Of a stretch of DNA of 39,773 bases, positions 1 through 39,773 are shown piece by piece. The notes under the pieces were generated by a model. That model did not search any database and was not told the origin of the DNA. It saw only the letters and a program-made list of their open reading frames with translations. How positions within the stretch are numbered: the first letter of the stretch is position 1; each line of letters opens with the position of its first letter. The translations under genes and the position numbers were made by a program. Source of the DNA: Lachnospiraceae bacterium (GTDB lineage Bacteria > Bacillota > Clostridia > Lachnospirales > Lachnospiraceae); contig JAEEKC010000111.1 of the NCBI GenBank assembly GCA_016282215.1, forward strand, positions 1-39,773. Direction: 5' to 3'.

Positions 1-220
1 GGGGAGTCTTTGTCACAAAGGAAAAACTCCTGTCTGCATAGACAGTGATCACAACCGGGATGATCATATCACCCTGATCGGCTGTTCTTGCGTTGAACTG
101 CTTGGTGAATTCAACGATGTTCACACCGTGCTGACCCAAAGCGGGACCAACCGGAGGAGCCGGCGTTGCCTTGCCGGCAGGGATCTGTAACTTGATGTAA
201 CCTTCTACTTTCTTTGCCAT
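1..220 (-). CDS. rplK: 50S ribosomal protein L11, N-terminal 73 codons (rest of the gene lies beyond the left window edge)
   Basis: My own minus-strand translation from the ATG at 220..218 gives [73 protein letters not shown], the universally conserved L11 N-terminal domain. A GGAGG RBS (complement of 228..232) lies 7 nt upstream. The ORF is missing from the ORF track because it is truncated. Confidence 0.9.
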
Positions 221-375
221 TTTGGCACCTCCTAAATATTGTGGTAGTGGCGGATGTGTATCATCCTCCCACGACTAAAGAGGGCAAGCCCTCGTAAGTC
301 CATACATATCGGCGATCAAACGCCCCTCATCAGTCAGCTGACGCTGACAGCTTCCCCCCAAGGGGAAGCCAATAA

Positions 376-1008
376 TCACCGCATCCGTGTAATCTCTGCA
401 AAACTGATCTCCACGGGTGTTTCGCGGCCGAACATTTCCACGTTGATGGTAGCGCACTGTTTGCCGAAGTCCATCCTCTGTACAACGCCGATGGTATCCT
501 TCCAGACACCTGCCACAACAGCGATGGTATCGCCTTCGCCGAAGTCTACACTGACATTCTCCACATGGATGCCGAGCGGTTTCATCTCAGCTTCTGTCAG
601 CGGTACCGGCTTGGATCCCGGTCCTACAAAACCTGTTACGCCGCGGGTATTACGGACAACATACCAGGTATCATCATCCATGACCATATTGATCAGGACA
701 TAACCCGGAAACATCTTTTTCGATACGGTTCTGCGGGCGCCGTCTTTCAGTTCCACTACATCCTGCATAGGAACACGCACCTCCAGAATACGCTCGCCGA
801 GGTTCCGGTTTTCAATCGTCTTTTCAATATTGGCTTTTACTTTATTCTCATAGCCTGAATAGGTATGCACAACATACCACTTTGCTTCAGAACTCTGGTC
901 TTTCTGCTCAGCAGCCTGCACTTCTTCCTGTGCAGAGGCCTGATCTGCCATCTGTGCCTCTGCCACAGCTGCAGCCTCTTCCATGACATTCGTCATTGTC
1001 TCAGCCAT
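376..1008 (-). CDS. nusG: Transcription termination/antitermination factor NusG with an acidic ~45-aa N-terminal extension
   Basis: KWYVVHTYSGYENKV...FPGYVLI...VRNTRGVTGFVG...KPVPL matches the NGN domain. The C-terminal GDTIAVVAGVWKDTIGVV matches the KOW motif. ATG at 1008 has an AGGAG RBS 7 nt upstream. Synteny with secE and rplK supports the call. Confidence 0.93.
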   Translation of the reverse strand: MAETMTNVMEEAAAVAEAQMADQASAQEEVQAAEQKDQSSEAKWYVVHTYSGYENKVKANIEKTIENRNLGERILEVRVPMQDVVELKDGARRTVSKKMFPGYVLINMVMDDDTWYVVRNTRGVTGFVGPGSKPVPLTEAEMKPLGIHVENVSVDFGEGDTIAVVAGVWKDTIGVVQRMDFGKQCATINVEMFGRETPVEISFAEITRMR

Positions 1009-1061
1009 ATTCCGACTCCTTATGTCAAATCATACAACAGATCAAAAGACGCCAAATACGC

Positions 1062-1256
1062 CTACAGCCCGATGATCAGGTTGATGGCATACTGCATCAC
1101 CATATCCAGCACGGCAATGATCGCACCAAGCACAACAGAGATCAGCGTAACAACCACTGCCTGTTTTGCCAGGGATTCCTTTGCGGGCCAGATGATCTTG
1201 CTAAATTCCGCTTTCAGACCGGCTGCAAAACCGACCTTTTCTTCTTTCTCAGCCAT
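1062..1256 (-). CDS. secE: Preprotein translocase subunit SecE
   Basis: Small protein with K..F....E..KI.WP followed by a single TM helix (VVVTLISVVLGAIIAVLDMVM), located between rpmG and nusG. I place the start at the ATG at 1256 (GGAG RBS 7 nt upstream) rather than the TTG at 1262 used by the ORF track. Confidence 0.85.
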   Translation of the reverse strand: MAEKEEKVGFAAGLKAEFSKIIWPAKESLAKQAVVVTLISVVLGAIIAVLDMVMQYAINLIIGL

Positions 1257-1286
1257 GATCAAACTCCTTTTAAGGCTCTTGTTTGC

Positions 1287-1436
1287 TTATTTCGTTTCTT
1301 TGTGAAGCGTATGTCTCTTGCAGAAACGGCAATACTTCTTGGTCTCCATTCTGTCAGGATGCGTCTTCTTATCCTTGGTCAGATTGTAGTTTCTGTTCTT
1401 GCACTCTGTGCAGGCTAATGTGATTTTGGTACGCAT
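1287..1436 (-). CDS. rpmG: 50S ribosomal protein L33
   Basis: [49 protein letters not shown] is a typical 49-aa L33 with two CxxC pairs. A GGAGG RBS lies upstream of the internal ATG at 1436. The longer 74-aa track ORF adds a non-homologous extension. Confidence 0.9.
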
Positions 1437-1618
1437 GCTGTGTTTCCTCCGTTCTTTAATACGTATATATATGTATCTAAATATTTCGATAACTGAGCCG
1501 GGCCATCTCAAATCGCTTCGCGATTTTCGATGTGGCTTATCGCCACATATAGCCAGTCAAAATGTCGCTTCCTCTTGCGAGCACGGGAAGCGACATTTCG
1601 CCTGTCTATGCCCGGCTC

Positions 1619-1627
1619 ATTATAACA
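1619..1627 (-). promoter_or_regulatory. Candidate extended -10 element (TGTTATAAT) for the rpmG-secE-nusG transcript
   Basis: The sense strand reads TGGTGTTATAATGAGCC immediately after the T7 tract of the upstream terminator. No good -35 is present, which an extended -10 can tolerate. Confidence 0.4.
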
Positions 1628-1629
1628 CC

Positions 1630-1652
1630 AAAAAAAGAGACTCTCTCGTCTC
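1630..1652 (-). terminator. Rho-independent terminator downstream of the 1691-aa gene
   Basis: The sense strand reads GAGAC-GAGAGA-GTCTC followed by TTTTTTT, about 50 nt after the TAA at 1702..1704. A second hairpin (ACGCCTGCCACT...AGTGGTTAGGCGT) precedes it. Confidence 0.55.
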
Positions 1653-1662
1653 ACGCCTAACC

Positions 1663-1691
1663 ACTATAACACAGTGGCAGGCGTTCGTCAA
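1663..1691 (-). promoter_or_regulatory. Candidate sigma-A promoter TTGACG-N17-TATAGT
   Basis: -35 TTGACG is the complement of 1686..1691 and -10 TATAGT is the complement of 1663..1668, with exact 17-nt spacing. The hairpin+T7 at 1630..1652 would then fall at the very 5' end of the transcript, so the function is uncertain. Confidence 0.35.
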
Positions 1692-1701
1692 TGAAAAATT
1701 T

Positions 1702-4700
1702 TTATTTGATTTTTCCCGTCTTCGGGAAGCCCTTCTTGAACAGAAAAGCTTTATAGGTGATCTTCTTCCCCGAAGGAGCTTTGAAAACTGCCTTTGCGGC
1801 GATACCCGTAAAAGCCTTTGCGCCAACCTTTTTCTTTGTCAGCTTCTTGCTTTTGCAGGTGATGGTCTTTAGTTTCCCGCAGCCGTAGAATGCCTGGGAC
1901 CCGATGGATTTTATGGTTTTGGGGATCACCACGCTCTTAAGTTTCGTTCTGTTTTTGCAGGCCTTAGCCACAATTCCCGTCACCTCATATTTCACACCGC
2001 CGATGGTAACACTGGCCGGGATCTTGAGCGTCTTTGTTTTCTTCGGAACGGATTTCAGCGACACCTTCGGACTTTTCACACTGGCGCTTGTTACCTTATA
2101 GGAATAGCCGGTCTTCTTATCCTTGATGGTCTTGCCCTTAGCTGCCGGCTTTTTCCCGGTCATGGGGATCACCTGCCCTTTTTTCAGCACGGCTCCGCAT
2201 CCTTCGCAGACCTCATCGCCGGTATAACCGTCTTTGGTGGCAGTTGCCTGCGCGGCTCCTGTGATCTTTGTCTTACCTGTGTGATGGTTTGGATCCTTCG
2301 GGATCTGAATATCTGCGGTTGTGACCGCCTTGCTGCCGCCTGCGTCTGCGAACAGTTTTCCGCAGGTTGCGCATACATAATGCTCCTTTTGTCCTGTTTG
2401 TACGCAGGTTGCGGCTACGGCCTCTTTCTTCACCAGTTTATGAAGATGCTTCTCAACTTTGAACCCGTCTGCCTTGCTTTCAAGCACCTGTTCGATATTC
2501 ATCTGATCGCCGCGAACCACCAGCGTTGCCTCCACACTGTCTTCCTTCTGTCCGGGAAGCACGCCTTCAAACACCTTGTCTTTTTTGCCGGATTCTTTCT
2601 TTATAAGAGTGATCTTATCACCGCCGTGGCCGAGGAAATGTACATCTCCGTCTTCTTCCAAAACAACCTTTGCGGTTTCCTTATCCTCTACATTCAGTTT
2701 GCCGCTGACGGAATCGCCGTTGGACATCATCACTAAAAGCCTGTCATTATCCAGTGTGGCCACCGCAAGGGTACCCGATCCGGACCGGCCACTCTTTTTG
2801 ATCGTCTGCAGGCTGTCTGCAGGCACAATGATCACGGATCTGCCGTCATTTGTCTTATCCGTTTTTTTCTGTCCGAAGGTGTAGTTCGTGCTTTTCGCAG
2901 CAAAAACCTCTTCTTCCCTGCCTTCGGCTGCATTCACCTCATCCCCTGTTACCGTTGCAAGAGGTTTTACGGTACCGTCATCTGCTGACGTGGTTACCGT
3001 ATAGTTATCCTGATTTACCAGCATAGTTCTCATACGGAATCTCATACGGAAACGCATACGGAAGCGCATACGGAATCTCATGCGGAAACGCATACGGAAT
3101 CTCATGCGGAAGCGCATACGGAACCTCATGCGGAAGCGCATACGGAAGCGCATACGGAACCTCATGCGGAAGCGCATACGGAAGCGCATACGGAAGCGCA
3201 TGCGGAAGCGCATACGGAAACGCATACGGAAACGCATACGGAAGCGCATACGGAAACGCATACGATAACTCATCAGGGACTTCGCACGATAATTCATATA
3301 GCGCTTCATACGATACTTCATAAAGAATCGCATACGGGCCTGCATCAGGCCGACCTCTCCCGACTGAAGATCTGCCGGATCCTTCGCTATGATCGTGGCG
3401 TATTCCGTCTCATCTTCTTCGTTCCAGGTATACGGATTACTGCCGTCGCCTACGCCGACCGCCCGATACATCGCCTCATCGGCATCGGTCCAGGCATAGG
3501 AATCATCATCTTTTGCGGCGCATCCATATGTTTGAAACAGCTGCTCATCCGCATCCGACCATTCCATCTCATCATCGTAGATTCCCGCAGCGCCAAATGA
3601 CTGAAACAGTTTTTCATCCTCTGCTGTCCAGTCATAGGCGGTATCGTCCACAGCGGCAGATCCATATGTGCCAAGCAGTTTTTCATCCGCATCACTCCAT
3701 TCCGATTGACTGTTATCATCCTTTGCGGCAGTGCCGTAAGTCTGATACCAGGTCTCATCCTGGTCTGTCCAGTCGTAGGTTGTATCACCTTTTTCTGCGC
3801 AGCCGAAGTCCTCGTACAGTTTTTCATCCTCTGCCGTCCATTCATAGCCGGTATCGTCTTTACTGGCAACGTCAAAGTCCTGATAGAGTTTTTCGTCGGT
3901 ATCGGTCCACTCATAACTCTTGTCATCCGCTTTTGCCACTCCGTAGGTTTGCAACAGCGTTTCGTCTTCAGCGTTCCAGGTATAGGAATCGTCCGTGGCG
4001 CAGCCATATTCCTGATACCATGCTTCTTCCTGCTCCGTCCATGGATCTTCTTTCAATTCCTCTTCGGAGACAGCACCGCCATCATCACCGCCAAGGCTCT
4101 GATACAGCGCTTCTTCCTCTTCGGTCCACGGATCCTTTTCATACAATTCCTGATCCATCACCGTCCATACCCAGTTAAAATAGGCCTCCTCATCTTCTGC
4201 GGTCCATACGGTTTCATCCTCGTCGGGAATGATCCAGTCCGCATCCTGATAAAGCCCCTTATCCATATAAACTGCTGAATACAGGTCGTAAGGGATAAAG
4301 GCCAGTTCGCACTCCTGCATATCTTCTTCGGAAACATCTCCCATAGTGCCCCAGTGTGGTCCCTGAATCTCTTCCGAGCCCAGGTCATAATACCAGTCTG
4401 ACACCTCACCGTCACCCACGTTATGCAGCAAGACCTTTCTTTCCTCGCCGGGCCAGTTACTGTCATAGACCTTGATATAGGCATAATCCCCTTCAAATCC
4501 CGCTTCATAAGCAAGGACCGCATGGCCGCCTTCCGGTCCGAATAGTCCTAAAATAACAGGATTTTTCTCATGCATGACGGTATCAAAGGCCGTCTGTACA
4601 TCCGAATTCAACAGAAAGGCCAGCTGCACCCTGACATCATACTGGGAAAGATGCATTTCTTCAATAAACTTTTTCAGGGCATCGCCGCTCTCATCCGGAT

Positions 4701-6777
4701 CCCCTGCTCCGGCCAGGTGTGCGGAAGCCGGATCCTTTGCCGTTTTGTCATAATCCGAAATATTGAAGCCGTTTTTATCATTATAAAACATGCCGCTGCT
4801 GGCAGAAAGGCCATAGCAGCTTCCGTTCCACTCTTCATCATAGAAATAATGCATGAAATCGCCTTTGTCTCCGAACACAGACTTAAAACGCGCAGCGGGA
4901 ATATGATACCCCTGGCTGTACTGCATGCCGGAATAGGAATTGATAAAGGGATAGGAATAATCTCCGATCAGAAGTTTTTTGGTAAACAAACCCGGCTTCC
5001 CATCGGATTTTTTTCTGTCTATGCCAAAAAGCTGATAATCCTTCAATCCACCTTCTTTACGGACCGACCCTTCCCCCCCGGTCAAAGGACCATCCTCCGT
5101 AAAAATCACCAGGTCATCATCCGGTTCTCCGTGATAAGCAAATCCATCCCTTGCATAGACCGTAGTCAGATTCCCGCAGGCATAAAACATAGCCGTCACT
5201 TCTTTTAAAATCGGCGTTTCAAAAGAAGAAAGATCTATGGAATACAGATAATTACAAAAGCCGAACATACCATTCATATACTCTACGCTGCGTGTATCAA
5301 AATTCATGTGATCGATATGGTACAGATTGGTACATCCGTAGAACATTCTCTTCATATTCACAGCAGAAGAAGTATCCACGCCTTCAAAGTCTATGGACCG
5401 AAGTGCAGTGCACTCTTCAAAGAGACTTTCCATAATCTGTGTCTGCGAAAAATCAGCATAGGACAGATCCACATCTTCAAGAGTGGTACAACCCATAAAC
5501 AAGCCCGTGGCATCCTCTGCGATCTTCAAGCCTTTCCCTAAGATCACTCCCCTGACCTTGGGTTTTACAAGCTCTTTCGAATCCGCTTCGTCCGGGTCCA
5601 TGATCCGCTTTAAAATAACGCGGTACTCCTCGCCTTCCACCTCCATAACGGAAGGAATATAAAAAAAATACGTCTCGCTGGCCAGATCCGAGAATTTTCC
5701 GGGATAAAAAGCGTCTAATGTTACGGTATGATCTTCTTCATTTAGTGACGTATGAAAATAACTTGCATCCGTAACAATGATATTGTCATACAGGGAAGAA
5801 AACAGTCCCGGAGCATCTATCGAATCCACCACTGCATAGGCAATTCCTTCCCTGCCTTTTCCGTCGCACTTTGTTCCATATTCACCGGCTAAGCTGCTGC
5901 AGCCCAAAAACATCTGGGCGCCGGGATCTTCTCCGTTAATCTTCTCCGTGGCATTTTTATAGATTTCGATATATTCATCCCCATGTCCGCCGGTGCCGGA
6001 GGCATAGATCCTTCGCAGATTCTCACATCCCGCAAACATACGGCGAAGATCCGTGGCACTGACTGCCTCACCTGCCATCTGAAGTTTTAAGATTTCTAAA
6101 GACGAACAGTTCATAAACATTTCGGAAAGATTCTTGATATTCGTCATCGAACATTCCACGCAGAACTTAAGGTCCTTTAAATTTCTGCAGTCTTTGAACA
6201 TGCCGGAAAGATCCGTTACGCTTTTATGGGGCTGGGTCTGAGCGATATCGATCGTTTCGACATTATAACAATAGCTGAAAATTCCGGGACCTCCAAGCGG
6301 AATGCCTTCAACAGAAATCGATGTCAGGGCATCAACGGGAGAGGTTCCGTCAGCCTTTCCGTCTTTTCTTTCCACGCCGCCAAGCCCTTCAAGGATCGTC
6401 GGATAGTCTACGTTGCCGATCCTAAATGTGTCCGGAATCGTGATCGACGCAGGCGCCGGTCCTTCTTCGGGACCTTTATATTTTTTCAGCACACAGTAAG
6501 TATTCGTCACCGGCTCTGTGGGAATTATAGTATCATCCAATTCCCTAAGCTCATAATCCCAATAGGCAAGGGGCGTTTCCGTCGGATCGCCCATGGGCGC
6601 GGTTTGTGCGCTGATCTCTTCCTGCGCTGTTTCGCCGGCTGAAAAGTTCTCTGAAACCTCTTCTGCTGCCGGCGTTTTTTCGGGCGTATATGCAGCAAGG
6701 GGCTCGATCACGCTCCCCATTGTCAGAACACTTGCCAGCGTTGCTGCCAGAATTCTCAATGTTATTTTTCTTTTCAT
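1702..6777 (-). CDS. Secreted giant surface protein (1691 aa): signal peptide, two BspA/DUF285-type LRR blocks, papain-like Cys-peptidase-like domain, acidic repeats, (MRFR)19, Cys-rich CxxC module, C-terminal LRR_5-like repeats
   Basis: The N-terminus MKRKITLRILAATLASVLTMGSVIEPLAAY resembles a Sec signal. Repeated MF..C..L..L/..F.T..V..M..MF units (e.g. MKRMFYGCTNLYHIDHMNFDTRSVEYMNGMFGFCNYLYSIDLSSF) are typical of DUF285/BspA LRR proteins. The C-terminus (IPASVTIGGVKYEVTGIVAKACKNRTKLKSVVIPKTIKSIGSQAFYGCGKLKTI) is LRR_5-like. ATG at 6777 has a GGAGGAG RBS 5 nt upstream. No LPXTG motif is seen. Confidence 0.85.
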   Translation of the reverse strand: MKRKITLRILAATLASVLTMGSVIEPLAAYTPEKTPAAEEVSENFSAGETAQEEISAQTAPMGDPTETPLAYWDYELRELDDTIIPTEPVTNTYCVLKKYKGPEEGPAPASITIPDTFRIGNVDYPTILEGLGGVERKDGKADGTSPVDALTSISVEGIPLGGPGIFSYCYNVETIDIAQTQPHKSVTDLSGMFKDCRNLKDLKFCVECSMTNIKNLSEMFMNCSSLEILKLQMAGEAVSATDLRRMFAGCENLRRIYASGTGGHGDEYIEIYKNATEKINGEDPGAQMFLGCSSLAGEYGTKCDGKGREGIAYAVVDSIDAPGLFSSLYDNIIVTDASYFHTSLNEEDHTVTLDAFYPGKFSDLASETYFFYIPSVMEVEGEEYRVILKRIMDPDEADSKELVKPKVRGVILGKGLKIAEDATGLFMGCTTLEDVDLSYADFSQTQIMESLFEECTALRSIDFEGVDTSSAVNMKRMFYGCTNLYHIDHMNFDTRSVEYMNGMFGFCNYLYSIDLSSFETPILKEVTAMFYACGNLTTVYARDGFAYHGEPDDDLVIFTEDGPLTGGEGSVRKEGGLKDYQLFGIDRKKSDGKPGLFTKKLLIGDYSYPFINSYSGMQYSQGYHIPAARFKSVFGDKGDFMHYFYDEEWNGSCYGLSASSGMFYNDKNGFNISDYDKTAKDPASAHLAGAGDPDESGDALKKFIEEMHLSQYDVRVQLAFLLNSDVQTAFDTVMHEKNPVILGLFGPEGGHAVLAYEAGFEGDYAYIKVYDSNWPGEERKVLLHNVGDGEVSDWYYDLGSEEIQGPHWGTMGDVSEEDMQECELAFIPYDLYSAVYMDKGLYQDADWIIPDEDETVWTAEDEEAYFNWVWTVMDQELYEKDPWTEEEEALYQSLGGDDGGAVSEEELKEDPWTEQEEAWYQEYGCATDDSYTWNAEDETLLQTYGVAKADDKSYEWTDTDEKLYQDFDVASKDDTGYEWTAEDEKLYEDFGCAEKGDTTYDWTDQDETWYQTYGTAAKDDNSQSEWSDADEKLLGTYGSAAVDDTAYDWTAEDEKLFQSFGAAGIYDDEMEWSDADEQLFQTYGCAAKDDDSYAWTDADEAMYRAVGVGDGSNPYTWNEEDETEYATIIAKDPADLQSGEVGLMQARMRFFMKYRMKRYMNYRAKSLMSYRMRFRMRFRMRFRMRFRMRFRMRFRMRFRMRFRMRFRMRFRMRFRMRFRMRFRMRFRMRFRMRFRMRFRMRFRMRFRMRTMLVNQDNYTVTTSADDGTVKPLATVTGDEVNAAEGREEEVFAAKSTNYTFGQKKTDKTNDGRSVIIVPADSLQTIKKSGRSGSGTLAVATLDNDRLLVMMSNGDSVSGKLNVEDKETAKVVLEEDGDVHFLGHGGDKITLIKKESGKKDKVFEGVLPGQKEDSVEATLVVRGDQMNIEQVLESKADGFKVEKHLHKLVKKEAVAATCVQTGQKEHYVCATCGKLFADAGGSKAVTTADIQIPKDPNHHTGKTKITGAAQATATKDGYTGDEVCEGCGAVLKKGQVIPMTGKKPAAKGKTIKDKKTGYSYKVTSASVKSPKVSLKSVPKKTKTLKIPASVTIGGVKYEVTGIVAKACKNRTKLKSVVIPKTIKSIGSQAFYGCGKLKTITCKSKKLTKKKVGAKAFTGIAAKAVFKAPSGKKITYKAFLFKKGFPKTGKIK
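3031..3258 (-). repeat. 19 tandem 12-bp units (plus strand CAT[A/G]CGGAA[TCT/ACG/GCG/CCT]) encoding (MRFR)19
   Basis: Counted unit by unit on the sequence: six nucleotide variants, all translating to Met-Arg-Phe-Arg. Degenerate period-4 Met units extend to 3345 (MQAR MRFF MKYR MKRY MNYR AKSL MSYR). Confidence 0.95.
3376..4206 (-). repeat. About 12 tandem acidic 20-29-aa coding repeats (consensus Y-[ED]-W-T-[AD]-[ED]-D-E-K-L-[YF]-Q-x-[YF]-G-x-A-x-K-D-D-x-x)
   Basis: The translation reads YEWTDTDEKLYQDFDVASKDDTG / YEWTAEDEKLYEDFGCAEKGDTT / YDWTDQDETWYQTYGTAAKDDNSQS / EWSDADEKLLGTYGSAAVDDTA and so on. The periodicity also creates the long spurious plus-strand ORFs 3513..4178 and 3706..4278. Confidence 0.85.
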
Positions 6778-6782
6778 AACTT

Positions 6783-6838
6783 CTCCTCCCCCTCACCCGG
6801 CACCTTCGGTGCCACCCTCCCCCAATGGGGGAGGGCAC
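6783..6838 (-). promoter_or_regulatory. GC-rich structured leader immediately 5' of the giant gene's SD
   Basis: The sense RNA reads GUGCCCUCCCCC-AUU-GGGGGAGGGUGGCACCGAAGGUGCCGGGUGAGGGGGAGGAGAAGUUAUG. It has a 9-bp hairpin CCCUCCCCC/GGGGGAGGG, a 6-bp hairpin GGCACC/GGUGCC, and then a G-rich SD that near-duplicates the first hairpin's 3' arm. Confidence 0.45.
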
Positions 6839-6957
6839 TATTTGACGGTGAATTCCATTATTGATTGTAACTGATGTTTTTACGCCACAAGCAGCCATGA
6901 ACGCCTCTGCGGCATCCACGGCTGTTAAATCTGTGTTTTTTCCGGTTTACTTCCAGA

Positions 6958-9915
6958 TCACTTTTTCCCCATTTTTTTATTCTGCTCATTTTGCAGATTC
7001 TTTCTCTGCTCCGGCTGGCCTATTTTCAGTTCTTTGTTTCTCTTTAATTCCTTTCCCAGGCCTCTGAACACCTTGTCTGAAAGGCTGCCGTCAGAGAGTT
7101 TCGGTCCTAACTGTTCGTTGAGTTCGGCGTAAGATTTTCCCTCCAACTCGCCTGATTTTTTCAGATGATCTGTCACCGCATCCTGCAAATTCTTATAGTC
7201 TCCTTCGCCGTTTTTGACAATGGCTTTTCGCATCTTCACTGAATGCTCGCCTGATAAAATCTGCAGGGTTACGATCTCTCCCAGCTTTTCATAACCCGCA
7301 TCAAGAGCCTGTTGGTCCGGAACCTGATCATGGCTGAATACCTTTTCGTTTCTGATATCTATATCCAGATCGTTCTTTGTATCCTCTTCGAAAATGGCAT
7401 TTGTCACCCGGCCTTCGAGTCCCATAAAGGGTACGGCATCCCCCATGCTCATGTCTTCAAGCTGCTTTTTGAACTTTGTTTTTAATTTGATCGCCTTATC
7501 CTTCAGTCTGAGCTTTTCCATGTAAACTTTTTCATAGGCCTCAAATCCTTCTTTCGGGTTCTGCAAAGAAATCACTTTTTCCCTGAATTGCCTGTCCTTT
7601 GCAATACGCTTTATTTCCTTTTCATAATTCTTATTAAACTTTTCCTTCTGCATGCCGGCAAGCATACGCTCCCCTTTGTCGGAGGTGAGAATTCCATCGA
7701 TTGATGTATTGTAAGACCATTTCAAAAAGTCCGCGGCCCGATCCCAGTTTTTCGGCAGTGAATCACCCGAGAGGATGCCATCATCCCATGTTGCGGCCGC
7801 GCCTGCGTTATTCGCCGCCTTTCGAACAAGCCTGCGCATTTGCGTGCGCTGATCAGCCACTTTGGCATGCTCATCTTTGATCTGCCGAGCCTGCGCATTT
7901 GCGTGAAGATTGCCAAAGCTGACATTCACTTCTTTTGCTTCCTTCTCGGTCTGCGCGCTGATCTCAGTCAGGCTCTTTCTTTCCTCGGCGCTTCCCGTAA
8001 ACTCCGGTCCGAGTGTGCCTCGTTTTTCATACACCTCCATGGTCTCTAGGAAACGCTCCGTCTTGTCCATGGCCTTCTGCGAAGTCTCGAGACGCTTTTT
8101 CCCGTTCCCGAAAACCGCCTTGTAAAAGACGTTTCTGGTCTTTTCGTACTGGGCGGCTGCCGTCTTGTATTCTCTCAGAGCCTGTTGCAGCTGCCTGAAA
8201 TCGCCTGTCTTTTCCTGTCCGCCACTAAGATCTGTCAGGGCGATCACCTTGTTCAGCGCCCTTGTCATATTCCTGTAGTATTCAGAACCCTCTTCCTTTG
8301 TAGCCTTTTTTCCCGGCTGATCAAAATTGGCATTTTTATCCTTCTGCGTGCTTATCAGCGCCTCTCTGTCCGCTACAAGTTTCCGGTGCATATCACCGAT
8401 CTCCTGCAAAAGGGCGATCTTATTGTTCACCTTTGAGATCTGCTTCCATTTCTCCCGCATCACCTCATCGGCCTGTTTCTCCGGCTGCTGTATCCCGGGC
8501 TGCTCATTTACGATCTCCCTGTTTTCTTTTTGCTGCTGCGGTGCGATCTGCTCTTCTTTAATTTCTTCTTTAATTTCTTCTTTCTGCTGTTCCTTTTGCT
8601 CTTCTTTAATCTCTTCTTTCTGCTCTTCTTTCTGCTCCTCCGGAATCACCATACCGACAGCCTGATCCTCCTTCGGACCATCGGGCGCTGCGGCCTGCTG
8701 CTCATTAACCGGATCATCCTGTTCTTTCTGATCCGCCTCATTTTCCAGTTCATCCTGCGCTTTTTTTTCTGCGTTTTCCCGCGCTTCCTGTGTGAGTTCC
8801 TCTTCGCATTTGGCAAGCGCATCCATGACCGGCGGATCTTCTGCATTGATAAACGCATCGAGTTCCTTACTCAGATCGGATGCTTTTCCTTTTTTCAAAA
8901 ACGCAAACGTCTTTTCCGGATCTTTCAGGATCCCCTCCTGCTTGATGGCCGCAGTACCCATCCCTTCCGTCACCTTGCAAACGGGCAGCATCTGGTCGCC
9001 GACCTGCTGCTGCGATGTTTCTATCTTAACGGACCCGAATATATGCATATTGTTTTCGAGACGCTCAGCGGCGTCTGAAATAGTTTTGCCATTGATCCTG
9101 TTTGAATCCATGCCATTGATGGCATAACGTACCTGGGCGACATCATCAAGATTATGGATCGTCAGCGTTTTTTCCTGCCTGTTTTCCGTCAGGACCAGAT
9201 TTTCATATCCGGCCTGCAAATGGGCCGTCACCGCAAAAGCATTGTTCGCCAGTTCTTCGCAGTTTTTCAGTTCTTCCTGCGAAACGGACTTTTCAAGAAA
9301 CCTTCTCGAATCTTCTGCATATACTTCCGCTCCGCCATGAGGGATTCCCAGAACAACTGTTTGCTCCATGCCGGTATAACATGTCTGCAGAATATTACCG
9401 ATCAGCAGTGACTGCCCTGCATAGTCTTCCATCTGCTTCGGATCGGAATAATCGATATTCGGCATCGTATATTCGGCAAGTTTATCCACCGTTGCCTTAT
9501 AAAGATTCGGCCAGATCATGAGTTTTTCCGGACTTGCTGCTACCGTGTTTCCGTCGCTGTCGAGTTCCTGAACCGCAGTTTCTCTGATAAAGTCATTAAA
9601 CTCTTCGACAGCATCCGTCAATTTCTCATGATCATTCGTGATATGATAGGCCTCATCCACCGACATGCCCTTTTCCGCGATCAGCCATATATAGAACTCT
9701 TCATAGTTCTCGCCATAAAACTCAAATGTATTTTGGCTGGCAGCCGCAAAATTACGGGGCTGAAATCTGGTCAGCAGGTTCACTTTTGCTTTTTCAAAAA
9801 TACCGAATCCGATCCCCAAATCATCTGCAATGTTTTCTGTCGGAATGGTAACGGATACATCCGTCGCCGGATCGATCAGGATCTGCTCTTCATTGATATT
9901 CTCAACTTCTTTCAT
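6958..9915 (-). CDS. 985-aa K/E-rich protein of unknown function (no signal peptide or TM segment seen)
   Basis: Uninterrupted 985-codon ORF. ATG at 9915 has a GGGAGA RBS 5 nt upstream. There is a central EEQKEEQKEEIKEEQKEQQKEEIKEEIKEEQ tract and a basic C-terminal tail. I recognise no domain. Confidence 0.7.
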   Translation of the reverse strand: MKEVENINEEQILIDPATDVSVTIPTENIADDLGIGFGIFEKAKVNLLTRFQPRNFAAASQNTFEFYGENYEEFYIWLIAEKGMSVDEAYHITNDHEKLTDAVEEFNDFIRETAVQELDSDGNTVAASPEKLMIWPNLYKATVDKLAEYTMPNIDYSDPKQMEDYAGQSLLIGNILQTCYTGMEQTVVLGIPHGGAEVYAEDSRRFLEKSVSQEELKNCEELANNAFAVTAHLQAGYENLVLTENRQEKTLTIHNLDDVAQVRYAINGMDSNRINGKTISDAAERLENNMHIFGSVKIETSQQQVGDQMLPVCKVTEGMGTAAIKQEGILKDPEKTFAFLKKGKASDLSKELDAFINAEDPPVMDALAKCEEELTQEARENAEKKAQDELENEADQKEQDDPVNEQQAAAPDGPKEDQAVGMVIPEEQKEEQKEEIKEEQKEQQKEEIKEEIKEEQIAPQQQKENREIVNEQPGIQQPEKQADEVMREKWKQISKVNNKIALLQEIGDMHRKLVADREALISTQKDKNANFDQPGKKATKEEGSEYYRNMTRALNKVIALTDLSGGQEKTGDFRQLQQALREYKTAAAQYEKTRNVFYKAVFGNGKKRLETSQKAMDKTERFLETMEVYEKRGTLGPEFTGSAEERKSLTEISAQTEKEAKEVNVSFGNLHANAQARQIKDEHAKVADQRTQMRRLVRKAANNAGAAATWDDGILSGDSLPKNWDRAADFLKWSYNTSIDGILTSDKGERMLAGMQKEKFNKNYEKEIKRIAKDRQFREKVISLQNPKEGFEAYEKVYMEKLRLKDKAIKLKTKFKKQLEDMSMGDAVPFMGLEGRVTNAIFEEDTKNDLDIDIRNEKVFSHDQVPDQQALDAGYEKLGEIVTLQILSGEHSVKMRKAIVKNGEGDYKNLQDAVTDHLKKSGELEGKSYAELNEQLGPKLSDGSLSDKVFRGLGKELKRNKELKIGQPEQRKNLQNEQNKKMGKK
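8549..8640 (-). repeat. Low-complexity coding repeat (E-E-[QI]-K units) inside the 985-aa ORF
   Basis: The plus strand shows iterated ctcttctttaat(t/c)tcttctttctg units, which translate on the minus strand to EEQKEEIKEEQKE... Confidence 0.8.
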
Positions 9916-10038
9916 ATTGATCTCCCGAAATTTCTCATTCTTTTATTGAATCCGGTTTTTACTACAGACAAAAATGTCTGCCCTGTGTCATCTGTTCCTA
10001 CTACAAATACACCCCTGGTCCCGATTTGGTTGCACGGA

Positions 10039-12303
10039 TCAGAGTTTTTCAAAATCCTCTAAGGGCATGGGCTTTGCAAAATGATATCCCTGGAACAGTT
10101 TGCACCCCATGTCAGCCAGCATCCTGTACTGTTCTTCCAATTCCACGCCCTCGGTCAGCGCCGTAATGCCCAGTTCCTGGGACATTTTAATGATGTGCTG
10201 CAAAATGATGGAGGTTCTCTCATCATCTTTGGCATTTTGCAGGAACATCATATCGATCTTCAATACATCGATGGGCATGTCCTTGAGCATATTGAAGGAA
10301 GAATAACCGCTGCCGAAATCATCCATTTCCACGATAAATCCCGCCTGCCTGAACTGCTCCAAAACATCGATCCTGCGGGCTGCATCGGACATCATAACGG
10401 ATTCCGTGATCTCGATCCTGAGTTTCTTCGGTTCCACCCGGTATTCTTCTACCAGGTTTTTGATCTCATCAACCACATCCATGAAGTAAAAATCCCTGGG
10501 TGAGATATTGACGGAAATAAACTGCCCCCTGCCCTCTGTTTTCCACTTTGCCAGGGTTTCGCAGGCACAGCGCCACATATGCAGATCCACCTGTGCGATC
10601 ATGCCGTTTTTCTCAAGAACGGGAAGAAAGAGGCTCGGGGATAAAAGTCCTTTTTCCGGGTGGATCCAGCGCACAAGCGCCTCTGCTCCCACGATCTTTC
10701 CAGTGCCATCCACAATGGCCTGGAAATACGGCAGGATCTGTCCTTCCCGAAGGGCCCTTGTCAGTTCAGCCGAGATCTGCTGGCTGAAGAGGGCTTTTTT
10801 GCGCATTTCGTCATTATACCAGGCAATATGCACCTGATACTCTTCCTTGACCGTGGAAAAAGCAATCCTGGCGCGGTCAAACATCACGGATACATCGATC
10901 CCCGTTTCCACCGCCCGGTACACGCCGATATGGATCAAAATGCTATGCGTGTTTTCTCCGTCTTCCACTTCAAAATCCGAAAGGATCTGTTCCATGTAAC
11001 CTGTATCAAACTCCACTGCCGGCATGCAGACGCCGAAGGTATCGCCCACCAGCCTGCCTGCCACGCCATGCTGTGACAGCCCTTTGCCGATCCGGTCGGC
11101 AATACTGCAAAGCACCCGGTCCCCGAAGGCCATGCCGTAGACTTCATTGATCATCTTAAACTCGCTGATGTCGGAATAAATGATCAGATATTCCGTATCG
11201 GGATGGGTATCCATGAGTTTTTTTGTCTGCTCATAGAGATATTCCCTGTTATACAGGCCTGTCAACTGGTCATGGGTTGCATTGTAGCGTTCCCTCTGCA
11301 GTTCCAGCTCCTGCTTTGTATAATCCTCCGCACTGATAAAGCAGCCCACCGTCCGCTGGTGGTCATCGATCACGGCATGCTTTTCCAGCACGAAATACCG
11401 TGTCTGGTCCTCGCCGTCTTTGATCTCCTTTTTCCGCGACCATTCACTGCCGTGCAGATCGATCGCACCGAAAGTTTCTTCCAGATAGGCTGCGGCCATG
11501 GCAAAATTCTCATCTTTAATATCCGCCAGTTTGATCCCGGAATCATTTGCCCAGATGCACTGCCCGGTCACATCAAAAAAGAACAGGCTCTCCTGCATAT
11601 CCGCTGCCAGGTTTGCCAGCATGCTGTCCAAAAGCCGCATGGGCCTGTAGTGAAGGGAAAAATAAAAAGCCAGAATCCCGAAGGCACCGAAGCCGATCAT
11701 GGACCGGTCAACCGGTGTACCCGAAGCAATATAGAAAGTCTCCCAGAGACCGACTGCAGACATGGAGATAAAGATCACGGAAAACCGTTCGGAATAGATC
11801 TTGGGAGAGTGCATGGTCTTGATGAAAAATACCATCAAGATAAACAGAAAGATGCCGTAGTCCAGCATCCTGTGAAAGGCCTGTCCGTTATAGGCCACGA
11901 GTTTAAAATAGATCTCATCATCGACCAGGATCTCTTCTGTCGAAAAGGCCTGACCGAAGAATGGGTTTAGTGCATACTGCACCACATCAGCGATCAGCAG
12001 CAGATAGACACCGATCTGCAGCAGTTTGTTTTTCCAGGTGATACCGCAATACTGCATGGTAAAATACAGCAGCGCAAAGATCACCGCATCCATACCGAGG
12101 AAATACACATAATAACCGACCGTCGCCGTCATTCTGTCCACGGAACTGATGATGATCAGGTTTCCGAGCACCGGCGGGATCAGCATTGCCAGCAAAAAAG
12201 TGACAGCCTTCCGGATCGGTTTCCGGCTGCTTGCCGCCATCACCGCGCAGATACCGCAGGCCACAGCCATGACTGCGAAGATCAATGAATATTGTGCTCT
12301 CAT
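10039..12303 (-). CDS. Membrane-anchored c-di-GMP phosphodiesterase: multi-TM N-terminus, degenerate GGDEF, intact EAL
   Basis: EAL-domain motifs are all present: EALVRW, ISVNISPRDF, EITES, DDFGSGYSS, KIDMMF, EGVE, QGYHFAKP. The GGDEF signature reads RLVGDTFGV (VGDTF instead of GG[DE]EF). The N-terminal ~220 aa are hydrophobic helices. I prefer the ATG at 12303 (AGGTGG 5 nt upstream) over the GTG at 12312. Confidence 0.9.
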   Translation of the reverse strand: MRAQYSLIFAVMAVACGICAVMAASSRKPIRKAVTFLLAMLIPPVLGNLIIISSVDRMTATVGYYVYFLGMDAVIFALLYFTMQYCGITWKNKLLQIGVYLLLIADVVQYALNPFFGQAFSTEEILVDDEIYFKLVAYNGQAFHRMLDYGIFLFILMVFFIKTMHSPKIYSERFSVIFISMSAVGLWETFYIASGTPVDRSMIGFGAFGILAFYFSLHYRPMRLLDSMLANLAADMQESLFFFDVTGQCIWANDSGIKLADIKDENFAMAAAYLEETFGAIDLHGSEWSRKKEIKDGEDQTRYFVLEKHAVIDDHQRTVGCFISAEDYTKQELELQRERYNATHDQLTGLYNREYLYEQTKKLMDTHPDTEYLIIYSDISEFKMINEVYGMAFGDRVLCSIADRIGKGLSQHGVAGRLVGDTFGVCMPAVEFDTGYMEQILSDFEVEDGENTHSILIHIGVYRAVETGIDVSVMFDRARIAFSTVKEEYQVHIAWYNDEMRKKALFSQQISAELTRALREGQILPYFQAIVDGTGKIVGAEALVRWIHPEKGLLSPSLFLPVLEKNGMIAQVDLHMWRCACETLAKWKTEGRGQFISVNISPRDFYFMDVVDEIKNLVEEYRVEPKKLRIEITESVMMSDAARRIDVLEQFRQAGFIVEMDDFGSGYSSFNMLKDMPIDVLKIDMMFLQNAKDDERTSIILQHIIKMSQELGITALTEGVELEEQYRMLADMGCKLFQGYHFAKPMPLEDFEKL

Positions 12304-12312
12304 ATTCCCCAC

Positions 12313-12765
12313 CTATCTTTTAAACCGCACCTTACCGGCAGAATTGTTCTGGTTTTCTGCAAACGGATTCTTTTTTCTGAGACTGAAGGCAGTCACACCA
12401 AATGCCTGCTTTAAGTCGCCTGTCAGGCTCGCATAGCACTCCTTGCAGTATCTTCCACCGCTGATCTTCTTACCGCATTTATGACAGGTCAGAAAGTAAT
12501 CCTCTTCATTGGCAACCGCCAGCTCTCCGCTTTCCAGACAATATTCCACCACTTCACGGCTGATGCCGGTTTCATAGACGATATCTTTTATAGTCGCGCC
12601 CTGGTTTGCCCGCAGGAACTCAGAGATCACGCCGAAATCATCAAGCTGGATGTTCCCACACGCCGGACAGATATAACTGCCCAGTCCGTGATACTCAAGT
12701 TTTGTTCCGCATTTTTCGCATTCTGTCGGTACTTTGACCGGACTGATATGGATATCTTCACTCAT
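12313..12765 (-). CDS. Zn-ribbon / HTH-like small protein (150 aa), adjacent to and probably co-transcribed with the EAL gene
   Basis: Four CxxC pairs are present: CEKCG...CPACG and CHKCG...CKEC. The central ATIKDIVYETGISREVVEYCL is HTH-like. Its stop TAG (12313..12315) abuts the next ORF. Confidence 0.65.
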   Translation of the reverse strand: MSEDIHISPVKVPTECEKCGTKLEYHGLGSYICPACGNIQLDDFGVISEFLRANQGATIKDIVYETGISREVVEYCLESGELAVANEEDYFLTCHKCGKKISGGRYCKECYASLTGDLKQAFGVTAFSLRKKNPFAENQNNSAGKVRFKR

Positions 12766-12790
12766 GTTTGTTTCCCCGAATTCATTATTT

Positions 12791-12831
12791 GTTTTTCGGC
12801 TTCGTATTTTTCATAACGGACTTTACACTAC
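12791..12831 (-). promoter_or_regulatory. Conserved ~40-nt leader element, copy A (upstream of the Zn-ribbon/EAL operon)
   Basis: Sense strand: GTAGTGTAAAGTCCGTTATGAAAAATACGAAGCCGAAAAAC, ending 25 nt before the ATG at 12765. It lies downstream of the candidate promoter at 12856..12885. Confidence 0.6.
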
Positions 12832-12855
12832 TTTTTTTGGAAGCCTATAAAGAAT

Positions 12856-12885
12856 ATTTTACCTATTCCAAGCCCCTGTTGTCAA
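12856..12885 (-). promoter_or_regulatory. Candidate sigma-A promoter TTGACA-N18-TAAAAT
   Basis: -35 TTGACA is the complement of 12880..12885 and -10 TAAAAT is the complement of 12856..12861. The predicted TSS is near 12849. Confidence 0.5.
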
Positions 12886-12925
12886 GGTTACCCAGTCTCT
12901 CAACCTCCGTATTTTCAATAGTTTT

Positions 12926-13510
12926 TCAAAGAGACTTTCTGTTGGCAAGGTACCCGATAACTGCACCGATGATCCCGCCGATGATATGAGACAGATTAGC
13001 GATATCATCCCTGACAAAGATTGCCTGAATGATCTGGCCGCCGATAAAGATCAGAGCGATCAGAATAAAGGTCACGGGGATCTGGCCTGCCTTAAACTCC
13101 GTAAAGGAAGTCATCAGGATAAATGCAAAGACCACACAACTGGCACCGCAGAGCATCACCTTCGGGAACAGGATGAAGTTCACCAGTCCCGTTGCAAATG
13201 CCGTGATCACCATCACCTGGATCAGCATTTTGCTGCCGTACTTTTCTTCCAGCATGGGACCGAGCAGCAGGATATAGGTGATATTCCCGAAAAAATGATC
13301 CCATCCGCTATGGCCGAAGATATGGGTAAAAAAACGAAGATAAGTCAGCGGCGATGCCAGGGAATACCGGTAGGTGGAAAACAAAAGCTGCGTTGCCGCC
13401 CCGCCGGTCAGTGCGCCGATCAGAAGCGATATCAGGCAGATCAGCGAAAAGACAAGGGTCACAGGTGCGTTAAATGTAATCTTCAGTTTCTGCATATTCA
13501 ATTTCTTCAT
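12926..13510 (-). CDS. Rhomboid-family intramembrane serine protease
   Basis: Six hydrophobic helices. HIFGHSGWDHFFGN matches the H..H...N motif, GASCVVFAF matches the GxS catalytic Ser motif, and SHIIGGIIGAVIGY matches the catalytic His in an H..G..G helix. Confidence 0.8.
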   Translation of the reverse strand: MKKLNMQKLKITFNAPVTLVFSLICLISLLIGALTGGAATQLLFSTYRYSLASPLTYLRFFTHIFGHSGWDHFFGNITYILLLGPMLEEKYGSKMLIQVMVITAFATGLVNFILFPKVMLCGASCVVFAFILMTSFTEFKAGQIPVTFILIALIFIGGQIIQAIFVRDDIANLSHIIGGIIGAVIGYLANRKSL

Positions 13511-13591
13511 GGATTTGCATTTCCTTATTGATCAGAATTATAAGCTTCGAATTTTAAAAATCCGCATGGTTTTGAATCGTTGCCATATAAG

Positions 13592-13628
13592 CAGGCAAAC
13601 CCCGCAGCCGCGCTGCGGGGTTTGCCTG
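13592..13628 (-). terminator. Strong hairpin terminator after hydA
   Basis: Sense strand: CAGGCAAACCCCGCAGC-GCG-GCTGCGGGGTTTGCCTG, a 17-bp perfect stem starting 9 nt after the hydA stop. The U-tract is poor (CTTATAT), so efficiency is uncertain. Confidence 0.65.
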
Positions 13629-13636
13629 AAAACTCA

Positions 13637-15415
13637 TCACTCTTCAATATCGTTGAAGCCCACCCGTCCTTCATAGGTGGTATGCAGCAGTTCATGGGCC
13701 TTGTGTCCGTTCGGCTCGCCGAGGAATTTCTCATACAGATCAAGGATCTGCGGATTGTTGTGGGATTGGCGGATGGTCTGTTTCTCATCTTCGGAGTACA
13801 GTGCCTGCGCCCTCTTTTCCTTGTAGGTATCGAGGATATCATCATCCTCATCAGGCAGGAAGAACTCTCTGACATAAGGCTGTCCGCCACCGTTGATGCA
13901 GCCGCCGGGACATCCCATGATCTCGATGAACTGGTATTTTGATTTTCCTTCCCGGATTTCATCAAGGAGCACCTTGGCCGCCTTCATACCTGAAGCGATG
14001 GCAACCCATACCTTTGTTCCTTCGATATCCACCTCTGCTTCCCTCAGTCCGCCGTCATGGCCGCGGACTTCCGTAAACTCGATGGGTTCTGCTTCTTTTC
14101 CGGACAGTTTGTAATAAGCGGTACGAAGCGCTGCTTCCATCACGCCGCCGGTGACACCAAAGATAACAGCCGCGCCGGTGTACTGTCCCATGATATCGCG
14201 GTCCCATTCCTCATCGGGAAGCATATTGTAAATGATACCACCGCGCTTGATCATGCGGGCCAGCTCTCTGGTGGTGATGACTGCATCCACATCAGGGATA
14301 CCATTCACTTTCAGCTGCTCTCTTTCCTTCTCAAACTTCTTGGCCGTACAAGGCATAACGGATACGACAAAGACATCCTCAGGTGCCACATCATGCTCTT
14401 TCGCCCAGTAACTCTTGATGATCGCACCCTGCATCTGATGGGGCGATTTGCAGGAAGACAGGTGATCTAAAAGATCGGAATAATTATACTCTGCGTAGTT
14501 GACCCAGCCGGGCGAACAGGAAGTGATCATGGGCAGGACACCGTCATTTTTCAGTCTGCCGATCAACTCGGTTGCCTCTTCCATAATGGTCAGGTCAGCG
14601 CCGAAGTTTACGTCATATACCCTGGAAAAACCAAGCCTTCTCATGGCTGCGATCATCTTGCCGGTTGTGGGGGTTCCGATCTTGTATCCGAATTCTTCAC
14701 CGATGGCTGCACGGACTGCAGGCGCTGCCTGTGCAATGACCACCTTGCCCTCTGCAAGGGCCTTATCTACTTTATCGATCTCGGAATGCTCCATCAGCGC
14801 GCCGGTAGGACAAACATTGACGCACTGGCCGCACTGGATGCAGGGCGAATCCGTAAAGGATCTGTCACCGGCAGGGGAAACAAAGGTTTCAAAGCCACGT
14901 CCCTCATAGCCGAGAATGCCGAGTCCATGGGCGTTCTTACATCTCTCGATACAGCGTCCGCAAAGGATACACTTGGAAGTATCACGCACCAGGGACGGTG
15001 CCACTTTATCCAAATGCACCTCGGAGTGTACGCCGCCGAACACATCTGCCCTGGCGCCGGTTACATTGGCTACGTGGAGCAGCTCGCACTTTCCGTTTTT
15101 ATCACACTGCTGGCAGAACTGGTTATGATCGGAAAGCAGAAGCTCTACGCTCATTCTTCTCGCTGCGGTAGCGGCCGGTGAGGAAATGGTGATCTCCATA
15201 CCGTCATTTACCGGATAGACGCAGCTGGCAACCAGGCCTCTTGCACCTTTCACTTCTACCAGACAGACGCGGCAGGAACCCCTGTTGCATTCCCCGTGGT
15301 TAAAATCGCAAAGGGAAGGGATCTCGTAACCGCATTTTCTTGCCGCCTCCAAAATGGTAAGGCCTTCTTCGACCTGATGGCGGACACCTTCGATCTTTAT
15401 ATTTACTAATGCCAT
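13637..15415 (-). CDS. hydA: [FeFe]-hydrogenase catalytic subunit (M3-type: 2Fe-2S, His-ligated 4Fe-4S, 2x 4Fe-4S ferredoxin, H-cluster domain)
   Basis: H-cluster motifs are present: ITSCSPGW (L1 variant), VMPCTAKKFE (L2), EIMGCPGGCINGGGQP (L3). The N-terminal part has CDFNHGECNRGSCRVC, HNQFCQQCDKNGKC, CILCGRCIERC and CIQCGQCVNVCP. The RBS is GGGAGGG. Confidence 0.93.
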   Translation of the reverse strand: MALVNIKIEGVRHQVEEGLTILEAARKCGYEIPSLCDFNHGECNRGSCRVCLVEVKGARGLVASCVYPVNDGMEITISSPAATAARRMSVELLLSDHNQFCQQCDKNGKCELLHVANVTGARADVFGGVHSEVHLDKVAPSLVRDTSKCILCGRCIERCKNAHGLGILGYEGRGFETFVSPAGDRSFTDSPCIQCGQCVNVCPTGALMEHSEIDKVDKALAEGKVVIAQAAPAVRAAIGEEFGYKIGTPTTGKMIAAMRRLGFSRVYDVNFGADLTIMEEATELIGRLKNDGVLPMITSCSPGWVNYAEYNYSDLLDHLSSCKSPHQMQGAIIKSYWAKEHDVAPEDVFVVSVMPCTAKKFEKEREQLKVNGIPDVDAVITTRELARMIKRGGIIYNMLPDEEWDRDIMGQYTGAAVIFGVTGGVMEAALRTAYYKLSGKEAEPIEFTEVRGHDGGLREAEVDIEGTKVWVAIASGMKAAKVLLDEIREGKSKYQFIEIMGCPGGCINGGGQPYVREFFLPDEDDDILDTYKEKRAQALYSEDEKQTIRQSHNNPQILDLYEKFLGEPNGHKAHELLHTTYEGRVGFNDIEE

Positions 15416-15429
15416 CTTCTATACCCTCC

Positions 15430-17319
15430 CTACTCTTTCGAAATTGCCATAAACTTACAGTTGCTCTTGCAAAGGCCGCACTTCGCGCATTTGGACTGAT
15501 CGATGGCAAAGGAAGCAAGCTTATGCCCCTCTGCGATATAATCCGTTCTGGAGATGCAGCCCACCGGACAGTTCCTTGCGCAAAGGCCGCAGCCGATGCA
15601 GACATCCGGATCGATCCTGTACTGCATCAAAGACTTGCAGACATGGGCCGGACAACGCTTGTCCACGATATGGGCAATGTACTCATCCTTGAAATGACGC
15701 AGGGTGGAGTTGACGGGATTGGCTGCCGTCTGGCCCAGCGCGCAAAGGGAGTTTTTCTGGATGGTCCTGCTCAGCTCTTCGAGGGCATCAAGATCTTCCA
15801 TGGTGCCCTTGCCTTCGGTGATCTTGGTCAGGATCTCCAGGATACGCTTTGTGCCGATCCTGCAGGGAGAGCATTTTCCGCAGGATTCATCACAGATGAA
15901 TTCCATATAGAATTTTGCCACGTCTACCATACAGTTGTCTTCGTCCATAACAATGGCGCCGCCGGATCCCATCATAGATCCCTTCTGTACCAGGTTATCA
16001 AAATCGATGGGCTCATCGAGGAAATCTTCCGTCAGACAGCCGCCGGACGGACCGCCGGTCTGGATCGCTTTGAATTTCTTGCCGCCCGGAATGCCGCCGC
16101 CGATGTCGTAAATCAGTTCGCGGAGGGTTGTTCCCATGGGGACCTCCACAAGGCCGACATTGTTGACTTTTCCGCCAAGTGCGAATACCTTGGTTCCCTT
16201 GGAGCCTTCGGTACCGACTTTGGCAAACTCAGCTGCACCTTCCCGCAGGATGTAAGGCACGCATGCTAAGGTCTCAACGTTATTAACAATGGTTGGCTTA
16301 TCCCACAGACCCTTCACAGCCGGGAAAGGAGGACGGGGACGTGGCATGCCGCGCTTACCTTCGATGGAATTTAAGAGTGCAGTCTCTTCGCCGCAGACAA
16401 AAGCACCCGCGCCAAGACGGATATGACAGTTAAAATCAAAACCGCTGCCTAAGATATTTGTGCCAAGCAGTCCTGCTTCCCTTGCATTGGTGATCGCCTT
16501 GCGAAGACGGGCCACTGCGATTGGGTATTCGGCACGTACATAGAAGTAACCCTCTTTTGCACCGATGGCATAGGCTGCGATCATCATGCCTTCGATCACG
16601 GCAATGGGATTTCCCTCCAAGATGGAACGATCCATGAAAGCACCCGGATCTCCTTCGTCGCCATTGCAGACCACATATTTTTCATCCCCTTCGCTTGCAA
16701 GGGCAAACATCCACTTACGGCCTGCCGGGAAGCCGCCGCCTCCGCGTCCGCGAAGACCGGAAAGAAGCACGGTATCCGCCACTTCCTTCGGTGTCATGGT
16801 CAGGGCTTTTTTCAGACCCTTAAACGCCCCCGCTCCGAGAGCCTCTTCGAGCTTCTCGGGATTGATGACACCACAGCCATGCAAAGCGATGCGGCGCTGC
16901 TTTTTGTAGAAATTGATATCGTCCTGTTTGGAAACCTTTTCACCGGAAACGGGATCCACATATAAAAGCCGCTGCACAACTTCACCCTTTGCAATATCGG
17001 TATCGATGATCTCTTCCACATCGTCTATGGAAACCATACGATACAGCGTATCTTCGGGATAGATCTTGACAAAAGGTCCCTGGGAACAGAAACCGAAACA
17101 GCCTGTCAGATTGACAGTGGCTTTTTCATTCAAACCTTTTTTGGCAAGAAGTTCTTTGAACTTCTCCATGATCTCTTTGGAATTACTCGAAAGGCATCCG
17201 GTTCCGCCGCACAGAACGATGTGGCGTTTTTCATCAGCGCCCGCGAGCTTGTCTTTCATGTTCTTTTCGCATTCTGCGATCCTTTTATCGAGCTCCTCTA
17301 CGGAAGTGATCTGACTCAT
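15430..17319 (-). CDS. hydB: NuoF-like flavoprotein subunit of bifurcating-type hydrogenase (FMN/NAD(H) binding, Fe-S)
   Basis: GLRGRGGGGFPAGRKW matches the FMN/NADH site. ESCGKCSPCR matches the N3-type 4Fe-4S cluster. The N-terminus has a thioredoxin-like 2Fe-2S domain and the C-terminus has CIGCGLCARNCP / CAKCGLCKSNC ferredoxin motifs. The start overlaps the hydC stop by 4 nt (ATGA). Confidence 0.93.
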   Translation of the reverse strand: MSQITSVEELDKRIAECEKNMKDKLAGADEKRHIVLCGGTGCLSSNSKEIMEKFKELLAKKGLNEKATVNLTGCFGFCSQGPFVKIYPEDTLYRMVSIDDVEEIIDTDIAKGEVVQRLLYVDPVSGEKVSKQDDINFYKKQRRIALHGCGVINPEKLEEALGAGAFKGLKKALTMTPKEVADTVLLSGLRGRGGGGFPAGRKWMFALASEGDEKYVVCNGDEGDPGAFMDRSILEGNPIAVIEGMMIAAYAIGAKEGYFYVRAEYPIAVARLRKAITNAREAGLLGTNILGSGFDFNCHIRLGAGAFVCGEETALLNSIEGKRGMPRPRPPFPAVKGLWDKPTIVNNVETLACVPYILREGAAEFAKVGTEGSKGTKVFALGGKVNNVGLVEVPMGTTLRELIYDIGGGIPGGKKFKAIQTGGPSGGCLTEDFLDEPIDFDNLVQKGSMMGSGGAIVMDEDNCMVDVAKFYMEFICDESCGKCSPCRIGTKRILEILTKITEGKGTMEDLDALEELSRTIQKNSLCALGQTAANPVNSTLRHFKDEYIAHIVDKRCPAHVCKSLMQYRIDPDVCIGCGLCARNCPVGCISRTDYIAEGHKLASFAIDQSKCAKCGLCKSNCKFMAISKE

Positions 17320-17801
17320 GCTGATGCCTCCTTTCTGTATGATTCAATGATATCTTCTACCTCTTCCACATCCACCTTCGGATATACCTTACCGTTAATG
17401 CTGACAGCAGGCGCGATACCGCAGGCACCGATGCAGCGAAGGGCATCTAAGGTAAACAGACCGTCCTTGGTGGTCTGGCCGGGTGCGATGCCGAGGATTT
17501 CGGAAAAACGGTCGATGACGATCTGGGCGCCCTTGACATAGCAGGCCGTTCCGAGGCAGCAGCCGATGACATATTTACCCTTGGGCTCTAATGAGAAAAA
17601 CGAATAGAAGGTAACCACCCCATAAATCTCAGCAACTGATATCCCCGTTCTTTGCGACACCACTTCCTGCACCTCGAGCGGGATATATCCGTATTCATTC
17701 TGGATATCGCTCAGGATCATCATCAGCGGCGTCTTTTCCTTTTTGTACCTGTCGCAGATGTCTTTGATCTGGCGGACAGCACTTTCACTTAGCCTTGCCA
17801 T
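17316..17801 (-). CDS. hydC: NuoE-like [2Fe-2S] subunit of bifurcating-type hydrogenase
   Basis: CLGTACYVKG ... CIGACGIAPAV is the thioredoxin-like 2Fe-2S signature. The protein is 161 aa. ATG at 17801 has a GGAGGAG RBS. Confidence 0.9.
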   Translation of the reverse strand: MARLSESAVRQIKDICDRYKKEKTPLMMILSDIQNEYGYIPLEVQEVVSQRTGISVAEIYGVVTFYSFFSLEPKGKYVIGCCLGTACYVKGAQIVIDRFSEILGIAPGQTTKDGLFTLDALRCIGACGIAPAVSINGKVYPKVDVEEVEDIIESYRKEASA

Positions 17802-17827
17802 ACTTGCTCCTCCTTAATTGATCAGTA

Positions 17828-17868
17828 GTTTTTCGTCCCACTCTATTCATATCGGACTTTACACTACC
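17828..17868 (-). promoter_or_regulatory. Conserved ~40-nt leader element, copy B (upstream of hydCBA)
   Basis: Sense strand: GGTAGTGTAAAGTCCGATATGAATAGAGTGGGACGAAAAAC, followed by TACTGATCAATTAAGGAGGAGCAAGTATG. Confidence 0.6.
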
Positions 17869-17949
17869 AATATTTTCCTCCATCTGACGCAAATTGTGCA
17901 GACAAGAACATTATACTCTATTTTGCGGGTTTATGGAACTGTTTTTTGC

Positions 17950-18000
17950 GGTAAAAAACGGCAAAAGACTGCCGGAGTGCATTCCGCACTCCGGCAGTCT
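17950..18000 (-). terminator. Rho-independent terminator after the Fn3 protein gene
   Basis: Sense strand: AGACTGCCGGAGTGC-GGAAT-GCACTCCGGCAGTCT (15-bp perfect stem, 17966..18000), followed by TTTTGCCGTTTTTT. Confidence 0.85.
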
Positions 18001-18096
18001 GTAACTTGTCATTCTTTCACGGCCTGCGACCGTATTTTTTCTTTCATGCTTGCCTTTATTAAGCATGCCAGCCTTACATAGACAAATCTGTAAGGA

Positions 18097-19953
18097 TTAA
18101 TGGATACCTACATAAACAAATCTGTAAGGATCATAGGTCTGGCCGTAGTTACTGATTCTGTTAAAGCCATACTTTGCAAAGACATTGACTACGGAGTTGT
18201 ACTCAACGGAACCCGGGGTACCTCCCACAACCTTGATCGTAACCGCAACGCCTTCTCTGTCCTCCTGATAGAGAGATCCGAAGTTGTAGCCGGAAACTTC
18301 CGTGATCTTCAGATTCACGCCTGCAACCGGAGTATTCTGAATTTCGTTGACGATCTGCTGTACAGTAGGCTGAACTCTCTTATTAACCAGGAAACTATCT
18401 GCCTTATTTACGCTGTATCCTGCAGATGTCTTTTTCGGATCTACAGACCATTTCGTATAAGCAACACCCTGCATTCTGGTGTCAGCCTCGGCCTGCGTGC
18501 CATATGCATAATAGTGATCCTGTCCGAATACCCTGTTGCATCTTTCCTGATAGTTCTCCGAAGGATAGCAGAAATAATTTGATGTCATCAGAACCGGATC
18601 ACAGGGATAAGACCATGTCTTCTTCTTTTTCTTATCGCTGAAGCATACGATCTGATAATAATATTTGGTTCCGTTATCCTGAACGATCTCTGTGGAGGTC
18701 ACATTTCCGCCATCCACGGTGGCGACTGTGGTAAAGCCCTTGTTTTCACTGGTAGAGCGCTGTACAAAGTATCCCTTTGCCCTCTTTACGCTGCTCCAGG
18801 TAAGTTTCACGACATTCGGCTTTTCGCAGACACAGCCTTCTTTTACAAAGTTTGTGGAAGCAAGCACGGTTGCTGCTGCAGTCGGCCACAGATCAAAATC
18901 GGAATAATAGCGTCTTTTGTTGATGACTTTATAGGCACGAACCCTGTACCAGTACTTCTGTCCGGGAACCGTATCCTTATCCACATATTTCCGCTTTTTC
19001 AGTTTTTTCATCTTCGGGCCGCCGGCGATCAGGGTACCCTTTTTGCTTTTCTTCTTGGAGCGGTACACTTCGTAGCCGTCCGCACCCGGAACCTTCACCC
19101 ATTTCAGGGTCACAAAATCGGAACCGTTCGCACTCAGATAATTGATCTCCGTTTTGTCAAGCATCGTCTTTGCCTTGACCGGTCCCGACAACTCGCTGAC
19201 GTATTCTTTTCCGTTATCATTGATATAGGCCTGCACCTTGAAATAATAGGTCTTTGCAAGGCTTAAGTTCTTGCCTGCAGCATCCTTTAAGATCATTGCA
19301 CCTGCCGCATCGGATGTCTCCAGCATTTTATACTTCCCGTTTTTCTTATTCGAAATGTAAACCTTGTAACCGGTTACCCCGCCGACCGGTTTCCAGGTCA
19401 ACAGAATCTTCTTGTAACTGAGCGGCTCTGACGTAAGGAACCATTCGTTTGCGGTCCTCGTAGGCTTAACCGTCGCAGTTTCGGCAGAAAAATCACCATA
19501 GTAATTCTTGCCATCCTGCTTGATAAACGCCCTAACCTTAAAACTGTAGGTAGAAGCGGTATTCAGTTCCTTCTGATCCGATGACGCACCCTTCGTAGAC
19601 ATCACATTCGCTTCCGTGGTATTCCCGCCGTCAAAAGTCCAATGGAGGACATATCCCTGGCCATTGGTATTGCTGTATACCTCGTAGCCGTCCGCACCGG
19701 ATACCGCAGCCCAGTTAAGCTTGATGGTATCTTCATCCACCACAGTCGCCAAAACGCTTGCGGGCTTGCCAACCGTCGGTGCAGCCGGCGTCGGTGTTTC
19801 ATTCTGGCTCACCGTCTCCGCTGTCACTGCCTCTTCTGCGTCAATAACCCCCTCCGGCTCAGCCTGGCCTGCAAAAGCCGCAGCCGGGCCTTCCAGAATC
19901 AGACTTGCCGACAGCAATAAAGCTGTCACTGATTGCAACACTCTCCTTTTCAC
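18097..19953 (-). CDS. Secreted protein with four Fn3-like modules and a C-terminal M15-like (probably inactive) domain
   Basis: The signal peptide is VKRRVLQSVTALLLSASLILEGPAAAFA (GTG start at 19953, GGAGG 9 nt upstream). Four modules carry L.W..V.GA.GYEVY...YYF(K/R)V.AY signatures. See the findings for the C-terminal domain. Confidence 0.8.
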   Translation of the reverse strand: MKRRVLQSVTALLLSASLILEGPAAAFAGQAEPEGVIDAEEAVTAETVSQNETPTPAAPTVGKPASVLATVVDEDTIKLNWAAVSGADGYEVYSNTNGQGYVLHWTFDGGNTTEANVMSTKGASSDQKELNTASTYSFKVRAFIKQDGKNYYGDFSAETATVKPTRTANEWFLTSEPLSYKKILLTWKPVGGVTGYKVYISNKKNGKYKMLETSDAAGAMILKDAAGKNLSLAKTYYFKVQAYINDNGKEYVSELSGPVKAKTMLDKTEINYLSANGSDFVTLKWVKVPGADGYEVYRSKKKSKKGTLIAGGPKMKKLKKRKYVDKDTVPGQKYWYRVRAYKVINKRRYYSDFDLWPTAAATVLASTNFVKEGCVCEKPNVVKLTWSSVKRAKGYFVQRSTSENKGFTTVATVDGGNVTSTEIVQDNGTKYYYQIVCFSDKKKKKTWSYPCDPVLMTSNYFCYPSENYQERCNRVFGQDHYYAYGTQAEADTRMQGVAYTKWSVDPKKTSAGYSVNKADSFLVNKRVQPTVQQIVNEIQNTPVAGVNLKITEVSGYNFGSLYQEDREGVAVTIKVVGGTPGSVEYNSVVNVFAKYGFNRISNYGQTYDPYRFVYVGIH

Positions 19954-19977
19954 CTTCTGATACCTCCTAATTAATTA

Positions 19978-20017
19978 GTTTTTCGGCTCGGTATTTTCAT
20001 ACCGGGCTCTGCACTAC
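19978..20017 (-). promoter_or_regulatory. Conserved leader element, copy C1 (proximal, upstream of the Fn3 gene)
   Basis: Sense strand: GTAGTGCAGAGCCCGGTATGAAAATACCGAGCCGAAAAAC, followed by TAATTAATTAGGAGGTATCAGAAGGTG. Confidence 0.6.
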
Positions 20018-20032
20018 TGAATTGATCAGTAG

Positions 20033-20071
20033 TTTTTTCGCTCAGTATTTCATACCGGGCTCTGCACTACC
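20033..20071 (-). promoter_or_regulatory. Conserved leader element, copy C2 (distal tandem copy, 55-nt period)
   Basis: Sense strand: GGTAGTGCAGAGCCCGGTATGAAATACTGAGCGAAAAAA, followed by CTACTGATCAATTCA and then directly by copy C1. Confidence 0.6.
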
Positions 20072-20160
20072 AAGTAATATAATAACTACTATCTATAAAA
20101 TTACACTATAACGTGCAATTTTTCAAGTACCAATGGAAACAGATTAAAAAGATAAACATG

Positions 20161-21099
20161 CTACGGATACCACTCATTCATCTTCGCTGTGGGGACCTCA
20201 AAATGCTGATAATCCTTTTTGGTTTTCCACTCCCCTCCCCACTCGAAACCATGCTGTATGAACAATTCGTAACAAAGGTCTCCTTTTACGATCTTGTAGG
20301 GAAAATCCGCCTCCCTGTCGGTATAGCCTTCGGCGCCTGCCGGCTCTACCACCCTTTCTCCGTCCACAGTCCTGACATAAGGATTATAGAAGGTATTGAT
20401 ATCCACCGCCAGGCCCATGCCGTGTTTGGATATCTTCGTCGTGCCGGAGATGAGGCGGTAATTAAACGAAGAGGAATTATTATCCTCCATGGATCTTTCA
20501 TCATCCGCATCATATTCGTCCACCAGGCGGATCTTTTCGATGGGGTAATCATTTTCATACAGGGTCCGCAGGATCGTAAGCACATCCTCTGCGATATGCA
20601 CGTTGACGATCATCTCCCCTTCATGCACCTTTCCGTCGATATCTTTATGCAGCACATGGAGATATCGAAGATCCTCTCTCGGCAGGGTGCAGTCATCTTT
20701 ATAAGACTTTCCCTGTATGCGGGTGAATATCTCGTCAGAGATCCCGGTGATGTAGAACTGCGATTCTACAGAGATTTCCGAATCTGCAGAATCTACATTT
20801 ATATTCATTTCCCCATTTATTCCTTCTTCGATTTCCGGGCCTGTTTCTGTACCCGCCGGTTCTGTCTGCATGGGAGCCGCCGTTTCCATATTTTTCATAT
20901 GTTCATCATCCGTCTGTATTTCCGGCAGTTTCTCACTGCTCCTTTCATCAGGCTTTCCGCCGGATCTGCTTTCGATTTGCGATCCGGTTTCGTTTTCAGA
21001 TCCCTGCAGGCCGCAGCCTGTCCAAAGAAGAGACATACCAATGAAGATAAGCAGTGCCCCTATCTTTATTCCCTTTTCTGCTTTTGTTTTGATTTTCAT
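20161..21099 (-). CDS. M15-family zinc metallopeptidase lipoprotein (cell-wall peptidase type)
   Basis: The lipobox is LLWTG-C. SKHGMGLAVDIN matches S.H..G.A.D, and HGFEWGGEW...DYQHFEV matches D..H. The start overlaps the stop of the 946-aa ORF by 4 nt (ATGA). Confidence 0.85.
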   Translation of the reverse strand: MKIKTKAEKGIKIGALLIFIGMSLLWTGCGLQGSENETGSQIESRSGGKPDERSSEKLPEIQTDDEHMKNMETAAPMQTEPAGTETGPEIEEGINGEMNINVDSADSEISVESQFYITGISDEIFTRIQGKSYKDDCTLPREDLRYLHVLHKDIDGKVHEGEMIVNVHIAEDVLTILRTLYENDYPIEKIRLVDEYDADDERSMEDNNSSSFNYRLISGTTKISKHGMGLAVDINTFYNPYVRTVDGERVVEPAGAEGYTDREADFPYKIVKGDLCYELFIQHGFEWGGEWKTKKDYQHFEVPTAKMNEWYP

Positions 21100-23936
21100 T
21101 TCGGTTTCGGTCCGGTTTTCTTTATTCCTTTTGTCTCCGTCTTCTGTCCGGAAGGCTGCTCATTTTCTTCTTTTACCTGCCCTTCAGGCTTTGTCTTTTC
21201 CTTCGGCTGCTCTTTTTTCGGTTCCTCTTTCTTCGGCTCTTCTTTTACGTCGCCCTGTTTCTGCGCATTCAGGGCTTCCTTTTTGCGCGCTCTTTCCGCC
21301 TGTCTTTTCTGATAGGTCTTTTCTCTTTCCTGCTGGATACGCCGCTCCTTCTCATCCTCCGATTTGCGCCAGTCCCTGATCTTCTTATCCGTTTTTTCCA
21401 CATATTCTTTCATGCTTTTGGTGTCGGAAAGCATTTCCTTAACGGTCTCCGGATGTTTGCGAAGGTGGGCAAGCTGGTCTTTCTGATTTTTCTGTTTCCG
21501 CCAGGATTTCAGATAGTCGTTCACATATTCCCCCGGTTTATACGCATCGCCCGCGCGGTTATTTTTCTCCGGCAGTTTGCCCACCTGATCTATAAGCGTT
21601 ACCGTATACGCCATGGCATAGGCGGTTTCGATGGTCACCTCGTCTTTGTAGACGCCGTTTTCCAGGTTCCGCTTTACCAAACGGCATTTATCCAGATAGA
21701 CATCATCACATTTTTCAATCTGCTCTGTCACATCCCCCATCATCAGCGCCTTTAAGGATCCGACGCCCACGTTATCCAGGAATTTTTTATAGGCAGGCAC
21801 TTTCGGAAGGTTTTTGTCCACCAGCTCCTTCAGTTCTTCCTCCTTTGCGCCCACAGACCGGAAGATGGATGCCAGGCGAAAGGCAAAAATATCCCTGACT
21901 GCGTCCGCTGCCTGCTTCTTTTGTTCCTCATTCATTTTCGTATAAGAGGCATACTGCATCGAAAGGGTTGAAACGCCTGTGATGGCGCCGCTGATATACG
22001 TTTGCATGACCGGCCCGGACGTCTTTTTGAGCTGCTCAAACGCGTCAAGCTGGATATTGACCTGTTTTAAGATCTGCGTTTCACTCATCTTCGATAGTTC
22101 ATAGTCATCAGTCATCAGACCACCGTCCAGGGTGCCATGCAGAACAAACTGCTTTTTCGCTTTCGGATCATAAGTATAGGTGATATTGGCAAAAGCGGTC
22201 CCATCCAGTATGGAAGAGAGTTTTTGCTCAAATACCTGTTTCGAACTAAATTCCACGGAACTCATATGATCGATCACACCGACATAAATACCTCTTCCGA
22301 TGGCTCCTTCATCATAGGTAAACCAGTCCGCAAAGGGTTTATCCTTGCACGCGACTGCCTTTTTTGCAAACATCGAGCGCAGATGATTGACCGTAAAACT
22401 GTTGAAAAGAACAGTCTTTTGTGCAAGATCCGAAAAACGGAAATCCAGGTCCCTGAGGCCCTCCGCTACTCTTTGGATATTGACCGCAAACTGATCGAGA
22501 TATCCGCGCATATTGCCCACCTTGTCCAGGTAATCCTGGGGGGTCTTCAGATCGGGAAAATCCTTTTTACCGGCCTTAAGCATATCCTCCGGCATTCTGC
22601 CCATTTCCTGCCAGACATCCATCAGGGTAAAGCCCAGCATACCCGCCCTGGAAAATTCCGGCGAAAAGATATAATCCGGATCGGAAAAGTCCACCTTGCC
22701 CAGCATCTTGCCGATCCTGTCAATGGATGCCATATATCCTTTATGCATGGTCTCGGCCAGCCACTTTGCATTCTCCGGTTTTTTTCCGCTGGTTTTTAAG
22801 ACCAGTGTATGGAAAAGATCCGCCTTTTCTTTCTGCAGTTTGGCCGGATCCATGATATCCTCTTCCGTATACAGATAGTTCCCTTTTTCATCCTTCATCG
22901 CCATCAGGGCGACGGTGGTGATGCTGTGTCCCGCGGTTCTCGCCACGGAAATGCCATAAGGATGCGGGTGCTTGAAAAGGCTTTCGTCCGTGTAACGGTC
23001 CCCGTAAAAAGCCTTTCTGTTTTCCTTGGCTCCCGGTCCCAAATCATACTTGTTATAGACATTATTCAGCCAGTTTGCGTACTTTTCCTTTTCCGCCTTG
23101 ACATAGGCTGCCGCCTGCCGGGGCGCTGTCTTGATCTCAAAACGTCGTTGTTCGGTCAGCTGATAGGTCCGCTCCACCGAAGCGCGGTTGATGGCGCAGA
23201 TGCGCCTTACTTCCGTCACCGCCGCAAAGCGCTCCTTTGCATACGTTGTGTCCGTCTTTCCTTTTTTTCCGTCCAGATAGACCTGGGTAAGCCTGTCAAA
23301 CTCTTCGGCGCTTCGCAGGTAGGAAAGCATGGTTTCCTTTTCCTGCTTTCGCAGCTTTCCTGCCTTTTCGGGATCCGTTTCCTGCAACGAATTTGCCCGG
23401 TTTTTCTCCATTTTAGACGCTAACTTTTTCAGGTTTTTCAGTTCCCCCATCAGGGCGCGAAACTGCGGAGAACTTCCGCCCTTATACCAGTGATCCTTGC
23501 TGTCAAGGAGTGCATAAAGCCTGGCGATATCGTCCGCATTCTTTTTCAGGTCCACCCGGTTAAAGCTGCGGACCTCATAGGCCTTGTCTGCCGGGGTGGG
23601 TTCCTGCGAAGCAGAAACGCCGGCGGATGCTCCCTGTCCCTCCAGCTGATTCTTTGTTCTGTATGCCTGAAGCTCCTCCGGCACCGGGATGTCCTGCCCA
23701 AGCTGCTTTTTGGTCATAAGTTCCATATGCCAGGCATAGTAATAGGCCTCTGTTTTTTTGTCCTCAGCGGCCTTGCTGTTTTTCACAAGCTCCCACATCT
23801 GCGCCGCCTTGAGAAGGTCCGCTCTCTGCTTCGCCTCGTCCACAACTGCATGGTTTTCGTGCAGTTCCTCTTCCGGGGGGATGGGATTCAGTTCCGGCTG
23901 TGCATATTCATCTTCCCTGTATTCAGACTCTTTCAT
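21096..23936 (-). CDS. 946-aa K/E-rich protein of unknown function (no signal peptide or TM segment seen), translationally coupled to the M15 lipoprotein
   Basis: Uninterrupted 946-codon ORF. ATG at 23936 has an AAGGAG RBS. The C-terminal tail is EEPKKEEPKKEQPKEKTKPEG...GPKPK. I recognise no domain. Confidence 0.7.
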   Translation of the reverse strand: MKESEYREDEYAQPELNPIPPEEELHENHAVVDEAKQRADLLKAAQMWELVKNSKAAEDKKTEAYYYAWHMELMTKKQLGQDIPVPEELQAYRTKNQLEGQGASAGVSASQEPTPADKAYEVRSFNRVDLKKNADDIARLYALLDSKDHWYKGGSSPQFRALMGELKNLKKLASKMEKNRANSLQETDPEKAGKLRKQEKETMLSYLRSAEEFDRLTQVYLDGKKGKTDTTYAKERFAAVTEVRRICAINRASVERTYQLTEQRRFEIKTAPRQAAAYVKAEKEKYANWLNNVYNKYDLGPGAKENRKAFYGDRYTDESLFKHPHPYGISVARTAGHSITTVALMAMKDEKGNYLYTEEDIMDPAKLQKEKADLFHTLVLKTSGKKPENAKWLAETMHKGYMASIDRIGKMLGKVDFSDPDYIFSPEFSRAGMLGFTLMDVWQEMGRMPEDMLKAGKKDFPDLKTPQDYLDKVGNMRGYLDQFAVNIQRVAEGLRDLDFRFSDLAQKTVLFNSFTVNHLRSMFAKKAVACKDKPFADWFTYDEGAIGRGIYVGVIDHMSSVEFSSKQVFEQKLSSILDGTAFANITYTYDPKAKKQFVLHGTLDGGLMTDDYELSKMSETQILKQVNIQLDAFEQLKKTSGPVMQTYISGAITGVSTLSMQYASYTKMNEEQKKQAADAVRDIFAFRLASIFRSVGAKEEELKELVDKNLPKVPAYKKFLDNVGVGSLKALMMGDVTEQIEKCDDVYLDKCRLVKRNLENGVYKDEVTIETAYAMAYTVTLIDQVGKLPEKNNRAGDAYKPGEYVNDYLKSWRKQKNQKDQLAHLRKHPETVKEMLSDTKSMKEYVEKTDKKIRDWRKSEDEKERRIQQEREKTYQKRQAERARKKEALNAQKQGDVKEEPKKEEPKKEQPKEKTKPEGQVKEENEQPSGQKTETKGIKKTGPKPK

Positions 23937-23956
23937 AAGTGTGCTCCTTTTTCATT

Positions 23957-23997
23957 CGTGCTCCGCTTCGGTTTTTCATACCGGACTTTACACTACC
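23957..23997 (-). promoter_or_regulatory. Conserved ~40-nt leader element, copy D (upstream of the 946-aa ORF)
   Basis: Sense strand: GGTAGTGTAAAGTCCGGTATGAAAAACCGAAGCGGAGCACG, ending 20 nt before the ATG at 23936. Confidence 0.6.
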
Positions 23998-24124
23998 TCT
24001 CTTTGCCCGGCAGATCTATACTGTGATAGACTGCCGCGGTTTTTATCTGCGTTTCTGATCATAATACAGCCGGCAGCTGCATTCGGTTGCATGGCGCGGC
24101 TGAACTGTTACCCCTGCCGGCAGG

Positions 24125-26854
24125 TCAGGTATATAAAAACAGAAGGCCGAAGGTTCCCGCGCCGCTGTTTACCGCAATGGTAGGAGATGCCTTCTGGAAA
24201 ATGATCCTGTCAAAATCCATATGCCTTTCGATCTCTGCCTTGATGCTGTCAAGGTCATTCTGGGTCAGTCCCACATAAGTGACGAATAAAAGTCTTTTAT
24301 CAATCCTGTGGGGCATATCCAAAACGCCGGTGATATATCCTGCCCAGGCCCGCTCCCTGCTGCCGAAGAAGACGCGTCCCACCTTCATTTTGCCTTTTTT
24401 CATGACCAGAACCGGATGCAGCATAAACGCATTGGCGATCTTTGCCGTCTGCTCGCTCATCTGGCCTGTGGCAGCCAGGTGATCTAAGTTTGCGACAATA
24501 AAACTGGTATGGACTTTTTTCTTTAAGGTTTCCAGTTCTTTGGAAATCTGCTCAGCACTCTTTCCTTCCTGCGCCATTCTGGCAGCCGCGATCGCCACCA
24601 GCCCCTGGCCGCTGGAAAGCTGCTGCGAGTCCACCACGGTAATATTATCAAAGGACCGGGCGGCTTCTCTTGCCGGAATACAGCCGGAATCCTCAAGCTG
24701 CGCGGAAAGGGAAACATGGATCACATGGTTCGCGCTCTGCAGGCCTTTTGCAAAGAAACTTTCCAGTTCCGAAACAGTCGGCGGCACGGCCCGGATGCCG
24801 GAAGCATTTTTTTCCATATAGGAAAGCACGCCCTCCTGATCCAGTTCCAGCGCATCGCGGAACACGCCGTCTCTGGTTTTTACCATATGCGGGATCACGC
24901 CGATCTGATAGGATTCGAGCATCCACTTGGGAATATCCGCAATGCTTTCCGTTGTGACCAGCACCCTGGCTTTCTTGCCCTGCCTGTCGATCCAGCTTAA
25001 GCTTTCCTCTGTGATCTCCTTCTCTTCTTCATAGACCGTAACCAGGTCTTTGGGCAGGAGACGACGCACCTCGTTCTCTAAGTCCTCGCCGGTTACGGGC
25101 TTGACCAGATAACCGTCAAAGCCTTCTTTGGCATAAATTTCAGCGTTTTCTTTTCCCGCATTGGCCGTCAGCGCAACGACTGCGGTTTCCCGGTTCATGC
25201 CGCCGGTCTGCGAGCGGATCTTGTGGAAGCATTCGATACCGTCCATGCCGGGCATCAGGTGATCCATCAAAATCAGATGATAATATTGATTCAGTGTCTT
25301 TTCGAGAGCCTCCTGACCGGAAGAAGCCGTATCGATCCGGATTTTGGTATCCCGAAGGAGTTTGCCCACCACCAGAAGATTGGCGGAAGTATCATCCACA
25401 GCCAGGATCCTGGCATCCGGCGCTTCAAAGCTGCGGCGGTATCCGTGCTTTTTCTGTGTCAGATGACGTCCCTTGCCGCCCGGCTGCTGCACAGGCTCTT
25501 CATTGATGATCTTCTGGGGAATGTCAATGATAAACGTGGAACCTTCCGTATATACGCTGTTCACGGTGATGGTTCCGCCCATCAGATCCACAAACTGTTT
25601 GACAATGGAAAGACCGAGGCCGGTTCCTTCAATGTACCGGTTCTGATCTTCATCTTCCCGTTTAAAAGCCGTGAACAGATGGGGGATGTTCTCTTTTTTG
25701 ATACCGGTTCCCGTGTCCACAACGGTATAGATGATATGGGCCATGTCCTCGTCCGTCTTTTCCCACTGGAAAGACAGGGTGACTGACCCTTCCGGGGTAT
25801 ATTTGATCCCGTTGCCGACCACATTGACCAGAATCTGCTTGATGCGCACATCATCCCCGTAAAGCTCACTGGGAAAATCCGGTGCGATATTGATCCGGAA
25901 ATCCAGCCCCTTTTTCTTTGCCTGGAACCAGAACATTCCGGCGATATCGGAGAGCATCTCTCCTGTCTTGTATGGCGCCGGACTGATCTCCATCTGGCCG
26001 GATTCGATCTTGGACATATCCAGGATATCATTGATCAGATGCAACAGCATATTGCCGGCTGCCGCGATATTCTCGGAGTTCTCATTGATCTCAGGGGAAA
26101 CGTTTTCCCGCAGCGTCATCTCATTCAGACCGATAATGGTATTGATGGGAGTCCGGATCTCATGGGACATGTTGGAAAAGAACCGGTTCTGGGAGCGGCT
26201 CAGCCTTTCAATCTCCATATGCTGCCTGTTTTCCGCCAGCAGCTCTTTATTCAGACTGAATCTTGTATAGAGAAGCACCAGGCCCGAAACAACCTGCATC
26301 AGGGTAAAGGAAAAGAAATTAAAAAATGCATATTCCGATTCCCTGGTCTGCATGATCTGATCGATCTGGTACAGCCTTATGAACATCATCAAGTCAAAAC
26401 CAATTGCGATCAGAAGATAATTTAAAGGGTGTACATAGACACAGATGGGAACCAGCAGGGTGATCATCAGATAGGGTGTCGTATCGATCAGATCATTGAA
26501 GACTGCGTTGACCTGAACCAGGGAAAAGGACCAGCCGAACATGACGACCACCATCAGGGTATTGAGCAGATTCAAAACATGATATCTGCCTTCAAAATCA
26601 TTCACAACAAATCTGGCTATCGCCAGCCAGAGAATGGAGCTTACCACCAGAACAAGATAGACCATGCGATGATAAGGCAGACTGTTTAAAAACTCCTCAG
26701 GATCGGTATATGTCATGGCCAGCATCACCGCGCCGATCAAAAAGACTAAGATCACCACGATATGTGTCACACGAATGGTATTTTTCACTGCATATCTTGA
26801 AGTTTCCCTGTCTGTCTCAGACGGACGAAACAAAAACCGCAATATATCTTTCAT
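24125..26854 (-). CDS. Hybrid sensor histidine kinase: multi-TM sensor, HisKA, HATPase_c, receiver, C-terminal DegV-like domain
   Basis: H-box SHEIRTPINTIIG; N/G boxes VVGNGIKYT, DTGTGI, GTGLGLSIV; receiver ILAVDD...LILMDHLMPGMDG...ALTANA. The last ~283 aa align along their whole length with DegV/FakB-type proteins (RVLVTTESIADIP..., VVDSQQLSSGQG, FIVANLDHLAATGQM, IAVNSGAGTFGL). Confidence 0.85.
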   Translation of the reverse strand: MKDILRFLFRPSETDRETSRYAVKNTIRVTHIVVILVFLIGAVMLAMTYTDPEEFLNSLPYHRMVYLVLVVSSILWLAIARFVVNDFEGRYHVLNLLNTLMVVVMFGWSFSLVQVNAVFNDLIDTTPYLMITLLVPICVYVHPLNYLLIAIGFDLMMFIRLYQIDQIMQTRESEYAFFNFFSFTLMQVVSGLVLLYTRFSLNKELLAENRQHMEIERLSRSQNRFFSNMSHEIRTPINTIIGLNEMTLRENVSPEINENSENIAAAGNMLLHLINDILDMSKIESGQMEISPAPYKTGEMLSDIAGMFWFQAKKKGLDFRINIAPDFPSELYGDDVRIKQILVNVVGNGIKYTPEGSVTLSFQWEKTDEDMAHIIYTVVDTGTGIKKENIPHLFTAFKREDEDQNRYIEGTGLGLSIVKQFVDLMGGTITVNSVYTEGSTFIIDIPQKIINEEPVQQPGGKGRHLTQKKHGYRRSFEAPDARILAVDDTSANLLVVGKLLRDTKIRIDTASSGQEALEKTLNQYYHLILMDHLMPGMDGIECFHKIRSQTGGMNRETAVVALTANAGKENAEIYAKEGFDGYLVKPVTGEDLENEVRRLLPKDLVTVYEEEKEITEESLSWIDRQGKKARVLVTTESIADIPKWMLESYQIGVIPHMVKTRDGVFRDALELDQEGVLSYMEKNASGIRAVPPTVSELESFFAKGLQSANHVIHVSLSAQLEDSGCIPAREAARSFDNITVVDSQQLSSGQGLVAIAAARMAQEGKSAEQISKELETLKKKVHTSFIVANLDHLAATGQMSEQTAKIANAFMLHPVLVMKKGKMKVGRVFFGSRERAWAGYITGVLDMPHRIDKRLLFVTYVGLTQNDLDSIKAEIERHMDFDRIIFQKASPTIAVNSGAGTFGLLFLYT

Positions 26855-26912
26855 AACTGATCCCCTAAACTGAATACTGATTCATCACCGCATTTTCCCA
26901 AACGCTTATTTG

Positions 26913-29627
26913 TTACTTGTCATCCTCCGGCATAAATTCAAAAATGCCGTCGTTCTCTGCGTGTGCTGATCCGGTGACACCGGCCGCGTCCTGCGGCTGC
27001 GAACCTGCACCGGCGTCCTGTTGACTTGCTGTGGCACCGCCGGCGCCATCATCGGCATCACCTGCTGTATCATTTTTTGCATCCCCTGTAATCCCAAGAT
27101 AAGCCGCAATCCCCTCCGTAGTATGGCGGTAACGTTCCATGACCGTCGCATGATGGTTGATCACGGAAGAGACATCCTCATTTTTTGCCGCTTCTTCCAA
27201 TAATCTTGCCTGCTCGGAAAGATCCGTGGCGCCGATCATTTTGGCAGTGCTCTTTAAAGCGTGGATGGTGATGCTGTAGTTCTTCATATCCTGCTTATCG
27301 ATACAAAGCGAAAGACTTGCCCTCTTCTTTTCGCTGTCAGAATAGAACTCCTTCAAAAGTGTCTCATAAAACTGTCTGTCATCCTGACTGTAATGCAGAC
27401 CCTTTTCCACATCGATCCCGAAGAATCGGAGCAGCTGATCCTTTGCCGTTATTTCGCCGCCGGACATCTGATCACCGCTAAAGCTTACCGGTTTCTCTTC
27501 CGTTGCCCAGTCAGTGGCCTTTTCCCTTTCGATCCCCAACACCTTCGGCACACGGATCTTCTCTTCCCTTGTCTTGGGTCTTTCATATGAGATCATGGAT
27601 TTCGGCAACGCTTTTTTCAGGACGCCTTCGAGCTCTTCCATTTCCACCGGCTTGCTGACAAAACCATCAAACCCCTCAGATATGAACATTTCTTTGGCCG
27701 TACTCACCGCATTGGCCGTCAGCGCCACAACGGGCAGATCTCTTCTGCCGGTTTCCGTGCGCAGCCGCTTCATAGCCTCAACGCCGTCCATTTCCGGCAT
27801 CATATGATCCATGAAAACAATATCAAAAACATGCTCCGTTGCAAGCTTTATCGCCTCACTGCCGGACTCGGCGCAGGTCACGGTCATGCCATATCTGGAA
27901 AAGATTCCCCTTGCCACCATCAGATTCATCGGCTCGTCATCTACCACGAGTGCACGGACGCCCTCGCAGCGAAGCGCGCCATCCTTGGTTTCTTTTGTAT
28001 GGATATCGGAATTTAAGATATTGATCACAGGGAAGCAGTAAAAGGGTTTTCTCATGACACGGACATGGGATCCTTTTGGCGGCACGAAATCATCATTTGC
28101 CACAACCACCACCAGGAGTTTTTCAGCAAGCCGCTCGAGATACTCTCTGTTTGCCTCATATTCCACATCTCCCACAAACAGGTGCGTCATCTTCACGCTA
28201 TCCACCAGCTTTTGAAGTTTGGCAATGGTTTCCACCCGGTGCATCTGCACCTTCAGGCCGGTCACGATATCCCGGATCATGGCATTATAAAACTCACGTA
28301 CACTGGGATTGGAGAATTTTTCGAAACGAAGATAGGTGCCGAGGATCAGTTTTTCACTGTTTCTGGCCTTCATGCAGACAGACGGATCCGCCACCTTCTG
28401 GGGAATGCTGATCCGGACCGTGGTTCCCTGTCCCGGATCGGATTCGAGCGTCACAAATCCCTTCATGGCCGTTACAAAACCATGCACGATGGACATGCCC
28501 AGGCCGAGTCCGTTGGAAGAACGGTTCCTGCCGGAATTGGCCTGATAAAAACCTTCATAGACGCGCTCGATCTCCCTAGGCGTCATTCCGATCCCGGTAT
28601 CCGTCACATCGATACACAGATTGATACCATAGTCTTCTTCAATGGGATAAAGACGAACATAGACACCGCCCTCTTTTGTATATTTCAGGCCGTTTACGAT
28701 CAGATGCCATAAGATCTTTTTTAATTTTCCGCCGTCTCCGTGCAGAACGGAAGGCAGCACGGGATCCACATCGATGACCAGCTCCAGATGATCCGGTTTG
28801 ACAGACCGAAGCTGTGACACCAGGTCGCTTAAGACAGAAGAAAGCATGTAGTCTTCTTCATTGACCACCAGATGCTCCATATTGATCTCGGAATAATCAA
28901 GGATATCACTGATCTGCTCTGCCACGCGTTTGCCTGCCGCTTCCATGGATAACAGATCCGTGCGGATGTCCTCGTCCTTTTCTTTTTCTATACAGACACG
29001 GGAAAGACCCATCACGGCATTCACGGGCGTACGGATCTCATGGGACATGTTGACAAGAAAATCATTCATGGTCTCCGTCGCCTGCGTCAGCACGCTGATC
29101 CTCTCATCCGTCCGCTGCAGCACCTGATTCCAGGTCTGCATGATGATCTTTGCCACATAGCCGATGATATACATGACCACGATATGCATCATTGTGCGGG
29201 ATACAAACAGGGAATCGACATCGCCCCCGGATTTTACGTAGGCAGCGATATCGTATGCGAAAGTAAGAAAGTAGGTGACCATGGCGAGATTGATCAGGGC
29301 CGGAATGCCCGTCAGGATAAAGATCACCAGAATGCCGCACATGACAACGGCCAGGTCATAGGTACTGGTGGTGTGAATGCCATAGAAAAAGGCAATGAGC
29401 ATCATGAGCAGGGAATACACCCACAGCCTTGCCATCTCAGGAACTTTCTGGTGGATATGAAGGATCCAACTCAAAACCAGCCCGCAGGCTATGGGGATCA
29501 GCGCCCAGGTCTCCCATTCCAGCAGCACGGTGATTGTCATCAAAGCGACAGAAAACAGCGTATAGACGATCAAGATCATCAAATGCGCTGTCTGAAACAG
29601 TTCATTTCTTCCTAAATCTTCCCTCAT
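26913..29627 (-). CDS. Hybrid sensor histidine kinase: multi-TM sensor, HisKA, HATPase_c, pseudo-receiver-like linker, receiver, Hpt
   Basis: H-box SHEIRTPVNAVMG; LIVNGLKYT, DTGIGM, GLGLGMSIV; receiver ALVVDDEP...VFMDHMMPEMDG...ALTANA. The C-terminal IHALKSTAKMIGATDL matches the Hpt H.LK motif. Confidence 0.85.
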   Translation of the reverse strand: MREDLGRNELFQTAHLMILIVYTLFSVALMTITVLLEWETWALIPIACGLVLSWILHIHQKVPEMARLWVYSLLMMLIAFFYGIHTTSTYDLAVVMCGILVIFILTGIPALINLAMVTYFLTFAYDIAAYVKSGGDVDSLFVSRTMMHIVVMYIIGYVAKIIMQTWNQVLQRTDERISVLTQATETMNDFLVNMSHEIRTPVNAVMGLSRVCIEKEKDEDIRTDLLSMEAAGKRVAEQISDILDYSEINMEHLVVNEEDYMLSSVLSDLVSQLRSVKPDHLELVIDVDPVLPSVLHGDGGKLKKILWHLIVNGLKYTKEGGVYVRLYPIEEDYGINLCIDVTDTGIGMTPREIERVYEGFYQANSGRNRSSNGLGLGMSIVHGFVTAMKGFVTLESDPGQGTTVRISIPQKVADPSVCMKARNSEKLILGTYLRFEKFSNPSVREFYNAMIRDIVTGLKVQMHRVETIAKLQKLVDSVKMTHLFVGDVEYEANREYLERLAEKLLVVVVANDDFVPPKGSHVRVMRKPFYCFPVINILNSDIHTKETKDGALRCEGVRALVVDDEPMNLMVARGIFSRYGMTVTCAESGSEAIKLATEHVFDIVFMDHMMPEMDGVEAMKRLRTETGRRDLPVVALTANAVSTAKEMFISEGFDGFVSKPVEMEELEGVLKKALPKSMISYERPKTREEKIRVPKVLGIEREKATDWATEEKPVSFSGDQMSGGEITAKDQLLRFFGIDVEKGLHYSQDDRQFYETLLKEFYSDSEKKRASLSLCIDKQDMKNYSITIHALKSTAKMIGATDLSEQARLLEEAAKNEDVSSVINHHATVMERYRHTTEGIAAYLGITGDAKNDTAGDADDGAGGATASQQDAGAGSQPQDAAGVTGSAHAENDGIFEFMPEDDK

Positions 29628-29716
29628 GAAAGCGCCTCGTTTTTTTCGTTCTTATCCCCCGACCGGAACCGGGAACTTTTGCGCCGCCCTGCATAATCCC
29701 CAATGCAGTCGTTCTC

Positions 29717-30742
29717 TTACGGATACAAATACGGCCGCAGCAGAGAATTCTCTCCATCCGGATATACTGCATCCTGTGCGGTATTCCGTACCTCTTTCAT
29801 CAAAGCCACATTGTGCATGGAGATCTCGAAGATCAGCCCGAAAATGTGTGCGCTAAAGATCATATCATCCAGATCGAAACTGCCTTTTTCATAAAACCGC
29901 GTCAGGCAGATCAGCTCTAAGAGATGAACGCTTCTGAAAACGGAGATCAGCGGTCCGTCGATATGTCCGTCCTGAATGGTATCGAGAAGTTGCCTGTGTG
30001 CAAAATAAGCCGCTGTCTTGCGCAGCCATTTTTTTGCCTCGGGGACTTTTTCATAAAACTCTGCGCGTATTTTTCCTGCCTGCGGCAAAATGGAACGCAG
30101 GGTGACAAACAGCTGCTGCGAAACGTCATGTCCTTCAAAATACAAAGCATCATCGAGGAGTTTTTCCATCTCCTTCGGCGATTCATAGCATCCGAAAAGA
30201 CTGTCATCAAAACTGCCGGCAACCAGCGCTTTCATCAGTCCGTCCCGGAATGCTAACAACCGCTCGGTCCTGACTCTTAATTCCTCGGAAACTTCAATAT
30301 CCGCCTCTTCCTCGGTGCGGATAAATACCGGAGCATCTCCCGGAGATGTATAGAGAAGCCTTGCCACCTCACTACAGGCGATCAGGATCCTGTCCTGCCT
30401 GTAATGTCCGGCCATAACCTCCTGCTCCCGCGGATAAATATCACAGATCTTGATCTGGGCTTTTTCACCGTCATGAAGCCTGACAGAACAAAGCGTATCC
30501 TCTGTCAGAAACGGACAGCGACCGTTGTCTTTCAGGCGGATAAACCAGTCACCGTTTTCTTCCTGAAAAATATTCTCCCGCAGATAATCACCAAACTCAC
30601 CCTCGTAGTTTAAATAAAACTCCGCAGTCTCCGGATCCATGGGCAGTACCCAGGCATAACAGCACACGTCGATACAGGTCGTGTTACCCGTACAGGTAAA
30701 ACTGTCATAATAATCCGGTCGCTCCCGTATGATCTTTGTCAT
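29717..30742 (-). CDS. FliB-like Cys-cluster protein (flagellin lysine-N-methylase family / YkgJ-type)
   Basis: The N-terminus PDYYDSFTCTGNTTCIDVCCYAWVLPMDPETAEFY fits the F.C.G..C.D.CC..W.I..D signature of FliB-type proteins, plus DNGRCPFL...LC. The start overlaps the BMP gene's stop (ATGA). Confidence 0.55.
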   Translation of the reverse strand: MTKIIRERPDYYDSFTCTGNTTCIDVCCYAWVLPMDPETAEFYLNYEGEFGDYLRENIFQEENGDWFIRLKDNGRCPFLTEDTLCSVRLHDGEKAQIKICDIYPREQEVMAGHYRQDRILIACSEVARLLYTSPGDAPVFIRTEEEADIEVSEELRVRTERLLAFRDGLMKALVAGSFDDSLFGCYESPKEMEKLLDDALYFEGHDVSQQLFVTLRSILPQAGKIRAEFYEKVPEAKKWLRKTAAYFAHRQLLDTIQDGHIDGPLISVFRSVHLLELICLTRFYEKGSFDLDDMIFSAHIFGLIFEISMHNVALMKEVRNTAQDAVYPDGENSLLRPYLYP

Positions 30743-31866
30743 TTTCCGCCTCCGATATTCTCTGTAAAACTCTCATATTCCTCTGCCGTCGCCGGCGCTG
30801 TGATCTGTCCGGATTTGATGGAATCTTCTACCAAAAGCACGGCATCATAGATCTCATCCCGATAGTTTTTATGCTCGGCCGGTATACCGACCGCCCCTTC
30901 TGTCAGACCAAGGCTTAAGACCGTGCCGCCCGTCTTTTCGCCCATGGCATAGGATTCCGACACCCTTTTTGCCGCCACATCCACATTTTTCATCGAACTG
31001 GTGAGCACATGCTCCGGTGCCAGATAAGACTGATCCCTGTCCGCGCCGATCACATAATGATCCGTATCCCTAGCCGCCTCGATCACGCCGGTTCCGCTGC
31101 CACCGGCCGCATGAAGGATGATATCACAGCCCTGCGCGTAAAGTTTCCTTGCGATCTCGTATCCTAAGTCCGGATCATCAAAACTGCCGGTATACTCTGC
31201 AAAAAACTCCACTTCTTTTCCGTAAATCCCGGCCGCATAAGCAGCGCCGCCCATAAAGCCGTAACGAAAACTGTCGACGGAATCGATCCGGCTGCCGCCC
31301 ACAAAACCAAGCTTTCCTGTTTTGGTCATGGCACCCGCGATATAGCCTGCCAGAAAAGAGGATTCCTGCGCCCTGAATGCAACGCCCGTAACATTGGCCG
31401 GCAGATCCGATGGCGAGCTGTCCACCAGCGCATACTGCGTACCGGGATTTTCCTTTGCACATGCAAAGAGGGCCTCCTGACAATTATAGCCGACGCCCCA
31501 GATCAGATCGCACCCTTCATCGGTCAGCTGCTGAAAATTTGCCGGAAGGTCATCCTTTTTTTCCGTTTCTGTATATCTTATCTTTGCACCGCTTCTGACG
31601 GAAAAATCCTGCAGTCCTTCCCAAACACCCTGATTAAAAGACGCGTCATTGATCCTGCCTTCATCGGTCACCATAGCGACTATCATCCCGGCTCCCGGAG
31701 TGCCTTCTAAAGGCTCTTCCTCTTCCTCGGCGCCCGCTTCTTCGTTTTCCCAGATCTGCATGACATGGATCTCATCCGTTTTACCGCAGCCGGAAAGAAG
31801 TCCTGTTATCAACAGCACGGACAAAAGCAGGACGATCATTCTTTTTATCCGATCAGCCCTCGTCAT
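30739..31866 (-). CDS. BMP-family (PnrA/Med-like) substrate-binding lipoprotein, with no ABC partner genes nearby
   Basis: The lipobox is LLSG-C. VAMVTDEGRINDASFNQGVWEGL and GFVGG...F..GF..G are typical of basic-membrane-protein SBPs. The start overlaps the PP2C gene by 14 nt. Confidence 0.85.
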   Translation of the reverse strand: MTRADRIKRMIVLLLSVLLITGLLSGCGKTDEIHVMQIWENEEAGAEEEEEPLEGTPGAGMIVAMVTDEGRINDASFNQGVWEGLQDFSVRSGAKIRYTETEKKDDLPANFQQLTDEGCDLIWGVGYNCQEALFACAKENPGTQYALVDSSPSDLPANVTGVAFRAQESSFLAGYIAGAMTKTGKLGFVGGSRIDSVDSFRYGFMGGAAYAAGIYGKEVEFFAEYTGSFDDPDLGYEIARKLYAQGCDIILHAAGGSGTGVIEAARDTDHYVIGADRDQSYLAPEHVLTSSMKNVDVAAKRVSESYAMGEKTGGTVLSLGLTEGAVGIPAEHKNYRDEIYDAVLLVEDSIKSGQITAPATAEEYESFTENIGGGK

Positions 31867-33574
31867 TTTTCGTCCCCTTATAACGGATTGCCAGCATAGT
31901 CAGGTCATCAAACTGCGGTGCGCTGCCCACGAATCCGTCCACGCCTTCCTTCATCTGCCGGATCAGACCCTTTGCGTCGGCCTGCGGATCTTTGTTGATC
32001 GCCTGTATCATCCGCTCCGTACCGAAGAGTTCCTGGTCTGCGCTGGTGGCTTCCGGCGCACCATCGGTGTAAACAAATACCGCACCACCGGGCTCTATCG
32101 TAAATTCATAATCATGGTAAGACATGCCCTCCATGCCGCCTACGATAAAGTCATGCTTGTCTTTAAAGATCTCGAATTTCTCACCGGGTTTCTGAATAAA
32201 CGGATACTCATGACCGGCATTGGCCGCAATGACATGGCCGGTGGAAATCTCCAAAATGCCCAGCCATACGGTCACAAACATATCCTCTTCGTTGTTCTTG
32301 CAGATCTGATCATTTACCTGCTCAAGCGCTTTCCCCGGGCTGACCCCCATCATCACGTTATTGGCGATCAGGATCTTGCTCATCATCATAAACAGTGCTG
32401 CCGGTACGCCTTTGCCGGAAACATCCGCGATCACCAGGGCCAAATGATCCTCGTCGATCAAAAAGAAATCATAAAAGTCTCCGCCCACTTCCTTTGCCGG
32501 AGTCATGGATGCGAAAATATCAAACTCATCCCGCTCCGGGAAGGCCGGAAATACGCTCGGCAGCATGGAGGCCTGAATCTTCGTTGCCACGTTCAGCTCT
32601 GCGCCGATCCTCTCTTTTTCTGCGGTCACGGCTGTCAGATCCTTGATATACTGCTCGATCCTGATGGTCATGTCACTGAAGGAATAGGCCAGAGACGTGA
32701 TCTCGTCATCGGTCTTGAATTTGCTGACATCCGTTTTGATCCTGCCGCTCTGATAGGAATCCACCGTATCCGTCAGATCCCCAAGGGGCCGGATCACGAT
32801 GCGGCGGATATACAGGATCATCAGTACAACAACAAAAAGCATGCTCATTAGCTGTACCCCAACGATGGCCATAATGCCGCCCCGGATCCGTCTTCCGAGA
32901 TCCTCTACGATGAAATCCGCCTCCACCATGGCTACCATCTTTCCATTCGAATCAAAGAGAGGCGCCCAGGCGCAGACCGGTTTTCCGTATCCCGCATCCT
33001 GTCCGTATACAATGCCGGTGGAAGCACGCTCCGCCTTGATATCCGGTACCAGGATATCATAATCCCTGTCCAGATATTCATAAACATCTCCGGGCTTTGC
33101 TATGACGGAGGCATCATCTGCGTCAGACTGTCCTTCCACCAGATATGTAAAACTGGTATCGCCGGGCTTGTAAATATACAGATACTGGATTCCGGAAAAA
33201 TCCGTCTTGATCTGATTGAGCATGTTTTTCACTTTCACATACTCCGGATCATTTTCATCCAGTGTTTCGGAAAAATCCCTGACCCAGTCGCCGTCCAGTT
33301 CATGTGCCAGCATCCGTGTCAGTTCCTGCGCCTTTTCACTGTACTGGGTATAATAGATATTCTGGATGGAATTGACACTGATACAGGTAATAAAAACCGC
33401 CATCACCGCCATCAGCAAAATAAGTGCCGTGGTAATCCTTCTGTTCAGGCCTTTTGTGACACGTGTCCCACTCTGTCCCCTGTCACTGCTTTCCCTCTCG
33501 GCAGATCCGTTGTTTTTGAATTCCCGATTTTCCGACTCATTTTTTGCCAATTCTTTCTTCTCCCGCTCTTTCAT
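31853..33574 (-). CDS. Membrane sensor PP2C/SpoIIE-family Ser/Thr phosphatase (TM, Cache-like extracytoplasmic domain, TM, HAMP, PPM)
   Basis: ATKIQASMLP...FASMTPAKEVGGDFYDFF...LVIADVSGKGVPAALFM...YTDG..E is the SpoIIE/RsbU-type signature. Two TM helices flank a ~170-aa domain. I place the start at the ATG at 33574, which overlaps the GNAT stop (ATGA), rather than at 33625. Confidence 0.85.
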   Translation of the reverse strand: MKEREKKELAKNESENREFKNNGSAERESSDRGQSGTRVTKGLNRRITTALILLMAVMAVFITCISVNSIQNIYYTQYSEKAQELTRMLAHELDGDWVRDFSETLDENDPEYVKVKNMLNQIKTDFSGIQYLYIYKPGDTSFTYLVEGQSDADDASVIAKPGDVYEYLDRDYDILVPDIKAERASTGIVYGQDAGYGKPVCAWAPLFDSNGKMVAMVEADFIVEDLGRRIRGGIMAIVGVQLMSMLFVVVLMILYIRRIVIRPLGDLTDTVDSYQSGRIKTDVSKFKTDDEITSLAYSFSDMTIRIEQYIKDLTAVTAEKERIGAELNVATKIQASMLPSVFPAFPERDEFDIFASMTPAKEVGGDFYDFFLIDEDHLALVIADVSGKGVPAALFMMMSKILIANNVMMGVSPGKALEQVNDQICKNNEEDMFVTVWLGILEISTGHVIAANAGHEYPFIQKPGEKFEIFKDKHDFIVGGMEGMSYHDYEFTIEPGGAVFVYTDGAPEATSADQELFGTERMIQAINKDPQADAKGLIRQMKEGVDGFVGSAPQFDDLTMLAIRYKGTKNDEG

Positions 33575-34143
33575 AACACACCTTCGTTTTTTGTGACTCT
33601 GATGATCTCCATCACGGCGCCGCATTTGCAGTTTTGCCCGCAGATGGGACAGGAAATACCATAGCGGTGGGCGTCTTTGTAAAACATGGGGATCTCTCTT
33701 TTCCAGATCACTTTTCCCATCTTCTCATAGATCCGCCTTGCCGGACAGCTTCCGTCCGGATAGACCCAGATCTCCACCGCAAAGGCTTCGATCCCACGCT
33801 TTTTTAACATTTCCAGGTTCCAGGCTGCCATCTGCCCTGCGATCCCCCGGCCCCGGTGATCCTTTGTCACCATCATGGCATCCACCGTTGCCACAGACAG
33901 TCCGGTAGTCTCTTTTTTCAGTTCTTCTTCCAAATCCGGATGAGGACAGGTCAGAGCAATGCCATCCTGAAAACTGAAATATCCTGCCGTTTCGCCCTCT
34001 GATACTGCACGACATCCATAGTAAATCCCGGCGTCGAAGGTTGCTTTGATGGCGTTTCTGACTTTTTCTCCACTGTTTAAATAGGTTTCATAATACCGTG
34101 TGATCTCATCAAGATCCTCTCCGGTAATACTTTTCAATTCCAT
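33571..34143 (-). CDS. GNAT-family N-acetyltransferase with a C-terminal CxxC..CxC tail
   Basis: MVTKDHRGRGIAGQMAAWNLEMLKKRG matches acetyl-CoA motif A. The C-terminus is CPICGQNCKCG. I prefer the ATG at 34143 (GAGGA upstream); the GTG at 34173 is an alternative start. Confidence 0.75.
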   Translation of the reverse strand: MELKSITGEDLDEITRYYETYLNSGEKVRNAIKATFDAGIYYGCRAVSEGETAGYFSFQDGIALTCPHPDLEEELKKETTGLSVATVDAMMVTKDHRGRGIAGQMAAWNLEMLKKRGIEAFAVEIWVYPDGSCPARRIYEKMGKVIWKREIPMFYKDAHRYGISCPICGQNCKCGAVMEIIRVTKNEGVL

Positions 34144-34173
34144 TTTGTTTCGATCCTCGATACAATGAGTCAC

Positions 34174-37068
34174 TTATTGGTATCTCTTCCGGTCCGTCTT
34201 GATTCCCGCGATATAAAGCCCCGTAAAGAACAGCAGCAAAATGCAGAATATGGCGATGCCGTTTCGATAACCCAGTAGCAGAAGCGCACCGTAAACCATA
34301 GGGCCGATGGTCTGGCCTAAGTTCTCAAACACAGAATAAATGCCCATGGATTTCCCGTTGCCATATTGCGCACTGTCCGGCAGTTCTTCGAAATAGGTAT
34401 ACTGACAGGTATAGGCAAAGGAGGTGATGGCCGACAGCATGAACGCGCCCAGCACCGCCGTTATCAGCGAAGGGATCAGGACAAAGAGCAGCATATTCAG
34501 TCCCATGGCCACGCTGCCGATGATAATACTGCCGAAGGTGCCGAAACGGCGGATCACATAATTTGATATATAAGGGCCGATATAGAGCACCAGCAATCCG
34601 CAAAGCATGTAAAGCTGTCCGATCCGCTCCTCGGAAAAACCGTTTTCCGCTGCAAACATGGGGAAAAAATATTCACGATAGGATATGGATGCCATAAAGG
34701 GTACCAGGATCAGTACCAAAAAGCCCAGCACCCGTCTGTTGAAGAAAAAGACAGGGAAACTGATCCGCGGTTTATCTTCCTCCCCGGATGCCTCGTCCGG
34801 TCTGACTTCTTTGCTCTTTTTACATAAAAGGAAAACAGGCAGCATAAAGCACGCCGCTACGGAATAGGCAAGCCGGCTTCCGCCGATGGGGAATAACAGG
34901 GAGGCCAGCCCGGCTCCTACGGTCAGGCCGGACAGAATTCCCGCCATCACATCCGCGAAGGCCTGTGCCACAGCCTCGGTTCCTTCTGCCATAGCCGCCA
35001 TTGCATTACAGGTCACATTGATCAGCCCAAGTCCGATACCCATAAACACATTGCCGATCAACAGCCCGAAGTAATTACCGAAAACGGCACAGATCACAAA
35101 ACCGGAAACCTCAATGGCCACACCGGTCAGAAGCGTCATTTTACTGCCCTTTTTCTCAGCCAAATGCCCGCCAACAGCCGCAAAAACAGCCATCATCAAA
35201 AGATTGGCTGACAGTGGAAGACCTGCACCCACACTGTCCGGCACGAAAAGCTGTCCGTGATAATGCTTAGCCGCAAGCACTGTGATAAAACTGTCCTGCA
35301 GCGTTGCCGCCGCATAGGAAAACAGAATGATGGTCCGAAGCGGAATCAGTTGTGTAATATCTGCCTTTGCCAGGTTCACAAGCTCCCTTTTCCTTTCATA
35401 AAAACCCAGCAAAAAGAGTCCTTCGACGATCAGCATCACCATAACTGCCGAGGAACAAAAGACTGACAAAATGATATTAAGGGTCTCGGAGCGTCTTTCT
35501 GCCGTGCGGTAACTTAAGTCCGTACCGATCTCGAGGATCGAAACGCACTCTCCCGCCTCATTTTCCACCGGCGTCAGAACGTAGAGCCACTGCCCGTCCG
35601 CGTCCGTGCTCTTCAGCGCAAAAGATCTTCTCGTATTGTAGACATCCATATAGTAGGTGTCATCCATCCGGCCGAAGGGTTCGCAGCACATGACTGTATC
35701 ATAATAGTTCATCAGATAACAGAGTTTCCCCTCCTCAACCTTGTAAAAGACATAATAATAGTCTTTTCCTTCCTTCATGGTTTCCGCCATCAGAAGGTCG
35801 AGTTTTTCCCGCAGCTGCAGATAGGAGGAGCTGGCATAATCGGATTCCGAAGTGATCCGCGATAAAAGATCCACATCCAGATTGTTGACGATCAGATCCG
35901 TGACCAGTTTCATGTCGCTGACATCCCAGACATCTTCTTTCCGGTGCTGTTCACTGATCAGGGACCAGGCGATAAAACTCGATACCGAAAGTACTGCCAG
36001 CACCACTGCTGCCATACGCAGGGCTGATTCGTGATAGGTCAGTTTCACAATGGCCGCAGGCAAAAACCGAAGCAGCCAGGTCAGGATAACCGCCGAAAGC
36101 ACGATCGCCATCCAAAGAAGAACCGTGATATAAAAGCCCTTGTATCCGATCTTCGCGACATAGGCGCTCTTTGGACTGCCTGACTGCGCATGTGTGATCT
36201 CATAAAAACTGATCAGGTCACAGCAAAGCACATTGTCACCGTCCGCAGATACGCTCAGGGCATTCAGTTTCAGATCGTCCTCGCGGTAAACGGTCGTCAG
36301 GCTCGTTACATCATCTTCTTTTAACCGGCACAGCCTGCCGCCGTAAAAATCGGAAAAGTATACCCATCCGTTTTCTGCACAGATTCCCTGCGGCATCAGA
36401 TGCTCCGCATCGCTCCCAAGCGTCTCCCAGGTATTGCCGCTGCCGGCTGCAAGCCGCACGCCGCCTCTTTTTGTGGCAATGGCGATATATCCGGTGGACA
36501 GATCCGCCGAAGCATCATTGAGCACATCGCCGCAATAAATGCTGCGGATCACACTGACATCCTCTCCTGCCACCAGCCGCAGTACCAGCCCATAATCATC
36601 CTGCTGCAGGACATACAATCCTTCATCCGCCGCCTTGATCTCAAAGATCCTGTCATCGCCTGTATAAATCTGCCTGTATTTACCGCCGCTGTATTCAATG
36701 ACGCGGTATTGCTCTAGTGTGCCGTCATCAGTCTCGATATAGGCAATATCCGAAATATATAAAACGCTTTTGCCGTTCGAAAAGCCTTCCGTCACGCTCT
36801 GGGCATAGTAAAACCTGTCGTTCCTGCCGCCGATGATCCTTTTTTCGAGCACACCATCCCGGCCGATCACATTGATCACGGTCTTTCCTTCATCGATCAC
36901 ATACTTCCTGCCGTCCTGTCCGTAGATCGCCTCAGCGGCTGTGGTAAACTCATAACTACGGCCCAAAAACAGCCCCGACCGGTTCACGTATACGACAGAC
37001 AAAAGTGCGATCAGCAAGGTCAGCAACGCGATATCGATATAAAGTTGTTTTTTACTCTTCGTTTCCAA
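34174..37068 (-). CDS. MFS transporter (C-terminal ~430 aa, 12 TM) fused to two N-terminal extracytoplasmic domains
   Basis: Layout: TM1 (res ~11-28), a ~290-aa domain, two TMs, a ~160-aa Cache-like domain (YYYVFYKVEEGKLCYL...GQWLYVLTPVENEAGECVSILEIG), then a hydrophobic MFS-like core. The only available start is the TTG at 37068, with a weak RBS. Confidence 0.75.
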   Translation of the reverse strand: METKSKKQLYIDIALLTLLIALLSVVYVNRSGLFLGRSYEFTTAAEAIYGQDGRKYVIDEGKTVINVIGRDGVLEKRIIGGRNDRFYYAQSVTEGFSNGKSVLYISDIAYIETDDGTLEQYRVIEYSGGKYRQIYTGDDRIFEIKAADEGLYVLQQDDYGLVLRLVAGEDVSVIRSIYCGDVLNDASADLSTGYIAIATKRGGVRLAAGSGNTWETLGSDAEHLMPQGICAENGWVYFSDFYGGRLCRLKEDDVTSLTTVYREDDLKLNALSVSADGDNVLCCDLISFYEITHAQSGSPKSAYVAKIGYKGFYITVLLWMAIVLSAVILTWLLRFLPAAIVKLTYHESALRMAAVVLAVLSVSSFIAWSLISEQHRKEDVWDVSDMKLVTDLIVNNLDVDLLSRITSESDYASSSYLQLREKLDLLMAETMKEGKDYYYVFYKVEEGKLCYLMNYYDTVMCCEPFGRMDDTYYMDVYNTRRSFALKSTDADGQWLYVLTPVENEAGECVSILEIGTDLSYRTAERRSETLNIILSVFCSSAVMVMLIVEGLFLLGFYERKRELVNLAKADITQLIPLRTIILFSYAAATLQDSFITVLAAKHYHGQLFVPDSVGAGLPLSANLLMMAVFAAVGGHLAEKKGSKMTLLTGVAIEVSGFVICAVFGNYFGLLIGNVFMGIGLGLINVTCNAMAAMAEGTEAVAQAFADVMAGILSGLTVGAGLASLLFPIGGSRLAYSVAACFMLPVFLLCKKSKEVRPDEASGEEDKPRISFPVFFFNRRVLGFLVLILVPFMASISYREYFFPMFAAENGFSEERIGQLYMLCGLLVLYIGPYISNYVIRRFGTFGSIIIGSVAMGLNMLLFVLIPSLITAVLGAFMLSAITSFAYTCQYTYFEELPDSAQYGNGKSMGIYSVFENLGQTIGPMVYGALLLLGYRNGIAIFCILLLFFTGLYIAGIKTDRKRYQ

Positions 37069-37198
37069 AACCGGTATACCCGCTTACTTTTTATCACATT
37101 CTGATCGCGTCGCAGTTCCCATCCCACATTTATCTAATCATTTGTAAACGGTACATAATCGGTACCACCCTAAATCCAAGCCGCCCGGCGGCGGCAGA

Positions 37199-38791
37199 TT
37201 ATTTTTTCTTGTGACAGCACTCCGGTAATGAAGCCGACCAGGGAAGGAGTTCTTCGCAGAAACGTCGATCTGTATCTTCCATGTGGTTCGGTATTACCGT
37301 AAGAACGTGCTTAATGTATTCGTACACATTCAGGTTGTTTGCTTTTGCTGTTTCAACTAGACTGTATATGATGGAACTGGCCTTGGCTCCGGATATCGTA
37401 TCGATCATGACAAAGTTTTTCTTTCCGATACAGAATCCACGAATAGCCCGCTCGGCACAGTTATTATCAAGCGGTACATCGGGATCATCCAGGAACACCC
37501 TAAGGTATTTTTCCTGGCTTAGTGAATAGGCAATTCCTTTCGCGGTCTTGTTCTTTGCAGATGTACGGTGTTCGTTTTTATGACACCACGCAAAGTAGGC
37601 CTCAACAAGAGGTTTGACCGTAAGCTGTCGCTTAAGCAGACGTTCTTCCGGTGGAAGGCCCTTCAGGGCGTTGTCCGCATTATATATTGCCTGTATCATG
37701 GCCAGGGCTTTGTATGCGAGGCTTCCTTTTTGAGCTCCCTTCGCCATTGCTTTCAGGGCTTCGTCATATCGTCGCCTTGCGTGCGCATAGCAGCCGGCTA
37801 TCTTTAGATCCTCGCGTTCTTTTTCAAGCTTGTGATAGACTTGATAGCCATCTGTTACACATACCCCGGAGAAATTCCTGAGGAACTCTCTCGGGTGAGA
37901 CGCGTTCCGCGTCTTTTGGTACTCATACAGGACAATCGGGTGTTCGTGATTCATTCCGGTCCGGTACACCCACATATAACTTTTGGATCCGGCCGGCCGG
38001 TCATCCTTGTTTACCAGCACCGGTGTTTCGTCTGCCTGCAGTACATGGTAATCATACATCTTTTCATGCAGGTAGTCATACAGGATTGACAAATACCTTT
38101 CGGCGCTTGCTATGGTCCACCTGGCCATTTCCTGCCTTGTGATATCAAGGCCATCGGACTCGAACTGTTTCTCGATCCGATAGAACGGAACGGCATTTAC
38201 ATACTTGGCATTTATGATGCCTGCTTCCAGCGAAGGAGAGACAAGACTGTTTCTCATAAGGTATGCCGGAAATTTCGCTTTTACCATGCGTTCACTCTTT
38301 TTGCCGGAGTAGACGCCGACATGTATCTCTTCAAGGCCCACCTTGGCGGGTACGAAATAATAACGTTTTATCACTTCGTCAGGAAGTGTTTTATATCCTT
38401 CATCACCAAACTCGTCATTCAGTTCTTCCTCTGACATGTAGTACTTAGTGGTTTCAACTACTTCGAGTTTGGACAGATCGGCTTCTTTCTTTCCCTGGGG
38501 CCGTTTGGCTTTCAAAGGTGCGGGGGCTTCTTTGGCTTCCTCGTCCTTTACAGCCTCAGCCTCGTTGAAGAATGCGATGTTTTCATCATTCTCAAAGAAT
38601 GAGATTTGGCCATCAATCTCGAAGGATTCGGAAGAGCGCCCAAACCGGTGGCGTTTTGCATCAACGACTTCTTCCATGAACTTTTGGAGTTTGTCATCAA
38701 GCTTTTTGTATTCTTCCTGCTGGGAAAGAATGATGTTGACCAGATCAGCGTGATCGAGTTTATTCAATTGCTCAGCGGATAAATGTTTCAT
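37199..38791 (-). CDS. tnpC: IS66-family transposase
   Basis: LQADETPVLV...SYMWVYRTG...VLYEYQKTR...FSGVCVTDGYQVY...AGCYAHARRRY is the characteristic IS66 DDE core. The protein is 530 aa. Confidence 0.93.
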   Translation of the reverse strand: MKHLSAEQLNKLDHADLVNIILSQQEEYKKLDDKLQKFMEEVVDAKRHRFGRSSESFEIDGQISFFENDENIAFFNEAEAVKDEEAKEAPAPLKAKRPQGKKEADLSKLEVVETTKYYMSEEELNDEFGDEGYKTLPDEVIKRYYFVPAKVGLEEIHVGVYSGKKSERMVKAKFPAYLMRNSLVSPSLEAGIINAKYVNAVPFYRIEKQFESDGLDITRQEMARWTIASAERYLSILYDYLHEKMYDYHVLQADETPVLVNKDDRPAGSKSYMWVYRTGMNHEHPIVLYEYQKTRNASHPREFLRNFSGVCVTDGYQVYHKLEKEREDLKIAGCYAHARRRYDEALKAMAKGAQKGSLAYKALAMIQAIYNADNALKGLPPEERLLKRQLTVKPLVEAYFAWCHKNEHRTSAKNKTAKGIAYSLSQEKYLRVFLDDPDVPLDNNCAERAIRGFCIGKKNFVMIDTISGAKASSIIYSLVETAKANNLNVYEYIKHVLTVIPNHMEDTDRRFCEELLPWSASLPECCHKKK

Positions 38792-39077
38792 ACAATAGCC
38801 CTTTTCCTTATAGGTCTATTATACCGCAAACCCGCTGTTTTGGCTAATTGACGGCTCTTTGGGATTCGTCAATTTGCCTATAAATGTAACGCTGCCACTG
38901 CGATCATACAAGCCTGTATTTCTAAGGCTTTTCAACAGAAACCGAAGCCGTTATTGTACAATTACGCCGCTCACAGCCACCGCCATTACGAGATCCTCAC
39001 GAATTCGATGGCGATTATGCACCTTGAAAACCCGGTAAAACGAAGCTGAAAATTTCTACGTTTTGCACAAAAGATTT

Positions 39078-39440
39078 TTAAGCAATCTCCGGCGGTGCCT
39101 TGATTTCAGCTATCGGATGTTTGGCCACAACGTCGAAGCCCTCCATAAGGAGACGGTATTGATCATGGGTTATCTGCATTGCTTCATCTGCAGACCTCGG
39201 CCAGCTGAACGCTCCGATTTCAAGGCGTTTATACAGGAGAAGGAATCCATCTCCTTCCCAGAGAAGGCCTTTGATACGATCCGTCCTTCTGCCGCAGAAA
39301 AGAAAAAGGACATTCTTTTCAAAGGGATCCAGCTTATATTTGAACTTTACGATCGATGCAAGACCATCTATTCCTTGGCGAAGGTCGGTGTAACCTACTG
39401 CAAGTACGATTTTGGAAAAACCCGAAGCATCATTTAACAT
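39078..39440 (-). CDS. tnpB: IS66 Orf2 accessory protein
   Basis: TDLRQGIDGLASIV...VLFLFCGRRTDRIKGLLWEGDGFLLLYKRLE.G.F.WP is the hallmark IS66 TnpB sequence. Confidence 0.93.
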   Translation of the reverse strand: MLNDASGFSKIVLAVGYTDLRQGIDGLASIVKFKYKLDPFEKNVLFLFCGRRTDRIKGLLWEGDGFLLLYKRLEIGAFSWPRSADEAMQITHDQYRLLMEGFDVVAKHPIAEIKAPPEIA

Positions 39441-39773
39441 TTGCAGCCACCTCCATGAGCGAAAGAAGGAGTTGCCTGGAGGTAGAAGAATTCACATCAA
39501 TTCTTATGCTTCCTATGGAAACGACAGCTTCAGTGTGAAAACTATCAGTATCAGCTTTCCGCGAGACCAATGGTGCTTGCTGCGGCTCCCTGATCTCAAC
39601 GAATTCGATGTTTTGCGACTCAAGAACGGACGTCCTAACTTTCCGCAGCCAATAATAATACGCATTAATGGAAAGACCATGCGCCTGGCAGTATTCCATG
39701 ATCGTCATGCCGCTGGAACTTCTGTCCTTAAAAATCTCCGTCCATTCGTTGAGCCGGATCTGATTTACTGCAA
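39430..39773 (-). CDS. tnpA: IS66 Orf1 (HTH accessory protein), 5' end outside the window
   Basis: The reading frame stays open upstream of the annotated Met to the window edge (AVNQIRLNEWTEIFKDRSSSGMTIMEYCQAHGLSINAYYYWLRKV), matching the usual IS66 TnpA HTH region. It overlaps tnpB by 11 nt. Confidence 0.8.
   Translation of the reverse strand, partial: AVNQIRLNEWTEIFKDRSSSGMTIMEYCQAHGLSINAYYYWLRKVRTSVLESQNIEFVEIREPQQAPLVSRKADTDSFHTEAVVSIGSIRIDVNSSTSRQLLLSLMEVAANVK

Follow-up and report, generated by a model that had tools for sequence, protein, structure and literature searches.

Short tandem peptide repeats of bacterial surface proteins are usually regarded as inert spacers. A well-described example is the SD-repeat R region of the staphylococcal Clf/Sdr proteins, which is anionic and glycosylated and stands just before the LPXTG sortase anchor. 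Charged and hydrophobic residues alternate strictly in designed peptides of the (RW)n, (KL)n, MAX1, and EAK16/RADA16 type (from yeast zuotin), which form amphipathic β-strands that need charge neutralization to assemble; alternating Arg/hydrophobic peptides are also known as synthetic antimicrobials. In the precursors of defensins and amphibian antimicrobial peptides, the charges of the anionic propiece and of the cationic peptide are correlated (r of about −0.3 to −0.4), which has been described as the “net charge balance hypothesis” (PMC7073735).

The gene described here lies at positions 1702 to 6777 on the minus strand of the window, the whole 39,773-nucleotide stretch of Lachnospiraceae DNA that was analyzed, and all of the features given below are on that strand. 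Its open reading frame encodes a putatively secreted protein of 1,691 aa, for which an exact-sequence look-up returned no record. The protein is a member of the BspA-family LRR/PARCEL (DUF285) surface proteins of Firmicutes and Mollicutes, as its repeats score above the curated cut-offs of Pfam LRR_5 (PF13306; 79.1 bits, cut-off 27.7), Pfam DUF285 (PF03382; 66.1 bits, cut-off 25), and NCBIfam PARCEL (TIGR02167; 46.6 bits, cut-off 30). A partial orthologue (P0010) is named [quoted passage not shown] A putative signal peptide, read from the translation at approximately aa 1 to 29 (6691 to 6777; MKRKITLRILAATLASVLTMGSVIEPLAA), displays a basic N-region, a hydrophobic core, and an A-x-A pattern, as do those of the relatives. 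The PARCEL/DUF285 leucine-rich repeats that follow (TIGR02167) have their best Pfam stretch at aa 424 to 537 (5167 to 5508; PF03382, E = 3.1e-18).

The Pfam and NCBIfam models of this family leave three regions uncovered: a papain-like Cys/His domain (aa 601 to 841; 4255 to 4977), an acidic arm of 311 aa (aa 834 to 1144; 3346 to 4278), and the tract of MRFR repeats. About 440 residues of domains stand C-terminal to the tract. These comprise a beta-rich domain (2449 to 3033), recognized with a local HMM of the domain run against 157 proteins; Cys-x-x-Cys zinc-ribbon-like modules (ATCxxxG...C..CG; 2149 to 2415), which alone in the C-terminal half have database relatives (P0001 to P0004); and a Lys-rich C-terminal BspA-type LRR_5 domain with its best stretch at aa 1602 to 1679 (1741 to 1974; PF13306). 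Sequence and profile searches of Pfam, NCBIfam, and the PDB returned no significant match to the Cys/His domain, the acidic arm, or the beta-rich domain; in Pfam, the acidic arm had no match and the beta-rich domain no significant one. Profile searches with three subregions of the protein at E ≤ 10 returned nothing relevant. The neighboring genes in the window encode NusG, a 985-aa protein without matches, a GGDEF-EAL protein, a rhomboid protein, and an FeFe-hydrogenase.

The sequence-only reading had claimed 19 uninterrupted MRFR units at residues 1173 to 1248 and seven degenerate period-4 units before them, and both are present in the translation of the open reading frame. The degenerate units (MQAR, MRFF, MKYR, MKRY, MNYR, AKSL, and MSYR) occupy positions 3262 to 3345 and the perfect array positions 3034 to 3261, and a last unit, MRTM (3022 to 3033), runs into the conserved M-L-V-x-x-x-N-Y-T-V start of the beta-rich domain. 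The span of 3022 to 3345 previously assigned to the tract thus corresponds to exactly 27 period-4 units (7 degenerate, 19 MRFR, and MRTM). Half of the residues of (MRFR)19 are Arg (38 in 76), and the cationic arm of the window gene as a whole (108 aa) has a net charge of +48. At the DNA level, TRF reported 19.5 copies of a 12-nt repeat (85% matches), and a degenerate pattern of three units gave 17 matches in the window and none in 100 shuffles. Nothing like the tract is described by a Pfam or NCBIfam model, in a solved structure, or in a paper, in agreement with the sequence-only reading, which knew of no such domain.

The tract shares several properties with the Clf/Sdr SD region, namely, short units repeated tens of times in a Gram-positive surface protein, synonymous variation among the underlying DNA repeats, length polymorphism between strains, and the presumed role of a physical stalk. 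It differs, however, in that its unit is a cationic tetrapeptide with aliphatic/aromatic alternation instead of Ser-Asp, that no LPXTG motif is present, and that it stands as an insertion between two globular domains, coupled to an arm of opposite charge. Like the designed peptides, it strictly alternates charged and hydrophobic residues, although those peptides are synthetic or very short. We know of no designed alternating peptide with a 4-residue Met/Phe alternation, a natural length of 76 residues, or a covalently attached counter-charged arm.

Relatives of the tract were sought with degenerate DNA patterns, since the composition correction of HMMER hides the tract; a protein search with the tract and its flanks had returned only relatives of the zinc-ribbon modules. 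The syntenic locus was found in three other assemblies, and these three orthologues of the window gene also carry MRFR arrays, of 15 to 17 units and with different codon series. Arrays with conserved flanks were also found in four paralogues of the metagenome-assembled genome (MAG) RGIG7926, in the MAG Tb.RUG.8, and in further rumen contigs. Altogether there are 10 MRFR arrays (that of the window and nine related ones), always in the MRFR frame, and the paralogues and orthologues in rumen Lachnospiraceae have 5 to 20 units. The remaining pattern matches (L003 to L006, L009, L010, L014 to L021, L025 to L027, L029 to L032, and L034 to L039) were set aside as lying outside the family; they are short open reading frames or simple repeats without the flanks, giant-virus contigs among them.

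The nucleotide sequence of the arrays varies while the peptide does not. A tally of the units in the window reproduced the six DNA variants and the zero non-synonymous differences counted earlier: ATG and TTC are invariant, the first Arg is encoded by CGT, CGC, AGA, or AGG, and the second by CGT or CGC. At least five mutational events are required for these six variants. The synonymous share of random point mutations in the MRFR codons is 18.7%, and the probability that all events would be synonymous is 2.3e-4 for the window array alone. Across the 10 related arrays, the 134 MRFR units encode a single peptide, although they comprise 26 DNA variants and differ at up to 2.8 nucleotides per 12-nt unit. 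The proposal that selection acts on the peptide and not on the DNA is thereby upheld. We rejected the idea that the array serves another reading frame or acts as RNA, since the other five frames of the array DNA each give 4 to 6 different tetrapeptides, and the MRFR frame, which gives one, is the sole invariant frame. In other, independent lineages the codons of other units are scrambled in the same synonymous way, with (FRVR)8 in seven DNA variants and (LRCR)9 in eight.

The conserved feature is, however, not MRFR itself. The purity of the unit holds within each array, but in more distant relatives its place is taken by other period-4 units, such as (L/M)(R/K)YR, VRFR, LRCR, and WRCK/LNWR. 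In P0012, all 28 units have Arg at position 4, while position 1 is Leu or Met, position 2 is Arg or Lys, and position 3 is Tyr; P0011, P0017, L052, and L053 have variants of this pattern. The main unit of P0011 is of the MKYR type, as in the degenerate units of the window. One strain-level orthologue has a single MKFR unit. The occurrence of different units at one position indicates that selection acts on an aliphatic-basic-aromatic/Cys-Arg pattern and on its purity within each array.

The domains on either side of the two arms also occur together in proteins that lack them. In 108 representatives, the beta-rich domain starts a median of 7 aa (interquartile range, 5 to 9) after the Cys/His domain, and gaps of 85 to 475 aa are confined to the closest clade, where they are filled by an acidic and a cationic arm. 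Judged from this sequence comparison, the tract and the acidic arm together form an insertion in a short linker between the papain-like Cys/His domain and the beta-rich domain. More than 100 homologous didomain proteins do not have it.

The Cys/His domain has 504 representatives at E ≤ 0.001. W-G-x-C-x-G, G-H, and Y-D are its invariant motifs, the last of which is extended to Y-D-S-N in the close clade. Among 22 diverse members, C54 (aa 654 of the open reading frame), H152, and D172 do not vary, and N174 hardly does. The AlphaFold2 model of the domain (pLDDT 94, pTM 0.92) places Cys54 at the start of a helix (54 to 65) and His152 at the start of a strand (150 to 162). The order Cys...His...Asp/Asn and, in the model, the Cys at a helix N terminus and the His on a strand resemble those of the papain-like peptidases of clan CA (C10, C47, C70, and C78), although matches to these fall below significance in Pfam, PDB sequences, and Foldseek. 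In Pfam, family members gave weak matches below the cut-offs to Peptidase_C78, C70, C10, and C39_2. The best Foldseek matches included IdeS, cathepsin B, staphopain, and UfSP (all with E ≥ 0.14 and TM ≤ 0.27), and the weak matches are enriched for papain-like proteases. With its invariant Cys, His, and Asp, the domain upstream of the insertion is probably active.

The tract recognized by the sequence-only reading is real, but that reading missed that it is one half of a two-arm insertion, the other half being the acidic arm directly upstream. The acidic arm, defined from the translation and from charge tallies, consists of Trp-containing repeats of approximately 23 aa (Y-x-W-T-x-x-D-E-x-L-Y/F...) and has a net charge of −76, with 17 Trp in its 311 aa. 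The charges of the two arms vary together. The ratio of acidic to cationic net charge is 1.38 to 1.74 in 14 of 15 proteins, over tract charges of +7 to +51. The Pearson correlation is 0.98 for all proteins, and 0.987 with one protein per lineage (n = 10); the proteins compared are related, and these values are uncorrected for phylogeny. The coefficient of variation (CV) of the ratio is 7%, and none of 100,000 permutations was as constant. Given that the ratio is approximately 1.5 and not 1, the neutralization is not stoichiometric. The one protein that breaks the ratio (L028) has 5 units beside an acidic arm of 333 aa (ratio, 4.1) and may be a collapsed short-read assembly of an orthologue of L007, which has 20 units.

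The same relation is visible between close relatives. Orthologue L045, whose N-terminal part is 93% identical to the window protein, has an acidic arm of 218 aa (−53) and a cationic arm of 76 aa (+36), compared to 311 aa (−76) and 108 aa (+48) in the window gene, a difference of four acidic repeats against eight tract units. The coupling is loose over short times, since L047, whose acidic arm is identical to that of L045, is two tract units shorter. In L053, short (LRCR)2 segments are interleaved with acidic segments of approximately 40 aa, which suggests a modular relationship between acidic and cationic segments. P0011 has a short natural version of the two arms, of 61 and 23 residues.

The reading that we favor, tentatively and with a probability of roughly 0.45, is that (MRFR)19 is the cationic arm of a charge-matched two-arm insertion and pairs with the acidic Trp-repeat arm upstream. 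In this putatively secreted, giant BspA/PARCEL-type surface protein of rumen Lachnospiraceae, replication slippage and recombination would alter the copy number and shuffle the synonymous codons, while purifying selection holds the unit pure as a peptide, each lineage retaining its own version (aliphatic, Arg/Lys, aromatic or Cys, Arg). The arms may bind each other through Arg-carboxylate contacts and through contacts of Arg, Met, and Phe with Trp and Tyr. It is proposed that the arms lengthen and shorten together, at approximately 1.5 acidic charges per basic charge, because they pair. Within one molecule, pairing would fold the arms into a rod like a hairpin, of tunable length, and the two flanking domains would stay together; between molecules, it could link surface proteins head to tail. 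A more specific form of this reading, possible though held with less confidence, is an undescribed tunable “polyelectrolyte zipper,” in which the two covalently linked arms would bind at a fixed stoichiometry of approximately two tetrapeptide units per acidic repeat, forming a rod with its length set by the number of repeats or an intermolecular coat network, and would coevolve by slippage under selection for charge matching. The AlphaFold2 model of the insertion (pLDDT 45, pTM 0.21) has the tract as one long low-confidence helix and the acidic arm as short low-confidence helices, a confidence at which it does not decide between a helix and the β-strand that the sequence-only reading had expected of the tract.

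The individual roles listed for the tract by the sequence-only reading are speculative, and three rival explanations of the tract appear unlikely. In one of them, the acidic arm is a propiece that neutralizes a membrane-active or antimicrobial (MRFR)n during synthesis and export, until proteolysis releases or unmasks it, possibly by the neighboring papain-like domain or by Arg-specific proteases of the rumen. The alternating Arg/hydrophobic design of the tract is that of known synthetic antimicrobials, and the probably active Cys/His domain, with its invariant Cys, His, and Asp, lies directly upstream. The acidic-then-cationic order also mirrors the net charge balance of the defensin and frog precursors, where the acidic segment is immediately N-terminal to the cationic one and the net charges are correlated across members (PMC7073735; here, r = 0.98). 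Those precursors are, however, small, eukaryotic, and nonrepetitive, with defined processing sites and a weak correlation, whereas here both arms are tandem repeats within a giant bacterial surface protein with no known processing. Of the features of an antimicrobial precursor, the protein family shows charge balance (in 14 of 15 proteins) but not a small precursor, a C-terminal peptide, or a processing site. The tract is internal to a protein of 1,691 aa and followed by the conserved C-terminal domains, no conserved processing or cleavage motif was seen at either of its boundaries, and no immunity or export genes were seen nearby. An insertion that interrupts a conserved didomain is also better suited to a structural role.

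It is likewise improbable that the tract is a noncovalent wall anchor, the role that the sequence-only reading had listed first, which would attach to teichoic acids or to other polyanions of the wall, with the acidic arm as a wall-repelled stalk. Such a role would suit a protein with a putative signal peptide and neither LPXTG (the C terminus, ...KKGFPKTGKIK, has no membrane segment after it) nor a known wall-binding module: SLH, CW_binding_1/2, LysM, GW/SH3, and ChW had no Pfam or NCBIfam match, the whole protein matching only LRR_5, DUF285, and PARCEL. It would also suit the Arg content of the tract and the contrast between the acidic N-terminal part of the protein and the part after the tract, which ends in the very Lys-rich domain. 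The insertion is not the anchor of the family, however, because the many homologous didomain proteins do without it. The wall polyanions would face competition from the adjoining acidic arm, whose opposite charge is approximately 1.5 times as large, and the fixed charge ratio and the concerted change between strains are left unaccounted for. Given that the tract charge scales with that of the acidic arm, a free polycation, be it a wall anchor or a DNA binder, is therefore less likely.

A passive low-complexity linker is also unlikely. Here the arms would be expandable spacers without a partner, their charge balance would serve solubility or export, and the purity of the units would reflect recent expansion and weak selection. 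Gram-positive surface proteins often have tandem peptide repeats as spacers, the copy number is labile (15, 17, or 19 units among strains), AlphaFold2 gives no confident structure, and the identity of the unit differs by lineage. On the other hand, no non-synonymous change in 134 units despite their nucleotide divergence indicates strong selection, the strict aliphatic/aromatic alternation and the invariant Arg at position 4 are needless in a generic spacer, and the CV of 7% is tighter than solubility demands.

Two further candidates were rejected. A RiPP precursor with repeated cores does not fit a multidomain protein of 1,691 aa, and no modifying enzymes lie near the window gene or near L001, L002, and L023, whose neighbors encode GGDEF-EAL, PAP2, TatD, CNNM, and HAD proteins. 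An FMRFamide- or RFamide-like mimic was considered for the R-M-R-F within (MRFR)n, but Phe is not followed by the Gly that amidation requires, dibasic processing sites are absent, and the tract lies inside the protein.

Assembling repeats is difficult, and most of the copy numbers were taken from metagenomes assembled from short reads. The 19 units of the window are less certain than the array itself (15, 17, and 19 units among strains or assemblies). At least one assembly is broken inside the array, with one gene on two contigs (L013 and L024); the apparent array of three units in L008 and L024 was rejected as a real allele, since it is the other end of a gene whose assembly broke inside the array (L013). 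A truncated orthologue in L046 is due to a run of N in the scaffold. That the array itself is an artefact, whether of assembly through a collapsed or chimeric repeat or of annotating a region untranslated in the MRFR frame, is very improbable and, as to the existence of the array, effectively refuted, despite this split gene and apparent frameshifts just upstream of the tracts in the L052 and L053 scaffolds, by its place in a continuous 5-kb open reading frame with conserved domains on both sides, its presence in four independent assemblies of one locus and in the same frame in all 10 arrays, and the single peptide given by that frame alone. Within the MRFR clade, we found neither an orthologue without the tract nor free substitution in it, the observations that the sequence-only reading had named, with an artefact, as speaking against it.

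What can be read from the sequence is an extreme purifying selection on a tetrapeptide, lineage-specific versions of its pattern, and a tight coupling to a repeat arm of opposite charge. The analysis also defines a widespread uncharacterized didomain, papain-like and beta-rich, with approximately 500 representative clusters in surface proteins of Firmicutes. If the arms pair, the insertion would be a naturally occurring polyelectrolyte complex of protein whose length is programmable, and with it a new principle in the design of surface stalks or matrices and a system in which to follow the coevolution of two repeat arrays. A polyelectrolyte zipper network of this kind, if it exists, would build the cell surface coat of rumen Lachnospiraceae.

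Translation of the largest gene in the window (1702..6777, minus strand; 1691 aa) gives 19 uninterrupted Met-Arg-Phe-Arg (MRFR) units at residues 1173-1248 (3034..3261, minus strand). The array is preceded by seven degenerate period-4 units (MQAR, MRFF, MKYR, MKRY, MNYR, AKSL and MSYR; 3262..3345, minus strand) and followed by a single MRTM unit (3022..3033, minus strand). Tandem Repeats Finder, run on the window, reported a 12-nt array of 19.5 copies with 85% matches, and a degenerate three-unit DNA pattern matched 17 times in the window versus 0 in 100 shuffles. At the DNA level, six variants account for the 19 units: the first Arg codon is CGT, CGC, AGA or AGG, the second is CGT or CGC, ATG and TTC are invariant, and the number of amino-acid-changing differences is zero. 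These variants require at least five mutational events, and the synonymous share of random point mutations in MRFR codons is 18.7%; taken by itself, the window thus gives P = 2.3e-4. The same DNA read in the five other frames gives four to six different tetrapeptides. The sequence-only reading had described this composition, including the six variants without a non-synonymous difference, and translation and tally agree with it throughout.

Protein searches with the tract retrieved no tract relatives, owing to composition correction. Public genomes and metagenomes were scanned with a degenerate DNA pattern of MRFR units. Arrays sharing conserved flanks with that of the window were found in four different genes of RGIG7926, a water-buffalo rumen Lachnospiraceae metagenome-assembled genome (MAG) (17 units at locus L001, 9 at L002, 20 at L007 and at least 14 at L012), in the MAG Tb.RUG.8 (11 at L011) and on other rumen contigs (17 at L023, 5 at L028, 11 at L033 and 11 at L013), the exact values being uncertain since they come from short-read assemblies. 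Pooling of ten arrays gave 134 MRFR units in 26 distinct 12-nt variants that encode one peptide, with a mean pairwise difference of up to 2.8 nt per unit; the 17 units of L001 alone comprise 13 variants. The earlier proposal that selection acts on the peptide itself is thus upheld, as purifying selection at the peptide level.

The same reading had called for a comparison of orthologues. Close relatives of the window organism have the syntenic gene in three independent assemblies (L045, L046 and L047); it is 93% identical over the N-terminal 1030 residues and keeps the tract, with 17, 17 and 15 units and codon series unlike the window's. One unit of these orthologues reads Met-Lys-Phe-Arg (AAG), a conservative replacement and the sole non-synonymous change seen. 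These sequences indicate an array that is real, fast-evolving as DNA and length-polymorphic, but frozen as peptide. An assembly or annotation artefact is excluded as the explanation for the array's existence by its recurrence in related genes and in the three syntenic assemblies.

Individual assemblies do carry defects. The end of contig L013 and the start of L024/L008, from the same metagenome and with identical flanks, both terminate inside an MRFR array, which puts the assembly break within the repeat and leaves no full unit count for that gene. A run of N at L046:15020-15030 makes the apparent 1360-aa truncation of that ortholog an annotation artefact. Pattern matches outside the family, which were short ORFs or simple repeats lacking the family flanks, were set aside. 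Runs of (MRFR)5-11 without these flanks, in short ORFs or simple 12-nt repeats, were seen at L030, L038 and L039 (IMG/VR giant-virus contigs), L034, L037 and L014, for example 'IRMRIRMRFRMRFR...' on a giant-virus MAG contig; all of these are probably unrelated, microsatellite-like repeats.

The host truly belongs among the BspA/PARCEL-type surface proteins, and NCBI names relatives of it accordingly. Its conserved core order begins with variable PARCEL/DUF285 and LRR_5 repeats, followed by a 240-aa Cys/His domain (4255..4977, minus strand), acidic Trp repeats of ~23 aa (Y-x-W-T-x-x-D-E-x-L-Y/F; 311 aa in the window), the cationic tract, a beta-rich domain of ~200 aa starting M-L-V-x-x-x-N-Y-T-V, Cys-x-x-Cys modules or Ig-like domains, and a Lys-rich C-terminus. 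The Cys/His domain has the invariant motifs W-G-x-C-x-G, G-H and Y-D; it gave no significant Pfam or PDB sequence matches, and individual members matched Peptidase_C78, C70, C10 and C39_2 weakly. AlphaFold2 modelled it with pLDDT 94 and pTM 0.92, placing the Cys at a helix N-terminus and the His at the start of a strand, and the Foldseek matches of this model were weak (E >= 0.14), many of them to papain-like proteases. We call the domain putatively papain-like. The ~45-aa repeated module with two Cys-x-x-Cys pairs (...ATCTxxGYTGDxxCxxCG...; 2149..2415, minus strand, and proteins P0001-P0004) recurs across otherwise unrelated Firmicutes surface proteins and is without Pfam annotation.

With the conserved domain that precedes the tract as query, a search of 1.84 billion representative proteins returned 504 relatives at E <= 0.001, all within large multidomain proteins. 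The didomain itself (2449..3033 and 4255..4977 in the window; representatives P0011-P0157), a confidently modelled, divergent, putatively papain-like domain with a beta-rich domain within about 7 aa, is widespread and uncharacterised, with 504 representative clusters at this threshold in large Firmicutes surface proteins, and neither half has a Pfam model. With the beta-rich domain located by a local HMM built for it, the distance from the Cys/His end to the beta-domain start had a median of 7 residues (IQR 5-9) in 108 representatives, among which gaps of 85-475 residues occur only in the closest clade and contain the acidic arm, then the cationic arm. The two arms thus form an insertion that interrupts the normally short linker between the halves of this conserved didomain.

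Where the window has its MRFR array, the nearest relatives have period-4 cationic tracts of other kinds: LKYR/MKYR (about 6 units, P0011), (L/M)(R/K)YR (about 28, P0012), WRCK/LNWR (about 8, P0017), FRVR (8, L052) and LRCR (9, L053, which also has several short (LRCR)2 segments). Position 4 of the P0012 units is Arg in 28/28, with Leu/Met, Arg/Lys and Tyr at positions 1 to 3, and the seven "degenerate" units in the window, such as MKYR, look like units of these distant relatives. Seven DNA variants make up the (FRVR)8 array and eight the (LRCR)9 array, in both cases with no amino-acid change. The lineages thus have units of their own that share one pattern, aliphatic - basic - aromatic/Cys - Arg, and selection acts on this pattern and on unit purity within each lineage.

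At L053:3900-4750 the arrangement is interleaved rather than two-block, (LRCR)2 segments alternating 4-5 times with ~40-aa acidic segments before the terminal (LRCR)9; the "aromatic" position holds Cys, which is also true of the WRCK units of P0017. Apparent frameshifts lie just upstream of the cationic tract at L052:6900-7400 and L053:3850-4050 (contigs of P0014 and P0013), so that gene callers let the protein end within the acidic arm and a second gene start inside or after the tract. Scaffold errors, pseudogenes or slippage-prone phase variation may account for them.

The net charges of the acidic and cationic arms were compared in 15 proteins: the window (-76, +48), L045 (-53, +36), L047 (-54, +32), L001 (-59, +41), L023 (-66, +40), L002 (-33, +21), L007 (-65, +47), L011 (-33, +24), L033 (-40, +23), P0011 (-11, +7), P0012 (-73, +51), P0017 (-17, +11), L052 (-28, +20), L053 (-57, +33) and L028 (-62, +15). 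The two arms covary in charge and length, with an acidic/cationic charge ratio of 1.38-1.74 in 14 of the 15 (mean 1.54, SD 0.13) and a Pearson r of 0.98 without L028 and 0.86 with it. Taking one protein per lineage gave r = 0.987 (n = 10), and the ratio was equally constant in 0/100,000 permutations. Between the window and its 93%-identical orthologue, the acidic arm differs by four repeats (93 aa) and the tract by eight units (32 aa), with ratios of 1.58 and 1.47, respectively. The single exception, L028:1404-1438, has 5 MRFR units and an acidic arm of 333 aa, while its orthologue L007 has 20 units and 334 aa; L028, from a short-read metagenome, may be a collapsed assembly. Since L045 and L047 share the same acidic arm, with the tract of L047 two units shorter, coupling of the arms is not instantaneous.

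We put at roughly 45% the probability that the tract works through pairing with the acidic arm. In this reading, Arg-carboxylate pairs, together with contacts of Arg, Met and Phe with Trp/Tyr, would hold the two arms to each other. Within one chain, this would form a hairpin that keeps the flanking didomain together, as a rod whose length is set by repeat number; between chains, it could build a head-to-tail network at the cell surface. AlphaFold2 modelled the insertion at a pLDDT of 45, drawing one low-confidence helix for the tract and short helices in the acidic repeats; such a model does not inform on the conformation, the amphipathic beta-strand proposed by the sequence-only reading included.

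It is unlikely that the arms are expandable spacers in a passive linker: the copy number is labile, as expected of spacers, but the strength of selection and the tight charge ratio do not fit. Anchoring of the protein by the polycationic tract to wall polyanions is improbable, being weakened by the >100 homologues without the insertion and by an adjacent arm of 1.5 times the opposite charge, which would rival these polyanions. The acidic arm might instead neutralise a cationic effector segment, in parallel to the "net charge balance" described for precursors of antimicrobial peptides (PMC7073735), and a putative papain-like domain adjoins; we consider this doubtful, as the tract is internal to the protein and without processing motifs, and no accessory genes were seen near the examined loci.

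The 985-aa protein encoded directly upstream of the MRFR gene (6958..9915, minus strand) has no Pfam or NCBIfam matches and contains a Glu/Lys/Gln-rich repeat (EEQKEEQKEEIKEEQ...), with DNA tandem repeats at 8547-8641; its gene is syntenic in L045-L047 and length-polymorphic (985, 1005 and 981 aa). GGDEF-EAL (c-di-GMP turnover) genes adjoin or lie near MRFR-family genes at three loci (window 10039..12312, minus strand; L001:2645-4612; L023:1075-2985), a possible hint that these surface proteins and c-di-GMP signalling are regulated together. The window also encodes a homologue of the flagellin lysine-N-methylase FliB (29717..30742, minus strand; NF038110, 110.9 bits) and, close to its end, an IS66-family transposase (37199..38791, minus strand).

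The MRFR feature is thus real, under strong selection and undescribed. Neither the tract, as the sequence-only reading had supposed, nor the acidic arm is covered by a Pfam or NCBIfam model, and none of the papers in the collection searched has the string MRFRMRFR. The nearest analogues are conceptual: staphylococcal SD-repeat stalks, which have repeat genetics in common with the tract but differ in their opposite chemistry, LPXTG context and absent partner arm; the anionic propiece and cationic peptide pairs of eukaryotic host-defence peptides; and designed alternating cationic/hydrophobic peptides. Conservatively, what is established belongs to a known kind, the tandem peptide repeat regions of Gram-positive surface proteins; if pairing is confirmed, the charge-matched two-arm module would count as an element of a new kind.

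Follow-up and report, generated by a model that had tools for sequence, protein, structure and literature searches.

The window, by which we mean the whole 39,773-nt stretch of DNA analysed, carries a Zn-ribbon gene with a GGDEF/EAL gene, the genes for HydC (2Fe-2S), HydB and HydA, a gene for an Fn3 protein, and a 946-aa orphan gene with an M15 peptidase gene, all correctly called in a first-pass annotation of the sequence. That annotation had also reported five copies of the pattern GTAGTGYARAGYCCG-N-TATGAA; all five are found, on the minus strand like the genes concerned, and the distance of 20-26 nt given between element and start codon is borne out by measured gaps of 25, 26, 24 and 20 nt. 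With up to two mismatches allowed, a search of the window for GTAGTGYARAGYCCG returns five matches, all exact, against a chance expectation of 0.22 +/- 0.44; five copies were reached in none of 100 shuffles. The 3' motif CGAAAAAC occurs in copies A, B, C1 and C2 and is missing from copy D.

All copies, intact or decayed, lie on the minus strand. Copy A (12774..12831; profile score 48.4 bits) consists of one unit, from which the 3' strand of the outer stem is gone, and a tail reaching the Shine-Dalgarno sequence (SD) of the Zn-ribbon/GGDEF-EAL operon. Copy B (17809..17868; 61.2 bits) is likewise a single unit, followed by the tail CUGAUCAAUUA and the SD of hydC. The Fn3 gene, with its GTG start at 19953, is preceded by a two-unit tandem array of the distal copy C2 (20019..20071; 51.8 bits) and the proximal copy C1 (19963..20018; 46.3 bits), the latter including the SD. 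In copy D (23944..23997; 38.5 bits), which includes the SD of the 946-aa gene, the single unit diverges in its 3' half; the copy has a near-identical ortholog in the metagenome-assembled genome (MAG) RGIG7926 (L004, 7338). The same MAG has an intact unit (L004, 1701) at its ortholog of the 904-aa hybrid histidine kinase gene, which in the window is preceded by a degenerate copy (29635..29688). Probable decayed units were recognised by eye in the leader of a 985-aa gene (9922..9965; internally deleted, GTAGT..CCGGAT..AATGAGAAATTTCGGGAG, under the profile thresholds), in a rhomboid-gene leader (13522..13567; retaining ..TTCGAAGC..CTGATCAATAAGGA) and in the 58-nt gap ahead of a 909-aa kinase-DegV gene, which the unit occupies (26861..26899).

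Family-wide hits uphold the description of a sense-oriented 5'-leader element at a set distance from the start codon. A profile search of 479 kb of fetched DNA gave 111 hits, 86 of them distinct; of the 111, 72 immediately precede an SD with its start codon, 24 are the more distal units of arrays and 3 match by chance. With the chance matches set aside, not one of the 108 copies is antisense to the next gene. The unit, of ~48-55 nt, reads rGGUAGUGUAAAG-UCCGRUAUGAAAAU-(variable, about 12 nt)-AAACUAC-UGAUMAAUU and lies immediately 5' of the SD, its start being 67-73 nt from the start codon for 57 of 66 distinct genes (mode 69). Copies are mutually ~85% identical, and no conserved ORF is present within the unit. 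Arrays comprise one to at least three units, single units being the rule, and ~17 of 75 arrays fill intercistronic space, a co-oriented ORF stopping no more than 40 nt before the array starts. Among the genes behind the element are pheS, dnaG, nrdR, argG, clpB, proA, glpK, glgB, aqpZ and a hydro-lyase gene, as well as hydC, EAL, kinase and transporter genes. The copy number per genome, on the order of 10^2, is an extrapolation from biased loci. The 5' block GUAGUGUAAAGUCCGRUAUGAAAA is conserved far better than a mere hairpin requires and could be a binding site; its conservation is in part ascertainment, because both scans by which copies were collected required the block.

When 185,579 species genomes were scanned for the exact pattern, only two rumen Lachnospiraceae MAGs matched, and a metagenome scan yielded 47 loci, almost all from rumen assemblies, while IMG/VR, PLSDB and INPHARED gave no hits. 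In other Lachnospiraceae, hydC orthologs (83-96% amino acid identity) have ordinary leaders, and ~130 kb of those genomes are free of copies. The range of the element is a narrow clade within the Lachnospiraceae that comprises a small set of uncultured rumen bacteria. Within this clade, array units are gained and lost, copies are quickly replaced or decay, and subfamilies are common to unlinked genes. Identity between the window and L088 is 97.6% across 6.4 kb, and even between such strains hydC and the Fn3 gene vary as to the presence of the 5' block: the inner part of the copy B counterpart is replaced in L088, and the Fn3 array has three diverged units there versus two in the window. Similarly, the array in L060 is one unit longer than that of its ortholog in L006, where only decayed units are retained. 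One subfamily (GAAAAAUACGAAGYCGAAAAAC-WAAUAAUGAAU) stands ahead of four genes, among them clpB and the Zn-ribbon gene, another (GCCGAGCGWGAUACURCU) ahead of three different genes. Homology breaks at the SD between L040 and L051 and between the window and L087. The L040/L051 junction could, for its part, be an assembly chimera.

The units are transcribed as part of a 5' UTR or intercistronic spacer, in agreement with the leader character first ascribed to them. An intrinsic terminator of the Fn3 gene (17953..18000, minus strand) marks the upstream boundary of the hydC transcription unit ahead of copy B, and a TATAAT box ~40 nt upstream of the copy (17910..17915, minus strand) is likely the -10 element of the hydC promoter. 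RNA contigs from four metatranscriptomes, assembled at low depth and carrying no strand information, cover the whole of copy B and reach 5-20 nt beyond it, to upstream ends at 17873-17888, which places the copy inside the hydC 5' UTR; none falls within 17889-18007, between these ends and the upstream terminator. Copy A lies under RNA contigs that include at least 50 nt of upstream sequence. The promoter proposed for this copy, TTGACA-N18-TAAAAT, does score 11/12 in a scan; as a transcription start it is not established, because the RNA contigs run through the site.

In predicted folds, many copies may adopt an outer stem enclosing an inner hairpin, with weak support from covariation. The outer stem described for copies B and C2, GUAGU/ACUAC, is indeed there; it is partial in C1, and A and D have lost it. 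Significant folding is seen for copy B (z = -3.1), with an 8-bp outer stem and an inner helix GUCC/GGAC, and for the C2+C1 pair (z = -4.6), whose best fold is an inter-unit hairpin ACUACUGA/UCAGUAGU; copies A (+0.8) and D (-0.1) fold no better than shuffles, and the mean z-score over 86 copies is -2.0. The variable 3' part is enriched for complements of GUCCGR (mean run 3.49 vs 2.99 +/- 0.08 shuffled), and the replaced L088 copy retains the architecture with GCAGU/ACUGC and CCCCCG/CGGGGG. The covariation check that had been suggested returned no compensatory pairs inside the tight family and no RNAalifold consensus pairs. The predicted folds leave the SD unsequestered and contain no terminator.

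How, then, is this element to be understood? Turnover, tandem arrays, shared subfamilies and a narrow clade are the signature of a dispersed repeat family, and the best reading is that of a genomic repeat family more than a one-pathway switch. [quoted passage not shown] The regulon of a few operons originally envisaged does not accord with at least 66 different downstream genes, core housekeeping genes included, nor with the variable arrays, the decay, the shared subfamilies and the narrow clade. Of the REP/MITE-like repeat that had been named as the opposing outcome, the dispersed-repeat signature is found and random orientation is absent. Such a repeat would spread by copy-and-paste with the SD region as its 3' anchor, because inter-locus homology breaks exactly at the SD; the copying mechanism is unproven, because neither transposition machinery nor terminal inverted repeats longer than 5 nt nor target-site duplications were found for the element. 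Slippage or unequal crossing-over would lengthen and shorten the arrays. Intact units would fold on themselves in the mRNA, the GUAGU/ACUAC outer stem surrounding an inner hairpin often capped by GAAA, and neither the A/U-rich tail nor the SD would be drawn into pairing, so that insertion would be tolerated. At most, the unit might insulate or stabilise the translation-initiation region constitutively, and not respond to signals as a switch would.

We consider it rather unlikely that the element is instead a post-transcriptional regulon element, whose single-stranded 5' block and loop would be recognised by a lineage-specific RNA-binding protein or sRNA. Placed 10-12 nt upstream of the SD, this factor would jointly raise or lower translation or stability of the element-bearing mRNAs, and the repeat-like spread would be the route of regulon assembly, as in Neisseria REP2/CREN, the precedent for a dispersed gene-start repeat that defines a co-regulated set (PMC3184786). 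The strictly sense orientation, the very tight distance to the start codon and the presence of the element in the transcript all fit, as does a 24-nt block that is near-invariant while the would-be pairing segment varies, and that is kept in copies A and D despite the loss of the outer stem. However, the gene set, with pheS, dnaG, argG and clpB, is extremely heterogeneous, strains as close as the window and L088 disagree on the block at two genes, orthologous copies decay while the gene stays, and the block's conservation is inflated by the scans. Neither a candidate factor nor an antisense partner emerged, all scan hits judged genuine being sense copies before genes. Co-option of the repeat into a regulon by a trans-acting factor is possible.

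Mobilisation as single-stranded DNA by a Y1/HUH transposase of RAYT or IS200/IS605 type appears improbable. Here GTAG and the hairpin would be recognition features and the gene-start position a target-sequence preference; the unit opens with GTAG followed by a hairpin, as REPs do, the hairpin potential is equally valid for DNA, and terminal inverted repeats and target duplications are absent. Yet orientation tracks the gene, L057 and L065 each having two opposite-strand copies, each before its own gene; the direct tandem arrays at 5' ends are unlike REPs, which lie mostly at gene 3' ends and often in inverted pairs, and the window contains no Y1 transposase. We see very little chance of a DNA-level signal, be it an operator or a promoter for an alternative sigma factor. 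The latter rests on a resemblance of TAAAGUCC...GCCGAUAA to the sigma-28/SigD consensus TAAA-N15-GCCGATAT, many copies having TAAAGTCC and, ~16 nt on, GCCGATAA or CCGAAAAA, and some intergenic copies lacking an obvious sigma-A promoter. Compared with this consensus, the spacer has 5 nt too many, and no part of the unit is less conserved than the would-be -10; a start behind it would leave almost no leader ahead of the SD, and distal array members have no gene directly behind them. The activator or alternative-sigma site that the annotation had offered is unlikely also in that transcription begins upstream, the RNA contigs of four runs including the entire copy B with 5-20 nt upstream and those at copy A reaching at least 50 nt beyond it, and in that many copies lie within operons. 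Hardly credible, finally, is control of translation by a small riboswitch or by another RNA that senses a ligand or temperature; the annotation's argument against a metabolite riboswitch is upheld. The element's 5' UTR position adjoining the SD, occasional tandem arrangement and compact stem-hairpin fold with an A-rich tail would suit one, but Rfam holds no matching family even at E <= 10, which agrees with the earlier failure to name a motif; the downstream genes have no common theme, covariation is absent, there is no expression platform (SD free in the predicted folds, no terminator), and ~85% inter-copy identity in a single clade is unlike ancient aptamers.

The dispersed leader repeat that we favour has parallels in other bacteria. 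MIRUs 'insert themselves at start codons' and affect expression only minimally (PMC12548453), and they resemble the rumen element as units of 40-100 bp, often in short tandem arrays of variable copy number, that number tens per genome or more, occupy intergenic spacers inside operons, are oriented and co-transcribed with the flanking genes and are missing at orthologous sites of relatives (PMC12548453; PMC3184786). However, the two share no sequence similarity and differ in phylum and base composition; MIRUs contain a small ORF, coupled at -4 to the downstream start, which its stop codon overlaps, and their insertions are flanked by tetranucleotide direct repeats, whereas the rumen element has no conserved ORF, lies 5' of a normal SD and shows no such repeats. 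Neisseria REP2 (CREN) and the Borrelia IR-A/IR-B elements, which carry the ribosome-binding site immediately upstream of ORFs, are likewise dispersed, sense-oriented and without terminal inverted repeats, and have internal stem-loops tied to that site (PMC3184786). REP2 differs in its length of 120-150 bp, its ~26 copies and its own promoter, RBS and ATG, against a rumen unit of ~50 nt in which no promoter is seen; the rumen homology breaks 5' of the SD and its units form tandem arrays, and REP2 genes are co-induced upon host-cell contact, while co-regulation is not known for the rumen element. By analogy, the element would best be read as a Firmicute functional counterpart of MIRUs and REP2, gene-start repeats that preserve downstream expression.

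Other repeats are less similar. REP/BIME elements with RAYT transposases are also short, abundant extragenic repeats with a hairpin, 5' of which REPs have a conserved GTAG, the letters with which the rumen unit begins; they are, however, GC-rich perfect palindromes, found for the most part downstream of genes or in the gaps of convergent gene pairs and frequently as inverted pairs, whereas the rumen element is AT-rich, with a weak composite fold, and strictly sense, in direct arrays at gene 5' ends. MITEs (such as Correia, RUP and ERIC/IRU) are non-coding dispersed repeats as well, often co-transcribed and able to alter mRNA stability or expression, but they have terminal inverted repeats, target-site duplications and both orientations, none of which is seen in the rumen element. 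Type III antitoxin RNAs (ToxI/CptI), of which the cptIN family is present in Lachnospiraceae, are likewise transcribed just ahead of a gene, as tandem direct repeats of ~35-45 nt; their arrays precede one toxin gene (ToxN/CptN) with a terminator in between, whereas the rumen element precedes dozens of unrelated housekeeping genes, mostly as single units.

What kind of element stands in front of such different genes in the window, and how did it come to be there? The leaders belong to a real repeat family, of which neither Rfam 15 nor the literature searched gives an earlier description. The five copies named in the first-pass annotation are correct and not a product of chance: the 15-mer GTAGTGYARAGYCCG occurs five times in the window, always exactly and always on the minus strand, which carries all genes from ~1.7 to 38.8 kb, against 0.22 occurrences in dinucleotide shuffles. 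Read on that strand, copy A is GTAGTGTAAAGTCCGTTATGAAAAATACGAAGCCGAAAAAC, copy B GTAGTGTAAAGTCCGATATGAATAGAGTGGGACGAAAAAC and copy D GTAGTGTAAAGTCCGGTATGAAAAACCGAAGCGGAGCAC, while the tandem pair formed by the distal unit C2 and the proximal unit C1 shares the reading GTAGTGCAGAGCCCGGTATGAAA(A)TAC(T/C)GAGC(C)GAAAAAAC. Pfam agrees with the gene identities assigned earlier, namely a double-Zn-ribbon protein and then a 7TM-GGDEF-EAL protein after copy A, HydC (2Fe-2S thioredoxin-like) and then HydB and HydA after copy B, an Fn3 protein after C2/C1, and a 946-aa orphan and then an M15 peptidase after copy D. The earlier failure to match the element to any named RNA motif is borne out by the Rfam scan, which gave no gathering-score match in the window, nothing even at E <= 10 at the elements, and no match at any element of 57 related loci.

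The full unit is longer than the ~40 nt first ascribed to it and reads r-GGTAGTGTAAAG-TCCGRTATGAAAAT-(~12 variable nt)-AAACTAC-TGATMAATT; directly 3' of it comes AGGAGG, with the start codon 5-10 nt further on. When the first copies were made into a profile, it yielded 111 matches, 86 of them distinct, in 479 kb of collected DNA, a biased set of loci. In 72 of the 111 a Shine-Dalgarno sequence (SD) and an ORF start come next, and in 24 a further unit, the repeat period being 48-55 nt and the arrays two or three units long; three are chance matches without the 3' half, and among the other 12 (not all checked singly) are some that lie at or close to a contig end and some that precede decayed units or short ORFs. 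The co-orientation with the gene proposed from the window extends to all fetched loci, where no non-chance copy lies antisense to the next gene and random orientation was not seen. From unit start to start codon the distance is 67-73 nt in 57 of 66 distinct genes (mode 69). In about 17 of 75 arrays a co-oriented ORF has its stop codon no more than 40 nt before the first unit, so that the repeat there amounts to nearly the entire intercistronic spacer. Absolute sense orientation and a fixed position relative to the ribosome-binding site are the unusual traits of the family. Units are preceded by WWG, no target-site duplication is seen at their flanks, and upstream of many apparently single copies older, decayed units are recognisable. 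The conserved AUG-AAA does not qualify as the start of a leader peptide or uORF: it lacks an SD, and its reading frame is broken by indels and ends at differing places, so that neither frame nor stop is conserved. A mini-ORF MVV* from an upstream ATG was rejected since this ATG precedes only 12 of 81 copies, as were three-frame stop codons as a defining trait, which are found in only 44 of 86 units.

A species-level scan with the pattern GTAGTGNANAGNCCGNTATGAA, covering 185,579 species with one genome each, returned 15 loci, all in two rumen Lachnospiraceae MAGs, 13 in RGIG7926 (water buffalo) and two in Tb.RUG.200. One RGIG7926 locus (L004, position 7338) is the ortholog of copy D, and its flanks match too. 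The 47 loci of a metagenome scan with TAGTGNAAAGNCCGNTATGAAA come almost throughout from rumen assemblies, and the window sequence itself is present in DNA and RNA runs of sheep, bovine and other gut metagenomes. On ten other Lachnospiraceae contigs, hydC orthologs of 83-96% amino-acid identity have ordinary leaders, and the ~130 kb around them contain no copy; the family is thus confined to a narrow clade. As clean empty sites these orthologs were rejected, their intergenic regions being too diverged and synteny lost, and a search of DNA-run contigs for presence/absence polymorphism returned only cross-mapping from other copies. As a separate observation, the hydCBA operon is highly conserved between the window and loci L075-L084 (83-96% HydC identity), yet nearly all the genomes compared have a different gene upstream of it; hydCBA has moved or been exchanged among Lachnospiraceae. 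Carriage of the repeat by phage or plasmid was rejected: looser or equal patterns gave chance coding matches or none in IMG/VR, and BLAST of the consensus found nothing among PLSDB plasmids and INPHARED phages.

Between close relatives the family turns over. Over 6.4 kb, GCA_024694845.1 (L088) and the window agree at 97.6% identity; before the Fn3 gene the window has two units and L088 three diverged ones, copy B is replaced in L088, and copy A is identical across six strains. At a related locus (L060) three units precede a gene; its RGIG7926 ortholog (L006, 87% identical) is one unit short and shows nothing but decayed remains. Repeated AAAACTAA(A)T(G/C)A ends bound the extra unit, the pattern expected of slippage or unequal crossing-over. 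Unit variants are moreover common to unlinked loci and different genomes: one with an extra-A loop and a AAUAAUGAAU tail stands before the Zn-ribbon gene, clpB and two others, and another, GCCGAGCGWGAUACURCU, before three different genes, which indicates copying between loci and not convergence. In two contig pairs the near-identity (99.6% and 97%) breaks off exactly at the SD, so that the segment which moves or recombines must end, on its 3' side, just ahead of the SD. In one of them, 562 nt of upstream flank, unit and SD (L040 1592-2153 and L051 5827-6388, 99.6%) are followed by a PadR-family gene in L040 and an ABC ATPase gene in L051; behind this lies a recombination event at the unit or SD, or else a chimeric assembly. 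The window and locus L087 share the SD and hydC, with unrelated sequence before. At hydC the repeat causes artefacts of assembly and annotation: contigs of several public assemblies are broken at or within copy B (L085 1-100, L086 1-60), and hydC is called through the unit, giving products of 195 (P0001) and 207 aa instead of 161.

Decay is also visible within the window, where a degenerate unit at 29635-29688 precedes a hybrid kinase gene; its RGIG7926 counterpart is intact. Further remnants, judged by eye, lie in three more leaders, those of the 985-aa gene, the rhomboid gene and the 909-aa kinase gene, so that most free-standing leaders from 7 to 30 kb are element-derived. Downstream genes across the collected loci include, by NCBIfam, those for PheS, DnaG, NrdR, ArgG, ClpB, ProA, GlpK, GlgB, aquaporin Z and an Fe-S hydro-lyase beta subunit and, judged by N-termini, CarB-like, ProB-like, PadR, ABC ATPase, MATE, prepilin peptidase-like and secreted proteins, to which the window adds hydrogenase, c-di-GMP and kinase genes. 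This is neither one pathway nor a recognisable stress regulon. Rfam finds none of the T-box or riboswitch leaders expected upstream of pheS, argG and proA, whose presence would have placed the unit 3' of a known leader RNA.

Evidence on transcription comes from assembled (Logan) RNA contigs and is supportive rather than conclusive, because the contigs are strandless and their depth is low (~3). Contigs from four independent metatranscriptomes take in copy B (17821-17868) completely, along with the hydC 5' end, and stop at 17873, 17877, 17878 and 17888. In eight RNA runs no contig maps within 17889-18007, where a TATAAT box (17915-17910) and, at 17953-18000, the Fn3 gene's strong terminator are located. 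At copy A they reach 50-60 nt further upstream, through the site of the sigma-A promoter claimed there; TTGACA-N18-TAAAAT is indeed predicted, but the RNA contigs run through it. As the contigs cover both units and upstream sequence, they support the first-pass reading as a leader element, with the units part of the mRNA and transcription starting upstream of them.

In many copies the strands (G)GUAGU/ACUAC(U) can pair as an outer stem that encloses an inner helix of the invariant GUCCGR, whose partner site varies by subfamily: CGGA immediately after a UAU-GAAA-AUA hairpin, AUGCCG, a distal YCGGG, or GGC or GAC. The folding z-score of 86 copies averages -2.0; against the tool's own shuffles, copy B reaches -3.1 and the C2+C1 pair -4.6, and the values of copies A (+0.8) and D (-0.1), both without the 3' strand of the outer stem, are non-significant. 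The variable region is rich in complements of the 5' strand, with a mean run of 3.49 against 2.99 +/- 0.08 in shuffles and a slightly lower 3.32 +/- 0.04 in partner-swapped controls, of which 0/200 reach the observed value when kinship of the copies is ignored. Covariation, named earlier as a check on the hairpin, gave it no support: in the close family no pair is altered on both sides, mutual information yields neighbouring-column artefacts and no long-range signal, and RNAalifold returns zero consensus pairs. A covariance model (P1 + P2) recovers the close family and misses the diverged L088 copies, at 6-8 bits. The best single structural evidence is the synteny with L088, where between flanks near-identical to the window copy B is replaced by a hydC leader reading GCAGU-CGAA-CCCCCG-GUUUUAUCAAUA-CGGGGG-AGAAA-ACUGC-UGAUCAA (z -2.2). 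Here the UAUGAAAA motif is absent and the inner helix wholly different, and the outer stem is kept via a change of U-A to C-G. In the predicted folds the SD is unpaired, and we conclude that a self-contained stem-hairpin beside an unpaired SD is a common trait of intact units, although as a selected feature it is not proven.

How does the family compare with described ones? Sigma-28/SigD promoters have the geometry TAAA-N15-GCCGATAT with a transcription start downstream, and a promoter of this type, as one form of the alternative-sigma option of the first-pass annotation, was rejected: with N20 the spacer is 5 nt too long, transcripts take in the whole unit, and the -10-like part of such a reading is the most variable segment. 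A riboswitch was rejected, as the annotation had anticipated for a metabolite-binding one, since there are no compensatory pairs and no alifold consensus, the SD is unpaired and the units precede unrelated genes. For hammerhead and other ribozymes, box C/D, K-turn, lambda boxB/nut, RfaH ops and type III antitoxins, core nucleotides or gene context are at odds with the unit, and the Rfam models for these families gave no match. REP/RAYT elements carry a GTAG tetranucleotide 5' of a palindrome; the unit begins with GTAG, but 8 nt before an inner hairpin that is itself imperfect and variable, the REP/BIME layout is absent, and the window contains no RAYT/Y1 transposase gene. MITEs are marked by terminal inverted repeats, target-site duplication and insertion in either orientation; the unit has only a 5-6-nt GUAGU/ACUAC complement, no target-site duplication and invariable sense orientation. 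MIRUs are tandem units of 40-100 bp in operon spacers (PMC12548453; PMC3184786), and the family resembles them, by description, in its 48-55-nt units, arrays of one to at least three, lack of antisense copies, unit number varying between relatives, and the ~17 of 75 arrays that are intercistronic. However, MIRUs have an internal ORF overlapping the flanking stop and start codons, whereas here the frame is broken and the gene's own SD lies 5-10 nt before the start, and their host is Mycobacterium rather than rumen Lachnospiraceae. Neisseria REP2 and Borrelia IR-A/B lie directly upstream of ORFs with promoter, RBS and ATG, and REP2 marks a co-induced gene set (PMC3184786). The unit shares with REP2/CREN the sense position directly upstream of ORFs and the association with an RBS, but no sigma-70-like site was found within units, RNA contigs start upstream of copy B, and many copies are intra-operonic. 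It is an analogue of MIRU and REP2 and a member of neither, the MIRU mini-ORF and the REP2 promoter being absent.

Taken together, the narrow distribution, ~85% copy identity, subfamilies, arrays, fast turnover and decay, and unrestricted gene set favour a dispersed repeat family over an operator or aptamer that evolved as such. The diversity of genes from which a regulon-type cis element had been proposed is real, but it speaks for such a repeat. Co-transcription of the unit and expansion and contraction of arrays are observed; beyond these, in the preferred mechanism, recombination or template switching would carry units from gene to gene with the universally shared SD as anchor, which would on its own explain orientation and position. 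Self-folding of the unit would leave the SD accessible, so that insertions are tolerated, perhaps with a mild insulating or stabilising effect on the initiation region. The main rival is a co-opted target of a trans-acting factor, as the conserved 5' block, GUAGUGUAAAGUCCGRUAUGAAAA, would suggest; strain-level turnover argues against it, and so does the ascertainment bias of the scans. In its boldest form, a portable translation-control module, a clade-specific RNA-binding protein or sRNA would read the block beside the SD, and SD-anchored copying would have wired at least 100 genes, housekeeping ones included, into one circuit. We consider this improbable; if true, such a genome-wide post-transcriptional circuit would have no described counterpart in Firmicutes, and any trans-acting partner would define a new global translational regulon. 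If the dispersed repeat is the correct reading, an abundant group of rumen Lachnospiraceae has remade a good part of its gene leaders from one module placed exactly at the RBS. It would be a second independent example, after MIRUs, of gene-start repeats that spare expression, by the different solution of sitting 5' of an intact SD without a coupled mini-ORF. It would also account for contig breaks and over-extended gene calls in rumen metagenome assemblies, and would provide natural insulated 5' leaders, testable as Clostridia expression parts, and VNTR-like markers for strain typing in the clade.

Several features of the window and related loci deserve mention in their own right. The 985-aa (6958-9915, minus strand) and 946-aa (21096-23936, minus strand) ORFs, both with element-derived leaders, have no Pfam match whatever, and the 150-aa Zn-ribbon protein has just four homologs in 5.8 billion sequences. 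The 909-aa hybrid histidine kinase (24125-26854, minus strand; HisKA-HATPase-receiver) bears a C-terminal DegV (fatty-acid-binding) domain, an unusual fusion, and adjoins a second, Hpt-bearing hybrid kinase at 26913-29627. An IS66-family transposase (37199-38791, minus strand) with two small upstream ORFs (39078-39708, minus strand) shows the usual IS66 accessory-gene layout, and this element is without a repeat copy. At the C2/C1 junction (20013-20033, plus strand) the 3' outer-stem strand of one unit pairs with the 5' strand of the next in a perfect 8-bp hairpin, ACUACUGA-UCAAU-UCAGUAGU, which on the plus strand is followed by a T run and scores terminator-like; tandem arrays may thus fold unlike single units, and antisense transcription could be stopped there. 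Finally, at L006 7149-7389 and L068 1897-2140 (minus strand), two or three units are succeeded by a variant unit (GGTAGTGTAAAGTGAGTTATGAAAAAAC...), past which ~250 nt of conserved, apparently non-coding sequence, 88% identical between both and without an Rfam match, could represent an unrecognised RNA or leader.

Follow-up and report, generated by a model that had tools for sequence, protein, structure and literature searches.

Evidence for a conserved MFS–GNAT–PP2C–BMP–FliB-like operon in rumen Lachnospiraceae, a variant of a more widespread Clostridia cassette

Five consecutive genes encoding an MFS fusion protein, a GNAT acetyltransferase, a PP2C phosphatase, a BMP lipoprotein and a FliB-like protein appear from sequence comparison to constitute a conserved operon of rumen Lachnospiraceae. 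This five-gene operon is the rumen-Lachnospiraceae variant of a widespread Clostridia cassette that comprises the MFS fusion, the GNAT and a sensor PP2C. The favored reading, to which a probability of ~0.55 is assigned, is that the five genes form one operon in which a transporter-coupled sensor PP2C feeds partner switching, and that two hybrid histidine kinase genes downstream are merely adjacent. The features of the window, which is the entire 39,773-nucleotide stretch of Lachnospiraceae DNA that was analyzed, are as follows.

34174..37068, minus strand: gene 1, MFS fusion (Pfam MFS_1)
33571..34143 (listed ORF to 34173), minus strand: gene 2, GNAT acetyltransferase (Pfam Acetyltransf_1)
31853..33574 (listed ORF to 33625), minus strand: gene 3, HAMP-PP2C phosphatase (Pfam SpoIIE, HAMP)
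30739..31866, minus strand: gene 4, BMP/PnrA-family lipoprotein (Pfam Bmp and lipobox)
29717..30742, minus strand: gene 5, FliB-like protein (NF038110)
26913..29627, minus strand: HK1, hybrid kinase HisKA-HATPase-REC-Hpt, a neighbor outside the module (Pfam)
24125..26854, minus strand: HK2, hybrid kinase HisKA-HATPase-REC-DegV, a neighbor outside the module (Pfam)
37199..38791, minus strand: IS66-family transposase directly upstream of the module (Pfam DDE_Tnp_IS66, 274 bits)
37069..37198, minus strand: intergenic leader between the IS66 transposase stop and the MFS start, probable promoter region

The five-gene set and the older trio

The initial annotation described seven co-directional genes with overlapping junctions, and coordinates, domain calls and sequence bear this out: minus-strand ORFs occupy the coordinates first assigned to all seven genes. 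Read from the sequence, the MFS and GNAT genes are separated by a 30-nt gap, the GNAT and PP2C genes share an ATGA overlap, the PP2C and BMP genes overlap by 14 nt, and a second ATGA overlap joins the BMP and FliB-like genes. Gaps of 89 and 58 nt precede HK1 and HK2, respectively. The true start of the PP2C gene is the ATG at 33574, and that of the GNAT gene is probably the ATG at 34143. A Pfam scan of window ORFs of at least 150 aa detected no output response regulator, sigma factor or ABC permease/ATPase encoded in the cluster.

The IS66 copy had been placed ~76 bp upstream of the first gene, but the transposase stop at 37199 is 130 nt from the MFS start, a distance that runs from this stop and not from a mapped IS end. 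A G+C-rich hairpin (37195-37180) follows the transposase. Approximately 120 nt of the leader remain alignable to the intergenic sequence ahead of the MFS orthologue in a related locus (L004), where the transposase is absent at the corresponding position. The leader is the probable promoter region of the module.

The MFS, GNAT, PP2C, BMP and FliB-like genes occurred together in every related locus that was long enough to show them, with carriers in 16 Lachnospiraceae species and in metagenome contigs. These five families were the only ones common to all 19 loci, the next most common flanking family being present in four of the 19, and the flanking genes were unrelated. The order was permuted in two loci (L002 and L010) with the five-gene set retained. 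Thus, the proposal of a conserved membrane sensory gene set holds for five genes, whose linkage recurs in all comparable loci.

The MFS–GNAT–PP2C trio is far more widespread than the five-gene module. The PP2C gene comes after the MFS gene in 82 of 87 loci and the GNAT gene in 84 of 94; the latter is absent from some trio loci (L028, L037, L059, and L082). Pairwise-distance matrices for the three proteins correlate with r = 0.84-0.89 (63 loci). The BMP gene, by comparison, is found only in the clade whose MFS proteins are at least 43% identical to that of the window. The BMP and FliB-like genes are clade-specific and were added late to the older MFS–GNAT–PP2C core. The cassette was not found as a described system in Pfam, NCBIfam, PADLOC or the literature searched, which agrees with the original impression that the gene set was novel.

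Domain architecture of the five products

The 964-aa product of gene 1 matches MFS_1 (PF07690) with 98.8 bits at residues 582-898, and the 580 residues ahead of this domain have no Pfam match. Topology and an AlphaFold model (pLDDT 81) support the earlier suggestion of two extracytoplasmic sensor-like domains in this region. The protein is ordered as TM1, a six-bladed NHL propeller (~38-309), TM2-TM3, a PDC domain (~372-529), TM4 and a 12-TM MFS_1 domain, the last of which agrees with hydropathy. In the model, the PDC region is a long helix followed by a helix-flanked β-sheet and is Cache-like. Foldseek matched the propeller to NHL propellers that include the PknD sensor (1rwl; TMt 0.71). The N-terminal architecture is represented in 196 to 461 protein clusters, in which the lower figure is the MFS family at E ≤ 1e-30, nearly all of 920-1080 aa; these hundreds of clusters have no family name. 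Among 38 sampled family members, MFS_1 was present in 37 and an sCache_3_2 match in one.

The GNAT protein (190 aa) ends in an invariant CPxCGxxCxC (Cys4) tail. Its R-x-x-G-x-A/G acetyl-CoA motif and the four tail cysteines are kept in all 63 orthologues.

The PP2C protein has 573 aa from ATG 33574 (590 aa in the listed ORF) and is arranged as TM, extracytoplasmic sensor domain, TM, HAMP and SpoIIE/PP2C, with the sensor domain at ~66-235, equivalent to 83-252 of the listed ORF. The SpoIIE (PF07228) match scores 152 bits and the HAMP match 24 bits, just below the 25-bit cut-off. The metal-binding Asp residues of GGDFYD, ADVSGKG, YTDG and FDDLT are all present in the window protein and are kept in 52 to 63 of 63 orthologues. 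The nearest solved structures are SiaA (6k4e, the best PDB match), RssB and Rv1364c, which are phosphatases of partner-switching systems, and a fused HATPase_c_2 domain occurs in 33 of the 120 best homologues.

Neither sensor domain of the window matches a Cache family in Pfam. In the label Cache-HAMP-PP2C that had been applied to gene 3, the HAMP and PP2C parts correspond to the Pfam matches above; the Cache assignment is suggested for both domains by fold and homology. Alignment of the PP2C sensor with the MFS PDC region gave hhalign P = 5e-4 over 107 columns, at an hhalign probability of only 31%, and the sensor-domain profiles cross-matched reciprocally (34 loci one way and 10 the other, window included). 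These comparisons indicate that the two regions are homologous. Overall, the gene set carries several extracytoplasmic sensor domains, as had been claimed.

The BMP protein (375 aa) matches Pfam Bmp (PF02608) with 268 bits, has a lipobox in 19/19 orthologues and has BmpA, BmpD and PnrA as PDB relatives. Residues D68, D149, D276, D278 and K293 are invariant in the 19 orthologues and F77 and F229 are nearly so. Asp27 and Phe186 of PnrA contact the nucleoside (PMC7093131) and align with D68 and F229, the latter position being Phe in 17 orthologues and Tyr in two. The protein thus keeps nucleoside-binding residues of the PnrA/BmpD type. Pfam detected no ABC permease or ATPase gene in the window cluster, and no ABC-transporter family recurs in the module-locus flanks, in line with its designation as an orphan. 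The Bmp-family structure 2hqb is Med, a lipoprotein that acts with KinD (Banse et al., 2011, as cited in PMC11210211).

The FliB-like protein (341 aa) has a Cys-rich N-terminal domain followed by a helical C-terminal one (AlphaFold pLDDT 82). It has no Pfam match and exceeds the cut-off of the FliB model NF038110 (110.9 versus 85 bits), although only model positions 1-160 of 373 are matched. Eight cysteines are invariant in 18 sequences (C17-x5-C23-x3-C27-C28, C76, C85, C100, and C123). FliB itself has eight conserved cysteines and binds a [4Fe-4S] cluster through a CX4CX3CC motif (PMC8598068). The present protein retains this type of cysteine motif with a spacing one residue longer. The predicted C-terminal half, a helical bundle, has no fold relative in the PDB. 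No flagellar genes were detected among the scanned window ORFs and none recur in the 19 module loci.

Proposed partner switching and alternative readings

Genes for a STAS antagonist and/or an RsbW-type kinase are present in 30 of 45 trio loci that lack BMP, and in relatives the kinase often is fused to the PP2C. Counted over 67 orthologous cassette loci, STAS/RsbW components are adjacent or fused in 31, with explicit layouts in L025, L027, L028, and L029. One five-gene locus, L001, is included in this number: its RsbW-like and STAS genes lie 3 kb upstream and share 57% and 64% identity with their counterparts in L027 and L025, respectively, and it is the only one of 22 BMP-bearing loci with such genes nearby. 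The STAS protein passes the TIGR00377 cut-off. No STAS or RsbW-like protein was detected in the whole 39.8-kb window (tblastn; Pfam on ORFs of at least 150 aa), and neither a sigma factor nor a diguanylate cyclase recurred in the cassette-locus flanks. The inference that the system lacks a sigma/anti-sigma output therefore stands within the window, but not in the many relatives whose PP2C orthologue has an RsbW-type kinase and a STAS antagonist fused to it or next to it. Because of these arrangements, a partner-switching output encoded elsewhere is the likeliest route, and the cassette most likely feeds a partner-switching (anti-sigma-type) pathway. As L001 is the sole exception among BMP-bearing loci, this clade may have changed its output.

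From the gene content, conservation, architecture, sensor homology and the STAS/RsbW association in relatives, we infer the following biochemical steps, ligand, substrates and final output. The MFS protein and the PP2C would each carry, exposed on the cell surface, a homologous TM–PDC(Cache-like)–TM module, to which the MFS protein would add a PknD-like NHL propeller. The two would act as a transporter-coupled sensor pair, with the transporter as co-sensor, that sets the activity of the cytoplasmic RsbU/SiaA-type PP2C via the HAMP domain. The phosphatase would dephosphorylate a STAS antagonist that is phosphorylated by an RsbW-type serine kinase, both partners being encoded elsewhere in the genome. 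The GNAT-fold enzyme would be functionally coupled to the MFS protein and act on its cargo or on a pathway protein. As clade accessories, the BMP lipoprotein would probably capture an extracellular nucleoside-like ligand and offer it to the sensor domains, as Med does for KinD, and the gene 5 product would be a FliB-type [4Fe-4S]/SAM methyltransferase whose divergent C-terminal half presumably binds the substrate. The downstream hybrid histidine kinases would be independent genes that happen to adjoin the module in this species.

A broader and distinctly more tentative proposal is that the cassette is an unrecognized input device, widespread in gut and rumen Clostridia, in which a heteromeric MFS–PP2C transceptor, its two proteins sharing a duplicated sensor module, drives partner switching and in some lineages gates a contractile injection system, with the BMP and FliB-type proteins as rumen recruits. 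If true, the BMP variant would be the first binding-protein-dependent MFS or PP2C sensor, and rumen Lachnospiraceae would possess a FliB-type iron-sulfur methyltransferase with a new substrate.

Transport or envelope chemistry might instead form the core. In this reading, considered unlikely, the GNAT-fold enzyme would act on a small molecule or lipid for translocation by the MFS protein, as in Blt–BltD, LplT–Aas or MprF, the BMP protein would pass a nucleoside-like substrate to the MFS ectodomains as part of a binding-protein-dependent secondary transporter, the FliB-like enzyme would alter the cargo, and the PP2C would only tune the process. Among the partners of this MFS family, a GNAT-fold enzyme is the one conserved most deeply: the GNAT in the trio and, in the most distant branch (L021, L024, L104, and L106-L109), LPG_synthase_C, which is aminoacyl-phosphatidylglycerol-synthase-like. 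The nucleoside-site residues of a BMP protein without an ABC partner also fit a transport role, as do an SBP of the related ABC_sub_bind family that adjoins a distant MFS relative in L022 and single-module NRPS-like genes that adjoin the MFS gene in L017/L019 and L028. However, linkage of the PP2C to the MFS gene is about as tight as that of the GNAT (82/87 versus 84/94), the PP2C shares a homologous sensor module with the MFS protein, STAS/RsbW components are frequent, and the gene 1 product matches no substrate-specific MFS subfamily (best NCBIfam score 33 bits). To our knowledge, no binding-protein-dependent MFS transporter has been described.

It is improbable that the cassette is an accessory that regulates or triggers an extracellular contractile injection system, or the AAA+ ATPase of such a system, and that the window is a decoupled remnant. 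This reading draws on 11 distant loci, seen in part through 8-kb flanks, in which the cassette and a STAS–FtsE-like ATPase–RsbW set lie between gp25/J/I-type baseplate genes (matching TIGR02243, TIGR02242, and CIS12) and an Ntox11 toxin with an AAA+ ATPase; the ATPase family is near the MFS gene in 24 loci. The association nonetheless is confined to branches whose MFS proteins are 31-36% identical to that of the window, and baseplate, tail and AAA+ genes are absent from the sequence available for all 22 BMP-bearing loci, window included. Sheath, tube, baseplate and AAA+ genes were not detected among the scanned window ORFs.

The initial annotation had proposed one seven-gene sensory system centered on the Hpt domain of HK1, with phosphotransfer to the REC-DegV kinase and purely post-translational outputs through the PP2C, GNAT, methylase and transporter. 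HK1 comprises five TM helices, HisKA, HATPase, REC and Hpt, and HK2 six to seven TM helices, HisKA, HATPase, REC and DegV. Both are co-directional with the module across short gaps, and since no terminator or promoter pattern was found in the sequence between the FliB-like gene and HK1, read-through into the kinases is possible. The order is the same in L004 and in same-species MAGs, and in L014 and L020 a different hybrid kinase gene follows the FliB-like gene. Orthologues of HK1 and HK2 nevertheless accompany the module only in those MAGs and in L004; none was found at the other module loci, most of which have at least 7 kb of DNA after the module, or at any deeper trio locus. The L014 and L020 kinase, a PAS-HK-REC-REC protein, shares only 24-25% identity and differs in its sensor region; it is missing from their close relative L013. 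Moreover, the module and the kinase block diverge differently between the window and L004: DNA identity is 63-84% in the module, reaches 98-100% downstream and forms a mosaic of 84-99% in the HK2 region. Because the kinases are confined to the window's own species and L004 and the divergence differs, the Hpt domain is not the hub of the module. Comparison of gene neighborhoods thus divided the original cluster into five genes that co-occur with mostly conserved order and two kinases that are not conserved and would be neighbors only, separate from the module. The seven-gene model is largely refuted by this lack of conserved linkage and ranks below the injection-system reading in likelihood; a concerted phospho/acetyl/methyl post-translational code is possible. 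Chance juxtaposition or an assembly artefact, for which the adjoining IS66 copy and the mosaic identity to L004 might be cited, has a negligible likelihood and was rejected for the five genes, whose linkage recurs in all comparable loci (16 species-level genomes and further metagenome contigs, with the trio in 82 loci) and whose start and stop codons overlap.

Clostridia commonly contain partner-switching phosphatases, the inputs of which are mostly unknown. Here, one large PP2C family has fixed, co-inherited partners, namely a Cys4-tailed GNAT and a giant MFS protein whose ectodomains include a homologous sensor module, and this fixed set offers a concrete hypothesis for how an extracellular cue reaches a PP2C phosphatase. 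That the cassette lies inside contractile-injection loci of human-gut bacteria may reflect a regulatory layer for injection systems. In the rumen variant, the orphan nucleoside-type binding protein and a FliB-like iron-sulfur enzyme outside a flagellar context are possible biochemical firsts. Lachnospiraceae bacterium AD3010 carries the module, and its genome record is not labeled as a MAG; this apparently is a cultured isolate and genetics may therefore be possible.

Comparison with known systems

The FliB-like protein resembles Salmonella FliB, a flagellin lysine N-methyltransferase, in its N-terminal Cys cluster, eight conserved cysteines and above-threshold model match. It differs in the CX5CX3CC spacing, one residue longer than CX4CX3CC, in the restriction of the match to 160 of 373 positions, in an unrelated C-terminal helical half and in the lack of linked flagellar genes. 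The BMP protein shares the Bmp fold, lipoprotein signal and nucleoside-contact residues of the BMP/PnrA component of ABC nucleoside importers, whereas the adjoining permease and ATPase genes are missing. Like Med of Bacillus subtilis, which partners the Cache kinase KinD, it is an orphan binding-protein-type lipoprotein without ABC partners that is encoded with a membrane sensor. Med itself belongs to the Bmp family, but the present protein retains nucleoside-site residues of the PnrA/BmpD type. LuxP–LuxQ and TorT–TorS are further pairs of a binding protein and a membrane sensor. In contrast to all three, the putative partner here is the PP2C and/or the MFS protein and not a histidine kinase.

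Enzyme–MFS pairs include Blt–BltD, for spermidine efflux and acetylation, and LplT–Aas, and MprF unites a flippase with a synthase domain of the LPG_synthase_C family. The cassette is similar in that a GNAT-fold transferase gene adjoins a transporter gene, with LPG_synthase_C paired with the MFS protein in distant relatives. However, the known examples lack large ectodomains and a linked PP2C, and the cassette proteins do not belong to their families at the sequence level. The Ser/Thr kinase PknD of Mycobacterium tuberculosis likewise is a signaling-associated protein with a six-bladed NHL propeller outside the membrane, although here the propeller is carried by an MFS transporter instead of a Hanks kinase and sequence identity is ~16%.

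Transporters that act as co-sensors ("trigger transporters") include UhpC with UhpB, DctA with DcuS and LysP with CadC. As in these, a transporter-family protein is encoded, and probably acts, with a membrane signaling enzyme. The output in the cassette is a PP2C phosphatase and not a histidine kinase or ToxR-like regulator, and the transporter bears two ectodomains, one of which is homologous to the sensor of its partner. The SpoIIE/PPM phosphatase with conserved metal-binding Asp residues is common to RsbU–RsbV–RsbW and SpoIIE–SpoIIAA–SpoIIAB, and the HAMP-linked membrane input recalls SiaA–SiaB–SiaC of Pseudomonas aeruginosa, SiaA being the best PDB match. An HATPase_c_2 kinase and a single-domain STAS protein adjacent or fused to the PP2C extend the likeness in relatives only, as the STAS and kinase genes are outside the operon in the clade of the window. 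In contrast to the RsbU, SpoIIE and Sia systems, the constant partners of the phosphatase here are an ~970-aa NHL–PDC–MFS protein and a Cys4-tailed GNAT.

Organization of the gene cluster

The initial annotation described seven genes, all of which are present on the minus strand with their domains confirmed in Pfam and NCBIfam.

Genes of the cluster
34174-37068, minus: MFS fusion protein, 964 aa; Pfam and NCBIfam match MFS_1 only, at residues 582-898
33571-34173, minus: GNAT protein, Acetyltransf_1; the ATG at 34143 is the probable true start
31853-33625, minus: HAMP-PP2C protein, HAMP and SpoIIE; the true start is the ATG at 33574
30739-31866, minus: BMP lipoprotein, Bmp
29717-30742, minus: FliB-like protein; FliB model matched over the first 160 of its 373 positions only
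26913-29627, minus: hybrid kinase 1 (HK1), HisKA-HATPase-REC-Hpt
24125-26854, minus: hybrid kinase 2 (HK2), HisKA-HATPase-REC-DegV

The sequence also bears out the ATGA overlaps at the GNAT/PP2C and BMP/FliB-like junctions, the 14-nt overlap of PP2C with BMP, and the gaps of 89 and 58 nt before HK1 and HK2, respectively. No gene for an output regulator, sigma factor or ABC transporter was found by Pfam scan of the cluster, as had been remarked, nor were STAS or RsbW-type genes, for which tblastn over the whole window was negative. Thus, the ORF, domain, junction and tblastn checks confirm the original observation with small corrections. One concerns an IS66 copy that had been placed ~76 bp from the first gene: between the end of the transposase gene and the MFS start there are 130 nt. 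Over the ~120 nt nearest to the MFS gene, this spacer still matches the intergenic DNA native to a relative. The IS66-family element (37199-39708, minus strand) comprises a 530-aa transposase gene preceded by two small ORFs (120 and 92 aa; 39078-39708). Its insertion site lies directly upstream of the module; the matching position in L004, a related locus that also carries both kinases, is without the insertion sequence. A search for inverted repeats did not locate the ends of the element. Promoter-like sites were fewer than in shuffled sequence, and a promoter and terminator scan of the FliB/HK1 junction gave nothing decisive.

Conservation of the linkage and position of the kinases

Orthologues of the FliB-like protein form a tight family (53-98% identical), all from Lachnospiraceae. 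The neighborhoods of three family members, together with a species-level scan (one genome for each species), yielded 16 module loci, again all from Lachnospiraceae and including strain AD3010, the record of which is not labelled as a MAG. The loci were compared by tblastn and ORF clustering. The MFS, GNAT, PP2C, BMP and FliB-like families occur in every locus of sufficient length (17 to 19 of 19), and the next commonest flanking family in only four of 19. Gene order matches that of the window in most loci, but is MFS–BMP–FliB–GNAT–PP2C in two of them (L002 and L010): the five-gene set survives rearrangement. The flanks are unrelated, with NRPS-like, ThyA, MutS, MCP, SIMPL, xanthine permease and other genes. 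Chance juxtaposition of the five genes is excluded, and they form one unit with a probability of about 0.95.

The conserved linkage expected for all seven genes holds for these five but not for the kinases, which contradicts the proposal that the entire cluster is a single system. Orthologues of HK1, HK2, a 946-aa protein and an M15 peptidase were found only in L004 and in MAGs of the window's own species. DNA identity between the window and L004 is 63-84% over the module and up to 98-100% downstream, and therefore the module and the downstream block have different histories. Taken together, the linkage survey, the distribution of the kinases and this contrast in identity delimit a unit of five genes of which the kinases are very probably neighbors only. 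In two related loci, L014 and L020, a PAS-HK-REC-REC kinase follows the FliB-like gene. This arrangement prompted consideration of the kinases as a loosely associated partner, an idea that was rejected as the kinase there is a different protein and the relative L013 has none.

Several features of the wider region merit description. HK2 (24125-26854, minus strand) fuses histidine kinase, REC and DegV domains, the last of which is of the fatty-acid-binding type and terminal in this hybrid kinase; HK2 and the adjacent HK-REC-Hpt gene may constitute a relay of their own as a pair. The 946-aa protein (21096-23936, minus strand; counterpart L004:16745-19585) is rich in Lys and Glu and had no match in Pfam, NCBIfam, PHROG or PADLOC. 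Its DNA is 99-100% identical between the window and L004, whereas that of the adjacent module is only ~75% identical, a pattern that points to putative mosaic recombination or recent transfer of the block. A three-gene [FeFe] hydrogenase (13637-17801, minus strand), comprising a large subunit, a NuoF-like subunit and a thioredoxin-like 2Fe-2S subunit, has the pattern of a predicted electron-bifurcating HydABC. The window also encodes a 7TM-GGDEF-EAL protein (10039-12312, minus strand) and two very large putative surface proteins (1702-9915, minus strand): the larger (1691 aa) contains LRR_5/DUF285 repeats, and the smaller (985 aa) had no family match.

Module proteins and the MFS–GNAT–PP2C core

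The two extracytoplasmic domains noticed initially in the MFS fusion agree with topology and with the AlphaFold model (pLDDT 81), which give the order TM1, all-beta domain, TM2-TM3, long helix plus helix-flanked sheet, TM4, and MFS domain. Foldseek matches to the beta domain are six-bladed NHL propellers, including the PknD sensor; a sequence search of the PDB with the N-terminus gave no match. A profile built from residues 1-575 recovered 196 clusters at E ≤ 1e-30, a number that rises to 461 at a cut-off of 1e-10; nearly all are of 920-1080 aa. MFS_1 is present in 37 of 38 sampled members, and single members match NHL, SGL or sCache_3_2. The second ectodomain aligns with the PP2C sensor region over 107 columns (hhalign P = 5e-4). 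Profile matches run both ways: that of PP2C (positions ~9-223) falls within the MFS gene of 34 loci, and that of MFS (positions 343-548) within the PP2C gene of 10, one of them the window. As judged from sequence, the two regions are homologous.

The PP2C protein has both the SpoIIE domain and the catalytic aspartates, and among solved structures it is closest to SiaA, RssB and Rv1364c. In 7-10 of the 63 orthologues in the alignment of related loci (L001-L109) two metal-binding aspartates are replaced by G, N or S, and these proteins are possibly pseudo-phosphatases within the family. The GNAT protein retains the acetyl-CoA motif and ends in a CPxCGxxCxC tail that is invariant in 63/63 orthologues. 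The closest relatives of the BMP lipoprotein are BmpA, BmpD and PnrA. Asp27 and Phe186 of PnrA contact purine (PMC7093131) and align with D68 and F229, respectively. Among 19 BMP orthologues, D68, D149, D276, D278 and K293 are invariant, F77 is kept in 18, position 229 is F in 17 and Y in two, and all possess a lipobox. The protein is predicted to have the fold and ligand site of its family; an ABC partner was not found. The FliB-like protein has eight invariant cysteines, including C17-x5-C23-x3-C27-C28. Salmonella FliB, also with eight conserved cysteines, binds an essential [4Fe-4S] cluster through CX4CX3CC (PMC8598068). The AlphaFold model is confident (pLDDT 82), yet had no significant Foldseek match in the PDB (best E = 0.55); a profile search of PDB sequences and an exact look-up of the window protein also gave no match. 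The cluster motif is present, but neither a full-length FliB match nor a flagellar context was found, and the protein is therefore not to be called a flagellin methylase.

The PP2C search returned >120 clusters, 43-58% identical over ~92% of the length with the sensor domain included, from Lachnospiraceae, Oscillospiraceae and Blautia. A C-terminal HATPase_c_2 domain (RsbW/SpoIIAB kinase fold) is present in 33 of the 120 best homologues. Among five homologue neighborhoods inspected, an MFS gene of 970-1020 aa is directly upstream of PP2C in every case and GNAT lies between them in four, and BMP and FliB are found in none. A metagenome scan with the MFS alignment added 80 loci, which were annotated with profiles built in this analysis; longest-ORF calling produced spurious antisense ORFs over GNAT/PP2C in some loci, which were ignored in favor of the HMM-based annotation. 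PP2C follows MFS in 82/87 loci that extend 1 kb or more downstream, and the remaining five are the most remote MFS relatives; GNAT follows the MFS gene in 84/94 loci. Distance matrices for the three proteins correlate with r = 0.84-0.89 (63 loci). MFS–GNAT–PP2C is an ancient core. Of 45 trio loci that lack BMP, 30 also have STAS and/or RsbW-like genes, as against only one of 22 BMP-bearing loci, and one locus (L036) has BMP without the FliB-like gene. Thus, the survey reveals a layered history in which the trio came first, followed by BMP and then by the FliB-like gene.

Layouts of related loci with STAS or RsbW components
L025: STAS–MFS–GNAT–PP2C::RsbW
L027: MFS–GNAT–PP2C::RsbW
L028: MFS–PP2C–STAS::APH::RsbW
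L029: STAS–ABC ATPase–RsbW–MFS–GNAT–PP2C

Unfused RsbW-like and STAS genes are also encoded in the five-gene locus L001, 3 kb upstream of the module; their identities are 57% to the L027 and 64% to the L025 counterpart, respectively. A single-module NRPS-like gene with adenylation and condensation domains, and in L019 also a carrier domain, directly adjoins MFS in each of two separate lineages (L019:1-3522; L017, opposite strand; L028:1867-4866, same strand). In L022 (3369-12142) a shorter MFS relative without the propeller is accompanied by an ABC_sub_bind binding protein, a DAP-epimerase-like gene, a dCache histidine kinase and a 537-aa protein without a family; binding protein, MFS and sensor again occur together here.

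Predicted output and alternative readings

In related loci, PP2C is often fused with or adjoins an RsbW-type kinase and a STAS protein, and from its sequence the window PP2C is predicted to work like an input phosphatase of the RsbU/SiaA type. The MFS protein and PP2C together would form a transporter-coupled sensor, PP2C would dephosphorylate the STAS protein of a partner-switching pair encoded elsewhere in the genome, and GNAT may be coupled either to the transporter or to a pathway protein. Partner switching is probably the output. More tentatively, BMP might act as an extracellular nucleoside-type co-receptor, by analogy with Med, a lipoprotein reportedly required for KinD. Med is a Bmp-family protein (structure 2hqb). 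An equally tentative suggestion is that the FliB-like enzyme could be an iron-sulfur/SAM methyltransferase with a substrate other than flagellin.

A role of the cassette in transport or envelope chemistry gains weight from its deepest relatives, which pair MFS with LPG_synthase_C, a GNAT fold resembling aminoacyl-phosphatidylglycerol synthase, in place of GNAT plus PP2C. One or two such genes flank the most distant NHL–PDC–MFS relatives (L021, L024, L104 and L106-L109), which have neither GNAT nor a full PP2C. However, this role leaves the equally tight linkage to PP2C unexplained. A tie to a contractile injection system rests on 11 loci (L067:1-18428, L029, L051, L055, L060, L062, L072, L076, L078, L084 and L088) in which baseplate genes (gp25-like, J-like twice, I-like/CIS12) precede STAS, FtsE-like ATPase, RsbW, MFS, GNAT, PP2C, Ntox11 toxin, GNAT and AAA+ ATPase genes; an AAA+ ATPase is near the MFS gene in 24 loci. 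L067-type loci look like contractile-injection loci with a built-in partner-switching module, but such genes were seen in no BMP-bearing locus. A defense-island reading was dropped on the PADLOC result: none of the five module proteins matched a defense system, and the two kinases did so only marginally (~18 bits, E = 3e-4).

The suggestion that the gene set is not a described system is upheld, as a literature search found no description of it and PADLOC gave no match to the module. The set is of interest for bacterial signaling and for gut and rumen microbiology. With partner switching as the probable output, the mode of sensing is rated as known, whereas the conserved input module is rated as new.
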